NCBI GenBank assembly: GCA_020353515.1 | Contig: CP070695.1 | Coordinates: forward strand, 1,928,141 to 1,986,262 | Direction: 5' to 3' | Origin: Candidatus Heimdallarchaeota archaeon | GTDB taxonomy: Archaea; Asgardarchaeota; Heimdallarchaeia; Hodarchaeales; Hodarchaeaceae | DNA length: 58,122 nt | Part shown: piece by piece, positions 1 to 58,122 of the stretch | How the letters are laid out: each line of letters starts with the position of its first letter | How positions within the stretch are numbered: the first letter of the stretch is position 1 | Notes under the pieces: model-generated | The model's database searches: none | What the model was told of the DNA's origin: nothing | What the model saw: only the letters and a program-made list of their open reading frames with translations | Program-made: the position numbers and the translations under genes

Positions 1-2
1 GA

Positions 3-2441
3 CATTTTGCCAGTGATAGTGATTGGGTTGTTGGTGGGGATCTACTTATTAATAATACTACTTTTCTTGATGGTATCTTTGATACGATTGGTTCTATTAA
101 TCTGGTTGTTACTGGTGACCTTGTCATTGGTGGGGGTTCGATTTGGGCAACAGGTGGATTAGATATTAATTCTGTTGGTGAAATATATATCAACCAAAGT
201 GAGATTCGTAATAATCTAATTGTAAATTCAGATATCGAAGCGTTTGGATCTAATGTATCCATCCCTTTCGGTTATACAATTACATTTCTAGATGGTTCAG
301 CAATGTTTCAAAGTATTTTTTTTACAGTTTATCCTATGGATAATTCAAGTCGCTTAGTTCCTGTTGAACTAACCTTCACATCGGATGATCAACAGACTGA
401 AATTTTCTCTGGTGATGGAGAGATTATTGAGGGAATACTTGCGAAGAGCGTAATGAATGTTTCCGGTACTTTTGATGTTATTTGGGATTTAGAGGCACAA
501 TCTTACTTATTTATGGAATATTATTCTTCTCTAAGTATGATAACCTCCTTAAATTTGACGATTATTTTTGATTATGATTCTGACCTTAATACCAATGGGA
601 TCCACGATTTCAAAGAAGATTCTGATGAAGATACACTGATAGACGGGTATGAGATATATCAATACGGAACTGACCCACAAAACAATGATACGGACTCAGA
701 TCTCATACCTGATGGATGGGAAGTCACCATGAATACCAATGCGTTAGTTGATGATGCGACTGAAGATCCTGACGATGATACTTTGGAGAACTATCAAGAA
801 TTTCTGTTTGGGACTGATCCGCATAGTCAGGATACGGATAGTGATGAGATGCCTGATTCGTGGGAATATCTGATGAATTTAGATGGAAACTTCAATGATT
901 CTGCACTGGATAAAGATTTTGATGGCATGCCCAATCTTTGGGAGTTTCAAATGGGTCTTAATGCCACATTTGACGATTCCACTCAGGATAAAGATATTGA
1001 TGGGATGCCCAATCTCTGGGAATATCAGAATGATTTGAACGCGACTCGTGATGATTCAGCGGAGGATCCTGATTCAGATACCTTAACTAATCTGCAAGAA
1101 TATTCTTTTGGGACTCTCGCTCATGATTCTGATACTGATGATGATCTCATGCCTGATGGCTGGGAATTCTCAATGGGCCTCAATGGCAATGTTGATGACG
1201 CGGCGTCAGACAAGGATATCGATGGTCTTCCGAATCTTTGGGAATATCAGAATGGATTAAATGCCACATTTAATGATTCTGGAGAGGATCCTGATCTTGA
1301 CAATTTAACCAATTTAGAGGAGTATGCATTCAATACAGCTCCCTTCGATAACGATACCGATAATGATCTCATGCCTGATGGCTGGGAACATGAGATGAGG
1401 CTTGATGGTAATTTCAATGATGCTGCTGCTGATAAAGATGGCGATGGGATGCCGAATCTTTGGGAATATCAGATGGGTCTTAATGCTACAAGTGATGATG
1501 CTGCTGCTGATAAAGATGGTGATGGTATGACTAATCTTTGGGAATATCAGAATGGGCTTGATGCCAGCTATGATGATTCTAGTGAAGATCCTGATAACGA
1601 TGGACTAAGCAACTTTCAGGAATTTTTGTTTGGTACAGACCTACATGACAATGATACCGATGATGATCTTATGCTTGATGGGTGGGAATATGAGATGGGG
1701 CTCAATGGTACCAGTAATGATGCTGCTGCTGATAAAGATGGTGATGGGATGCCCAATTTCTGGGAGTATCTGATGGGTCTTGACGCTACTAGCGATGATG
1801 CTGCTTCTGATAAGGATGGCGATGGGATGCCCAATTTCTGGGAGTATCAGATGGGTCTTGACGCTACTAGCGATGATGCTGCTGCTGATAAAGATGGTGA
1901 TGGGATGCCCAATCTCTGGGAGTATCAGATGGGACTTCAGGCCGATACCGATGATGCTCAAGCTGATAAAGATAATGATGGGATGCCCAATCTGTGGGAA
2001 TACCAAAATGCCTTTGACGCAACCACGGATGATTCTCAAGGGGATCCTGATCAAGATGGTCTTGTCAATTTAATAGAATATAATTTTGGGACTGATCCAC
2101 GTGATCCTGACACTGATGATGATAGCATGCCTGACAAATGGGAGTACGACAATAATCTAAAGGGAAATGAAGATGATGCTGCTGAAGATCCTGATAGTGA
2201 TGGGTTATCAAATCTTGAAGAATTTGAAATAGGGACTGATCCGAATGATTCTGACACTGACAATGATGGAGCTAACGATAAGGCTGATCCTCATCCTCTC
2301 GAAGCGCGACCTGATGACACTATTCGAGGTAACCCCCTTCTCTCTATTATCGGTATTGTCTCATCTTCAGTTCTCTTGGTAGTTACTCTCGCTCTCGTTG
2401 GGAATAAAATCAGATCCATAAGGAAAGCTGGGAGAGAATAA
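3..2441 (+). CDS. Cell-surface Ca-binding (thrombospondin type-3-like, DxDxDG) repeat protein with C-terminal TM anchor; 5' partial
   Basis: The frame is open from base 3 (HFASDSDWVVGG...), so the gene starts before the window. It has >20 D-x-D-x-D-G-x-x-[DN]-x-x-E repeats, then a hydrophobic helix (LLSIIGIVSSSVLLVVTLALV) and a basic tail. Confidence 0.85.
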   Translation, partial: HFASDSDWVVGGDLLINNTTFLDGIFDTIGSINLVVTGDLVIGGGSIWATGGLDINSVGEIYINQSEIRNNLIVNSDIEAFGSNVSIPFGYTITFLDGSAMFQSIFFTVYPMDNSSRLVPVELTFTSDDQQTEIFSGDGEIIEGILAKSVMNVSGTFDVIWDLEAQSYLFMEYYSSLSMITSLNLTIIFDYDSDLNTNGIHDFKEDSDEDTLIDGYEIYQYGTDPQNNDTDSDLIPDGWEVTMNTNALVDDATEDPDDDTLENYQEFLFGTDPHSQDTDSDEMPDSWEYLMNLDGNFNDSALDKDFDGMPNLWEFQMGLNATFDDSTQDKDIDGMPNLWEYQNDLNATRDDSAEDPDSDTLTNLQEYSFGTLAHDSDTDDDLMPDGWEFSMGLNGNVDDAASDKDIDGLPNLWEYQNGLNATFNDSGEDPDLDNLTNLEEYAFNTAPFDNDTDNDLMPDGWEHEMRLDGNFNDAAADKDGDGMPNLWEYQMGLNATSDDAAADKDGDGMTNLWEYQNGLDASYDDSSEDPDNDGLSNFQEFLFGTDLHDNDTDDDLMLDGWEYEMGLNGTSNDAAADKDGDGMPNFWEYLMGLDATSDDAASDKDGDGMPNFWEYQMGLDATSDDAAADKDGDGMPNLWEYQMGLQADTDDAQADKDNDGMPNLWEYQNAFDATTDDSQGDPDQDGLVNLIEYNFGTDPRDPDTDDDSMPDKWEYDNNLKGNEDDAAEDPDSDGLSNLEEFEIGTDPNDSDTDNDGANDKADPHPLEARPDDTIRGNPLLSIIGIVSSSVLLVVTLALVGNKIRSIRKAGRE
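1716..1950 (+). repeat. Near-identical 78-bp (26-aa) tandem repeats within the surface protein
   Basis: Three consecutive copies of gatgatgctgct..gataa.gatgg.gatgggatgcccaat.tctgggagtatc.gatggg. Confidence 0.85.
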
Positions 2442-3691
2442 TGATGTTCACTGAAGCTGAAAGAGGGAGACATAACATCTTTTCTTTCACTTTCCGTGCT
2501 ATTTCTGCTTTTACCTCAGTTACTCTCAGTGTTCTCTACATTAGCCTGAACTTCTATTATTATTTAGCACCAAAAGATTTTGCGATTTACCAAGCTACTA
2601 ATTTCCCTTACCAACTGACTCTTTGGATCACCCTCTTAAGTCTTGTATTAATGGTATTTTTCCTTTTAGTGACCGTTCTCAATATCAAACTCTTTACAAT
2701 GGACCCTGAAGAATACCGTTCAAGTGTCAGTGAATCCTCTTGGTTGGCTTCTATCTGGGTAATTGCATTATTTCTCACGATTTTTCTATTCATAATTATC
2801 AATGATGATTCAATGTTTTGGCTCTCGTTAATTCTAGGAATCTTTATTCTCGTTGGGCTTCTCATTTTCGTCATTCAATCATTCCAAGGTATCGAAGAAA
2901 AAGCCTATGCTCTTTCTTCTGCTATATTCAAGCGTAATTATCCTATAAATACAGAACGTCCTTCCGAAACAACAATAAAGAGGCGAATACTCTTCTTAGA
3001 TGGATTAGATTATGACTATCTCATAACCAAAGATCACATCATCCTACTAATTGCAGGAGCTATTTTCCTTGCCCTTCAGGGGATTTCTGCCTTTCCATTC
3101 ATTGAGGAGGCGTTTAAAACATTTGTGCCGTTACTTCGCGATCTATTGGCCCAAATTCAATTAGGCTGGCTAGTAGACTTGGTGCTTGTTCCTATCTTTC
3201 ACTTAATTCTAGCAATTGCTTCCTTCATTTCAATTCCCTTCACAGTTTACTTCGATCCTGAACTTCTTGAAGTTTTATCAAAGGTTGTTTCAATGTTCAG
3301 CTCTCTTTTTGTGCTATTTCTTTTTCTAACCCCAGTTACCCGAGAAACTGTTCAAGTATGGCGGGAAGAAATGGATACAGCCCAAGGCGCGGTAGAAACG
3401 TTTAAAGGAAGAATTGCGCGAAATCGATTGTATCACTTGACGAAAAGTGGAGCCTTCTATTTATATTGTTTTGGACGAGTGACCTATTCATTTTTAATGG
3501 GATTTCTCCTCATTCTACAAATGGATTCTGGATCTTCAATAAACGAATATGTTGAAATTATTCTTTTTGTTCTTGTTGCTTTCTATATGATCGAACGCGG
3601 ATTTAGTAGAACTATTTTTAGAACAAAAGGATTGGAAGGTTATGATAGCAAAGATAAAGGAGGGGGCTCCCGATGGAGTGAGGATCAATGA
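2441..3691 (+). CDS. Polytopic membrane protein of unknown function
   Basis: About 9-10 hydrophobic segments; start overlaps the upstream stop (TAATG), suggesting translational coupling. Confidence 0.7.
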   Translation: MMFTEAERGRHNIFSFTFRAISAFTSVTLSVLYISLNFYYYLAPKDFAIYQATNFPYQLTLWITLLSLVLMVFFLLVTVLNIKLFTMDPEEYRSSVSESSWLASIWVIALFLTIFLFIIINDDSMFWLSLILGIFILVGLLIFVIQSFQGIEEKAYALSSAIFKRNYPINTERPSETTIKRRILFLDGLDYDYLITKDHIILLIAGAIFLALQGISAFPFIEEAFKTFVPLLRDLLAQIQLGWLVDLVLVPIFHLILAIASFISIPFTVYFDPELLEVLSKVVSMFSSLFVLFLFLTPVTRETVQVWREEMDTAQGAVETFKGRIARNRLYHLTKSGAFYLYCFGRVTYSFLMGFLLILQMDSGSSINEYVEIILFVLVAFYMIERGFSRTIFRTKGLEGYDSKDKGGGSRWSEDQ

Positions 3692-4096
3692 CCCAATTTA
3701 GACTCCTCATTCCCTACTTTCAACAATTGTCCCCTCACACATAACTTTCTTTCTATTATTTTGATTTCAGATGTTTTCTGAGTATATTTTTCATGTGATT
3801 GCTGTCTTTCACAAATACTGATTGGGGCTTTAATACTGGAAGAAATTACAATAAAACCATTTCGTTTGTCTAAAAACATGAGTGTATGTATTCAAAATCA
3901 GAAATTCACTGTAATTTTGGAAAGGGTGCAGGGTGAGGAAATTCTATACCCTGATCAACTCGACCGATTAATTGGGAAGCTTTTGATATTGAAAGACACT
4001 ATAACACTTAAATCGTGCGATAAATTGACATTAAATTATTTAGACCTAAGGATTAATTGTTAAGAACGATTTAGTATCTATAACCGATCTTTCTAA

Positions 4097-5011
4097 TTAA
4101 ATTTCATCTTTATGGATAAGTATTCCTCCACACATTGGACAGGTGGCCATTTTCGCTGCTTTCATATCAAGAAAACATTTTTCACATACAAATCGGGAAC
4201 ATTGCTGACATTGATAAGCAATATCAGTAGCAGGGTGTTGTTCGTTATCCACTTGACAGAAAAACGGTGTTCCAAGCGCCTTACTAAAAGGTTTCTTTGG
4301 AGGAGTAAAAATAGTAAGAGGTTTCTTAAGCTTTACTTTTTTAGACCAAATAATTAATATTCCCAACCCAAAGATGATGATTAGTAGGATTATCATGATT
4401 AATCCTAGAATATCAGAATAATCGATCTGGCTTTCGGGTACTATAGGGGGGAAGTCAACTATCCCCCTATGAAATATTAAATAAACTTGGGCTTGTATTG
4501 GGGAATTGCCCCCTATTGGATTATTACAATCATACCATCGATCAGTTGTAGAGTTACACCACCAACTTGTGTTTACATGTCCGAGATAATCATTTTTGGC
4601 CTCAACATACTCTTCGTCAGATTCCCAAACCTCGATTCTGATTGATAACTGTGAACAATTTCCAGAAAATACGATCCAGTCCAATTGAACCTCATCGCCG
4701 TCATTGACACTTCGAAACATATAACCCGTTTTTGCGGGATTATTGTTGATGAAGACTTTTACATAAATCTCTCCTGCTCCACGATCTCGATCTTCAATTA
4801 TTTTTATGCGATCTATCTCTAAAGTTATTTCTTGTTCTTCCTGACAAGAAGCCTTTTTCTGAATAGGAAAATATAATAATATTAACACTGTTATTAAAAT
4901 GGTACGAGTGAATCTGATTTGGTTTGTACATAATTGATTATAAAACAAGTAGAAGTTTTTTCGAAGTAAATTCTTCAAGGTAATCCCTCTTTTTATTTTT
5001 GCAAAGGTCAA
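4097..5011 (-). CDS. Membrane protein: beta-rich (C2-like) ectodomain, TM helix and cytoplasmic RING-like Zn finger
   Basis: Signal-like hydrophobic stretch, GEIYVKV...IEVWESD...DYLG segment, TM (ILGLIMIILLIIIFGLGILIIW), C-terminal CQVDxxxH...CxxC-x3-CxxC...CPMC; true start uncertain. Confidence 0.7.
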   Translation of the reverse strand: MTFAKIKRGITLKNLLRKNFYLFYNQLCTNQIRFTRTILITVLILLYFPIQKKASCQEEQEITLEIDRIKIIEDRDRGAGEIYVKVFINNNPAKTGYMFRSVNDGDEVQLDWIVFSGNCSQLSIRIEVWESDEEYVEAKNDYLGHVNTSWWCNSTTDRWYDCNNPIGGNSPIQAQVYLIFHRGIVDFPPIVPESQIDYSDILGLIMIILLIIIFGLGILIIWSKKVKLKKPLTIFTPPKKPFSKALGTPFFCQVDNEQHPATDIAYQCQQCSRFVCEKCFLDMKAAKMATCPMCGGILIHKDEI

Positions 5012-5061
5012 AGTGAAAGAGAGCCAATGCGATTTTTTTTTGAAAAATCTTCAGGAATTGA

Positions 5062-5217
5062 TTATTTGATTCTAGTGTGGTTTCTTACATTTACTCCACA
5101 AAGCTTGCATTTACCTCCAAATTTGAAGCATTTTCCGCACACGATCCCTCCTCTCGGACATTTGAAGTAATGAACCATAAATCCATTTGAACGACTGCAA
5201 TTATCACATCTCACCAC
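5062..5217 (-). CDS. Unannotated 51-aa Cys-rich RING-like/zinc-finger miniprotein
   Basis: GAGGTG RBS then GTG start; MVRCDNCSRSNGFMVHYFKCPRGGIVCGKCFKFGGKCKLCGVNVRNHTRIK*; 7 Cys including three CxxC pairs. Confidence 0.8.
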   Translation of the reverse strand: MVRCDNCSRSNGFMVHYFKCPRGGIVCGKCFKFGGKCKLCGVNVRNHTRIK

Positions 5218-5350
5218 TTGAAACACCTCTCTCGATATTTTCTAATTCAAATATTACATACCTTAAAAATTTAATCCGTTGTTGAAAGATCAGACGCTAG
5301 GACTCATTAAATCACTGATTAAAAGAGAGAAAAAAATAAGGAAAAAGAAG

Positions 5351-5869
5351 TTAGAGAGTATCGATCAGTTCAGGCCGATAAGAAATAACGAGTGCTTTCG
5401 CTAAGCATTGGTCTGCTAGGGGTAACAGACTATTGTATACATCAACACATTTGAATTCCTCAATATCCTCTCCTAATTCCAAAACTTCTTCTTGAATTTT
5501 GTATTTCTTCCCATTTTTACTAGATACAATCACTGAATTGTTTTTATGACTTAATTTTGATTCTTTACAAATGATTCTTTGTAATAGTAGTTTTGCCTTC
5601 GTTTCAGCGTCCTTTCTTTTTCTCTCTTTCTCATTTTCAAAAATAAGGGAACCTCGAAAAGAAAAAGCCAACTGTGGTCTATGACCGTTGATCCGGATTA
5701 ATTCTTTGCATAATTTACGGTTTTTATGTAAAACTATGGTATAAACTGTGTCATTTATGATGTAGGTAAATTTTATTTTGTTTTGATTTACATTCTCTAT
5801 TGTTAGTTTCTTTGGGTCGAGTTTGTTCCAGGAGCGTTTGAAAAAATAAAGATGTGAAGAATTGTTCAC
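5351..5869 (-). CDS. Hypothetical basic protein
   Basis: 172-aa ORF with RBS (GAGGTGG); C-terminal C-V...LP-x-x-D-x-x-LAKAL motif. Confidence 0.6.
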   Translation of the reverse strand: MNNSSHLYFFKRSWNKLDPKKLTIENVNQNKIKFTYIINDTVYTIVLHKNRKLCKELIRINGHRPQLAFSFRGSLIFENEKERKRKDAETKAKLLLQRIICKESKLSHKNNSVIVSSKNGKKYKIQEEVLELGEDIEEFKCVDVYNSLLPLADQCLAKALVISYRPELIDTL

Positions 5870-5872
5870 TCT

Positions 5873-6169
5873 TTATCCACCTCTTACTGGAGGGAAGACT
5901 AGGATCTCAATTGGTTTGCTATACAGGAATGGCAGGGTATCTTTTGGGGTATATACGCCTTTTTCACTCTCTGGTATGTATATAAAATTCCCTTGTTTTT
6001 GTTCTACTCTCAAAATAGTGTACGCCCGTTTTACGGGAACTGTTACCCCAGTATCTCCCACCTTGTTCAATTTTCGTATTGTTATGTAGGATTTCACGAT
6101 TTTTACACCTACTCCGCGCTTCCGCGGCTGAAACTGAGATGTAAAAATCCTGCTGACTTTGTCTGACAT
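5873..6169 (-). CDS. Hypothetical basic protein, co-transcribed with 5351..5869
   Basis: 98 aa, RBS GAGG before ATG, 3-bp gap to the next gene. Confidence 0.55.
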   Translation of the reverse strand: MSDKVSRIFTSQFQPRKRGVGVKIVKSYITIRKLNKVGDTGVTVPVKRAYTILRVEQKQGNFIYIPESEKGVYTPKDTLPFLYSKPIEILVFPPVRGG

Positions 6170-6276
6170 TTCCTCTTTTTAAACCTTAGCATAATGGATA
6201 TGGAAGAAAACCGCTTTGTTTAATCAAAATAAACTAAAATTCTCTAGGAAGGAAGTTCCTTTACACGTGTCAGAAC

Positions 6277-6765
6277 TTAAGATAGTTCACTCTCAATGCG
6301 TTGGATCATAGCAGATTCGTTCTCTGGCTTATAAACTTCAAGATCCAACTCGCTTGCAATGTTTGTGATGTATTTATCTCCCGAACAAAAATAGTTTGCC
6401 TTGAGTCTCTTGCTGCTGGATATTTGGATCGCATCAACAATATAAAGGCGGTGTTTAAGGACGAAAGTCCAACTATCCATTTGCAATGAGCTTAGGGTAG
6501 GGAGGATGACTAGTTGATTGATCCTCAGTAATCGTAAAGTTTCATCGACAAATTTTGCCATCATTTTGTTAAAGGCCTCTTGATCGACCCAGTTTCGTCT
6601 CAAATATTGATCAAATACACCTAATACCTCTCCAACATTCAGAAGATTTAATGCAAGGGTAAAGTATCCTTGACTTGCTCGATCAAACAGAAAATCTGCA
6701 AAAGAGGTCCCTTCTTCTTGGATATATCGTTTCACAATTATTGAGCTATCCAGATAGATTAGCAT
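6277..6765 (-). CDS. vapC: PIN-domain VapC toxin
   Basis: IYLDSS.IVKRY..E.G N-terminus, acidic PIN residues (E, DA, SGD). Confidence 0.9.
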   Translation of the reverse strand: MLIYLDSSIIVKRYIQEEGTSFADFLFDRASQGYFTLALNLLNVGEVLGVFDQYLRRNWVDQEAFNKMMAKFVDETLRLLRINQLVILPTLSSLQMDSWTFVLKHRLYIVDAIQISSSKRLKANYFCSGDKYITNIASELDLEVYKPENESAMIQRIESELS

Positions 6766-7033
6766 GGGAATTTCTCATCTCTCGGATTATTCTTTCTGCA
6801 GGAATGGGCATTGTTGGTCTTTCCTGTTTGATTTGCTCTAATGAAAATGTTTGAACATCTGTGGGTTGAAGTAATTTTCTTAGATTATCTTCAAAGTTAA
6901 TTAAGGTGTTGTCGTCAATTATTTTGTTCAGTTCGCTGCTTAGAGCTCTCATCGTACCACTGGAACGATATACCTGATCTTTAAACTTTTCCCAAGACTT
7001 TTTCTCGGTATAAAAGCTTACTTTTTCAGTCAA
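6746..7033 (-). CDS. Putative VapB-type antitoxin
   Basis: 95 aa, overlaps vapC by 20 bp, RHH-like N-terminus, C-terminal AERIIREMR typical of archaeal antitoxins. Confidence 0.7.
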   Translation of the reverse strand: MTEKVSFYTEKKSWEKFKDQVYRSSGTMRALSSELNKIIDDNTLINFEDNLRKLLQPTDVQTFSLEQIKQERPTMPIPAERIIREMRNSHANLSG

Positions 7034-7053
7034 TCATTTCACCTCTTTGACTC

Positions 7054-7065
7054 TTTAGTACTAAA
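7054..7065. promoter_or_regulatory. Palindromic operator of the toxin-antitoxin operon
   Basis: Perfect palindrome TTTAGTACTAAA just upstream of the antitoxin RBS. Confidence 0.55.
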
Positions 7066-7136
7066 CTGGTATTAACGAATAAAAATTTTTCCATTCTTAA
7101 TATGATTTATCATTACCATAAAAAAAAGAGATGTTG

Positions 7137-7838
7137 TCACAGATAGGAATCCGAGACGATCTGGCCATCTTCCATCTTTATTAAACGCATTCCTGAGGTG
7201 AGGAATTCGTCGTCGTGGGTCACACAAATAATGGTTTTTCCCTGTGTCCGATTGAGCGTCAATAAAAGGTTCATGATTTCTTGTCCTATTGTGGAATCGA
7301 GATCCCCTGTGGGTTCATCCGCTAGAATAATGACAGGATCGTTTGCCAGCGCCCGTGCAATCCCGACTCGCTGTTTCTCTCCTCCTGAAAGTTCGTGAGG
7401 TAGATGATGTTTGCGTTTCTCTAAGTTGACAAGCGTTAACAGCTCTAAAGCTCGTTGCTCACGATATTTACGTTTGACCCCGCTAATGAGCATGGGTAAT
7501 TCAACATTTTCAAGGGCGCTGAGAACGGGATGAAGATTGAAAAACTGAAATACAAAGCCAAGTTGATGTCGACGAAGCCAAGACAATTCAGGATCGCTCA
7601 GGATCGCTAAGTTGGCCTGTCGAAACCGAACCGCTCCTGATGATGACCGTTCAAGCCCTGCCATGACATTCAATAGAGTGGACTTGCCACTTCCCGAAGG
7701 TCCCATCACGACAATGAACTCTCCATGCTGAATCGTGAGAGTGACATCAGTGAGGGCATCAATCGTATGGTTTCCAATGGTATAGCACTGGTTCACGTTT
7801 TCTAATTCTATTAAGATCTGTTGTGTAGTAAAACTCAT
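7137..7838 (-). CDS. ABC transporter ATP-binding protein (LolD/MacB-like)
   Basis: Walker A GPSGSGKS, LSGGEKQR signature, ILADEPTG, VTHD. Confidence 0.95.
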   Translation of the reverse strand: MSFTTQQILIELENVNQCYTIGNHTIDALTDVTLTIQHGEFIVVMGPSGSGKSTLLNVMAGLERSSSGAVRFRQANLAILSDPELSWLRRHQLGFVFQFFNLHPVLSALENVELPMLISGVKRKYREQRALELLTLVNLEKRKHHLPHELSGGEKQRVGIARALANDPVIILADEPTGDLDSTIGQEIMNLLLTLNRTQGKTIICVTHDDEFLTSGMRLIKMEDGQIVSDSYL

Positions 7839-7840
7839 GG

Positions 7841-8704
7841 TTAATCATCTCGTACAGGAACAATGGTAGCAACCCCATCTTGGATCTTGATTTTAACATG
7901 GTTTTGAATACCGCCTTGACGCAAGATGTCTTCTGGAATACGTAGGGTACCCTGTTCATCGACAAAAATCACTTCCTCACGCTCCGAACTTGTCTCAGTA
8001 GGATCCACCGCTCGATGTAATCCCACAATCCTACCATCTAAGATACGAAGGGCTTTATCTGTCATCTTGGCAAACCGATTGTCATGGGTAACTACGATAA
8101 AGGTCTTTCCGTGTTGTTTATTCAGTAATTTGAAGTATTCAATAATTTTAAACGTTGTTACACTATCTAACTCACCTGTTGGTTCATCAGCAAGCACAAT
8201 CGTGGGATCATTAGCTAGAGCGACTGCAATCCCCGTCCGCTGGGCTTCGCCCCCAGATAGTTGAGAGGGTTTGTGGTTAAGCCGACGTTCTAACCCAACA
8301 TCCTTCAACAATTGTTGTGCACGCTGTTTTTGTTGTTCATGACTCCAACGGCCAGCCAGCTTCATGGGTAACGTCACATTTTTTACAGCTGTCAGATTCC
8401 AGACCAAATTACGTTCGGGTAACTGGTACAGAAATCCCACCTTATGTCTACGGTATAGGGTCAATTGTCGATCCTTCATTTTCGTAATGACATCATCCTC
8501 CAAGATGATATCACCAGTAGAGGGCCTATCAATCCCTCCAATTAGGTTCAACAATGTACTTTTACCAGAGCCACTGGGGCCGATGATCGCAATCAACTCC
8601 CCTTCGTTGGCTGTGAGTTCAATCCCTCGGAGTGCTGGGACTTGGAGTTTACTTTGTTCCTCAACATAAAGTTTTATCACATCATTGCATTCAAGAAATG
8701 CCAT
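7841..8704 (-). CDS. ABC ATP-binding protein (LolD-like) with C-terminal AbrB/SpoVT-like domain
   Basis: GPSGSGKS, LSGGEAQR, LADEPTG; tail VDEQGTLRIPEDIL...VKIKIQDGVATIVP. Confidence 0.9.
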   Translation of the reverse strand: MAFLECNDVIKLYVEEQSKLQVPALRGIELTANEGELIAIIGPSGSGKSTLLNLIGGIDRPSTGDIILEDDVITKMKDRQLTLYRRHKVGFLYQLPERNLVWNLTAVKNVTLPMKLAGRWSHEQQKQRAQQLLKDVGLERRLNHKPSQLSGGEAQRTGIAVALANDPTIVLADEPTGELDSVTTFKIIEYFKLLNKQHGKTFIVVTHDNRFAKMTDKALRILDGRIVGLHRAVDPTETSSEREEVIFVDEQGTLRIPEDILRQGGIQNHVKIKIQDGVATIVPVRDD

Positions 8705-8708
8705 TTAC

Positions 8709-11700
8709 TTATTCCACCTTTAAAATACGACTTACATCTTTCCGAGTTGCGAAGTAGGCTGGGAGCACCGAACCAATCCCTGCAGCAATGAGGATTCCTG
8801 CGATGAGGGAAACAAACAATTTTGTTGGGTAGATGATGACCTGAGGGGGGATTGTCTGTCCTACCTGAGTGATTTGCAAAAACATCGCCACAAAAAATAC
8901 ACCTGTGAGGTAACCAATCACTGATCCAAATATTAAAATGGTTGCTGCTTCTACCAAAAACGATTGAGCAGTTTGAAAACGCGTCATCCCGAGTGCACGC
9001 TCCACCCCAATCTCTTTCTCGCGGTCGACGTACGTGAAGAAGGCAAACATGACCACACCTATCACTACCACGGCAATACTTATGATTAAATCAGAATTAA
9101 GAATAGAAAGCTGGAAATATCGTTCAAAGGAGGTTTTATATTCTTTATATGTTAACGCGGCTGAACTGGGCCTCTTTCCTGTGACATTGGTGATGGTTTC
9201 TACCGTCTCTTCAATATAGGTGAGGGATTCCACTTTCGCGAGATATGTACCCCTCACATTACTGAGGTAGGAGGACTTATTCAAACGGTTAAACATCCCC
9301 AAGCTCCCAATGATCCAATAGTTGGTACTAGTGTCATGCCAAGGCTGTGGATAAAAGGTGGGCCATAGCTTGAACGTTCCACCAATACGGAAGGAGAGTA
9401 CTTCCGTCTTGTTGGGTGTTTTGAACTGGATCGAAAGATTTTCCCCTATCTGTGGTTTAGAGATATCTGCTTTCAGGTTCCCATCGAAAAGGAGTAGTGT
9501 CGTATTATCGGTGAGTTGGCTGATTAAAGTGGGTAAACTGCTACTCAACTTGAAACTCGGATCAGTAAATGCTGTTTCTGCGTAGGTTGCGGGATCGATA
9601 AACAAGAACTGGTAGTTTCGATAAATCATGTCTCCAGACCAATAGTTGGCAGAATAGACACCCGAAATGCGGCTTAAATGGGAGACATTCTGCTTTAACA
9701 TGGTGTTAATAGTCTCATTCAAAACTGGACCTGTTGAGAGGCTTACATCTGCTCCCACTTGGTAATAGAGCTTGAGGTGCTGAGTTTCATCTAATGAAAA
9801 GATCAGGGAGGAAGCCAGAATCGAAAAGGACAATGCCAAAGTAATCAACAGTACTGCTCGATTTGCGGCCTGCTTATGGCGGACGATGTTGCGAATGGCG
9901 AACGCGTTGACTCCGCCTTCCACTTTCCACAACAGATCGGCAAGCTTTTTCATCAGGACTGGAAAGAAGCGAGCAATCAGCATGATCATGCCAAAGAATA
10001 TGAGGAAAGGCGCTGGGAGACCAATTAACAACATTAGGAGAGAAATTAGATTTGAGTTTGGATTAGGTCTAGGGTAAGCATCTGGTGTACCCTGGAAGGT
10101 GTCTCCTCCTGAAACTGGACGTACCAGGGTATTAAGAATGAACCAGGCCGCGGTACCAAGGATAAACATAAGAATGTCGAGATAATAGCGTTTCCAAAGG
10201 GGATCGCGCACTTCTGTTGGAACGAGCGTTTCTATAATCTGTTGTCGGCTCATTCGAATGATTCGTACCAAATTTAGCAGTAGAGCCATCCCTATCCCTA
10301 TTACAATTAAGCCCAATAACAGTTCTAATGAGGCTTTTACGGGGATGGTTTGTCCTAAGAATGTCAAGTAGTCTGTGGAACGCATGACAAAATCCGACAA
10401 GAACAAGCTGAGGAGGAAACCTACAAGGACGGCAATAATTGTGGAGATCATCATTTCCCCAAGAAGGATTCCCAAGATTTGGGGCCAGGAGCCACCCCGC
10501 GTCTTAATAATACCAATTTGTGCTTGTTTTTGCCGTCTGATCAGTCCAAAGGAATAAAACACTAGATAGAGAGCAATACTGACGACTGGAAAGCTCACCA
10601 ACAGGAGTATCAGGATCAAACTAAAAATTGTGGCTTCAAATTCTTTCATCAGCCCATGGATCGGGCTGTGGACATTGGGAAAAGAGGTGACTGCAAAAAA
10701 ATTCTGTTCGAGGGCCTGGAGAAAGTGTTGTAGTTGAAGGATTTCATTATTTGTGTTAAATGCATCAAACCGTGTTTTCTCCAAGAAAATTTTCCCTCTA
10801 ACTTGCCCTTGCCATTTTAGATCGGAATGGTTTCCTATAAGCTCCCCAAGTTTTTGCTGTAAGAGAAGGGGGTGAGTTAAGAAGTAGTAACCGTATAAAT
10901 CTGGGGTAAAATACTTCCATAGGAGTGCTGTACTGTTATCACTTGGAGAAGTGGCACTTAATTCATTTTCTGTGAAGAATACAGGAAAAGATTTCCTCTC
11001 ATAGCTTACTATCCCAACAATCGTGACAGTTTTGTTTGGTTGCTCTTCCTCTTCAGGAAGGATCCAGCTTGGGATGGTGATGTTTACTTTCGTGTTAAGT
11101 GTAAGATTTTTGAACTGTTTCTCAGTCCATGGATCTGTTTCTTTCGGGCGGACAAGGATAACTTCTGAGGAATTTTCAGGTTGATGTCCCACTCCTTCCT
11201 TTTCTAGAATCAGTTCTAGTTGATTATAAAAAGTTGGAACTGACGATGTTAGAATAGATATCGGCCATTCCATTACTTCATTCCCTTTTTCATCTGGTTC
11301 TCGAAATATATCTGTTGAATTCAACCATAGACTGACCCATGGAACACTGTACCAATAACTTTCTGAAATATACCCTTCATAATTAACGTCTTTGATTGAT
11401 TTGTTAACAAGTTCCTCATAAAGTGTAAAATTGGTAAATGCATTCATACCCCACTGAAGTTGTTGGGTGGTTGATCCGCTAGAGGTTGCATCTGAAAAGA
11501 TATTACCATACAGGTCAACTATTATATCTCCAGAGTAATCATCGTGAGTTTTAAAGACAGTTTCCTCAAAGATTCTTTCTCGATAAGATTCCACGAGAAC
11601 ACCGCTTTGTGAGATCACTGTTAATGCAATGATCAACCCAACCATTGTTGGAAATACAAGCTTCCAGTTACCAATTAATAACTCGTATGTTAAGAAGATA

Positions 11701-11738
11701 GGATCAGTTATTTTTGCTATCATGACTTTAATGGACAT
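8709..11738 (-). CDS. Double-length FtsX/MacB-family ABC permease
   Basis: Two FtsX motifs (QIGIIKTRGGS; REKEIGVERALGMT) and two large extracellular domains with many NxS/T sequons. Confidence 0.9.
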   Translation of the reverse strand: MSIKVMIAKITDPIFLTYELLIGNWKLVFPTMVGLIIALTVISQSGVLVESYRERIFEETVFKTHDDYSGDIIVDLYGNIFSDATSSGSTTQQLQWGMNAFTNFTLYEELVNKSIKDVNYEGYISESYWYSVPWVSLWLNSTDIFREPDEKGNEVMEWPISILTSSVPTFYNQLELILEKEGVGHQPENSSEVILVRPKETDPWTEKQFKNLTLNTKVNITIPSWILPEEEEQPNKTVTIVGIVSYERKSFPVFFTENELSATSPSDNSTALLWKYFTPDLYGYYFLTHPLLLQQKLGELIGNHSDLKWQGQVRGKIFLEKTRFDAFNTNNEILQLQHFLQALEQNFFAVTSFPNVHSPIHGLMKEFEATIFSLILILLLVSFPVVSIALYLVFYSFGLIRRQKQAQIGIIKTRGGSWPQILGILLGEMMISTIIAVLVGFLLSLFLSDFVMRSTDYLTFLGQTIPVKASLELLLGLIVIGIGMALLLNLVRIIRMSRQQIIETLVPTEVRDPLWKRYYLDILMFILGTAAWFILNTLVRPVSGGDTFQGTPDAYPRPNPNSNLISLLMLLIGLPAPFLIFFGMIMLIARFFPVLMKKLADLLWKVEGGVNAFAIRNIVRHKQAANRAVLLITLALSFSILASSLIFSLDETQHLKLYYQVGADVSLSTGPVLNETINTMLKQNVSHLSRISGVYSANYWSGDMIYRNYQFLFIDPATYAETAFTDPSFKLSSSLPTLISQLTDNTTLLLFDGNLKADISKPQIGENLSIQFKTPNKTEVLSFRIGGTFKLWPTFYPQPWHDTSTNYWIIGSLGMFNRLNKSSYLSNVRGTYLAKVESLTYIEETVETITNVTGKRPSSAALTYKEYKTSFERYFQLSILNSDLIISIAVVVIGVVMFAFFTYVDREKEIGVERALGMTRFQTAQSFLVEAATILIFGSVIGYLTGVFFVAMFLQITQVGQTIPPQVIIYPTKLFVSLIAGILIAAGIGSVLPAYFATRKDVSRILKVE

Positions 11739-11860
11739 CTTGACTATTCACGGCTCCTATTAAATCATACTTCAGTGTGTACTAAGTGATAAGCATCAAA
11801 TCTGCTATTCTAGCATTTTAACGTATAAATCAAAAATAAAATTATCCTATAAGCCTATAG

Positions 11861-11963
11861 ATTAGTACATGAAAAAAAAAATTAGTACGGGGTGTTTATA
11901 AGTCCGAACATGCTGTTTGGCTTATTCGAACAAGCTAGACTTTGGTGTTCGAATTTCAGAACA
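11861..11963. promoter_or_regulatory. Repeat cluster upstream of the ABC exporter operon
   Basis: ATTAGTAC direct repeat at 11861 and 11881; inverted repeats CCGAACA-N3-TGTTTGG and TTCGAACA-N13-TGTTCGAA. Confidence 0.45.
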
Positions 11964-12501
11964 TATTTCTAAACAATTTCTTAGTCGTTGTAAATGCCTT
12001 ATCAATGCAGTTAAAATACTTTAAATTTTGATGTTCTTGTTTTCCACACATAACCGCTACATAATCCCATACCAACATTCCTCAAAAAGACAGAGGTGAC
12101 CGTGAGAAACCAGTACATGGAATTGGTGAGAAAGACAAATTCGCAGTCTAAGATTGTTTTTGACTCAATATTTAGCTTCCTTATCTAAATGGATACTTTC
12201 CTCTTATAATTGTTTGAAAGAAAGTAGGGTTATCTAAACAATACAACCGCACCCAGCTATCCTCTTCTTCGTTTATTTTCAAGTAGAAATAATGTCCTGT
12301 TGATAAGCGTAAAAAAGTCAAGAAATATCTAAGATACCTTATTTGAGTTTGATCTCTGGTTCGTAAGAGTAAATACCTCTCTGAGATCCAGAAGTCATCA
12401 AATAAAGAAATAGAGAGAAGTAGTAAGGGGATTCCTACTTCTTCTGAATAGTTTGGAGAATACTTCATGTTTAATCTCGGTAGGGAGTTCTTTGATGGTT
12501 G

Positions 12502-12657
12502 TTACCCCATATTTCCTCCGCCAGGCGGGGAGATGGGTGGCGCTTGTCCAGCAGTGATATTAACTATGATAATAGTCAATAATACAGTTCCAAGAATAAT
12601 TTTTAATAGTATCCCTCTTCTGGGCAGAACTCTGTTTAAGAGATGCTTTGGATTCAA
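12502..12657 (-). CDS. 51-aa secreted peptide precursor (signal peptide plus short Pro/Gly-rich C-terminal peptide)
   Basis: GAGGTGA RBS (12666-12672) 8 nt before TTG 12657; MNPKHLLNRVLPRRGILLKIILGTVLLTIIIVNITAG-QAPPISPPGGGNMG*. The ORF-track start at 12738 is probably too far upstream. Confidence 0.75.
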   Translation of the reverse strand: MNPKHLLNRVLPRRGILLKIILGTVLLTIIIVNITAGQAPPISPPGGGNMG

Positions 12658-12713
12658 GATTATTCTCACCTCACCTAAGTGCCTCAAGCTTTGACTACAA
12701 AAAGCACCACCGA

Positions 12714-12756
12714 CTAACTTTTCAACAAGTTTGTCCAAGAAATAGTGAAAAGTTAG
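12714..12756. promoter_or_regulatory. Palindromic operator, site 1 (peptide/regulator divergent promoter)
   Basis: Perfect 11-bp inverted repeat CTAACTTTTCA-N21-TGAAAAGTTAG containing TCAACA-N15-TAGTGA (12722-12748). Confidence 0.75.
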
Positions 12757-12829
12757 AATGCAAGTAATCTTTATTAATAGGAAGATGAGTTAATAGCTAG
12801 TTGTAACCGAGGATGATTGGAGGAAGGTT

Positions 12830-14272
12830 ATGGCCCTCCCACGCCAAATTTTAAAACCAGGAAAGAAAGCAAAAGAGGCCGTTTCTCCTGAATTTTTTCA
12901 GGCTCTCATCGATTATTTGACGGTCGTAAAACAACATGCCCCAGGCGACTCCAAGCAAATTATCCCGATCTGTCAGAAACTATTTGTACCTTATACGAAA
13001 CCGTTTTATGAAAAATGGAGTGACTTCTTGGAGTGGCATTCGGAGTATATTGAGAAGTACTGTTCCTTTCTTCTTTCCTATTCAGGAGTAAAGATTCTTC
13101 TCCCCCATAGGTTGCTAATTCTAGAAACTCTGGATCCTGACAATACCTTAATAGAACAGCTAAAAGAGGCGTCTTCCACGTCGTTTTTCTTTTTTACCTT
13201 GAATAAAATCTTTCGGGATTTGAATCTCCCTTTACTGAAGAATGACAAGAAAATCATTCATGCCTTTTTGAATCCAATAACTTACAGGGACATTAGACCC
13301 ATTCCCACGAATCGTCAGATTGCTGAATTAATACATAGTAGTGAGAACACCGTCTCCAGGCGAATAGATCAACTCATCAACAAATCGATTCTCGCTCACG
13401 CTTATAGAGTCGAAATGGCAAGGTTAGGTTACTTAACTTCAGCAATAATCCACCTTGAAAATGTCAAACAGCTTCCTTCTACCCTTGAGCCTTATTGTCT
13501 TGCAGATGTCCCCCTTGATTTAGGAGAGGCGATTGGAAAAATTAAAATTTTTCAAGTTCCTCAAACTCGTAATGACATCATTTTAACAGCCAGAGCATAC
13601 CTTAAACCTCTATACGAAGTCACTTTGACCAAGAGCTACATTGGGTGGAATTTAACTGGGCTTTCCATTGACCCTAATCAGCGCTGGCCTGTCCTCCCCC
13701 CTATCTTCACATACCAAAAATGGGGTGAACTTGTATACTCTGAGAAAGAGATGGGAATTGAACATGATTTAATAAGTAACGAAATTCCTCTTAGTATTTC
13801 TTTAACTCAAGCCAAAATGCTCGATTTGATTCGGAGTGACGGAACAATTCCTAATTACCATTTAAGTCGATCCCTCGGAGTCACCCAAAAATATGTCAAA
13901 CAATTCTATGAATATTTCTTTTCTAATAACCTAATCAAAAGGCTGTCTTTTCTGTCGAACATAGGCTTGAATTGTAAGGTCTGGATAACATTACTAGGAT
14001 CACAATCAACGGATGATTTTACTCTCGTCCCCAAAATTGTCGAACATCTGAAATTCTTCCCCTTCTGCTATCTCTTCTATAATGAGAACATCTTGGAATC
14101 TTTCGGAAGATCTCTCCTTACTGGCTTAATTTGGATTCCTCCTACATGGTTTGTTGATTTTTATGCCACTTGGATCCTGCTTGCTGATCATGGTTTTGTC
14201 CCTAAGATCAATATGAGTCAGGGAGTTATCAAATGGGGAGTTGACATTGCTAAAACTTATGAAATGCAATAG
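12830..14272 (+). CDS. Large transcriptional regulator with two Lrp/AsnC-like wHTH + effector-domain units
   Basis: HTH1 PTNRQIAELIHSSENTVSRRIDQL...VEMARLGY; HTH2 LTQAKMLDLIRSDGTIPNYHLSRSLGVTQKYV...NIGL; RBS GGAGG. Confidence 0.8.
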   Translation: MALPRQILKPGKKAKEAVSPEFFQALIDYLTVVKQHAPGDSKQIIPICQKLFVPYTKPFYEKWSDFLEWHSEYIEKYCSFLLSYSGVKILLPHRLLILETLDPDNTLIEQLKEASSTSFFFFTLNKIFRDLNLPLLKNDKKIIHAFLNPITYRDIRPIPTNRQIAELIHSSENTVSRRIDQLINKSILAHAYRVEMARLGYLTSAIIHLENVKQLPSTLEPYCLADVPLDLGEAIGKIKIFQVPQTRNDIILTARAYLKPLYEVTLTKSYIGWNLTGLSIDPNQRWPVLPPIFTYQKWGELVYSEKEMGIEHDLISNEIPLSISLTQAKMLDLIRSDGTIPNYHLSRSLGVTQKYVKQFYEYFFSNNLIKRLSFLSNIGLNCKVWITLLGSQSTDDFTLVPKIVEHLKFFPFCYLFYNENILESFGRSLLTGLIWIPPTWFVDFYATWILLADHGFVPKINMSQGVIKWGVDIAKTYEMQ

Positions 14273-14342
14273 TACTTCTATTTCTTAGTTATCACTCCTC
14301 TACAGGGATTTCCTTATGCTTAAGACTGATGACGATTATTCG

Positions 14343-14723
14343 TCAAGATCCAGGAATGTATGGAGCAACAGCCATGCCAGCCAGTCCACTAAACATGGTG
14401 ACTAAAAAAGTTAAATCCTCTAATACCAGTTCTCGTCCAACAATGGCTAAAAGCATTATTGGGACTATAGCTATAACTACCGCAGATATTCCTCGAACAG
14501 CCCCCGTAGGTAAACCAAATGTAGCTCCTAAAGTTACAGGTGGGTTTGCTTTAGCACCCTTTCCCACGGTACCACCATAAGCACCGATAAGGGCAACACA
14601 AAACCCTTTGAGGAGAGCATTTACTTCACCTGATTCAAATGGGAAAACAATGACAATGATAGTCAATATTAAGGCAGCTATTAAGAATATTATTCTCCAA
14701 TCTCTATTAGGGTTAAAATCCAT
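14343..14723 (-). CDS. Small 4-TM membrane protein with a GLPxGAVR motif
   Basis: Four hydrophobic helices, RBS GGAGG. Confidence 0.75.
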   Translation of the reverse strand: MDFNPNRDWRIIFLIAALILTIIVIVFPFESGEVNALLKGFCVALIGAYGGTVGKGAKANPPVTLGATFGLPTGAVRGISAVVIAIVPIMLLAIVGRELVLEDLTFLVTMFSGLAGMAVAPYIPGS

Positions 14724-14809
14724 TGCTATTTTTCCTCCTATATTTAATCAATTCATATATCGGCTTGCCCTCACTTAAAATCACTTTAAAAATCAATACT
14801 GATTAAATT

Positions 14810-14838
14810 TTCACCATGTTTTCGAAAAAAGTGGTGAA
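14810..14838. promoter_or_regulatory. Palindromic operator, site 2
   Basis: TTCACCA-N15-TGGTGAA, ~20 bp upstream (minus strand) of TTTAAA at 14785-14790. Confidence 0.7.
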
Positions 14839-14892
14839 CAAATAGGATCTTTTAGAAAGACCTCTCCAATTAACAAGGAGCTGTGAGTGCGA

Positions 14893-16017
14893 TTAGTCAA
14901 TAAATCGTTTCCATGCTTTATACCAGATCCGAGCGATTGATTCTACTGTATCATGAAAGATGGAATTAGTTACATGAATAAAATCTTCAACAAAAGCCCC
15001 ATCCCCGAAGCCCTCATTTTGAAGAATACGACTTTTTAATTCACCATACTTCTTGAAATGTTGTTCATGCAGATCAAACCAATTACTAGCTGCCGGGATC
15101 CACTTTCTAGCTACAGCATAAGACACACGGGTTGTATAGACCAATTCAGACCATTCATCCCCCTTTAATCGAGTATTGACCTTCTTATTCAGGTTGTACT
15201 GTGAGCCAGGGGTATCAATTTCAATTATGGAATTCTCTGGTAATTTTTCTTTCACAATTTTATTCAAGGTTTCTTTAGAATATTTGGTTAGAATGAGATC
15301 ATCCTTACTAGGAAAATTTGATTCCCATAATCTTTCGATCCAAGTGTGCATTTTTTTAGGGAGACGTCTATCTTTTCTAGGGATTTTAAAGTCTCTTAGA
15401 TCGCAATGTAATGGCATGTGAGCATCACAGATATAGTGAGAGATTATAAAGAATGTCAGGGCGATATGACGAGCAGAAAAGTTGGGAGAACTAGTTAAAT
15501 CTTTAATTTTTCGATCTGACAAGTATTTCTTATTACCAGAAGCATCTATCAGTTCTATATTCCCTTTCTTTCTCTTTTTCCTCTTTTGGGCGTAAATTCC
15601 AAGCGGATAATCACTCATTTTTAACATGTCACCAATATTATGACTCAGAGCAATGACACGGTCGGGAAGATGTCCTCCTTCCGTTGTATGAGATCGGTAA
15701 GGTTTATCCAACTCACTATGGCCTTTCACATATTCCAGACATAAACGATTACCAACTAAGTGTGTTTTAAGGTCGTTATAATCCCTTTGATACCATTCCT
15801 CAATGTTTAAACCATTGTTGATATAATCGGGGTCACTATCCATTTTGTAAATATGCCCATAACTCATATCATATAGCCTGATGTCAGGTAACCAAGCTCC
15901 ATCCCAGACCTCGGAAATGTATGAAAAGATCAATTCAACTAGTTTTGGTGCTTTTTTCCAGTCATCAAGTAGTTTCAACGCTCTTAAAGCCACCCAGGCG
16001 TGAGCTTGTTGTTTCAA
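14893..16017 (-). CDS. Zn-dependent phospholipase C / P1-S1 nuclease-like protein
   Basis: N-terminal AH, GAWLPD, SHYICDAHMPLH, H..IE metal-ligand pattern; no signal peptide. Confidence 0.75.
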   Translation of the reverse strand: MKQQAHAWVALRALKLLDDWKKAPKLVELIFSYISEVWDGAWLPDIRLYDMSYGHIYKMDSDPDYINNGLNIEEWYQRDYNDLKTHLVGNRLCLEYVKGHSELDKPYRSHTTEGGHLPDRVIALSHNIGDMLKMSDYPLGIYAQKRKKRKKGNIELIDASGNKKYLSDRKIKDLTSSPNFSARHIALTFFIISHYICDAHMPLHCDLRDFKIPRKDRRLPKKMHTWIERLWESNFPSKDDLILTKYSKETLNKIVKEKLPENSIIEIDTPGSQYNLNKKVNTRLKGDEWSELVYTTRVSYAVARKWIPAASNWFDLHEQHFKKYGELKSRILQNEGFGDGAFVEDFIHVTNSIFHDTVESIARIWYKAWKRFID

Positions 16018-16304
16018 CCAGTTTCCTCCTGTTTTTTACTAAATATTACCTGAGTTTCATCATCATGGTAAATATAGACTAGGATTACTTCAAGGAGAAT
16101 AGTGAAGTGAAAGTGAACGGTAATCTTAGAACATTTTATGAAGAAACAAAAGATGAACAGGAGAGGGTCATCATACACAAGACTTTTTTTACTAATTTGA
16201 GTTATAGTACCATTCACAGTCTGATTTGAAGCAGGCATTGTTAATACAAAAGAAAAAACCAGTAAAGTCAGGAAAACGAAAATAAAAGATCTCGCACAAA
16301 CCAA
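16014..16304 (-). CDS. Small hydrophobic protein with signal-like N-terminus (possibly a truncated remnant)
   Basis: RBS GAGGT before TTG; signal peptide and NxT sequons; overlaps the next gene by 4 bp. Confidence 0.4.
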   Translation of the reverse strand: MVCARSFIFVFLTLLVFSFVLTMPASNQTVNGTITQISKKSLVYDDPLLFIFCFFIKCSKITVHFHFTILLEVILVYIYHDDETQVIFSKKQEETG

Positions 16305-16338
16305 TATTATTACCTCTAAATTTGTCTAACATTTTGAT

Positions 16339-17307
16339 TTATCCATTGGGTATAGAAAGTCCAGTTGGTACTCCGTGGTCGTTGTTAACAGTGCTTAATA
16401 ATGGTTGGTTTCCTCTAAAAGGCCATAGAGATTGCTGATGTTTGTGTATCATGACATAAGTATTGGTTTGTCTAGAACCAGGGGAATTTACCCATGAACC
16501 TGTGTTCGCAATGCTGACATTCCCCTCTACATGAACAAATGGTTGATGTGTGTGCCCAAATGTCAATATACGTAATTTTTCCTGGTTTGTAGCCCATTTT
16601 ATGACTTTTCTTTCAGTGGACTCAAAAAGGTCTAATGTGAGCATTTCGGCTAATTCAGGTGAATTTCTTGGTTGCTTGCTTATGAGCTCCAATATATCAG
16701 TAGTAAATCTGCTTTCTGCTGGTTTCAAAGGTTCTAAAAGATTTCTCTTGAATCCCTGTAACATTTTGATAATTTTTTGAATCCATGAGAGTCTTTGCAA
16801 GTAAAACTGCCATGCCAGTTCTGCTAATTTTCCAGCATCATCATTTGCTAAACAAAGAGGATCGTAGAAGATCTCATTCTGAATAATGTCAAATGTGTCT
16901 CCATGGAGAAACCAGTACTCAACATCCTCATTTGAGTCAGCTAATATTAATTGACGATCAAAAGAAAAATCGTAGGCAAACTTACCCTCTTTGAAATGTC
17001 TTAGATAAAAGTCATGGTTACCAACAACAAAATTAACCTCGATGTTTTCAGAGTCTTGAAGGACTTTAAGCCGATTTAGGGTGTCACTATTTTCTAGAGT
17101 CACTCCGACGGGATCTCTCCGCCACATATCTAAGAAGTCACCGCAAATGACTAACCTATCACATTTTGTTGCTCTCAAACCGTTGATGAACTCATCGAAG
17201 TCCTCTTTATTGCATGCGCTATATCCTAAATGGACATCAGATACAGCGATGATTTTTTCATCTTTCAGGTTTTCAACTGGAATTGGATCTGTACCTATTT
17301 CATTCAC
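16339..17307 (-). CDS. Calcineurin-like metallophosphoesterase (LpxH/UDP-2,3-diacylglucosamine hydrolase-like)
   Basis: SDVHLG, GDFLD, GNHD, LHGD, GHTH, NTGSW motifs. Confidence 0.9.
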   Translation of the reverse strand: MNEIGTDPIPVENLKDEKIIAVSDVHLGYSACNKEDFDEFINGLRATKCDRLVICGDFLDMWRRDPVGVTLENSDTLNRLKVLQDSENIEVNFVVGNHDFYLRHFKEGKFAYDFSFDRQLILADSNEDVEYWFLHGDTFDIIQNEIFYDPLCLANDDAGKLAELAWQFYLQRLSWIQKIIKMLQGFKRNLLEPLKPAESRFTTDILELISKQPRNSPELAEMLTLDLFESTERKVIKWATNQEKLRILTFGHTHQPFVHVEGNVSIANTGSWVNSPGSRQTNTYVMIHKHQQSLWPFRGNQPLLSTVNNDHGVPTGLSIPNG

Positions 17308-17432
17308 ATCCTAGCTAAGAAGTTGTCAGAGTCACAATGGTGACTCAGAATGAGTCCTTAAGGTGAGATGAATTTGATGAGGATAGATTATCAAGACCTG
17401 GTAACCTCATTTAAATGAATCAGAGACATTTC

Positions 17433-17460
17433 TTCACCATAAATCAAGAAAACTTGGTGA
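17433..17460. promoter_or_regulatory. Palindromic operator, site 3
   Basis: TTCACCA-N15-TGGTGA, 18 bp upstream (minus strand) of TTTAAA at 17410-17415. Confidence 0.7.
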
Positions 17461-17912
17461 TAAATTGGTTAAATTCCAATATATAGGAGGATATTATCAT
17501 TATTCTCAAACTAGTGTTCAGTAAATCAAACAGGTATCGACAATGACCAAACGCTTCAATATCGATCTGTAAGATCTCTGTTATTTTTTCACCATTCTTT
17601 TGAAGATCTTAAAGCAGAAAAAAAAGTGAAACATGGGGAGGGATGATGTTTCGCGTATTGACGAATAAAGACAAAATCCAAGACTCTAATCGCGCGGTAA
17701 TTCAATATATTTTCGTAAACAACGTCTGCCATTTACTGTATGGAATACAGTTCTCCCCCTGCTCAGTCTTCTATTATTAAATCTCTATATTTACACAGAT
17801 TTAATTTATCTGCAGACTTTATTTCCAGAATCAATTCCGAAAGAGAGCATTTTAAGTCCTCAGACTAGAGAATTTTTAGTCTTTTTCCTGTGTCCCTGAA
17901 ATGAGGCAGATT

Positions 17913-18210
17913 ATGACTCAGCAGGCAAAGGTCTTTGATTATACAGGAGATACTGAACAAGTCGACTCGATTAGACAAAAGATCAAAGAAATTGAACTAC
18001 AAGTCTTAGAGTCACAAAGAAGCAGTGATCAATCAAGAAAAAGGAAGTTATGAAGATGGTGAGAGAGGATATTCAAGAATTGATAAAGGAATTACAAGTA
18101 CAAACCTGAAGAGCTGCTCGGTATAGGTATAAAAGCCTACGAAAATGAAACTGAGTTTGTAGATGAAGCGTTTATATTTACCTCGATAATTCAGATTTTT
18201 CAATATTGAC
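17913..18210 (+). pseudogene. Frameshifted remnant of a helical protein
   Basis: Three protein-like fragments in successive frames (MTQQAKVFDY..., KEVMKMVREDIQELIKE..., KPEELLGIGIKAYENE...). Confidence 0.4.
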
Positions 18211-18619
18211 CCATTCTTGGTCTTTTAAAGGGGTTTTCTTCGGGTCCTAGGAGGAGGAACGCCGCCCGAAGCGCAAGTAGATGGAATGAGATGATTATGC
18301 TGACCGAAAAAAACCAGACGGAGGAAATAGTCCCAATAAAAAGTAGAAAAATTGAGCAGATGAGGAGTATAGTTCGAACCAACCTCCTACTTTTCATCTT
18401 GTTATCGAGATAAATTGTATCTGAGAATGCATATTCGAGAGAGACATTAGCAACATTGTACACTAGAATTACCATCCAAATCAAAAAAAAGACAAAAATT
18501 GTCAGGTATATTACTGGTCTCAGCTCGTTCGACATCGTAATAATCTGAAATTGATACTCTAATACTATTATTGTGAGGATTAATACCCCTAGAAACACAT
18601 CAGTCCGTGTAAAATCCAT
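18200..18619 (-). CDS. Small 4-TM membrane protein
   Basis: 139 aa, four hydrophobic segments, RBS GAGG. Confidence 0.7.
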   Translation of the reverse strand: MDFTRTDVFLGVLILTIIVLEYQFQIITMSNELRPVIYLTIFVFFLIWMVILVYNVANVSLEYAFSDTIYLDNKMKSRRLVRTILLICSIFLLFIGTISSVWFFSVSIIISFHLLALRAAFLLLGPEENPFKRPRMGQY

Positions 18620-18714
18620 CAGATATCCTCAATAAGTCAAAAATTCACCGGTTCTACAATAAATTAATAAATACTAAAAAGGTTTTATCTTGGATATCTT
18701 GTTAGAAATTCCGT

Positions 18715-19572
18715 GTGACTTGGTTTAATGAAATGACCACTAATGAGTTGGTCTTCACTGACCTGATTGGCCTACTTTTTGGTTCGCTATCTCTGATTCC
18801 AGTCTATTTTCTTGTTAAATATTATAGAAAGACCCAGATCCTCGATTATTTGCTGTTTACTGGAGTATTTGTTTGTAACGCGATCGGTAATTTTAGTAGT
18901 TTTATTCGTACATTTATTGAGTTTAATTTTATCAATCCTTATTGGATAAAATTCTTTCATTTTCTTGGATACTTCTTTGGTATTTTGGTTTATTCACCAT
19001 TCCTCTTACTCTATAGTCTTCGTATAAAGTGGGATAATCCCCGTAGAGTTGCTTGGTATATGGCGACAATCTTGACTCTACTAATGATATATTGTAGTTT
19101 TGAGAATTTTTATTTTAGAAATCTCTACCTACTTATAAGCAACCATAGTGGTTTTATTGATATTCTTACAAACTTGAGTCAATTTAGTATTTTAGGATTT
19201 ACCATTTTTGTTTATTTGACATCAAAACAAGAAATTGACGATAAGAGAGTAAAAATTGCACGAATGCTCTGGATTATCAGTGGCTGTTTTTTATTATTGG
19301 CTCCCTTGTTTGGCATAATTTATGTAATGTCAGGTTATGCTAACGTCTGGGAAGACTTAATGTACGTTTTCAGCTTAGTAGGAATTCTCCTTATTGCCTA
19401 TGTAACTATTCGCTATCCTGAAGCAGTACTCTTTTCCCATGCACAAATAATACGGGCTTTTACTGTATATGAAAAAGTCGTTTCTTTAAAATCAGGAGAT
19501 CCCATACATGAATATGGTGTGTCAGCACTCGTTGATTATCTGAAGAGGATTCCTCAAGACTTAATAAAATAA
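18715..19572 (+). CDS. 7TM-like membrane protein with conserved cytoplasmic tail (paralog of 25392..26327)
   Basis: About 7 TM helices; Y.KT.I.DYLLF and PE.VL.S..Q..RA...L..YL..IP motifs shared with the split paralog. Confidence 0.75.
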   Translation: MTWFNEMTTNELVFTDLIGLLFGSLSLIPVYFLVKYYRKTQILDYLLFTGVFVCNAIGNFSSFIRTFIEFNFINPYWIKFFHFLGYFFGILVYSPFLLLYSLRIKWDNPRRVAWYMATILTLLMIYCSFENFYFRNLYLLISNHSGFIDILTNLSQFSILGFTIFVYLTSKQEIDDKRVKIARMLWIISGCFLLLAPLFGIIYVMSGYANVWEDLMYVFSLVGILLIAYVTIRYPEAVLFSHAQIIRAFTVYEKVVSLKSGDPIHEYGVSALVDYLKRIPQDLIK

Positions 19573-19781
19573 TAACAAGGCATTCCTCTAGGTAAAACTC
19601 AAATAGGGCTCGTGTTGGTCTTCATGACATCATCTGAACACCCCCTCACATGAATGGCTCTGCTTTTCGTATAAATATTATTTTATAGATAAAAACATTA
19701 AATAATTGTTAAATATCCACAATTTAAATGCTTTTTTAGTTTGTTATAGAAAATAATCAGCCGTTTAGACAGGAAATTAGG

Positions 19782-21029
19782 ATGTTCTTTCGAATTCTAA
19801 GGAAAAGTATCCTTACTCGAAAAGGTAAGGTTGCGATTTCCCTGATCGCAATCATCATGGGTATTAGTATCCCTTCCGCTATGCTTAATGTATCATTAGA
19901 CATTAATGAAAAGATTGGAGTCGAATTCAGAAAATTTGGGGCAAATTTGCTTGTTGTTCCGAAGTCAGACACCATTCAGGTAGGTATAGGTGATATTAGC
20001 CTCAGTTCAGTTACAGATCAGCAATATATTAATGAAACTGACATTTATAAGATCAAAACAATAAATTGGTCAAGAAATATCTTAGGTTATGCTCCTTTCT
20101 TATATCAAGTGGTTTCTGTTAGAGCTAAAGGTAGTCTAGAGGAACAACGGGTTGTGTTAACTGGAACGTGGTTTGAAAAAAACACAACTTTAGAAGGAGG
20201 AGAAATTTTTACAACAGGAGTTAGGAGACTTAACAGTTGGTGGTGGACAATCGATGGAGAATGGATTAAAGACGAAACTAATAATTCTACTGATTCAATC
20301 TATTGTATGATCGGTACTACTGTCGCAGAAAAAATGAGTCTTAATCTGGGAGACGAGATAGAAGTCACTTACAAGGAAACAACTCAAGAAACCACTAAAA
20401 ATCTTCAAGTAGTGGGAATTATTACTTCAGGTGGGGTTGAAGATAATCACATCTATATTCCTCTACCTGTTGCTCAAAATTTATCTCAACGTGAAAACTT
20501 GGTTCATTCAGTTCAAGTTTCAGCTTTATGTACTGCATGTCCAATAGAGACGATTGCAGCTGAAATTGAAGGTAAGATCACTTATATAGAAGCGAAAACT
20601 ATTCTACAGATGACTAATGCTGAAATGAGTGTATTGAGTAAGATTCAACTGACAATGGCTTTCGTGACAATTATTGCTCTCTCTGCTACGGTATTAGGGA
20701 TGAGTACAACCTTAACAGCCTCAGTATTAGAGAGATATACTGAGATTGGACTTATCAAAAGTATCGGGGCCGAGAATCGAAAAATCGCTGCTCTTTTTTT
20801 CGCCGAATCCTCCATCATCGGGCTTCTGGGTGGTGTTCTTGGTTTTCTATTTGGAATTATTGGTGCTCAATTTGTGGGTCTTCTTGTATTCAATTCGTTA
20901 GTGACTCCTCAGTTGATAGTTTTACCTATAATACTTGGAGTCTCGGTTGGTGTATCACTACTGGCTTCATTACTGCCAGTCAAACGAGCCATGGGAATTG
21001 AGCCAGTTTTAGTTTTGAGAGGATTGTAA
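19782..21029 (+). CDS. FtsX/MacB-type ABC permease of a Ftr/P19(Fet)-like iron-uptake cluster
   Basis: FGANLLVVPK, YAPFLY, QVSALCTAC...IAAEIE, ERYTEIGLIKSIGA. Confidence 0.85.
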   Translation: MFFRILRKSILTRKGKVAISLIAIIMGISIPSAMLNVSLDINEKIGVEFRKFGANLLVVPKSDTIQVGIGDISLSSVTDQQYINETDIYKIKTINWSRNILGYAPFLYQVVSVRAKGSLEEQRVVLTGTWFEKNTTLEGGEIFTTGVRRLNSWWWTIDGEWIKDETNNSTDSIYCMIGTTVAEKMSLNLGDEIEVTYKETTQETTKNLQVVGIITSGGVEDNHIYIPLPVAQNLSQRENLVHSVQVSALCTACPIETIAAEIEGKITYIEAKTILQMTNAEMSVLSKIQLTMAFVTIIALSATVLGMSTTLTASVLERYTEIGLIKSIGAENRKIAALFFAESSIIGLLGGVLGFLFGIIGAQFVGLLVFNSLVTPQLIVLPIILGVSVGVSLLASLLPVKRAMGIEPVLVLRGL

Positions 21030-21682
21030 TGAAAGCTGGATTCATACAAACACACAATCTAACGAAGGTTTATGATGGGATTACTTGTGCTCTAGACAAT
21101 GTAAATCTCACGATCGAAGAGGGAGATTGGGTGTCATTAACTGGGCCGTCTGGTTCGGGAAAAACAACTCTGTTGAACATGATTGGGTGTTTAGACAAGC
21201 CTACCGACGGGTCAGTTGTAATAGATGGAACTCTGGTGACAAACCTAAATCAAAATCAATTGACACGCTTTAGACGAGAAATGATTGGTCTGATTTTTCA
21301 ACAACATTATCTCATCCCATATTTAACAGCTTTAGAGAATGTTCTGATCGCAATGTACTATCACAGCATTGTTGATGAAAATGAGGCAATCGAAGCTTTG
21401 ACCAAAGTCGGATTACGAAGTCGGCTAAATCATAAATCCTCTAAATTGTCAGGAGGAGAACAACAACGTGTGTGTATCGCCCGAGCATTGATTAATGAGC
21501 CCAAAATACTCGTAGCTGATGAACCAACTGGGAATTTAGATCAAAAAAATGGTCAAGTTGTGATGGATCTTATCTCTGATTTACATAAAGAGGGCCACAC
21601 TATTCTTATCGTCACTCATAACTTGGAAATCGCAAAACAAGGTAATAAAATTCTACAAATGGTTGACGGGAAGGTCTCATAA
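21029..21682 (+). CDS. ABC transporter ATP-binding protein
   Basis: GPSGSGKT, LSGGEQQR, ADEPTG; TAATG coupling to the permease. Confidence 0.95.
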   Translation: MKAGFIQTHNLTKVYDGITCALDNVNLTIEEGDWVSLTGPSGSGKTTLLNMIGCLDKPTDGSVVIDGTLVTNLNQNQLTRFRREMIGLIFQQHYLIPYLTALENVLIAMYYHSIVDENEAIEALTKVGLRSRLNHKSSKLSGGEQQRVCIARALINEPKILVADEPTGNLDQKNGQVVMDLISDLHKEGHTILIVTHNLEIAKQGNKILQMVDGKVS

Positions 21683-21730
21683 CACAACCATACATAATAG
21701 TAAATTAAAGAGAGAAAAGAGGTGAAAAGT

Positions 21731-22285
21731 TTGTCAAATAAAAGTAATCGAAGAAAAATGAAGATGAAAGCTCGAAGAATGAAAGCTAAAAAGCTGGTCA
21801 AAAAAGAGGGAGATCATAACTGGAACATGGTATTAGCAATTGTTGTGGTGACGGTAGTTGGATTTTCTGCAATCTTATTTCTGCAAGGAAACAACGATCC
21901 GAACTCGAGTAATCCAATATCAAGACCACAAAAGGATGGAGATAATTTAGTACTGTCAGTATCGAGTTTAAATACTAAGGTTAAGTTCTTTGGGTATAAA
22001 AGTGGGGTAGTTCAAATTTCTTATTTCGCTGTCCTTGGTTCTGATGAACAAGTCCGCCTCGCTTTTGACGCGTGTGATGTATGCTTCGCAGAGAAAAAGG
22101 GGTATCGTCAAAATGGGGATGTAATGGTCTGTAATAACTGTGGAAAGCAGTTTCACATCGATGGAATTGGCACTGAGAACGTTCAAGGTGGCTGCTGGCC
22201 CAGTTATTTACCAATCACAGTAGCTGAAGGGAACGTTCGTATTAGAATCTCTGATGTTGTATCAAAGAAATACATGTTTGAATGA
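21731..22285 (+). CDS. DUF2318 / FtrD-like membrane-anchored Fe-S protein
   Basis: DACDVC...GY.Q.GD..VCNNC...GGC.P; one TM; the GAGGTGA RBS favours TTG 21731 over GTG 21722. Confidence 0.85.
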   Translation: MSNKSNRRKMKMKARRMKAKKLVKKEGDHNWNMVLAIVVVTVVGFSAILFLQGNNDPNSSNPISRPQKDGDNLVLSVSSLNTKVKFFGYKSGVVQISYFAVLGSDEQVRLAFDACDVCFAEKKGYRQNGDVMVCNNCGKQFHIDGIGTENVQGGCWPSYLPITVAEGNVRIRISDVVSKKYMFE

Positions 22286-22575
22286 ACTTTCCGTTCTGCA
22301 AACTGGGGAAAAAACCTTTTTTTTCTCTTGGTCTCCCTTTTTCTTTAAAAGACACAAATGTAGGTTTTCATGAAGATTTTTAAGGGGAGGAAATATAGGA
22401 GTACAGAATTCTCTCCGATGATTTACTAATATGTTAAAATCAGCTCAAACAACCAGCTGTTGAGAAAAGGCCTTTAATAGTAAAATCTGACATTATAAAT
22501 GAACAACATACTCCGACAGAGCGATGGGAAGAAGAACCTCCTGAATCATCCGTTGACAAATTTATTACACCAGAC

Positions 22576-23100
22576 TTGGAACCACCAGAGGAAGCAATAC
22601 CTGAAACACCACCCATAAAACCTGTAGACGAGGATAAAAAAGCATTATTTTCCTCTATTCAATATCAGGTTCAAGACTTGTTATTTGAACAAGATGAAAC
22701 TACCTTTTTTGCACGGATGATCCCCTATTCAGGTTCTATCAAGGAAATTTTGGTAAAAATAAAGCAGAATCAGATCATTATGAGTGGTTGTCTTAAACGA
22801 GAGAATATCCCAAAAACAAATCTCGAATTGAAAATTGATGGGGAACCTAAAGAGCCATCCTGGGGTGATCCTTGGCAAGATATTTTCTTAATTGGGGAAG
22901 AAAAGATCATTAGGGGGATCAAAGCATGTTCTGAAATCGCTAATCGAATGAATTCTTTAGGGACAGTATTTATCAAGTTTGAGTCACAGATTAAAGGAGA
23001 ATGTTTTCAATTAACCTGCAACGAGACAGAAGAATCAATAAAACTTGCGTATTCACTAATCAAGGATCTTCAACTATTTTTTGAGGTCTCTTTGTATTAG
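22576..23100 (+). CDS. Hypothetical protein (start uncertain, possibly 5'-truncated)
   Basis: The frame stays open upstream to a TAA at 22435-22437 with no good start codon. Confidence 0.5.
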   Translation: MEPPEEAIPETPPIKPVDEDKKALFSSIQYQVQDLLFEQDETTFFARMIPYSGSIKEILVKIKQNQIIMSGCLKRENIPKTNLELKIDGEPKEPSWGDPWQDIFLIGEEKIIRGIKACSEIANRMNSLGTVFIKFESQIKGECFQLTCNETEESIKLAYSLIKDLQLFFEVSLY

Positions 23101-23146
23101 TCAAATCAGTTCGCATAGATGAATCTTTTTGTATAGTCATCTGCTG

Positions 23147-23443
23147 TCATTCTGGGATCTGTTTTGGTTCTTCAGTCTGCAGTTGTGCAATAAACTCCTC
23201 TGGATGACACTTCAAACGTTCTTCGGTAATTAGATTGTGTAATTTGACATGTTGGTCTAGATTTTGGGAATCAGCCAGATGTTCAAGTCTATGTTCTAGT
23301 CCTTCTAGTAAAATGTGTTTGAGTAAATTTTCTGGAGATTCAAAGCCCCATTCGAACAGTTTAGATGCAGATTCGAAAAATTCAATTAATTCGGGAGGTA
23401 AATCAAATTCTATTTTCACGATTGTCCATTCCTTAGATTTCAC
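23147..23443 (-). CDS. Hypothetical small protein, possibly ribbon-helix-helix
   Basis: 98 aa; beta-strand then helices (IVKIEFDLPPELIEFFE). Confidence 0.5.
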   Translation of the reverse strand: MKSKEWTIVKIEFDLPPELIEFFESASKLFEWGFESPENLLKHILLEGLEHRLEHLADSQNLDQHVKLHNLITEERLKCHPEEFIAQLQTEEPKQIPE

Positions 23444-23565
23444 TATGTAATTAACAATAGTTAACTTTCAGTATTTAAATTTACTTCTTCGATTTAAATC
23501 TAAAAGCTAACAAAAAATCTTGCTCAATTTTATTAACTTCAAGAAATCAGAGTTATTTCCATAAT

Positions 23566-23964
23566 ATGGTGAAATTTATGAAGAATAGTTTTCGTAATAA
23601 CCTCTGGTATTTAGCTCATCCTTATACTGCTGATTCTGATGAAAAAATCGAACTAAACGTGAAGAAAGCAAATATCATTGCTGCAAAGCTTATATGTGCT
23701 GGTTTATTTGTCTATTCACCAATCAGTATGACCCATTGGATTCACAAAGAAGCGGTTGAAATGGGATTAATCGATAAAAGTGAATGGGATCTCTGGATGA
23801 AGTTTGATTACTTTTTCATTGAGAATCATTGCACTGGACTCATTATATCTCCTGGGTGGGAAGATTCACAAGGATGTAAAGAGGAATACAAGAGATTTCA
23901 AGAACTCAAGAAACCTATCTATCTTCTGGAGGAGATTTATCAAGAACTAAATATTAGAGAGTAA
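23566..23964 (+). CDS. DUF1937 / nucleoside-deoxyribosyltransferase-like protein
   Basis: YLAHPYT, VYSPISMTH, W...D, PGWEDSQGCKEE. Confidence 0.8.
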   Translation: MVKFMKNSFRNNLWYLAHPYTADSDEKIELNVKKANIIAAKLICAGLFVYSPISMTHWIHKEAVEMGLIDKSEWDLWMKFDYFFIENHCTGLIISPGWEDSQGCKEEYKRFQELKKPIYLLEEIYQELNIRE

Positions 23965-24005
23965 GTCCTTCTCTTGTACTATAATCAATATGGATTCTAA
24001 TTTTA

Positions 24006-25127
24006 CTAGTATCGGATTCTGGGATCAAGAAAAGCATAGGTAACATCCGTTGCTAAATTAGCAATAATCACGAATACCGCAATGAGCATATTGATCCCCA
24101 TCATAAAGTTGTAATCTCTGACGTTTACTCGGTAAACAGCTTCCCTCCCCAAACCGGGCCAAGAAAAGACCGTTTCAGTTAATGCAGATCCAGCTAACAA
24201 AAACCCAATAGCTAAACCGACAACTGTGACCACAGGTAATAGTGCGTTGCTTAAAGCATGTTTGTAAATCACTAATCGTTCGGAAAGCCCTTTTGATCGA
24301 GCAGTTAGGATATAATCTTGGCGTAAGACCTCTAACATACTTGATCGAGTCAAGCGAAGAATCAATGCAGTTCCTTGTAACCCTAAAACGAGTGTTGGGA
24401 GAATCATATGAAATAGTTCATCCCAAATCAGCTCAAGGAAGGTTTCATTTCCCGTCAAGTCATAACTATACGCCCCAATTGTGGGGAATTTTATGCCAAA
24501 GAACACTTTCCAGTCTGAGAAGAGTAAGATGCACATGATTCCAGTCCAAAATACTGGCATAGAGACCCCAAATAAGGCAGCCGTCGTCGAAATGCTGTCT
24601 GTTTTTGAGTAAGGGCGTCTAGCAGATAAGATGCCTAAGGGGATCCCAAGTGTTAAGCTCAGAATTAGGGAAGCCAAACCTAATTTCATGGTTTGCCACG
24701 TTAATGCCCCTATCATGGAATTAATAGAGGAACCTGAATAAGAACGACCTAAATTGCCAAAAATAAAACCAGGGGTGAAATCACTTGGTGCTATCCCTAA
24801 GTCTACTTTAAATGTGCTTTGAAGTCCACGGCCTACCCCCAATAGGACATAATCTGAAAACTCGGCCAGATAATCGCTGTCTTCGGAGTTTTTTCCGAAT
24901 AACCAAAAGATATACTGTTCCTGGGGAGGCCTATCTAGTCCTAGCTGATGGCGCATGTTTTCCATTTCTTCCATTGTCAAAGTGGGATCACCTTGTTTGA
25001 GAACATCAACATAATCCATTGGACTAAGCCACATAAGTGTGAAGAGGAGGATAGAAATTCCTAATATTAAAGGAATACTCAAAAGGGTACGCCGAATGAT
25101 ATAATTACGCAGACTCATCTCTTTCAT
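24006..25127 (-). CDS. dppB: Oligo/dipeptide ABC transporter permease (DppB/OppB family)
   Basis: YIIRR, LGLD.P...QY, RSSMLEVL.QDYILTARSKGL EAA motif, ETVFSWPGLG. Confidence 0.9.
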   Translation of the reverse strand: MKEMSLRNYIIRRTLLSIPLILGISILLFTLMWLSPMDYVDVLKQGDPTLTMEEMENMRHQLGLDRPPQEQYIFWLFGKNSEDSDYLAEFSDYVLLGVGRGLQSTFKVDLGIAPSDFTPGFIFGNLGRSYSGSSINSMIGALTWQTMKLGLASLILSLTLGIPLGILSARRPYSKTDSISTTAALFGVSMPVFWTGIMCILLFSDWKVFFGIKFPTIGAYSYDLTGNETFLELIWDELFHMILPTLVLGLQGTALILRLTRSSMLEVLRQDYILTARSKGLSERLVIYKHALSNALLPVVTVVGLAIGFLLAGSALTETVFSWPGLGREAVYRVNVRDYNFMMGINMLIAVFVIIANLATDVTYAFLDPRIRY

Positions 25128-25209
25128 CCCTTAGTAGAATGGAGAAATCAACTCTCTGAACTTGGTATCTAGCATAGAATGATAATATCAAAAATCCTCT
25201 TTCTCACAG

Positions 25210-25316
25210 GTTATAAGTAGTTATTGCTCTGTGCAGTCAGAAGAAATTTAGACAAAAAATGTGAACCTCCCCATTAAGTTATAAAAAGTTATTGCTCAGT
25301 GCAATTAGGAAAGATT
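25210..25316 (-). promoter_or_regulatory. Duplicated promoter/operator unit upstream of dppB
   Basis: GTTATAA..AGTTATTGCTC.GTGCA at 25210 and 25278 (23/26 identical). Confidence 0.6.
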
Positions 25317-25391
25317 CTCAAGAATTCAATTGGATCTAAAGGATTTAATTCGTCAAAGGAATAATACCAGTTACGAGATACACCAAAATAT

Positions 25392-26327
25392 TCAGCTTAA
25401 CCTTCCCTGATCACTACCAGATGTTGATAACTCAAAAAATTCTGGTGGTAATTCGCTTAAATATGCATAAAGAACAGATAACCCAACATCGATTCTTTTC
25501 TGACCAAACTCTCCTGACTTAATCTTCTTATAGAGGTAAGATGCTCTAATTAATTGTGACTTTGAAATCAATACACATTCTGGAAATCGTACCACGATAG
25601 AAGTAATTATTATTACAGCAACTAAGTCAGGAAAACTTCTAATTGCCGGAGTAAGTTCCAAGAGAGAAACTAAATCAATCAAATATAAGAAAGGACGGCC
25701 CATAGTGAAAATCCCTACAAAAATCCAGAGGATTTTCACAGTTTTCAATCTTACGTCGTTGATGGCAATTTTCACAGTCAAATAAGCATGAACAGCTACT
25801 ATCAGTGTAAAAACGCGATAAATGCTGATAAGAAAGTCGTAACCTTGTCCCATTAGTACTATATTCCCCTGAATCACTAGTGCTACCCCTATATCAAAAG
25901 CATCAACATTGTACAAGGTTAGAAAGAGAAAGTTGATCTTATCTGGCAATTTCACAACTTCATAGAATAATATCATTATTTACAGGATCGAGTACCAAAT
26001 AACGCCAATGTACAAGAGTAACCTTGGAGGTGTGTCATGTTTCACTCTAAGAGCATGAATGAATACAAAGAGATAAACAATAATATAGCTCGAAGTAACG
26101 ATCTGATTCACCAATATATTGATTGGATCAATCACATAGAAAAATGAGAAGAGTTGGTTGATAGTAACTGCAACAAAAGCACCTGCAAAAATTAGATAAT
26201 CAACTATGTGGGTTCGTAGATAATGTATAATAAGTAGAATGGATGGCATTAGACAAAATATGCTTATAAACAGATAGATCCATTGGATCATCTGAATTGG
26301 TGCCAAATAATCAACCTCTAGTTGCAA
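25392..26327 (-). pseudogene. 7TM-like membrane protein split by a single in-frame TAA (25982-25980)
   Basis: ORFs 25980..26327 and 25392..25976 share a frame (...ATC CTG TAA ATA ATG...) and together match 18715..19572 end to end. Confidence 0.75.
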
Positions 26328-26391
26328 AAAAACTAGTGCAGTAATAATAGATTTGCTTGAATAGGAGAAAATAAGAGAAATAGTCTTTATT

Positions 26392-27132
26392 TCACTGATT
26401 GACCATTTTCCTCTGGATTTGGGTAATTTCTCTAGTGAAAGTGCTCTTATCTTTGTTTAAGGAGGAGTAAAAGAGTACAACACAATGTGTGGGAGTTTTA
26501 ATTTCGTAAAAATGAATATTCGTAAATAATATCTCGCTAGTCGTCTGTTCTTGGTTTATTTTCTTTTCAAGATCTGAAATATCACGATAAATCCGTGTTA
26601 TTTGAGGTAAATTTGCAGTAATCAAAGGATCAGTAATTTTAGTAAAAACTGGATGAAAGAATTTGGTTTCGTAAATAATGTAATTTTTTATTGTTGTTGG
26701 TCTCATAATCTTAATTAATCGGTCTAAAGTGGTAACATCAATTGTAATCATTTCCGCATACTGATTTCTGACAATTATTCTAAAATTTTCGAAATCCATA
26801 CGATTGAGAACAGTCTCTTTGTATAATTCATCAGTATATACAATTTCAAATTTTAACACTATTTTTTTTAGGAATTCGTGAAGTTTTGGGTCATCTTCTA
26901 CAGTAAATATGATACCATATGTTAGAACTCCCTCATATAATAAAAGCATGTATTCTCTGTATCGAATTGCAGTAACAGTTTCTCCACGAGTCTCTCTAAG
27001 AGCACTTAGTACAGCTGAAATAAGGCCTGCTTGAATGTCAATGTCTGAGTCTATTTCCAATAAATAATTACCTACAAAGGAATGGGAAAAGACTAGGATG
27101 CCTGATTTTGTAATGATATTTATTCCAAACAT
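26392..27132 (-). CDS. Longin-like domain protein (two domains)
   Basis: IITKSGILVFSHSF...AGLISAV...L..IV.KFE..Y......F..F pattern typical of archaeal longins; second longin/roadblock-like domain. Confidence 0.7.
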   Translation of the reverse strand: MFGINIITKSGILVFSHSFVGNYLLEIDSDIDIQAGLISAVLSALRETRGETVTAIRYREYMLLLYEGVLTYGIIFTVEDDPKLHEFLKKIVLKFEIVYTDELYKETVLNRMDFENFRIIVRNQYAEMITIDVTTLDRLIKIMRPTTIKNYIIYETKFFHPVFTKITDPLITANLPQITRIYRDISDLEKKINQEQTTSEILFTNIHFYEIKTPTHCVVLFYSSLNKDKSTFTREITQIQRKMVNQ

Positions 27133-27306
27133 TTAGAACATCAAGAAAAGGCTATTGGAGTTACGGATTACGTTATCTTACCATCTGATTCTAATTTGAT
27201 AATTAGCTTAAATTTCCTAGTACTAAAATATTGAGATATTCTGGGAATAAATGTCATAATGGGAATAAGTTCTGAATGTGAAGTAACAATTCTACTTCAA
27301 ACTTCT

Positions 27307-27444
27307 TTATTCACCATATTCCCATTCATTCGTCTTGATTGAAAAAAGAAACCTCGAAATCTCTCGTTGAGGGTCATAGGCTTGATGGATAACTTTCCCA
27401 ATAATAACGATATCAGCGCCTTTAAAGATCTGATGGATTTCATT
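27307..27444 (-). pseudogene. C-terminal fragment resembling an OMP decarboxylase/hexulose-phosphate synthase barrel
   Basis: KGADIVIIGKVIHQAYDPQREISRF resembles GAD..IVGR.I..A.DP; no start codon. Confidence 0.35.
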
Positions 27445-27535
27445 ATAACATTTTCTGTGTGGTGTTTGGTGGCTTTTACAGCTCAAAAATCCCTAAGATG
27501 AATGTAACGCTATGAAAAAGCACACAAATCTGAAA

Positions 27536-29104
27536 TCAGAGTAGAGAGATAATCGGTACTTCAAAGAATTCCAATCGGCTTGCAGCAAGCTCAATGATCA
27601 TTGGTCCATCACGAAAGAGGTGGAGAGCGACTAATGCGTGAATTGTGACCGTACTCTTTGCGATATTCCCCCCTTCATCAGCAATAATCGCTGTCACGTT
27701 ATGTATACCTGGAGGAAGTTGACTTAGGGTGACTGATAAGGTTGAGGGAAGCCACCATTTATTAAATATATGAGAGTCGTTTTCAACTAGTAAACCATCA
27801 AGATAGATCTTATAGGAACCTTGAGTAGGGTGTTTTGTTCTAAAATTATACCAGGTTTGCCAATTGACAGTCACATTACTCCCTGTAGTTGTCCAATCAG
27901 TTGAGTTAATCGTAGGTGTGAATCGAAAGCGTTCCATACGATAAATCCCATATTTATACTTCTCTGTTGTTGGAAAATTCAGTTCCCATAAGATATCTCC
28001 AGTCTCATTTACCTCGACTAATCTCGGACCGATGTCTGTATTGGGATGTGTTTGTGTCCCAAATGTTCCCAAGCGATTGCCATTAGGAAGACGATCTGCA
28101 TCACCCCAAATATCACTATAATACTCTTCAGGAGCTGCCCAAGACCATGATTCGTGAGCAGTCATGGAAGTTTCGTCTATGGTTATTTCTACAATACGAG
28201 ATCGATGATTATCCCGTTTTGTTTGATTATGCATATCGTTATCAAATAAGATGAACGTATTACTGTCAATCTTTTCCACAGAGTGTGCATGAAAGAATAA
28301 ATGATCTTGTGGGTTTCCTTGTAGATCATAGAGGTCAAAATCTCCATACTCTCCTAATGCCCAGAGAACTTCTTTGGTTTTATGGTCAATTTTAAAGAAA
28401 GTATTACAATTACGGGACAAGTAATATATCACATCTTCATCACAGTCATAAAAGACGGTATTCCCATGGGTAAGATCTCTTCTTTCCCCATACCTGTCTT
28501 GATATGGGCACCACCACGATGTGTTTACGAAATCACGTGTGTTAAGAGACCATCTTTGGTTACCTTTCCAATCATATTCGTGAATCCTGTCAAACCCGTA
28601 TTTGTAACCATCTGGCATTTCTGTGGAATACCAACTCATGGTGAAAAAAGTATTATTATTTACATTGTACTCAAGGTCATGATGTCCGTTAAAACCCAGA
28701 TCAAGAGTTGTATTGGTGATAAAATTCCAGAGTACTGCTCCATCATCATCACCCAATAATACAGTAGTTGTATTAAATAATTCTACTGGATATACATCGA
28801 GTCCACGTGGTTCTTTAGTATAATTCTTCGATACAATTACTTCTCCCTTCATATCGGTAATAAGCAGTTCTAAACTCCTCAACTGGTTATCTTGACGTTT
28901 TCTTTCAAGAACGAATATGTTATAGCCATCAAATGTGTCAGTACCAGACGTGTGATGATGATTAGTATCATTATTCTCAGAGTTTGTAGTTAAATAGTTC
29001 AAGACATAAATTGTTCCTGAAAGGACAACAAAAAAGGAAATTATCGATAGAATTAAAATAGAACGATAATGATCTGAAACAAACCTTTTTATTGAATTTT
29101 CCAT
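27536..29104 (-). CDS. Membrane-anchored arylsulfotransferase (ASST)-like beta-propeller protein with an Ig-like domain
   Basis: N-terminal TM, GHHD, THGN, HAH...LFDN, GDADRLPNGN, YRMERF. Confidence 0.85.
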   Translation of the reverse strand: MENSIKRFVSDHYRSILILSIISFFVVLSGTIYVLNYLTTNSENNDTNHHHTSGTDTFDGYNIFVLERKRQDNQLRSLELLITDMKGEVIVSKNYTKEPRGLDVYPVELFNTTTVLLGDDDGAVLWNFITNTTLDLGFNGHHDLEYNVNNNTFFTMSWYSTEMPDGYKYGFDRIHEYDWKGNQRWSLNTRDFVNTSWWCPYQDRYGERRDLTHGNTVFYDCDEDVIYYLSRNCNTFFKIDHKTKEVLWALGEYGDFDLYDLQGNPQDHLFFHAHSVEKIDSNTFILFDNDMHNQTKRDNHRSRIVEITIDETSMTAHESWSWAAPEEYYSDIWGDADRLPNGNRLGTFGTQTHPNTDIGPRLVEVNETGDILWELNFPTTEKYKYGIYRMERFRFTPTINSTDWTTTGSNVTVNWQTWYNFRTKHPTQGSYKIYLDGLLVENDSHIFNKWWLPSTLSVTLSQLPPGIHNVTAIIADEGGNIAKSTVTIHALVALHLFRDGPMIIELAASRLEFFEVPIISLL

Positions 29105-29161
29105 TGTGAGGCGCCAGGTACGTATGTTATCTTGAAATTGGAGTATCTAGGAATAACTGTA

Positions 29162-29791
29162 TTACACTAAGTTCTCTAAATGTGTTGTCTTATTGAGTTT
29201 TACTAAACGGAATGTATTGTCAGGATTATAATCTATTTGGGTAATTGAAGCTGTATTCACATGAAAATCCCAGAAGTGAGAAGGATCTAACTTGAATAAG
29301 TATAGTAATATATGGATAATAACGATTCTATGGGTAATTAAGGCAACATGTGTCTCAGGTTCTGAGTGATAACGTAACTGTAGTAATAAACGATGTACTC
29401 TACTTAAAATATCATAAAAAGTTTCTCCGTTTGGTATTAAGAAAGTATTTGGATTGGTGTACCAACGTTTTCTTTCCTCAACTGATTTAAATACATCCTT
29501 GTGAAACTTTCCTTGCCAATCACCAAAGTTTAGTGTAATTAAGTGTGGTTCTTCAATGAATTGGGCTGTAGGATGAAATTTTTTTATGATTTCAGCAGTG
29601 ATTTTAGCTCTCTGCAATCGACTATAATAAATAGAATCCAGAGGGATAGATTTTAGGGCTAATGCAATTGCTTCAGCTTGTTGAACACCAACATTCGAGA
29701 GAGGTATGTCGTGTTGCCCACGAAATCGTGGTTCACCGATATTAAATTCGGTCTGACCATGTCTAATAATATATAGGTGCAAAAGAATCAT
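29162..29791 (-). CDS. Histidine phosphatase (phosphoglycerate mutase/CobC family)
   Basis: RHGQT, R...TA, FGDWQG, GET, ITH. Confidence 0.9.
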   Translation of the reverse strand: MILLHLYIIRHGQTEFNIGEPRFRGQHDIPLSNVGVQQAEAIALALKSIPLDSIYYSRLQRAKITAEIIKKFHPTAQFIEEPHLITLNFGDWQGKFHKDVFKSVEERKRWYTNPNTFLIPNGETFYDILSRVHRLLLQLRYHSEPETHVALITHRIVIIHILLYLFKLDPSHFWDFHVNTASITQIDYNPDNTFRLVKLNKTTHLENLV

Positions 29792-29880
29792 CCTAGGTAT
29801 GTAATTTTGTTCAAGTTGTTCTGTTCATTCTTGCTTAGAGTAAATGATATCAAGAATAAATGTCTTAATATAAACCTATT

Positions 29881-30975
29881 TCATAAATCAACCAAATATT
29901 TTCCCCAAACACGTAATACTTGATTCATACGTTCATCTCGTAACAATTCCAGCCTTTCTAATCCTTCTCCAAATGCAAGCTCTAAATCTTCGCTTCCCTC
30001 TCCAAAATAAGTGTCTAAAAGGGTTTCAGCGGATAGAAAATCTAATTTCTTCTCACTAAATTGAAGAATCTCTTCAATAATCAATTCTTTAATACCAATA
30101 GACATATCCTTGATTATAGAGTAGCTGGTCTCAAAAAATTGTTTTTGAAACCTTCTTCTGAGCAATAAATCAATCATAAATGAAGCATCAATAGCCATGA
30201 AGTAATCCCCTCCATAAACAAAGCGCACTCTTCGAATCTGGGTACTACCAAAGGAAATAAATTTTGGTTTCGTGCCCCCAAAGAGAGCAGAGATGAATTC
30301 AATGATGGCAGCGAAGTATCCTCCTATTATGATGTCATCTTGAGTGCCAAATGAGAAAGGGATACTTCCACCTCCCAGTTCAGAAATTAAACACCAGCTG
30401 GATGAAGGTAAATAATCAGTTGGTTCCGTTTGTTTTCTTAAATAGAAGTGAAGCATTAAACACTCTTCAAATGTTAGTGTTGAAAAATTACTTCCCGATT
30501 TTCCTACAATTGTATAGATTAGATCATTTTTGAGATATTCATCATTGATATCAAGAATGATATCTCGGTATTTTTTTTCGATTTGTCGTTTTCCTTTTTC
30601 ATCTAAATCAGTTATAGTATTTGCATAAAGAATAGAAGCTTGTCCCACAAGTACCGCGGTCATTATTTCCTTGATATCAATAGGAATTCCTCCCTGAGCT
30701 GCGATCAAAAGGAGAGTTGTTGCGGGATCACTAATTACCAAGAGAAATTGATCCTGTAGCGAGACAATAAAGATTTCGGAAGCTTTCAGACCACTGTGCT
30801 TTTGTAAATCAAAGGTTATACTTGCAATGCCTTCACCAAATATTTCTTCTCCTAAATTACCAAGACCTACCAGAAAATTAAGTACAATTTTTTGAAATTC
30901 AGAGCTCGGATTACCAAACGTCCACTTAATTTCAGTTCCTTCAACAAATAGAGCCCAATTTTCTTTCACTAGCAC
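29881..30975 (-). CDS. Tandem longin-like domain protein
   Basis: Two beta-beta-alpha-beta units (NFLVGLGNLGEEIFGEGIASITF; GGYFAAIIEFISALFGGTKPKFISF). Confidence 0.55.
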   Translation of the reverse strand: MLVKENWALFVEGTEIKWTFGNPSSEFQKIVLNFLVGLGNLGEEIFGEGIASITFDLQKHSGLKASEIFIVSLQDQFLLVISDPATTLLLIAAQGGIPIDIKEIMTAVLVGQASILYANTITDLDEKGKRQIEKKYRDIILDINDEYLKNDLIYTIVGKSGSNFSTLTFEECLMLHFYLRKQTEPTDYLPSSSWCLISELGGGSIPFSFGTQDDIIIGGYFAAIIEFISALFGGTKPKFISFGSTQIRRVRFVYGGDYFMAIDASFMIDLLLRRRFQKQFFETSYSIIKDMSIGIKELIIEEILQFSEKKLDFLSAETLLDTYFGEGSEDLELAFGEGLERLELLRDERMNQVLRVWGKYLVDL

Positions 30976-31110
30976 AACGATTCACTAACATCTATTCTAT
31001 TTCAGCTTCAACTAACTGATTCCAGAGGTTGAATATGTATATAAATTAGTCTGATCCATAATTATGCTGTACAAAAATTCACACAAATAACTTAATTTGA
31101 GCTGATACAA

Positions 31111-31896
31111 TTGGCTGAAAAATCATTTCAATATCAAGCTTCTATTGATTTTCATACTCATCTTCCCCTTAGTCCTATAGTATCTTTTACTCCAGAAATA
31201 GCAAAACTTCCTGACATCAATGATTTCCTCAAAGCACTGAATGATGCTCATGTAACTGAGGCAGTTTTGTTATGTGGGCCTAAAAAAGAAGCAATGAGAG
31301 ATGAAAACGAGAATCTAGCAAGACGAGTTCACTCACTCCAACGCCGGTTTAAACTCATGGCTTGGTTAAATCCTAAGTATGATAGTGCTGCGGATCTTCA
31401 AGATTTAGTTAAGGAAAATGATTTTCACGGATTGAAACTTCATCCTGTATTCGATAAGTACAAGCTCTCAGATCCAATTGTAAAGCCTCTGATTGAAAAA
31501 GCAATTAAACTTGAAGTACCGATTATGATCCATTCTGGGTGGGGCCCAGAGGGTAGTGTTCAGGATATCGGAAAATTAGCAGAGGAATATCCAGATGGAA
31601 CATTCGTGTGTTGTCATATGAAAGAAGAATATGGTCTAAACGAACGTTTTTCCCATATAGAAATGGCAGCTCACAATACCAATGTCTATCTTGAAAGCTC
31701 TTATATTCCTCATCCCCGGCGTTTAGCTGAAGCTGTGGAGATCCTTGGCGCTGAACGTATATTATTTGGTTCTGATTATCCATGGGGAGCTCAAAACATA
31801 GCTTGGGAGAAAACAAAGGTAACAGCTGCTCAGATATCGTACGATGATAAAAAGAAGATTTTAGCAGAAAATGCAAAGGAGCTCCTTAAACTATAA
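31111..31896 (+). CDS. Amidohydrolase_2 family protein
   Basis: IDFHTH, GLKLHP, IHSG, CH, RILFGSDYP. Confidence 0.9.
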   Translation: MAEKSFQYQASIDFHTHLPLSPIVSFTPEIAKLPDINDFLKALNDAHVTEAVLLCGPKKEAMRDENENLARRVHSLQRRFKLMAWLNPKYDSAADLQDLVKENDFHGLKLHPVFDKYKLSDPIVKPLIEKAIKLEVPIMIHSGWGPEGSVQDIGKLAEEYPDGTFVCCHMKEEYGLNERFSHIEMAAHNTNVYLESSYIPHPRRLAEAVEILGAERILFGSDYPWGAQNIAWEKTKVTAAQISYDDKKKILAENAKELLKL

Positions 31897-31913
31897 CCGT
31901 TCCTTCAGTTTCT

Positions 31914-32465
31914 TCAGGCTTCACCTAGTTTCTCAGTAGACTGCATTAATTCAGCGATGTTAGATGGTGTGAAAAATCCATCAAAATCGCCAAATCTTTG
32001 AATATATTCGATGATATGATTAGTTGTCTCAGTTGGATTAGTGAAAATCTGTAGTATTCCTTCCTCCTCGCTACCAATGATTGTTTCCGTTGTGAAATCA
32101 ATTCTCCTCTGTTTTTGGACTTCTACAACTCTTCTAATATCTTTTACAAGATATGCTAAATGATGTACTCTAGAGCCGAATTTTTTACAATATTGCTCAA
32201 CAACAGAATCATCAGTTATTCCCTCAGAGATTACAATAACAGGGAGAGTTTCATGAAGCTGGATGCATGTCGTAATAGCATTTGCATTAAGCACTTTGAA
32301 ATTTTTGAATTCACGATAAGAGGGTATGAGGGTTACTAGTTCATCAATAAATCTTCTTCGTTCTCCTTTTTTCACTCTATAAGCTACATGATCAAGTTTT
32401 ATAATCAAATTATCTATTTCTGAAACTTCAGGATCTTTTTGCCTTTGAACTAAATTATCTATCAT
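31914..32465 (-). CDS. VOC-family protein (4-hydroxyphenylpyruvate dioxygenase C-terminal-like)
   Basis: LDHVA, VHHLAY.V.DI, LQIFT, EYIQR...GF...N...L. Confidence 0.8.
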   Translation of the reverse strand: MIDNLVQRQKDPEVSEIDNLIIKLDHVAYRVKKGERRRFIDELVTLIPSYREFKNFKVLNANAITTCIQLHETLPVIVISEGITDDSVVEQYCKKFGSRVHHLAYLVKDIRRVVEVQKQRRIDFTTETIIGSEEEGILQIFTNPTETTNHIIEYIQRFGDFDGFFTPSNIAELMQSTEKLGEA

Positions 32466-32738
32466 CTTTTCTCCGACCTTGAGAATATTTCTTTAAGCCC
32501 GATAATTTATTTTGTGAGATTTCTGGAATTGGTTCTGATTGATCAAGTATTTTATCTCAAAGATGTAATTTCTTTGTAAAGAAGTATAGAGAATGTAAAA
32601 CAAAATATTACAGAAACGACCAAATATAAGATTATCGAAGACTTCCACGAAGAAAATGTTGAAGATATTAAAAGAGAAAAAACGAGAAAAGGATTTTACT
32701 TCTCGTAAGATGTTTGAATTTATCTATATTTTTTGTGG

Positions 32739-33590
32739 TCAATCAAGAAGTTGATCAAGTTGCCATCGTTTATTCTCAATGACTTTACGAGCATTAAGAG
32801 ATAAATTAGGAAAAGGAAAACATGGATAACTAGGTAGATTCTGATAGAGTGCTTTTGTTATCATAGCTCGGGCCCAAACTTCAGGCTTCTTAACATATCG
32901 TGCCTTATCAGTTTTAATGAATTTTCGTGCATTGATTAAGGTTGTTTGTTTGACTTGAAAAACTTCTTCTTTTGTACAATTCTCTAGTACTAATTCTTTG
33001 TTCATAATATGAACCACGGTAGAAATAATCGCTGCTTGATGATTTCTTGCACGAATTTTGATCCATTGCTCTTGTAACCCTGGAATAATCCGAATGAGTT
33101 TTAATTTCCAAGACCTTACATCATTTTTATTTATGTTCACATGAAGATAACGATTAATTTCCACTAGTGTTGAATCTAGAAGAGTCAACCCACGAAATGT
33201 CAGATACAATTCAATATATCCTAAGTAAGAACATACTCGATCTTCATAAGAATTAATCCTCAACTTGATAATATCTCGTTTTCTAAAGACAGCAGTTATT
33301 TCTAGGAGCCATTTGAGGGGGAAAAATTCACTTAATTGGGAAGTTATTCGCATGTTAAGTTGAAATCGTTCATCAAAATTAGTTTCTTCATGAGTAATTT
33401 GATTGTGTAAAGTAGATATTCTATTATAAGCTTTTGGTAAGCGATTATCTCTCTCTCGCATGAGAGAACCAAGAAACCAAGTCTCATGCTGTTCACGTGA
33501 AATATGAAAGCCATCGGATTGGTTTTTTCTTTCAAACTGTCTTTCAACTAGCTTGCTAGGGGTTTCCATAACCCAACTCTCCAAATTCAT
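32739..33590 (-). CDS. Hypothetical protein, possible degenerate TFB/TFIIB cyclin-fold paralog
   Basis: LGS...D...YNRI..LH...E......RITSQL..P pattern followed by two helical halves; no Zn ribbon. Confidence 0.45.
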   Translation of the reverse strand: MNLESWVMETPSKLVERQFERKNQSDGFHISREQHETWFLGSLMRERDNRLPKAYNRISTLHNQITHEETNFDERFQLNMRITSQLSEFFPLKWLLEITAVFRKRDIIKLRINSYEDRVCSYLGYIELYLTFRGLTLLDSTLVEINRYLHVNINKNDVRSWKLKLIRIIPGLQEQWIKIRARNHQAAIISTVVHIMNKELVLENCTKEEVFQVKQTTLINARKFIKTDKARYVKKPEVWARAMITKALYQNLPSYPCFPFPNLSLNARKVIENKRWQLDQLLD

Positions 33591-33856
33591 GAGCTTATAA
33601 AGACAACAACATTAATTAAAGTATCCCTTATAAAGATTATTATCTTTATATAATCTTTTTATAGAATATTTTAAAATTATATTAGAACCATTAATCAATC
33701 GGAAACTCTTGTATTATCTGATTAATCAGAAAGAAAAGAACTTTCTTATTAAAGAACGAGAAAATAGGTTTATTAATAACAGATAATTACAGAAGATGTC
33801 ATTTAGATACTTTGTTGGGATGTAACAACATGTCTAATCAGACTTTTCTTTTCGAG

Positions 33857-35614
33857 TCATCCATTCTTCTTTGAGTTTATCAGCCACCATCCCTTGCCTT
33901 GGAGCTTCTGATTACCAATTCCTTCTATGTCTACATCTACTACTTCAAAAATATCTCCCACATGCCTTTTTAGAATTTTTTCAATATTTTCAGGATTGAA
34001 ATCCATTAATAATTGAGATTTTTTCAGTTTCTCATACAAAATTGGATCTAACATGTTTTGGATGTCTGTATAGCAAGTTGGCTCACCTCTCTCCACTAAT
34101 ATCCTCTTTGTAATGTCAACTATTAGCTCCTCAACTTGATTTGCGTCAATGGATTTATAGGATATAGTATCATTTCTCCATCTCGGCTTTCTAAACCTGA
34201 AAAAGTAATCCCCTCTTTGTGAACCAAATGGTTGAAGGAAACTCTTTGCAGAGGCTCTGGGAGGGGGTTGATATACAATTTTTTCAAACTCAAAACCATT
34301 TAGTAATACTGATCTGAATAGTATGTTGCGATATTTCAAATTAGGATTATGGAATGTAACAATACAATAACTTTCTGGCTTCAACCACTGAAATATTTTC
34401 TTAAAAGCTATTTTCAACATTCGTTCATATTCTACGTCGGATTTTTTCTGACGAGGATTCGTGATAATTTCTCCTCGGGCAATGTCGTCAAAATTATCCA
34501 TTAATTGGAGCCAACATCCCCACATGTAGAGTAATTCTCCATACTGAATCGAGTAACCATAGGGAGGATCAGTTATTACAAGATCTACACTATCTTCTTT
34601 GATCTCTTCTACATTATTAATCGATGACTCTATTAACAAATAATCGTTATTTTGTCCTTTTATTAATTCTTTAAAACTTGATGCTTGAGTTTTCTTCTTG
34701 AAACTTTCACTTAAGTTCTCCTTTGCCTTAACTAAACCTTGACGACCTATTACTGCTCGTTCAAAAAGATTCCATACATTTGATTCCATATTATTTGGAC
34801 AGTACCAATAGCTTTGTTGTACCCAGGCGGAACTATATGGCCGTGAGGGTCGTACAGGAGTCATCTTAGAGGCTAAATGGGTCATCGAGGAAAAAGCGAA
34901 CTTAAAAACCTCTTGTAGCTCAAGATCATCAATTTTCTTTATCTGGTCGTACAATTTTGCTAAAGAAATAAGATTCCTTTTACTAAAAATTTCATCAACA
35001 GAATTAAATCGTTCCTTTTTCAAAAATGGCGTCTTATCATTGTAATAAAATTTATTTACTGGATACCAATACCGGCAATCACCATCATCGTCAAAAAATT
35101 CGATTATTTCACCATCTTCAATCTTATTCAGTAATTTTAGGTCCAATTCATTAACAGGACTAATGTTTCTACCATGTTCAGGACATTCATATCGAACATC
35201 GATTGGATCTTTGTCTTTCCAAGTAAAACAAATTGCAGCTATATTTTTTCCACAATTACGACAAGTTGTTTGATATAATCTGGTAATATCAGTTTTTACT
35301 TCAGCCTTAATTCGATGAAATTCTTCAATAATCCTATTTAAGTCAGAAATATGTTTTAACGTGTTTTTAGTGATGAAAATCGATACTGGATTGATATCTA
35401 TTCCAACAGCTTTCCGTCCTAATCTAATCGCCTCCCCAATCATCACACCACTGCCACAAAAAGGATCGCAGACAATTTCTTCTTTTTTAGAGAACGCTTG
35501 GATATATTCTCTAATAACATCCTCTTGTTTTCGAGCAAAAAACTTATGCATGACGTACATTGGTAGATGGCCAGAAGTTGGTAATGCGCCATTTATTGCC
35601 TCTTTTTCCGTCAT
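33857..35614 (-). CDS. Amino (N6A/N4C) DNA methyltransferase
   Basis: MHKFFARK, DPFCGSG (motif I), TDPPY (motif IV), internal CxxC...CxxH. Confidence 0.9.
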   Translation of the reverse strand: MTEKEAINGALPTSGHLPMYVMHKFFARKQEDVIREYIQAFSKKEEIVCDPFCGSGVMIGEAIRLGRKAVGIDINPVSIFITKNTLKHISDLNRIIEEFHRIKAEVKTDITRLYQTTCRNCGKNIAAICFTWKDKDPIDVRYECPEHGRNISPVNELDLKLLNKIEDGEIIEFFDDDGDCRYWYPVNKFYYNDKTPFLKKERFNSVDEIFSKRNLISLAKLYDQIKKIDDLELQEVFKFAFSSMTHLASKMTPVRPSRPYSSAWVQQSYWYCPNNMESNVWNLFERAVIGRQGLVKAKENLSESFKKKTQASSFKELIKGQNNDYLLIESSINNVEEIKEDSVDLVITDPPYGYSIQYGELLYMWGCWLQLMDNFDDIARGEIITNPRQKKSDVEYERMLKIAFKKIFQWLKPESYCIVTFHNPNLKYRNILFRSVLLNGFEFEKIVYQPPPRASAKSFLQPFGSQRGDYFFRFRKPRWRNDTISYKSIDANQVEELIVDITKRILVERGEPTCYTDIQNMLDPILYEKLKKSQLLMDFNPENIEKILKRHVGDIFEVVDVDIEGIGNQKLQGKGWWLINSKKNG

Positions 35615-35765
35615 TTTAACATCCCTTTAGGATATCAGGCTGAGAGTCACATCGAAGATGGATCTAATTCAGAAAAAACATCTCATCCGTACTTATGATA
35701 GTGAGCTATTTAATATTCATCCTCTTAAATTGGAGTCCTATCAGATATGAGCATTGGAGTAGTTA

Positions 35766-36389
35766 GTGATGAAAAAGATTGACTTCAAAAAGGAATTGAA
35801 AGAATATTACTCAAATGTGTCTCCTAAGGAATTCAGTATTGTAGATGTTCCTCCTCTGAACTTTCTTATGATAGATGGGCAGGGATATCCTGGTACTTCG
35901 CAAGAATATCAAGATGCTATGCAAACACTCTATCCTCTTTCTTATACGTTGAAATTTATGATGAAGAAGAAAGGAAAAGACTACGTGGTCATGCCAATAG
36001 AAGGATTATGGTGGGCTGAGAATATGAACGTGTTTACAGAAGCTTTCATGGAAAAAAAAGATGAATGGTTATGGACTTCCATGATCATGCAGCCTGATTT
36101 TATTACACAAGAACTTGTGGATCAAGCCATTAAAGATGTGAGAAAGAAAAAAGATCCTCCAGCCATCAGTAAGCTTCGATTCGAGAATTATCATGAAGGA
36201 CTTTCTGTCCAGATATTATATTTCGGTTCCTATTCTGATGAAGGTCCGACAATCAGCCGAATGCATCAATATGCAGAAGATCAAGGATATCGGTTGCGAG
36301 GTAAGCACCACGAAATTTATCTTTCTGATCCTCGTAGAACAAAACCCGAAAAACTCAAAACTATCATTCGACAACCCATAGAGAAATAA
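35766..36389 (+). CDS. GyrI-like small-molecule-binding protein
   Basis: FLMIDG.G, PIEGLWW, W..MI.QP, HHEIYLSDPRR. Confidence 0.9.
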   Translation: MMKKIDFKKELKEYYSNVSPKEFSIVDVPPLNFLMIDGQGYPGTSQEYQDAMQTLYPLSYTLKFMMKKKGKDYVVMPIEGLWWAENMNVFTEAFMEKKDEWLWTSMIMQPDFITQELVDQAIKDVRKKKDPPAISKLRFENYHEGLSVQILYFGSYSDEGPTISRMHQYAEDQGYRLRGKHHEIYLSDPRRTKPEKLKTIIRQPIEK

Positions 36390-36515
36390 CCTATCTTCTA
36401 CTCCTTTTTATGAAAATTACTGACTCATTTTCTTTATGAAAGACCCTAATTCAATAAAGAAAAATTCTTAGATGAAGGTGAAAAAACAAAGACACCTTAC
36501 ACTGGAGTCAAAATT

Positions 36516-37964
36516 ATGAGCGACACGAACTCTGTTACTTCAAAGTTAAATGTATTCATGTGGTCAACGTATGATATTGCCAATACTGTCTTCAGTATGG
36601 GAATCGTATCTATGACGGTGTTGCAATACGGAACCTTGCTAGGAATGTTGAATGGTTTCGATTATAGCCTAAGTTACTTATTAGCAAGCATGGCCATTGC
36701 GATTAGCACTTTGATTGTGGCTATTACAATTCCTGTTATGGGTACCATCGCTGATAATAACGGTAAAGGAAAATCAGGGACAATTCTCTTTGGATCATTG
36801 ACCATTCTTTTCACAGGGATTGTATTCCTGTTAAATAACATCTTCATTGCATTATTCTGCTTTATAACTGCAAACATCTTTTATCAATGGGGAAATTTGT
36901 TCTACGATACAATGATCCCTAGGATTTGTGAGGATAAGGATAAAGGTTGGGTTTCAGCCGTTGGAGTAGCTTTAGGTTATTTTGGTTCTTTCTTTGCGGT
37001 AATATTCAATTTTGCTGCTATAGCGTTTTTTACAGAAGCAGTTGATCTTCCAGATAACATTGGAGCTATTGCCCCTGAACAATATGAAACTGCAATTGGG
37101 GTACCTAAAAGTGAGTGGATTGGTCATCTAAACGAAATGTGGTTACTCTGTGCATTTGGCTTTCTCTTAATTGCCCTACCGTTCTTATTGACAAGAGAAA
37201 GAGTAGGAAAAAATCGTTTGGCTGAAGTAGGGTTACGTGCTTTACTTGGGTCCGCAATAAGTGAAACTGCTGAAACAGCTAAAGAAGTCTGGAACTATAA
37301 AGATATGCGTTGGTTTGTATTGGGATGGTTTTTTGCTGTCGATGTTGTTCAAACAGTCATCAATATTATGAAACCCGCTGCTGTTGAAGGATTCGGGATG
37401 GACGAAACAACTGCTACTATCCTGCTTCTTGTGGGAGTAGTGTTCGCTGTATTGTTAACCGGTATTGCAGGCCCAATTGCTGATCGGAAAGGGCCAAAAT
37501 TTCTTGCCAAGATTGTAGGCGTTGTGTGGTTGGTCGCGTTGGCTATTCCTATCTTCGCTGATAGTTTTGATGAAGCCGCATCAGCAAATCTTCCAGTCTT
37601 TTTAAAAATACTTCCCAATTTTACAGTCTTTTTAATGGCAATTCTGGTAGGATTCGGAATGGGTTCGATTTGGGTGGTTCAACGAACAATGACCATTGAG
37701 CTCGCTCCACCAGAGAAGATTGGTCAATACTTTGGCTTTAGTAAACTAGCTGGAAAAGGTAGTAGTGCTTTTGGAATTCTTATATTTGGAGGAGTGATCA
37801 GTTTTTTCGCATCAGCCCAAGGGTTTGGTTCCAATGCGTTAGCATACAAAATAGGAATCTTTGTATTGCTAGTATTGTTTTTAATAGGGTTCTCATTCTT
37901 CATGTTGATCAAGGATAGGCATCAGGAATATGTAGCAGGAAAACGGGCGCCTTTTAACGAATAA
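36516..37964 (+). CDS. MFS transporter (UMF1/ATG22-like)
   Basis: W..YD.AN, 12 TM, GWVSA.G.ALGY.G, P.E..GQYFG. Confidence 0.9.
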   Translation: MSDTNSVTSKLNVFMWSTYDIANTVFSMGIVSMTVLQYGTLLGMLNGFDYSLSYLLASMAIAISTLIVAITIPVMGTIADNNGKGKSGTILFGSLTILFTGIVFLLNNIFIALFCFITANIFYQWGNLFYDTMIPRICEDKDKGWVSAVGVALGYFGSFFAVIFNFAAIAFFTEAVDLPDNIGAIAPEQYETAIGVPKSEWIGHLNEMWLLCAFGFLLIALPFLLTRERVGKNRLAEVGLRALLGSAISETAETAKEVWNYKDMRWFVLGWFFAVDVVQTVINIMKPAAVEGFGMDETTATILLLVGVVFAVLLTGIAGPIADRKGPKFLAKIVGVVWLVALAIPIFADSFDEAASANLPVFLKILPNFTVFLMAILVGFGMGSIWVVQRTMTIELAPPEKIGQYFGFSKLAGKGSSAFGILIFGGVISFFASAQGFGSNALAYKIGIFVLLVLFLIGFSFFMLIKDRHQEYVAGKRAPFNE

Positions 37965-38068
37965 GCTACCTTCCTTTCTTTTTATATTCATTAAACTAGA
38001 TTCTTTGAATCACTTCATTTACAGTATATCTATAAAAGTGGAATAATTCATTAAAATTAGGGGTAAAA

Positions 38069-39556
38069 ATGGGACAGAATAGAAAGACGAGAGGAATTTT
38101 TTTAGCAATAATTGTTATTTTTTTGAGTCTACAAACTCTTTGGATGGAAGCTATTGAAAATAAAGATTCTACTTTCCTAGATAGACGTTTAACGAAAAAA
38201 GAAACTAACTTAATCCAAATTCAACTAAATCAGACCTTTGGTGGGTCAGAAAGAGACTATGCTGTTGAAGTAATTCAAACTGCTGATGGAGGGTTCCTCA
38301 TTGCTGGTTCTACAGAATCCTATGGCGAAGGAGATTCAGATATGTGGTTAGTGAAGACTGATGTGAATGGATCTGTGGAATGGAATCAAACTTATGATAT
38401 CCAAGGAAGTGATTGGGCCTCTGACCTCATTCAGACTGCGGATGGGGGGTTCCTATTAATAGGAACCTCATCATACCAAAATATGTTACCTGTTATATAT
38501 AGCGGATCAGTGTTGAAGGTATTTGTTAATGGAACGAAAGAATGGTGTCAGACTTATGGTTATAGCCGAACAGAATGGTACGCAGATGAACATTCTTACA
38601 TTCATTCGGCAGTTCAGACGGCTGATGGTGGGTTCCTCTTCACAGGTGAGACGACCGACTATTATGTAGGTGACTCTGGGCCTAATAATATGGATATGTG
38701 GCTGGTGAAGACTGATATTAATGGCTCTCTTGAATGGAACAAGACCTATGGATCAGCGGATGATAGTGCTTCTGCAGTTATTCAGACAGCTGATGATGGG
38801 TTCCTCATTGCAGGTACGACGGTAGATTATCATTACACGGAAGGATCTGCAATATATCCCCATAATGGGGATATGTGGCTGGTGAAGATATATACTAATG
38901 GTTCTGTAGAATGGGATCAGGCTTATGGGGGATCAGAACATGACTATGCCCGTGAAGTTATTCAGACAACTGATGGGGGATTACTCCTTGCTGGTACGAT
39001 GAATTTTTGGACTAATGATTCGGATATGTGGCTTGTGAAAACTGATGCAAATGGATCTATGGAATGGAATCAGACTTATGGTGGTTTGAATGATGAATCA
39101 GCTTCTGCAGTCATTCAGGTGGCTGATGGTGGATTCCTTATTGCTGGTTCCACTGAATCCTATGGAGCTGGTGACAAGGATGTATGGCTTGTAAAGACTT
39201 ATGCTAATGGAACAGTCAAATGGAATCAGACTATTGGTGGATCAGAAAGAGATGGATCTTCTTCAGTAATTCAGACTACTAATGGCGATTTTCTTATTGT
39301 GGGCTATACAGAATCCTATGGAGCTGGTGATTACGACATGTGGTTGTTAAAATTCTCGGAAACAAGAGACACACCCACAGAATCAATGACTAATACACTG
39401 ACAGAGGAAGAAACAAGTCCAACAAATCCCTATTCAGCTACAAGTGAGTCAACTAATTTATCAGTTCTCATTATTGGATTTGAGACTCCCTTAGTTCTAG
39501 TAGTATTTTTGCTAGGAGTGCTCACTTATAAACGAAAGAAAAAGACTCGAATATAA
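38069..39556 (+). CDS. Secreted beta-propeller repeat protein with Ser/Thr linker and GFE-type C-terminal sorting signal
   Basis: About 7 repeats of WNQTYGG...QTADGGFL.AG...DMWLVKTD.NG; tail GFE + TM + KRKKK. Confidence 0.85.
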   Translation: MGQNRKTRGIFLAIIVIFLSLQTLWMEAIENKDSTFLDRRLTKKETNLIQIQLNQTFGGSERDYAVEVIQTADGGFLIAGSTESYGEGDSDMWLVKTDVNGSVEWNQTYDIQGSDWASDLIQTADGGFLLIGTSSYQNMLPVIYSGSVLKVFVNGTKEWCQTYGYSRTEWYADEHSYIHSAVQTADGGFLFTGETTDYYVGDSGPNNMDMWLVKTDINGSLEWNKTYGSADDSASAVIQTADDGFLIAGTTVDYHYTEGSAIYPHNGDMWLVKIYTNGSVEWDQAYGGSEHDYAREVIQTTDGGLLLAGTMNFWTNDSDMWLVKTDANGSMEWNQTYGGLNDESASAVIQVADGGFLIAGSTESYGAGDKDVWLVKTYANGTVKWNQTIGGSERDGSSSVIQTTNGDFLIVGYTESYGAGDYDMWLLKFSETRDTPTESMTNTLTEEETSPTNPYSATSESTNLSVLIIGFETPLVLVVFLLGVLTYKRKKKTRI

Positions 39557-39611
39557 AAAGATCTTAATTTCTCCACCTATTCTTAATAGTGATCAATGAT
39601 GAGCGATATAG

Positions 39612-40655
39612 ATGACAGTAGAAAGCTTTAAACACAGATTAATTAATTTCTACGAAACTCAAATTGAACAAGCTGATAATATTAAGATTTTTGATTTAAA
39701 TAAAATCACAAGCGGATGGGAAACAGAAGTATATTCCTTTGATATCGAGTATCAGTATAAAAAGGATAACATTCAGGAGAACCTTATTCTAAGAACCTTT
39801 CCAGGAAAAGGAGGACAGTGGAAGTCTCAATATGAATTTGACCTAATGAAGAATCTTATCAAGGCTAATTATCCAGTGCCAAGAGTTTATTTTTTAGAGT
39901 CCGAGAAAAAGATCCTAGGTTATCCATTCATTATCATGGAGAGAATGAAAGGAGGAACATTGAGTAAGGTTATCAGAGAAGCATCTGATGTAGAAAAACA
40001 GAAGCTTAAATTCCTTTATATTGAGTATTTTGTGAAGCTCCATAATCTAGACTATCAAAAAGTTGCTCCAAATGCTGCACAGATAAAATTTAACAACCAA
40101 TTTGAATATATTGAGAACCCCTTACAATCCATGAGAAAAGATGCAACTCGGTACAAGGTTGAGGAATTTTTAGAAGTTGTAGAATGGCTAGAGGAAAGAG
40201 TAGAGACTGTTCCAAATGAACAATTATCTTTAGTGCATTATGATTACCACCCCAGTAATATTGTTCTCTCAGAGGAAAAGAAACTGTATGTTATTGATTG
40301 GAGTGTTTCACGTGTAACTGATTTCCGTGTAGATCTAGGATGGACTTTATTATTACATAGTACGTATGGAGCGTATGAAAATAGAGATTTTATTCTGAAT
40401 ATTTATCAAAAAATATGCAACCAGAGAATTAAGCAAATTGAGTATTTCGAAGTAGTAGCAGCAGCCCGTCGGCTTATTGTTATGGCGATATCATTATCCG
40501 GACAAGATGAAGTGGTTGGAACAAGGCCAGAAGTGGCCCAAATTCTGAAAGGATATACAAAACATGTGGATGGTGTGATAAGGATCTTGAAAGATAGCAC
40601 AGGGATTATTCTGCATGGTCTTGAATCCATGATTAAGAAAGTATCACCCAGGTGA
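39612..40655 (+). CDS. Aminoglycoside-phosphotransferase-like (APH/ACAD10-11) kinase
   Basis: ILR, PVP.V, FIIME, HYDYHPSN, IDW, DLGW. Confidence 0.9.
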   Translation: MTVESFKHRLINFYETQIEQADNIKIFDLNKITSGWETEVYSFDIEYQYKKDNIQENLILRTFPGKGGQWKSQYEFDLMKNLIKANYPVPRVYFLESEKKILGYPFIIMERMKGGTLSKVIREASDVEKQKLKFLYIEYFVKLHNLDYQKVAPNAAQIKFNNQFEYIENPLQSMRKDATRYKVEEFLEVVEWLEERVETVPNEQLSLVHYDYHPSNIVLSEEKKLYVIDWSVSRVTDFRVDLGWTLLLHSTYGAYENRDFILNIYQKICNQRIKQIEYFEVVAAARRLIVMAISLSGQDEVVGTRPEVAQILKGYTKHVDGVIRILKDSTGIILHGLESMIKKVSPR

Positions 40656-40826
40656 ATTACACTCATTGATAAATTCGAAACATGTTCTGTGAAGATCCTT
40701 GTCTGGGATGGCACAGCAAATCCTAACTCTTTTGTAACCGTTTTTCTCTCAACAAACCGATGAAAATAAATTAATTACATCCTTTGATAAAATTCGAAAC
40801 ATTTAAATAATTACACTTTTTGATAA
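40655..40826 (+). promoter_or_regulatory. Three operator repeats around the promoter of the wHTH/ARPP-1/vWA operon
   Basis: AATTACA-N4-TTGATAA at 40655, 40773 and 40809; copies 2 and 3 flank TTTAAATA (40802-40809). Confidence 0.7.
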
Positions 40827-40829
40827 CAA

Positions 40830-42182
40830 GTGATGAAAAAAATCCAAGATCTTCTCTCCACAAAAGGAACGCTAACTATTCTTTCTTACCTAAAAAGTAA
40901 TCCTGGGATTACTATTGTAATGATTAATAGCTATTTTGCGAAATCTGTTCAAACTCCCCTTACTACTGCAACTATTTACCGGAGAGTTAAAGAATTAGAA
41001 GAATTAAAGCTAATTTCCCGTCTACCAACGAATTCAGAGAGATTCATTCTTACACTTTATGCGGAGGAGATCTTAAAAAAAAATAAGAGGTGGAAAAATG
41101 TGAATTTTCAAACAGTAATTCAAGATTTAGGTAGTTATTTTGATATTGGTACTCCTGTGTCCCAGGATAAATTTGTTGTTTATCCTTTGATTAAAACGGA
41201 CCTGTCTTCAGTCGTATTAGGTTTACTTGAGGCAGAGGAAAAAGAACTTGCATGGATTCAAGAATCAGAAGGATCGGAAAGTGTTGAGATTCTTGAAGCT
41301 ATTAATAAAAGCAAAAATCCTGTTTTAATACCTTATCTCCATCAAGTTGAGGGTGGAAAACAGGATAGAACTATTTTCGAACCTATTCTCATTCCCATTG
41401 GTAATGATGAGTCTAATCCATTAAAAATTCCTGCTAAGTGCATTGAACAGTCCCGATGGAGGTATTCTAGCTCTCGTGGTGAAACAACATCATTAAAATT
41501 CAAATCCGCGAAGACACGTATGGCCTCCCAAATGGCAAATGTCTCTGCTAAAGCTGGAGATCAATCTACCGTTTGGGAAACAGTATCCGCTGCAGTAGGT
41601 GCGTTACAGCTTGGCGAAGAAGACGCTCCTACTCATAGTTATCGTGAGATTCAGGAAAAATCCTACGAAAAAGATGCTGATCTTAAAAAACTGCAAGAAA
41701 GCCTCTCTGCTGCTGTCAATCTTGAGAATCAGGTTGGAATTGTATGTGCATATGGGGATAAGCTACTAGGTCTCGAGATTTATGGCTCTCCTACGCTTTG
41801 GAACCAGTTCAATGAGCTAGTCCTGAAAGGATTTCTTACTGATAAAGCATTCATGCAGAAACAGGAAATTACTCAAACGTTACCAGATAAGCTAGACGAG
41901 ATTCTGAGAAATGAATTCAAAGATCTCAAAGTGAATAAAGAAAAAGCAACAGGTACAGGGGATCTGTTTCGGTTTAATAATAAGAAATGGCAAGGAATCA
42001 GTATAAATTATCAAGGAAATCCTGTACATCTCTATGCTACCAAGGAACAAGTCGATATTCTCAAGGGGAGAAAACTACGACTGGAATATGGTGTTCCACA
42101 GATGCAGGTTCAATCAATTCGAAACATCCCGTCCCAACAACAAGAAATAATACTCGAACAAGTTATTGACGAATCAGAATAG
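40830..42182 (+). CDS. N-terminal wHTH fused to an ARPP-1 (DUF6569) domain
   Basis: TATIYRRVKEL HTH; N....PVL......GGKQDR....IP..CIEQ.RW, DQS.VW.V and PT.SY DUF6569 motifs. Confidence 0.8.
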   Translation: MMKKIQDLLSTKGTLTILSYLKSNPGITIVMINSYFAKSVQTPLTTATIYRRVKELEELKLISRLPTNSERFILTLYAEEILKKNKRWKNVNFQTVIQDLGSYFDIGTPVSQDKFVVYPLIKTDLSSVVLGLLEAEEKELAWIQESEGSESVEILEAINKSKNPVLIPYLHQVEGGKQDRTIFEPILIPIGNDESNPLKIPAKCIEQSRWRYSSSRGETTSLKFKSAKTRMASQMANVSAKAGDQSTVWETVSAAVGALQLGEEDAPTHSYREIQEKSYEKDADLKKLQESLSAAVNLENQVGIVCAYGDKLLGLEIYGSPTLWNQFNELVLKGFLTDKAFMQKQEITQTLPDKLDEILRNEFKDLKVNKEKATGTGDLFRFNNKKWQGISINYQGNPVHLYATKEQVDILKGRKLRLEYGVPQMQVQSIRNIPSQQQEIILEQVIDESE

Positions 42183-42777
42183 CGAAAGTGGGTTTAAAAC
42201 AATGTTTGACTTACTAGCGTCAAAAGGAAGTAAGGAAATTTTAGAATACATTAGAGAACAGATGAAAGAAAAGCCTGATGATCGAAAATCAAGTAGTGTC
42301 GATATTAATGCCCATTTTACAGGTGATGAAGCCCCTGAAATGCTTACAACAGCAACGATCTATAGAAGATTAAAAGAATTAGAACTGGTAGGGTTTATCA
42401 TTAGACAACCACCAGATTCTAACACCTTTATCCTCACTCAACAAGCCATTGACATTCTTGACCGTCAAATTCTTCAGCATCCTGAAATAACAGAGTTAAA
42501 ACGATCCCATCGGTCGCTTCTCCGTCAAATAAGGCAACATAAGAATGCCAACGTAATCGAACTGCAAGAAAAAGCGCAATTGTCTCCAACAACAATTAAT
42601 GTTGGGTTACAAAAACTAAGCAATCTTGGTTTGATAGAACCAATCAAAGTTGATAAGAAAAAACCAATTGGATCATTAAAGCGCCCAGGTCGTCCAAAAA
42701 AGCGACATAAACTTACAAAAAAGGGGGAGGAGATATATGAAGCACAAGCGATGCTTGAAGAAGAACAAACTAAATAG
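42166..42777 (+). CDS. Double winged-HTH transcriptional regulator
   Basis: DLL.SKG...LTTATIYRRLKEL paralogous to the upstream HTH; second HTH with GRP...LTKKG wing. Confidence 0.8.
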   Translation: MTNQNSESGFKTMFDLLASKGSKEILEYIREQMKEKPDDRKSSSVDINAHFTGDEAPEMLTTATIYRRLKELELVGFIIRQPPDSNTFILTQQAIDILDRQILQHPEITELKRSHRSLLRQIRQHKNANVIELQEKAQLSPTTINVGLQKLSNLGLIEPIKVDKKKPIGSLKRPGRPKKRHKLTKKGEEIYEAQAMLEEEQTK

Positions 42778-42788
42778 AAGGAACCATT

Positions 42789-44057
42789 ATGACAATAGAA
42801 GAAAATGAAGATATTAAAATCGAAGTGACCCCGAGCTCACAATACGCTTTAGCTAATGGTGAGACCCATCTTTACATTCAACTGAAATTGACAGGAAAAG
42901 AGATTGAAGTTGAGGGGGCTAGAACCAACATAAATTTGGGAGTAGTTCTTGATCGTTCAGGGAGTATGCATGGTTCAAAGCTGCAAAAAGCAAAAGAAGC
43001 AGTCGAATTCATTGTCAATAATCTCTCAAATGAGGATGTATTTGCATTAACGATGTATGATCATAAAATCGATACAATCATCCCATCAGCGAAATTAATT
43101 AATCGTACCGCAATTATAAATCAACTCCGAGCCATTCGTAGTCGTGGTAGAACTAACCTACATGGGGGTGTCATTGAGGGAGCAAAACAGATTGAAACTG
43201 TAAAATACCTAGAATATAGGAACGTATTATTACTCCTTTCTGATGGTCTAGCTAATGAGGGAATAACTGATCGTAACCGCATTCGAGAATCAGTGACAGG
43301 CATTTACGAAGGGGGGATCGGGATAAGTACATTCGGAGTAGGTGATGATTTTGATGAGGATTTACTCGTGAATATTGCTGATGCTGCTGGAGGCTCCTTC
43401 TATTTCATTGAAACGCCTGATAATATTCCTAAATTCATTGAAAAAGAATTTCAAGGACTTTTAGTAACTGCAGGTTACAACATAGAGATTGAATGGCAGA
43501 CTGTGGAAGATGTACGTATTCAAAGAGCACTGGGAGTTCCTTACGAAGATCGGTTATCTACTAAATCAAAAATGGGTGATCTCAGAAGCGGAAATGAGTT
43601 ATTAGTAATTCTTGATGTAACAATCCCCCCAACTGAGAGTCAAGAAGTGGAAGCGGTGACTTTTAATGTCAAGTGGGTCCCTCGAAGTGGATCCACCAAG
43701 CCCATTCAAACCACTATTCCCTGTAACATAATATACACAACTGATGAAAGTCTTCTCGCTACAGAAAACGACCAAGTTTTAGAGAATGTTCATATTTTAG
43801 AAGCTGCTTATACCCAGTATGAAGCAATGGAGATGGCTGATCTAGGAGATTTTTCAGGAGCTCAAAGAACCATGCACATGTTTCAAGAAAAGCTCGACCG
43901 ACAAATTTCTCAGACTGGATCTGTGAATCTGCAAAGGTTGCATGAACAACAGAGTGAGATGTTAAGAGATGTGTTGAGTGAGGAGAAATATTCCAAAGGT
44001 ACTCGGAAAAAACTTCGGTCTAGCATGTATGATCTTCGAAAAAGACGATCTTCATGA
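42789..44057 (+). CDS. von Willebrand factor A (YfbK-like) domain protein
   Basis: MIDAS motif DRSGSM, T, LLSDG.AN.G, GVG.DFDE.LL..IA..AGG. Confidence 0.9.
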   Translation: MTIEENEDIKIEVTPSSQYALANGETHLYIQLKLTGKEIEVEGARTNINLGVVLDRSGSMHGSKLQKAKEAVEFIVNNLSNEDVFALTMYDHKIDTIIPSAKLINRTAIINQLRAIRSRGRTNLHGGVIEGAKQIETVKYLEYRNVLLLLSDGLANEGITDRNRIRESVTGIYEGGIGISTFGVGDDFDEDLLVNIADAAGGSFYFIETPDNIPKFIEKEFQGLLVTAGYNIEIEWQTVEDVRIQRALGVPYEDRLSTKSKMGDLRSGNELLVILDVTIPPTESQEVEAVTFNVKWVPRSGSTKPIQTTIPCNIIYTTDESLLATENDQVLENVHILEAAYTQYEAMEMADLGDFSGAQRTMHMFQEKLDRQISQTGSVNLQRLHEQQSEMLRDVLSEEKYSKGTRKKLRSSMYDLRKRRSS

Positions 44058-44109
44058 GGTTTTACGATGACACGGGTTGCTATTAATCCTAGTATCCCGT
44101 ACGATTAGG

Positions 44110-44124
44110 CCCCTCCTTTTTTTA
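44110..44124 (+). terminator. Oligo-T terminator after vWA
   Basis: CCCCTCC followed by a T run downstream of the stop. Confidence 0.45.
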
Positions 44125-44233
44125 TTATTATATAGATTATAGACAACTTTTTCATAAGGGTCTACTTTTATTAGGCACTTTTTTTCAGCTTTAGTGTAAC
44201 AACTAAGTACCTTACACGATGTGAGATGTAATT

Positions 44234-44953
44234 ATGTCAGCTGATAAAGAACGATCTTTCTTGAAATATGAAATTACAGGTAGTCCTGCTTTTTCCGTGG
44301 TGAGAATCTTTCTAGATCAACCTGGTCAGCAGGTACGAGCAGAGGGTGGAGCTATGGTGTATATGGATGGTCACATCCATATGGAGACGAAATCTGCAGG
44401 TGGAATTATGCGGGGATTGAAGCGTAAATTCTCTGGTGAATCTATGTTCCAGAACTTCTTTTCCCTTCCTGATGGTGCACCTCCTGGTATGGTTGCCTTT
44501 GCACATGGAGCACCAGGTGATATTGTTCATCTCCACCTTGAAAAAGGTGAAGAATGGACATTAAGCAGAGATGCATATATTTGTGGATCAACAAGCATAG
44601 CAGTAACGTCAAAACTGGGTGGATTTAAGAGTATGTTAGGAGGGGAAGGCCTTGTACTCACAAAAATTATGGCCGAAGGTGAAGGTGACGTATGGATGGG
44701 TGGCTATGGCTATGTTGAGCGTCATGAGCTAGCCCCAGGACAAGAATTTGTTTGTGACAATGGTGTGATGATGGCTTTTCAAACCCATATGCAACATCGA
44801 GTCTCAAAAGTAGGTGGACGGAAAAGTTTTATTCTTGGTGGCGAAGGGATTGTTATTCGTTACACTGGACCTGGTATTGTTTATACCCAGAATCGCGAGA
44901 TTGGCTTATTAGCTTCTTTACTTGTGCCATACTTACCTGTGACACGAGGATAG
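44234..44953 (+). CDS. TIGR00266 / AIM24 family protein
   Basis: AE.GAM..M, GESMF.N, GGEGL, GPG.V..Q.R. Confidence 0.9.
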   Translation: MSADKERSFLKYEITGSPAFSVVRIFLDQPGQQVRAEGGAMVYMDGHIHMETKSAGGIMRGLKRKFSGESMFQNFFSLPDGAPPGMVAFAHGAPGDIVHLHLEKGEEWTLSRDAYICGSTSIAVTSKLGGFKSMLGGEGLVLTKIMAEGEGDVWMGGYGYVERHELAPGQEFVCDNGVMMAFQTHMQHRVSKVGGRKSFILGGEGIVIRYTGPGIVYTQNREIGLLASLLVPYLPVTRG

Positions 44954-44982
44954 AAAAAACTATCCTACATTCCCTTTTTTCA

Positions 44983-46386
44983 TTAATATGGGGTAATATT
45001 TACTTTTGAGATTTTAACAGGAGGAACTAGTGCCATATCTTGCCAATGACCAGCCATGCGGTTAGGGCCAACCATTTCGATGTTTTTTGCCATATCTAGG
45101 ATATTATCCAAGAGGCGACACTTTTGGATTGAATATGTTATTTCCCCATTCTCTACTAAGAATGTACCCTGCCTCAAAATACCTGTATAATCTCCAGTTC
45201 CCCCGTTTGTGACATATGCATAATGGAGAAAATCTAGGTATATCCCTTTTTTCGTCTCTGCAATCATTTCTTCAACGTTACTATCCCCAGGGGTCATATA
45301 AATTGAAGGAAGCAAGGGTAAGGGTTCACTTTGATAAAGCTGACCAGGATAAACTGTCATCCCTGAAGCTGCTTGTATTCGATATCCAGTTCCGTTCGAA
45401 TTTGTTTGAAATTGAGTGGCATAGAAAGAATCAAGGGGCATTGTCTTATACACACCATTTTCTATTAGGTAAATATCTTGTGTCGGTACCCCTTCATCAT
45501 CATAAGCGCCTGACACAGGACTGGCAACTTGTAAGGAATCGTGACCTACAGTCATCAATGAAGATGCGATCTCTTCTCCAAATTTATCTTTGAGTAGTGG
45601 CATATTTCGTTCTTGGTATTGAGGATAAGTTAGGTATGCTAACCAACCCAAGAAAGTTGATACAGACATAGCACTTAGAATTATTTCATAAGAATTGGCT
45701 TCTATCTTTTGGCCATCAAGACTTCTAACTGCCATATCTGCTGAATGGTTTGAAAGAGAAGTAGTATCTATCTCACTAAGTTTCCATCCTGCAGAAGAAT
45801 CTGATCCTTCCCGTCTGTCTTGAGCCGATTCAGCAACAGCAAGCAACTCCATATTCCAGTAGGTACCCTTTTCAGAGATATCTAATCCATTGGTATTCAT
45901 GATATGTTTTGAGTATTCTACCAGATGAGTTGGCCCTGCAGCTTCTTTAATTGCTGAGTTCAGCTCCAATGTCTCTTGTAACATCTGATTGACTTGATCA
46001 TTGATATCATCATATGAAAATATCATTTCAACCAGATTTTTATCATATAAGTTGTTTTCTCGTGTAGCTTTATGAGGATGCGAGAATGAATATTCATGCT
46101 TGAGTTTTCGGTACCTTGATAACGCCATGGCTTCCTCTATGGCGTCTAATATTGATTTATCAGAAAAACTACATGTTGATGAAAATCCTAATCCTTGATC
46201 CTTAGTCAAGATACGGATCCCTAGTCCAGCATCCTGAATCACTTTGCTTTCTAAGACTTTCCCCACTGCTGAACGAATAGTTAATAGCTGATTTGCTCCA
46301 AGAAATATCTCTGCTTGAGCTGTGTTTTTTTGGCTTTTTGCTTTAGTTAAGGCGTATTCCAAACGTTCTGAGTAATCTAGCATCAC
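44983..46386 (-). CDS. pmbA: TldE/PmbA family protein
   Basis: GLGIR, YDDEGVP, LVENGEI; lacks HExxxH. Confidence 0.85.
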   Translation of the reverse strand: MMLDYSERLEYALTKAKSQKNTAQAEIFLGANQLLTIRSAVGKVLESKVIQDAGLGIRILTKDQGLGFSSTCSFSDKSILDAIEEAMALSRYRKLKHEYSFSHPHKATRENNLYDKNLVEMIFSYDDINDQVNQMLQETLELNSAIKEAAGPTHLVEYSKHIMNTNGLDISEKGTYWNMELLAVAESAQDRREGSDSSAGWKLSEIDTTSLSNHSADMAVRSLDGQKIEANSYEIILSAMSVSTFLGWLAYLTYPQYQERNMPLLKDKFGEEIASSLMTVGHDSLQVASPVSGAYDDEGVPTQDIYLIENGVYKTMPLDSFYATQFQTNSNGTGYRIQAASGMTVYPGQLYQSEPLPLLPSIYMTPGDSNVEEMIAETKKGIYLDFLHYAYVTNGGTGDYTGILRQGTFLVENGEITYSIQKCRLLDNILDMAKNIEMVGPNRMAGHWQDMALVPPVKISKVNITPY

Positions 46387-46399
46387 GATCGCCTCCTTC

Positions 46400-47851
46400 T
46401 CAACTCCCTGGTCCCTTTAAAGTAGCTATTCCTCGCATTGTTGGCCCACCATTTGAAACAGTTCCTCCCTGCATTGGATCTCCTTTTCCACAGCCTGACC
46501 AGAAAAGTAGTTGGTCATCCCCAGCGAGAGCATCTATGCTCTGGAGAAAAGCTGGGGTTGTTGCTGTTGCAGTACATGAATAGAGTTGACCAGTTAATTC
46601 CCCATTCTTAATTAAAAATCCTTCCTGGCTTGAGATTGCCCAATTAAAACGCTGATCATCAATGGAGGGGATGTTTGCTCCTAAAAGATAAACCCCCTCT
46701 TTTGTATCCTCAATTATCTCATCTGATTTCCAATCTCCAGTTCCCCAGTATACATTAATCTGACGAATGATTGGGTGATACTCATAGGTATTTGCTCTCA
46801 TCGCACCATTGGGTTCAACACCCATAATGAATGCTGTCTCCCTCGAATGCATACGTTCAGTGAGGATACCCTCATTGATCAAGGTTGTCCTCTTACATGG
46901 GGTTCCTTCATCATCATATAACATATAAGCGAAGTTGTTTGGAATTGTTGGGTCATTATAGATTGTGACATATTCGGATCCAATTTTAGTGGGATTTCCT
47001 TCATCTTTACTCAGTCCTTTCCACCATGTACTCCCTGCCCAAGCAGCTTCCCAACCAAGAACTCGATCTGCTTCAGAAGGATGTCCAACAATTTCATGAA
47101 CAAGTAGTGCCATATATGCAGGATCAAAAACAATCGGGATATTTCGGAGATTTGGGGCTGGTTTAGCGTTCGCTAGACTCATTGCTTTTTCTCCAATTGT
47201 TTGGCAAGTTTCAGTGAGATCCCCATTCTTTCCAAGAATTTCATGGCCACCAGTTCCCCCAGCATCAGGAGTGGTTCCTCCCCAAGGTTGATAATAGGCG
47301 CGTACACCAGACGATCCCTTTGCTACGGCCCCTAGATTGACATTTACTATCGGTCTTATGAATTCGATTTTCGTTCCTTCACTACTCCAGAATAATTTTC
47401 TTGCAGCAATTGTTGCATAATCTACGATGGTTCTCATGATATTATCTGAAACATGAATCTCTTTATGCCACCCTAAAATCTCTTTTATTTTCTCTTCAAG
47501 TGTTATTTCCCGAAAATCTATCTCACAGTTAACTTCGACACGATCTTCTGAGATTGGTATATCTGCTAGTTGAATTGGAGTTTTTGTTCTGTTTGATTCG
47601 ATTTGGGCCATTTTTCGAGCTATTTCAACTGTTTTTAATAGATTATCTTTAGTTAAATCCTGAGTACTTGCGAACCCCCAGGCTCCATTAGATAATATCC
47701 GAACGCCTAGGCCGTTTTTTTGGTAAGTAAATGCCTTTGAAATCTCCTCATTGATTGATTTGATCACTATATTCTGAAAGAATTCCAGTCGGATATCTAA
47801 GTATTCATTCCCCTTCCCCAAATCTAGAACCTGCTGTAATAAATCTTCCAA
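46400..47851 (-). CDS. tldD: TldD metalloprotease
   Basis: HEIVGHPSEAD zinc motif, YDDEG, CGKGDPMQ; RBS GGAG favours TTG 47851. Confidence 0.9.
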   Translation of the reverse strand: MEDLLQQVLDLGKGNEYLDIRLEFFQNIVIKSINEEISKAFTYQKNGLGVRILSNGAWGFASTQDLTKDNLLKTVEIARKMAQIESNRTKTPIQLADIPISEDRVEVNCEIDFREITLEEKIKEILGWHKEIHVSDNIMRTIVDYATIAARKLFWSSEGTKIEFIRPIVNVNLGAVAKGSSGVRAYYQPWGGTTPDAGGTGGHEILGKNGDLTETCQTIGEKAMSLANAKPAPNLRNIPIVFDPAYMALLVHEIVGHPSEADRVLGWEAAWAGSTWWKGLSKDEGNPTKIGSEYVTIYNDPTIPNNFAYMLYDDEGTPCKRTTLINEGILTERMHSRETAFIMGVEPNGAMRANTYEYHPIIRQINVYWGTGDWKSDEIIEDTKEGVYLLGANIPSIDDQRFNWAISSQEGFLIKNGELTGQLYSCTATATTPAFLQSIDALAGDDQLLFWSGCGKGDPMQGGTVSNGGPTMRGIATLKGPGS

Positions 47852-48167
47852 ATTTATCGCTCCTAATAATACTTGTAGCCTGAAACATATAACACATCTT
47901 TTCAAGTATTTTGCCTTGAGTCATTTCACATTTTAACTGTAATATCAGTAAAACATCCTCCTATCAAAGTATTGTGGTTAAAGAGTCCTCTTCTACCTTT
48001 TTGTAGTACAAAACAATGGTTTCTCTTCCTCACATCAATTCTATTCCTTTTGATCGTTGGTTAACCACCTTCTACTCCTCATTCAGCGTACCCCCATTCT
48101 TTTTATTTCTATACCAGTCTGCATTACAATTTATAAGGGATTTATTTCAATTCATATCAGATAATAA

Positions 48168-48430
48168 GTGATATTGTGTCTGATAGCCAAATATCTAGGC
48201 CGAAGAATTACTAGAGGGTTATTCAAATCCCAAAAAGGCACAATTATTAATGCAGATGTGAATGGCGCGTATAACATTCTGAAAAAAGCATTCCTGAACG
48301 CTGTTGACGCTGACAGGATAGAGGATGTTGGGTTACATCCCACACGTTGGAGACTAGCTTCGGTAACGAGCTAATTAATGACCTCATGTGGATAAAATTG
48401 AATACACACATATCAATTTTAATAACCTCA
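48168..48430 (+). mobile_element. tnpB: IS200/IS605-family tnpB 3' remnant
   Basis: [22 protein letters not shown] RuvC-III tail; the rest of the gene is missing. Confidence 0.85.
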
Positions 48431-48480
48431 GTAAAACCTTTAATAAAGGCATCTAACGAGTATAACTAGTTGGTGTAGTT

Positions 48481-49728
48481 ATGACATCTAATTTAGTAGA
48501 CAGATTTCTTCGGTACGTTCGTATTCATACCACGAGTCAGGAAGATATTGATGAAATTCCTAGTACTAAAAGACAATTTGACTTAGCTCATTTATTGGTC
48601 ACAGAATTGCAGGGACTTGGATTGATGGACGCATCTGTAGATGAGCATTGCTATGTTATCGCAACCATCCCCTCTAACATCTCGCAGGAGTTAACTGCTA
48701 AAGTACCAACTCTATGTCTTTTAGCTCATATGGATACATCTCCAGAAGAACCAGGAGAAAATGTAAACCCACAGATAATCCAAAATTATGATGGTAAAGA
48801 AATCACTTTACCTAGCAATCCAGATCTAACTATTTCACCTGAACAAACACCTAGTCTGAAAAAATTCATTGGGAGTGATATAATCACTTCTGATGGCACA
48901 ACTCTGCTTGGAGGGGATGATAAAGCAGGGGTTGCGGTCATAATGACGGTTATCGATACTTTAGTTAACAATTCTTCTCTTAAACACGGCACTATTAAAA
49001 TAGTCTTCACTCCAGATGAAGAGGTTGGCCACGGTGTAGATGCACTAGATGTTGAAGCTTTAGGAGCTGATATTGGATACACTATTGATGGTGATGAGAT
49101 GGGAGTTTTAGAATCCGAGACATTCAACGCTGCGGGAGGAACAATTACTATTAAGGGATTTAACTTTCATCCAGGATATGCTAAGGATAAACTAATTAAT
49201 GCTCTGCATACTATGGGTGATATTCTCTTACAATTCCCGAGAGATCAGGCACCAGAGACCACAGAGAAGATGGAAGGATATTATCATGTATATGAAGCTT
49301 CTGGATCTGTGAATGAAGCAAAAATTCGATTTATTTTACGTGATTTTGATTCTACTGAGCTCCATCAAAAAATGCAAAGAATGGAAGAAATAGTCAATCA
49401 GATGAAGGAACGATATCCCAAGACTAAAATCAAGTTAGATCTAAAAGAACAATATAAAAACATGAAGTATCAACTTGATAAAGTTCCACATGTCATCGAA
49501 TACGCAGAAGAAGCGATCAAACGAGCTGGAGTAGATGTGATTCGAAAACCAGTGCGTGGTGGTACTGATGGAGCACGGTTAAGCTACATGGGTCTTCCTA
49601 CACCAAATATCTTTGCAGGCTCTATTAATTTTCATAGTAAAAAGGAGTTCGTTCCTGTTATAGCTATGGAGAAGTCAGTTGAAACTATTTTAAATCTAAT
49701 CCAAATATATGTCGAAAAATCGATCTAA
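48481..49728 (+). CDS. pepT: Peptidase T (M20B tripeptidase)
   Basis: RFLRYV, AHMDT, GTTLLGGDDKAG, TPDEE, HPGYAK, RGGTDG, NFHS. Confidence 0.95.
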   Translation: MTSNLVDRFLRYVRIHTTSQEDIDEIPSTKRQFDLAHLLVTELQGLGLMDASVDEHCYVIATIPSNISQELTAKVPTLCLLAHMDTSPEEPGENVNPQIIQNYDGKEITLPSNPDLTISPEQTPSLKKFIGSDIITSDGTTLLGGDDKAGVAVIMTVIDTLVNNSSLKHGTIKIVFTPDEEVGHGVDALDVEALGADIGYTIDGDEMGVLESETFNAAGGTITIKGFNFHPGYAKDKLINALHTMGDILLQFPRDQAPETTEKMEGYYHVYEASGSVNEAKIRFILRDFDSTELHQKMQRMEEIVNQMKERYPKTKIKLDLKEQYKNMKYQLDKVPHVIEYAEEAIKRAGVDVIRKPVRGGTDGARLSYMGLPTPNIFAGSINFHSKKEFVPVIAMEKSVETILNLIQIYVEKSI

Positions 49729-49767
49729 GAGATTTCATTCAAAAGGATCATCACGGATATCATCAGT

Positions 49768-51027
49768 ATGAGCGATATAAAACCAGTGTCTATTGATTTT
49801 TTCGGAACTTTCAAATTTGATAGATGTGATAGATGCGGGGAGTGCCTCACTCATTGTCCTATAATGAATTTTCCTTTAGACAAAGCAAAAGAAGAAATAA
49901 AGAATTTAATTGTGGGAAATCCAACACAAATATTGTCAGATTGTCAAAGCTGTTTTACCTGTAATTTCTACTGTGAAAAAGGATGTAATCTTACAAGTTT
50001 GATTCTTCAACGTTGGTCGGAACAGTATAAACGTGAGGGATTACGAAATCGGGGTAAGTACTTCATGACACTCTATCCAAATTACCCTAATTTTCGATCT
50101 TACACCTTAGAAAGGATGACGAAGAATGAAAGAGCCATTCTTGAGAAGTGGGGGAGTTTTAAACCTCTTAAAGGAGACACCTTAACTTATCCTGGCTGTA
50201 ACATAATACTCACTCCCACACTTGTCCAATCAAGATTATTTGAGGAATGTGATATAAGAGGACGGTTGGAATATTGTTGTGGGGAGACCCTCTTTAGAAC
50301 AGGTTATATAAATGAGTTAAAACAGGTTACTAAAAGATTAGATAAATGGTTTAACATTTTAAAACCCAAGAATCTTATGGTATTGTGTACTGCTGGCACT
50401 AATGTCTTTCGGAATATTCTACCGAATTATGGTTTGAACTATCAGTTCGAGTCTGCAACATCCTACATTGAATGGTTATGGAATCGTTTAGAAACAGGAA
50501 AGATCAGAATAGAAAGAAAATTAGACTACAAAGTCACAATCCAAGACTCATGTTATTCAAAGATGTTTGGGGACGATTATATGGATTTACCCAGAAAAAT
50601 CTTAAAAAAAATTGGCTGCGAGGTGATAGAACTTCCCCATAACCGAGAAAATATGAAATGTTGTGGAATAGGTGCTGGTTTCAGTGTTAAATCTGCTTAT
50701 CATCCGTTTAAAATGCGTAAAGCAACCATAGATAATCTCAATGCTGTTAAAAAAACTAGGGCTGATATTTTATGTGTCTATTGTTCAGGCTGCAATCAAC
50801 AATATCATGTAGCTAAGAAATTATATCTAAAAGGGTTCAAGATGGAAATTTATCACATAGTAGAACTTCTCCAGTTAGCAATTGGGGAGGAACCAGAACG
50901 AATGATTAAACGAACTGCATCGAAGATGTTCTGGGGTATAATGATTAAACAAATTCCGAATTTCTGGTCAAGAAAGAGATTTTATCTTCCCCCAATTCCT
51001 GAGGATCCAGCAGAAGATGCATACTAG
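49768..51027 (+). CDS. Fe-S oxidoreductase, HdrD/GlcF-like (ferredoxin + CCG domains)
   Basis: CxxCGECxxxCP, CxxCxxCxxxC, PGC, CCG twice, DSC, CSGC. Confidence 0.85.
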   Translation: MSDIKPVSIDFFGTFKFDRCDRCGECLTHCPIMNFPLDKAKEEIKNLIVGNPTQILSDCQSCFTCNFYCEKGCNLTSLILQRWSEQYKREGLRNRGKYFMTLYPNYPNFRSYTLERMTKNERAILEKWGSFKPLKGDTLTYPGCNIILTPTLVQSRLFEECDIRGRLEYCCGETLFRTGYINELKQVTKRLDKWFNILKPKNLMVLCTAGTNVFRNILPNYGLNYQFESATSYIEWLWNRLETGKIRIERKLDYKVTIQDSCYSKMFGDDYMDLPRKILKKIGCEVIELPHNRENMKCCGIGAGFSVKSAYHPFKMRKATIDNLNAVKKTRADILCVYCSGCNQQYHVAKKLYLKGFKMEIYHIVELLQLAIGEEPERMIKRTASKMFWGIMIKQIPNFWSRKRFYLPPIPEDPAEDAY

Positions 51028-51057
51028 GTTCTCCTTAATCTTACATGTGATCTTGAA

Positions 51058-52419
51058 ATGAGAACAATCCCTCGAAATAATTCTTTATTCAAAGAATCTG
51101 TTTGTACAAGATGTGGAGAGTGCTTCCATTATTGTCCCGAGTTAAGATTATCATTAAAAATAGCAAAACAGGAAATAGAAAATCTTATAGAAGGGAAAGT
51201 GAGTCATTACGTCCTTTTACACTGTACAACATGTTTTTCGTGTAACCTATATTGTCCAAATGATTGTAAACCTTACCAATTAATATTGGAGCGTTGGAAT
51301 GACCTTTACAAACAAAGGGGAGCTCCACCCATTTATCGTTTCGTGTGTCCAACAATAGAACACAATCTTTGGCAAATGTTACAAGTATTCATGTCCAGTG
51401 AAGAATATCTTTTGATAAATCGATGGATGAATCAAATACCTAAAGATTCTATTCTTCTCATTGGTAATTATCTTCATTTACTACCATTCGTCTTTGGTAA
51501 TAGTAAATTACTAGATAATTTTACACCTGTTGATCTACTCGATCATTGGGAGTGTGGAGGGTATCTATATCAAGGAGGTTATTTGGATGTGGTCAAACAC
51601 ATCGCTGAAAAGTGTAAACAAGATTTCAATATGTGGAAAGTAAAAGAAATTGTCCCAGCGTTGGATGCTGTTCACTGGATGTTAACTGCTGTACATCCTA
51701 ACGAAATGGGTGTATTACACAATTGTGAAGTTGTGAATTTCCATGAATTACTTCTCAAGAAAATCAAAAAAAGTGAGATTATTTTTCAAAATAATCTAAA
51801 AAGAGTAGTCACGGTTCATGATAATTGCTTTTCCAAAGCTGGTGATGGGAGGTACTGGGATTCCCCTCGGCAAATTCTAAAACTATCAGGTTGTAAGATT
51901 GTAGAAATGGAACACAACAGGAAAGATTCCCTTTGTTGTGGATTTGGTTCTGGAGCATCATGGAACAATCCATTTAGAATTGTTTTTGACATTATGGCTG
52001 TATCTAAGAGAAAATTTCAAGAAGCAGAAGCAACTAAAGCCGATGCTCTGATAACATACTGTGGGGGATGCCTTTACTTGTTGTGGGCATCACGAGAACT
52101 GTTTGGTAACAAGATAGACGTCTTCCATATTATTGAGATCGTCAGAATGAGTATGGGAGAAACCATCTATTATCCTGAACCTCATGTCAGGAGGGCTTGG
52201 GATCTTATCACAATAATCAATTATCATTTGCTTATGAGCTTACTTCGAAAACCTTTTTGGATCGATAAGATATCTCTTGATGAAAAAATCCTTGAATCTA
52301 AACGTTATCTTGGATTGAGGATTCTTAGAAAGCTTTTTGATGTTCCAATCATCCGAATTCTCTACAGGAAGGGTTTCCGTATTGTTTTACCAAAGATGGT
52401 AACTCCTAGGAAATTCTAA
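51058..52419 (+). CDS. Fe-S oxidoreductase, HdrD/GlcF-like paralog
   Basis: Two ferredoxin motifs, degenerate first CCG (ECGG), intact second (HDNC, CCG, CGGC). Confidence 0.85.
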   Translation: MRTIPRNNSLFKESVCTRCGECFHYCPELRLSLKIAKQEIENLIEGKVSHYVLLHCTTCFSCNLYCPNDCKPYQLILERWNDLYKQRGAPPIYRFVCPTIEHNLWQMLQVFMSSEEYLLINRWMNQIPKDSILLIGNYLHLLPFVFGNSKLLDNFTPVDLLDHWECGGYLYQGGYLDVVKHIAEKCKQDFNMWKVKEIVPALDAVHWMLTAVHPNEMGVLHNCEVVNFHELLLKKIKKSEIIFQNNLKRVVTVHDNCFSKAGDGRYWDSPRQILKLSGCKIVEMEHNRKDSLCCGFGSGASWNNPFRIVFDIMAVSKRKFQEAEATKADALITYCGGCLYLLWASRELFGNKIDVFHIIEIVRMSMGETIYYPEPHVRRAWDLITIINYHLLMSLLRKPFWIDKISLDEKILESKRYLGLRILRKLFDVPIIRILYRKGFRIVLPKMVTPRKF

Positions 52420-52652
52420 TTACCTTTCTCAAATTTATTTTGTCCCTCACTTTTTTTAGTTGGATTGATTGTTTAAAATATCTTGTTAAATTTCATTTTT
52501 AACGATTTAAGTCTTCTTCACTTAAATTGGAAAACCTTTAGAACGGAAAAGTTACTAAACAACTGAGTAGAAAGAGCGTTCATTGAAGTATCTTTATACA
52601 TTTTTACAAGTATTGATAGCTCAAACCAACTAACATCTCCATGGGATTTTAG

Positions 52653-55600
52653 ATGGCAACCCGCGAAGAAAAACAGATTAGACTGGAGTTACCCTCCACC
52701 TCGAGCGTTGAATGTGAAATAAGAGAAAGTTTAAGCCGAGAAGAATACATCTTCACTTTCTATCAAAACGAACGTGCAATTAAATCTAGTTCTGTATCTT
52801 GTGAGAAAATAAGTATAGATCAAATGGTTGATTTATTGAGTGATGCAGGAGTAGAATTCTTTAGCTTTTCAGCTATCTTCGATGTGGCGGAACTCCTAGT
52901 AGATTCAATAAAAAAAGAATTTCAGGAATCAACCACTGAGGTTGAAGAAATCGTTGATCGTCCTGAACCTATAGCGAGAGAAGATTTTGGAGAATTAGAG
53001 GTTGATGACACTGCATTAACACCTGAACCATTTGTTGAGAGGCAGGTTACTAGTGAACCAGAGTCAGAAATTGTAACAGATCCTGGTGATAAACTATTAA
53101 AAAAATTTGAGATGCCCTACTCCCAAGGAGGGTATGCGGGAGTTTATTATTGTCGAGATGGGAATTATTCCGTTGTTTTATTTCAAAATGAAACGCCAAT
53201 AATTCGGAAGAAATTCCCCAAAGACAATGTAAGTGAAGATAATCTTGTTGCTTTAATTAGTGAATCTGGAATTGATTTTCTTTCATTTTCCTCTATTTAT
53301 GATTCAGCTGAACAGATCCAAAATATCATCTTACATCCTGAAGAACACATTGAAACAGAAGAAGTACAAGTTAGCACACCAACGCAAGTTGTAGAGGATG
53401 TAATATCACCCATGGTAATGAAAGAGCCTGAAGACGAGATGGTGATGGTCGATTTATCCTCATTGGATGTTTCGGAGTATACAAAAGCAAAAGATTTTGA
53501 TAAATTTGTTGCAGAAGTCACTGCATTTGTAAATGAGGGTCAACCCCTTCCTGTCAAAGAAGTTGAGATTGAACATTCAGGTGGAGTCATATGCATCATC
53601 TTACGCCAGATGGATTCGTGGTTTCTCCGATTCAAAACTAAACGTGGGAAGGTCTCAGACGTTGCAGAGATTAAAATCGATCAAGATGAAATTGCCCGGC
53701 TTATCAACCAAGAAATACCCCAAATTTCCTTTAGTTATCTCTATGATGCCTCAGAAAAAGTATTTTTAGCAATACAACAGTTAGCCAATCGATCAATGGG
53801 AGATGTCATTTTTAATGTGGCGGTTGGGCATTTCTTACAAGTAATTGAACAACATGAAGCGGATGGAGATTTAAAAGCCGCTGCTCAAATAACTGAAGTG
53901 CTTCTTGAAAGATTCCGCAATGAAAATAATACAAAAGGGATTTTACAATTCGGAAAAAAGCTTCTAGGTTATTTTGAAGATCAGAAAAAGGAAACAAAGG
54001 CTATAAAGCTTAGGAATGAATTAACTGAGGAATTATTAGAGGTCGACGCAGCTATTTCTCTAGAATTTGTATTAGATTCCTTAGATATCTTGGAAGCTAA
54101 TAACAAACACTTAAATGCAGCTAATCTTTGTGGACTGCTTTTAGACCATTTACTAACTGAAGAAGGTACTGTTGACACTCTGAAAAAAATATTAATGCTT
54201 GGACGGAAACAGATAGATTTCTATAAGAGTACGAGACTCCCTTCAGTTATGGAGGAGAATGGTGTAAGATATGCTCATTATGCGATTAGACAATTGACTA
54301 AAATTAAAGATGATGAAATTACTCCCGAAATGAATAAGACTTTTCTAGAAGATTTAATGTATCTCCTTGATCAAGCTTTTGAGTCCCAAGAAGAACGAAA
54401 AGCACACTTTGAATTACTTGAAGCTCTTGAAAACACATTAAACACATTAAATCTACTGAAAGAAGAAACAGGTGGAAAAACAATCTATAATAAATATGTT
54501 GAAAAACTAATAGTAACATTAGAAGCCCAAGGGAAGAAAAATAAAGCACTAGATGCCACTATTGAGGCATCAAAGTTTTTATTAGACTCCGAGAATTATG
54601 TGAAAGCCTGTGATTATGGAAATCAAGCAATTAAACTGTTTTATGAATTGGATAAAATCCCTGAAGCTATTGATTTTAGTTTAGATATTGTTAGAGATCT
54701 TGTGAACATAAAAGAAACGACTGCAGCTCGAGATTATTTGAAATTCGTTGAGTCTCTTGTCAATAAGGCTTATGAGACGGATGATAAAAGTCGTGTTGAA
54801 AAACACCTAATCATTGGGGACTTATATGGGAAATTAGGCTTAAAGGATCAGGCAAAGGCCTATATTCAAGCTGCCCTCCAAACAATTGGAGAACCGAAAA
54901 AACGTGAGAAGATCGTTCTTGATTATGTTGGTGAGCTTTTAATGAGTCACGCAACCCTATCAGCCCAAGAAATGATTAATCAAGAGCTCTCTCGTCTTCT
55001 AAATGCCCAGAAAATAAAAGAAGGAATAAAGTTCTGTCAAAATTTCATTAAAGAATTACAAGAGTACAACCAATATGATATGGTTTTCGAATACATGAAA
55101 TATTGTTCTAGTTTAATGATCCAAACTGAACATCCAGATTATAAAGTGTTACAAAATTTTATTAAGGATTTACAAGAAGCAAATGCTTTAGATCGAGCAG
55201 CATTAATACTAAACCAATTAATTACTCTTCAATATAACCAAAAGGATTATACTAGAGCCATCGATGGAATTAATCGATTTATTGACAATCTTGTAGAAAA
55301 AGCTGAAAGATTCGATTTAGTTGAATATTATATCGATCGAATAGCAGATACATATCGTGAGATGGGTGACTCAGAGGGAGCTGTTGATGCATTACTCTCT
55401 TTTCAGAAGCGAATGATCAACCACTCAATAGAATTAGCTCAAAAGATAACTGATACAATTCTTAAAGATTTAGAAGCCAAAGCTGATTTCAAGAAATCCA
55501 TCAATATTGTTTCTTCGTTAATTGAAAAGCAATTGGAGTTAGGAAAGTACGAGGATGCTTATATTTTCAGTGTTCAAAATGCTAGGTATTATGAGCGATT

Positions 55601-58122
55601 AGGAGACATTGGTAAAGTAATTCAATATTTGGAAGACATTCGAGATAAATTTCTCAATTATGAACAATTTGAAGACGCTAATAGAATGACCGATCTCATT
55701 CTCAGGTTTGGGCGGAGCCATAAGAAGTACAAGCAAGCAATTACATCAATGAAAGAATATTCTAAAAGTGCATTAGATAGAGGAGATACAGCAACATCTA
55801 CTAAATTTTCATTAGAAATGTCTAAACTCTTAGAAGAAGAGAACCAAGAGGAGAAAGCTCTTGAGTTTCTACAAATGATATTCACCACAATATATGATAA
55901 AGGAGATAAAGAATCCGCACTTCAAGTCTTTCAACGAATTATGGAGATTCGAGCAGAGAAAGATGAATTTAAGAAAATAGCAAAGAAGTATTTGGATCCA
56001 TTGATCCACAAGTATCCTGATATTCAACTCATTGACATTACCAAACAAACATTAAAACCGTCTTTTGAGGAGTTCTTTTCTTTTGTTGAAAAAATCTATG
56101 ATGATATGCTTGAATTCGATGAAATCTCAGAGGAAATAATGGAAGCTATCGTCAATTTCGTAATTTCAGTGTATAATGAAGGATGGGGAACTGAAGGAGA
56201 TCGAATTGCCGATAAATATGCAAATAGATTTCTAGATATTGAGAAAGTCCCCTTTGCATCACGGTTAATGGCGACAGTATTAGAAAGGACTGAGAAACCA
56301 GTGTCAGAAGTCATTCCAGCATCTTTCAAATTCATAAAGGGACTTATCAATAATTCTTTACTGGAGGATGCAAGAGAATACACTGATCGTGTTATTACTA
56401 TGGTTACTTCTGAAAAGAAGTTTGGTAGTGAGGGTAGAGTACTTGGAGCTAAAATTGCAGAGAAATTTGCAACATATGTGGCTACAGTAAACCCAGATTT
56501 GGCCTCAGAATACGCCTATCAGGCATCTACGTTTTATCGGAGTATAAATGATTTTGAAGGTGTTGTGACTGTTTATACAAATCTCGCTAACAAAATCCCC
56601 CATCCCAAACAAGCTATAAGAACTTTTAAGAGAGGGATCAAGATTTGTCAGAAGTTCAAAGCGCATAAATATGAAGCAAAATTACTTTCTCAATTAACAG
56701 AATATCTTATTTCCTCAAATAATGTCGCTGCTATTGCATCATTCCAACAAACCTTAGAAAAGTATGAAGAATTACAGGATCTTGATGAATTATTTAATGT
56801 TGTCAGTGAATTGATTGACATAGCCATCAAGTCTGATAATCTCAAGATAGCTTATACTTATCTTGATTATTTATCTCGATTAAGTACAATGATAAATAAG
56901 ACAGAAGACATTGGGGGAATAATGGCTTTCTTATTACGTCACGCAGAAGAAACAAAGAATGACCAACATATAGAATTGGTTCAAAAATACATCAAGGAAT
57001 TAGGAATACGACCGAAGAAGTATAAAAAAGACTATAAAGCTCTAGCAGGGGAACGAATGGCTCATATAGAAGCACATCTAGGTGAAATAAAAGCTGTTGA
57101 GTTAGATGAAGAACCTGAACCCGTCCCTGAACTTGTCAAAACAGAAGCAATCGTTCCTCCGCCGCCTGAACCCCTTACTACGGAAATTTCTCAAGAAATC
57201 ATCGAAGAAGAGATCGATGAAGAATTTGTGAGTGTGATAAAAGAATTCGGTCAAGAAGAAACCCAAGTTGAACCTGGTATTCCAGAATTTCCAAGTAAGG
57301 ATGAGCCTGAGATCTTGCAACCAAAGTTTGAAGAATTAATTGAGACTCCCACTCATAAAGAACCAGCCCTTTCCGATGAAGAAGTAAGTTCCTTATTTTC
57401 TTCATCTCCTCTTCTAGAATCCGAACCAGAGATTCCTAAAGAAAGCGTACCTCCTGTTCTAGAAGAAGTTCCTCAAGAAAGTCTTCCTCCTGTTCTAGAA
57501 GAAATTCCTCCTGAATCTACAGAAGACAGAAAAACTGCTTTATCTGAGAAAGAATTAGAATCTCTCTTCATGCCAAGTGTTGAAAGTCCATCTGTAGATG
57601 TAAGACCGCCAGAAGTGTCAGAAGAAGAGATCAGTGAAGAGGATGAGTGGGAAGTTGATGCTTTTGGACGATTGTGGAGAAAAGATACATTAGATTCTTC
57701 TGAAGAAGCCATAGAAGAGACAAAAATCGATATTGCTGAACCACCGAGTGATTTATCTGTCGCGACCCCAGATCTAACTCCTCTTGAAAAAATCATTCAG
57801 GAAGATGAAGATAAAGAGGTTACAGAAGATATAGCTACGGACATTTTTCAGGAAGTGTTTACAGAAGAACCGGAGACAGTACCCCAAGAACCTAAAATGG
57901 AATCAATTGCAGATGTCTTGAAACAAGAAGAAGAAACTGTTTCAACTGACATATTCGATGTCCCTCAAGTGGATTATCAAGAGATTACTCCTCCCGAAGA
58001 AACCAAAGAATCCGAAGTGAAAATACCTGACCTTGCCGATCTATTTTCTGATGCACTTTCTGAACTAGGTACAATTAGTGGAGAAGCAGGACAGACTGAC
58101 GAAGAGAAAAAGAAGAAAAAAT
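52653..58122 (+). CDS. Giant (~1823 aa) protein: three N-terminal repeats, long TPR/alpha-solenoid and acidic Pro-rich tail
   Basis: ATG 52653 (MATREEKQIRLELP...), open to the window end (...EEKKKKK then a lone T). It is absent from the ORF track because no stop falls inside the window. Confidence 0.85.
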   Translation, partial: MATREEKQIRLELPSTSSVECEIRESLSREEYIFTFYQNERAIKSSSVSCEKISIDQMVDLLSDAGVEFFSFSAIFDVAELLVDSIKKEFQESTTEVEEIVDRPEPIAREDFGELEVDDTALTPEPFVERQVTSEPESEIVTDPGDKLLKKFEMPYSQGGYAGVYYCRDGNYSVVLFQNETPIIRKKFPKDNVSEDNLVALISESGIDFLSFSSIYDSAEQIQNIILHPEEHIETEEVQVSTPTQVVEDVISPMVMKEPEDEMVMVDLSSLDVSEYTKAKDFDKFVAEVTAFVNEGQPLPVKEVEIEHSGGVICIILRQMDSWFLRFKTKRGKVSDVAEIKIDQDEIARLINQEIPQISFSYLYDASEKVFLAIQQLANRSMGDVIFNVAVGHFLQVIEQHEADGDLKAAAQITEVLLERFRNENNTKGILQFGKKLLGYFEDQKKETKAIKLRNELTEELLEVDAAISLEFVLDSLDILEANNKHLNAANLCGLLLDHLLTEEGTVDTLKKILMLGRKQIDFYKSTRLPSVMEENGVRYAHYAIRQLTKIKDDEITPEMNKTFLEDLMYLLDQAFESQEERKAHFELLEALENTLNTLNLLKEETGGKTIYNKYVEKLIVTLEAQGKKNKALDATIEASKFLLDSENYVKACDYGNQAIKLFYELDKIPEAIDFSLDIVRDLVNIKETTAARDYLKFVESLVNKAYETDDKSRVEKHLIIGDLYGKLGLKDQAKAYIQAALQTIGEPKKREKIVLDYVGELLMSHATLSAQEMINQELSRLLNAQKIKEGIKFCQNFIKELQEYNQYDMVFEYMKYCSSLMIQTEHPDYKVLQNFIKDLQEANALDRAALILNQLITLQYNQKDYTRAIDGINRFIDNLVEKAERFDLVEYYIDRIADTYREMGDSEGAVDALLSFQKRMINHSIELAQKITDTILKDLEAKADFKKSINIVSSLIEKQLELGKYEDAYIFSVQNARYYERLGDIGKVIQYLEDIRDKFLNYEQFEDANRMTDLILRFGRSHKKYKQAITSMKEYSKSALDRGDTATSTKFSLEMSKLLEEENQEEKALEFLQMIFTTIYDKGDKESALQVFQRIMEIRAEKDEFKKIAKKYLDPLIHKYPDIQLIDITKQTLKPSFEEFFSFVEKIYDDMLEFDEISEEIMEAIVNFVISVYNEGWGTEGDRIADKYANRFLDIEKVPFASRLMATVLERTEKPVSEVIPASFKFIKGLINNSLLEDAREYTDRVITMVTSEKKFGSEGRVLGAKIAEKFATYVATVNPDLASEYAYQASTFYRSINDFEGVVTVYTNLANKIPHPKQAIRTFKRGIKICQKFKAHKYEAKLLSQLTEYLISSNNVAAIASFQQTLEKYEELQDLDELFNVVSELIDIAIKSDNLKIAYTYLDYLSRLSTMINKTEDIGGIMAFLLRHAEETKNDQHIELVQKYIKELGIRPKKYKKDYKALAGERMAHIEAHLGEIKAVELDEEPEPVPELVKTEAIVPPPPEPLTTEISQEIIEEEIDEEFVSVIKEFGQEETQVEPGIPEFPSKDEPEILQPKFEELIETPTHKEPALSDEEVSSLFSSSPLLESEPEIPKESVPPVLEEVPQESLPPVLEEIPPESTEDRKTALSEKELESLFMPSVESPSVDVRPPEVSEEEISEEDEWEVDAFGRLWRKDTLDSSEEAIEETKIDIAEPPSDLSVATPDLTPLEKIIQEDEDKEVTEDIATDIFQEVFTEEPETVPQEPKMESIADVLKQEEETVSTDIFDVPQVDYQEITPPEETKESEVKIPDLADLFSDALSELGTISGEAGQTDEEKKKKK
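57441..57518 (+). repeat. 36-bp tandem duplication in the acidic tail
   Basis: ESVPPVLEEVPQ / ESLPPVLEEIPP. Confidence 0.8.

Follow-up and report, generated by a model that had tools for sequence, protein, structure and literature searches.

Within a window of 58,122 nucleotides from the genome of Candidatus Heimdallarchaeota archaeon (Hodarchaeales), a gene for a 51-aa precursor and a gene for a 480-aa regulator together constitute what we take, with a probability of roughly 60%, to be a peptide-sensing transcription circuit, which is RRNPP-like in its logic and is built from unrelated parts on an Lrp scaffold. A literature search that took in few subscription papers returned no published description of this peptide-regulator system, nor did it yield any account of an archaeal peptide signal that is encoded by a gene and paired with a receptor. 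Judged from sequence, the cassette looks like an undescribed, independently evolved signalling circuit.

The precursor gene and its pairing with the regulator

The precursor gene (12502-12657, reverse strand) begins with a TTG codon behind a ribosome-binding site discernible in the sequence (GGTGAGGTGAG, 12665-12675, reverse strand), the like of which precedes its homologs, and specifies a basic n-region, a hydrophobic core, a G-x-A motif and a Pro/Gly tail of 12-15 aa. A peptide neighbour is present beside 57 of 72 full-length regulator homologs, with dN/dS values of 0.23-0.38 that include the tail (0.26, versus 0.23 for the hydrophobic core), and the small ORF singled out in the preliminary description is thus borne out as a genuine gene. 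It is also not the broken 5' end of a longer gene, as the homologs measure 43-56 aa and are under purifying selection. An alternative 78-aa reading from 12738 was dropped because of these homolog lengths and the position of the ribosome-binding site. Across the family of 57 genes the net charge of the n-region is +2 to +8, the G-x-A motif recurs and the tails are 9-15 aa long; this signal-peptide anatomy is maintained by purifying selection throughout the genus. In 12 of the 57 precursors, including the one considered here, a proline directly follows the G-x-A motif. Proline at this position blocks signal peptidase I, and cleavage in these precursors would therefore occur elsewhere or by another protease. 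Genes for signal peptidase I and for numerous peptide-binding proteins of family 5 are present.

The peptide gene is divergent from its regulator in 55 of the 57 pairs and lies downstream in the other two; the linkage has therefore outlasted rearrangement. The host genome contains three regulators and three peptide matches, every one of them paired. Genome-wide searching for the peptide recovered 59 matches, 54 of which adjoin a regulator. Directly behind the peptide gene lies ORF3 (12181-12468, reverse strand), coding for a 95-aa alpha/beta protein, which was absent from the earlier gene set though it is conserved. It follows the peptide in all 30 of the peptide-bearing Pro-rich-clade pairs examined and was relocated together with it in two rearranged loci, and the two genes probably form one operon; loci of the Gly-rich clade have a diverged copy of ORF3 further off. 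The ORF3 model is confident (pLDDT 86). No Pfam match was obtained for this protein, and a fold search gave a best Z of 4.9 (the ArgR C-terminal domain and the C-terminal half of H-NOX), which leaves V4R/H-NOX affinity no more than a tentative guess.

Regulators without an adjoining peptide number 15 of 72. They include a four-member clade, sister to the regulator gene of the window, which still has operator-like sites nearby and in which the RAM domains are conserved (5 of 66 sites changed). Such conservation would be expected if the system consisted of a regulator and its targets only, with the small protein either staying uncleaved in the membrane as a micro-protein or serving as an effector outside, under the control of the regulator, and the RAM domains sensing a metabolite as in an ordinary Lrp protein; moreover, the operator described below shows the peptide gene to be a target and nothing more. 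We nevertheless regard this explanation as quite unlikely, in that it leaves unaccounted for the retention of this one target next to almost all regulators when the remaining targets vary throughout, the one-to-one counts of peptides and regulators, and the occurrence of tail-only versions beside distant homologs.

The 57 peptide genes carry 54 different tails, which track the regulator clades, and tails can be identical at 13 of 14 positions where the regulators are 65% identical. One tail is common to three unlinked genes with diverged signal regions in two genomes, each of which also encodes a regulator from the corresponding clade that has no paired peptide. The agreement of tails with clades is expected from shared descent too, and the correlation with the regulator is rho 0.54 for the tail and rho 0.58 for the signal region. 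A predicted complex of regulator residues 17-480 with precursor residues 22-51 scored 0.02 against a mark of 0.32 and was given no weight for or against binding.

More distant homologs offer a different view of the tail. Borrarchaeum has seven homologous regulators and seven leaderless 9-aa Pro/Gly ORFs, six of them divergent beside a regulator, with no instance of the control pattern. Beyond Hodarchaeales as a whole, a strict micro-ORF filter detected an adjacent peptide at 12 of 56 distant homologs versus 10 of 863, leaving most of these homologs (44 of 56) with no adjacent peptide in the strict scan; a loose filter gave no discrimination there (21 of 56 versus 200 of 863). Two or three of the 12 strict-filter matches look like chance. 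That the partners of the Borrarchaeum regulators correspond to the tail alone, in a leaderless form of 9 residues, points to the tail as the putative active unit. Leaderless versions of 9-12 aa adjoin homologous regulators in the host genome as well as in Borrarchaeum, and these forms are devoid of any export signal. They raise the alternative that the tail is indeed the ligand of the regulator in a circuit private to one cell, where the peptide would serve as a readout of secretion, of proteolysis at the surface, of peptide import or of the translation of proline runs, and not of population density, a notion with which the frequent Pro-Pro runs and the proline at +1 in the minority of precursors noted above would also accord. 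We consider it unlikely, since a full signal-peptide anatomy has been kept under selection, the high diversity of tails fits kin-specific signals, and the leaderless peptides of Bacillota are true intercellular signals (PMC10518010).

A predicted operator shared by the peptide gene and its neighbors

A palindrome had been proposed to recur at the divergent promoter and ahead of two neighboring transcription units, and this survived closer scrutiny: matches at 12722, 14811 and 17434 amount to six strand matches versus 0.03 expected by shuffling, and the 4.94 Mb genome has only seven distinct sites, with those at 14811 and 17434 its only perfect instances of TCACCA-N15-TGGTGA. A fourth match at 389 falls within a coding region and is probably due to chance. 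Operator 1 (12721-12749), a 29-bp imperfect palindrome conserved in orthologs, lies about 80 bp ahead of the regulator start and just upstream of a TATA-like box of the peptide gene (TTTTTGTA, 12696-12703, reverse strand), and six orthologous promoters of other genomes have such a box at the same place. Operator 2 (14810-14838) precedes the TATA-like box of a membrane-protein gene (TTTTTAAA, 14785-14792, reverse strand) at a spacing equal to that of the peptide promoter, and operator 3 (17433-17461) shows the same spacing to a TATA-like box of the metallophosphoesterase operon (TTTAAATG, 17408-17415, reverse strand); in each case, as at the orthologous sites, the operator is 18 nt ahead of the box.

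When a model trained on other genomes only was scanned over the host genome, operator 2 emerged as the top site (43.4 bits, with 16.3 for the best site elsewhere) and operator 1 ranked second. Operator 3, which has perfect 6-bp arms and an atypical spacer, is weaker than these two and ranked 12th by palindrome score; it is identical in G017, and a perfect site would turn up within 5 kb by chance with a probability of about 7e-4. Further operator sites occur at 8.2 per 100 kb around orthologous loci, as compared with 0.4 over the genome as a whole and 0.9 at loci of other clades, and a TATA-like box stands at the same offset in 12 of 18 further sites, as it does at three perfect sites on other contigs. 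Ranks, site density and TATA offset thus support out of sample both the operator and its tie to this regulator clade. A simple inverted-repeat scan found no clear operator common to other regulator clades, and scans for sigma-70 promoters and terminators gave chance level only.

The gene behind operator 2 (14343-14723, reverse strand) encodes a 126-aa membrane protein, is missing in the closest relative and is, from the site and TATA box upstream of it, a probable target of the regulator; described earlier as having four transmembrane segments, the protein has two clear hydrophobic segments in our scan. Behind operator 3, the first gene encodes a calcineurin-like metallophosphoesterase (16339-17307, reverse strand; PF12850/PF00149 above cut-off), homologs of which lie near the regulator at L056, L108 and L116 with operator-like sites upstream. 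It is followed in the operon by a 96-aa small membrane protein (16014-16304, reverse strand), the N-terminal part of which is conserved in G017, and by a 374-aa protein (14893-16017, reverse strand), probably a target by its position in the operon, whose gene is truncated in G017. The latter has weak Zn-PLC/S1-P1-like matches (PF00882 at 21.7 bits, below the cut-off of 26.8) and lacks a signal peptide, transmembrane or hydrophobic segment in the scan. A PlcR-type target would be a secreted Zn-PLC scoring above that cut-off, and the parallel once drawn with PlcR and phospholipase C is accordingly weak, the protein being cytoplasmic, its match sub-threshold and its gene not conserved at other loci. 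A scan of JGI metagenomes found no confirmed relative.

Target genes differ from locus to locus. B12-radical-SAM genes are found near several orthologs, some of them behind operator sites, and one could imagine that the small gene encodes a RiPP precursor whose tail such enzymes modify, with the regulator governing a biosynthetic cluster. This is very improbable: no B12-radical-SAM gene occurs among the neighbors examined at the 12502-17460 locus, the changing neighbors argue against a fixed cluster, and signal peptides of the Sec type are not typical as leaders of RiPPs.

Architecture of the regulator

The regulator (12830-14272, forward strand) comprises an N-terminal domain (residues ~20-128) followed by HTH1 (137-184), RAM1 (188-273), HTH2 (325-365) and RAM2 (369-461), an organization recovered in an AlphaFold model (pLDDT 89.7). 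Its family profile matches solved Lrp/AsnC proteins (E 4e-9 to PH0140) and its model aligns with solved Lrp proteins at Z 6-7. The earlier assignment as a tandem-Lrp regulator therefore stands for the two HTH+RAM units, supported by profile and model, and not for the N-terminal domain of about 115 aa, which is not Lrp-like. That domain contains a beta-hairpin, is too short for a five-TPR core and has no usable structural match in the Atlas (TM <=0.43). No TPR family match was detected among 56 regulator family members, residues 137-461 are taken up by the two HTH+RAM units, and a LysM model gave the regulator 16 bits against a cut-off of 180. The RAM domains had been suggested as the peptide sensors; this finds no support here, and a weak signal favors the N-terminal domain instead (p=0.057).

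In structure the regulator comes nearest to NirDL (Z 13.9, rmsd 4.6, 269 aligned residues, 10% identity), which would be consistent with a NirDL/AhbAB-type enzyme, a fused Lrp-like sirohaem decarboxylase, in place of a regulator. The catalytic motif of these enzymes is HXYXR (PMC4145669); it is absent at the equivalent strand of both units and occurs anywhere in only one of 56 family rows. As the regulator also has no PF17805 match, retains an Arg-rich recognition helix and is tracked by a clade-specific operator, we find the enzyme explanation scarcely credible. What the two share is a pair of Lrp-like units forming a pseudo-dimer, whose RAM sheets enclose a cavity suited to a large ligand; the extra N-terminal domain and the operator association set the regulator apart.

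A proposed circuit and its relation to known systems

On the reading that we favor, a peptide-sensing circuit, the precursor, whose gene is real, would be produced and, judging by its n/h/c anatomy, enter the Sec pathway, with the 12-15-aa Pro/Gly tail freed outside. The tail would be re-imported, probably via an oligopeptide ABC importer, such importers being present, and, as the pairing suggests, may bind its cognate regulator and alter its activity. The regulator, probably as two molecules with two HTHs each, would sit on the 29-bp palindrome upstream of the TATA box. Archaeal Lrp activators such as Ptr2 activate from upstream sites, and activation of transcription is therefore the most likely outcome. 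The sites observed suggest that the targets would be the peptide gene with ORF3, resulting in autoinduction, and variable local genes, often for phosphoesterases, nucleases, peptidases, B12-radical-SAM enzymes and membrane or exported proteins.

The wHTH-then-RAM arrangement of Lrp/AsnC (feast/famine) proteins such as FL11/PH1519, PH0140 and LrpA occurs twice in the regulator by profile and fold, and the predicted site lies upstream of TATA, as with archaeal Lrp activators. Unlike the single homo-oligomerising unit of about 150 aa in that family, the 480-aa protein has two fused, diverged units and the 115-aa N-terminal domain, and it is associated with a 29-bp operator and a dedicated peptide gene.

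RRNPP(A) cassettes, comprising Rgg/SHP, PlcR/PapR, NprR/NprX, Rap/Phr and AimR/AimP, are known from Bacillota and their phages (PMC12700828). In both cases a small precursor with signal-peptide anatomy and a short, variable C-terminal tail adjoins a cytoplasmic regulator, here at the 57 of 72 regulators already mentioned, in divergent or downstream layout; there are several paralogous pairs per genome as well as orphan receptors, and a predicted regulator site, in this clade the conserved palindrome, is present in the peptide promoter while neighboring targets vary. In contrast, the candidate receptor is composed of an N-terminal domain and two Lrp units rather than five to nine TPRs, and the predicted archaeal system has TATA promoters, longer Pro/Gly tails and the extra conserved ORF3. 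The RopB/SIP clan of leaderless communication peptides (PMC10518010) provides a parallel for secreted precursors in some clades and ultrasmall leaderless ORFs in others, the latter resembling those of Borrarchaeum and of the second family in the host genome, but its receptor is unrelated and its peptides are hydrophobic, not Pro/Gly-rich. Cell-cell signalling in archaea is represented by a disk-forming signal of Haloferax and a carboxyl-AHL of Methanosaeta, both small molecules, and in the passages of PMC12240190 consulted no peptide signal or receptor is named for archaea. The logic thus resembles RRNPP, and the parts fit no described system.

It is conceivable, though we advance this tentatively and at somewhat less than even odds, that Asgard archaea possess a peptide-communication family of their own, distributed across several classes. 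A double-Lrp receptor would there read a Pro/Gly peptide, exported in Hodarchaeales or leaderless in Borrarchaeum and others, in an autoinducing circuit that would turn on local accessory genes once kin density is high. The system can be tested directly and without culture: the receptor, the candidate ligand and the operator have each been delimited, and natural pairs, cognate as well as non-cognate, exist by the dozen as controls. The host lineage belongs to the Asgard archaea, for which a sister position to eukaryotes has been proposed and is contested (PMC12395588). If the circuit is confirmed, the sensing of peptides in the cytoplasm would have been invented independently for a second time, with Lrp units instead of TPRs as the scaffold.

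Pairing of the peptide gene with the regulator

The 51-codon peptide gene (12502-12657, minus strand), the 480-aa double-Lrp regulator divergent from it (12830-14272, plus strand) and the associated palindrome all lie where the preliminary description had placed them in a genome consisting of a single 4.94 Mb contig. The labels on close homologs of the regulator, Ca. Hodarchaeales or Hodarchaeum, identify the host as an Asgard archaeon of the Hodarchaeales. The small ORF is a real gene: each of the three regulator paralogs of this genome has a divergent 50-51-codon ORF of like build, and a peptide profile run against its 51,257 frames recovered only those three (next match E 0.046). The pairing is also tight beyond this genome. 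Peptide ORFs, expected next to regulator homologs if the two function together, adjoin 57 of 72 full-length regulators drawn from 22 genomes within the genus plus 10 other contigs, 55 being divergent and two downstream on the same strand. Of the 15 unpaired regulators, nine are surplus copies belonging to arrays in which a pair is present, four form a clade whose upstream region differs, one lies at the end of a contig and one is an orphan. The reciprocal search yielded 59 peptide matches, spread over 21 genomes; 61 genomes from elsewhere in the class gave no match. Of the 59, 54 adjoin a regulator, three are unlinked, one is at a contig end and one is truncated. As most of these were already part of the search profile, the six new matches are the informative ones. 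Arrays at L034, L036, L038, L039 and L051 contain between two and four paralogs of the regulator but one or two peptide genes, and lie near a recurring short-motif-repeat protein and small wHTH-like genes.

The precursors (43-56 aa) have a basic n-region, followed by a hydrophobic core and a G-x-A motif, and end in a tail of 9-15 aa, half of whose residues are proline and glycine. This tail is both constrained and diverse, and looks like the working part: dN/dS over 18 close pairs is 0.38 for the n-region, 0.23 for the core and 0.26 for the tail, and in one pair, with regulators only 65% identical, 13 of 14 tail positions agree as against 3 of 11 in the n-region. The three unlinked peptide genes (approximately L149:3728-3880, L151:3776-3934 and L152:4885-5010) have different signal regions followed by one and the same tail. 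They occur in two genomes, each with an unpaired regulator (G016:C14 and G001:C20) from the clade with the most similar linked peptides. Proline directly follows G-x-A in the window precursor and 11 others, which argues that cleavage occurs elsewhere.

Regulator architecture and predicted operator

The predicted structure of the regulator (pLDDT 89.7, pTM 0.88, a confident model) begins with an N-terminal domain (about 115 aa) and continues as HTH-RAM-linker-HTH-RAM, and its profile matches solved Lrp/AsnC proteins. By fold it most resembles NirDL, a fused sirohaem decarboxylase; unlike that enzyme, the regulator lacks the HXYXR motif (PMC4145669), while two arginines are retained in its first recognition helix. 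It is not itself an RRNPP protein as defined (PMC12700828), because this layout leaves no space for a TPR core. In the clade from which the peptide was lost, otherwise conserved sites are altered at 8 of 35 N-terminal versus 5 of 66 RAM positions (p 0.057), a weak hint from sequence that the N-terminal domain, rather than RAM, may read the peptide.

The palindrome yields six strand matches in the window, where 0.03 would be expected, and has seven distinct sites in the entire genome; its only two perfect copies of TCACCA-N15-TGGTGA lie at 14811 and 17434, and a fourth match in the window, at position 389, falls within a coding region. Orthologs retain the palindrome upstream of the TATA-like box of the peptide gene, with constant spacing. 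With a matrix trained on six promoters, all from other genomes, the site of the membrane-protein gene (14810-14838, 43.4 bits) and that of the peptide gene (12721-12749, 40.0 bits) rank first and second genome-wide, the next-best scoring 16.3. The third, at 17433-17461, is weaker, ranking twelfth on the palindrome alone and missing from the 200 best sites under the longer model. Its arms are perfect, its TATA spacing is that of the others and its sequence is unchanged in the nearest relative; it precedes a metallophosphoesterase whose homologs recur in the vicinity of orthologous regulators, with similar sites there. Further sites occur at 8.2 per 100 kb at orthologous loci, versus 0.4 in the window genome and 0.9 at other-clade loci; 12 of 18 at orthologous loci lie at that same offset from a TATA-like box, as do three perfect sites on other contigs. 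The predicted operator is clade-specific and precedes the TATA element both of the peptide gene and of its neighbors. Since no strong site was found beyond the locus in the window genome, the predicted regulon there appears local. A plain regulator-target pair, with the small gene as just one of the genes behind these operators, is quite improbable in our estimation.

Neighboring genes

The neighbor genes of the window are common only to its nearest relative. There the membrane-protein gene (14343-14723 in the window) is absent and, at L056:9560-12006, the small membrane gene is extended, there is an additional 377-aa gene and the PLC-like gene (14893-16017, minus strand) is truncated; the last three changes indicate that the target block turns over fast. 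Other loci have phosphoesterases, nucleases, C1 and S8 peptidases, B12-radical-SAM enzymes and uncharacterized exported proteins. The parallel once drawn to PlcR and phospholipase C should be dropped, because the PLC-like protein scores under the cut-off and has no export signal. A 95-aa gene overlooked previously (ORF3, 12181-12468, minus strand) follows the peptide gene in every Pro-rich-clade pair examined and relocated with it in both rearranged loci; we infer that it may be an accessory or modulator. Directly downstream of it, an FtsX-type permease (1009 aa) and two ABC ATPases (7137-11738, minus strand) probably lie outside the cassette, as they are not syntenic in the relatives checked. 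The window also has another FtsX-type operon (19782-21682), a gene whose N-terminus resembles, by eye, the oligopeptide permease OppB (24006-25127, minus strand), and a stretch of about 5.6 kb (about 52500-58122), possibly an rRNA or repeat region, with no ORF of at least 100 aa except one doubtful frame.

Distant homologs and the proposed circuit

With a wider profile, large double-Lrp relatives were detected in 177 of 400 Asgard genomes. In the sister Hodarchaeales family, two of them lie divergent from 67-68-aa precursors whose tails are Pro-rich. Five Borrarchaeum genomes contain seven regulators and, equal in number, seven leaderless 9-aa ORFs (e.g. MGPGGAFPW), six of them divergent and adjoining a regulator, with a control pattern giving 0; after six of the seven (L206-L212) a further RBS and gene follow about 30 nt on, resembling the peptide-ORF3 layout. 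The window genome itself has a second family of three distant homologs of about 510 aa (G000:C1:2825817, 2834190 and 2866499; L163-L165), each faced by a convergent leaderless Pro-rich ORF of 9-12 codons with an RBS. Most other distant homologs scanned had no such neighbor, so the pairing is not universal. Candidate Pro-rich micro-ORFs of 8-15 aa adjoin distant homologs of other Asgard families (L192, L180 and L199-L201), one being identical in two genomes of the same genus, and a homolog labeled Odinarchaeota has a divergent 81-aa ORF (L162:910-1155) with a signal peptide, a Pro/Gly core and a C-terminal extension.

We favor an RRNPP-like peptide-signaling circuit (probability roughly 0.6), in which the precursor would be exported and cleaved (the genome encodes signal peptidase I), and the peptide would be taken up again (it encodes many oligopeptide-binding proteins) and bind the regulator, which would then activate transcription. 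Export with re-import is the simplest reading because the n-region charge places the tail outside and the regulator is cytoplasmic; that the peptide instead serves a sensor private to the cell seems unlikely. For a peptide-signaling circuit of this kind we found no paper, and the quorum signals of archaea described to date are, according to one account (PMC12240190), small molecules.
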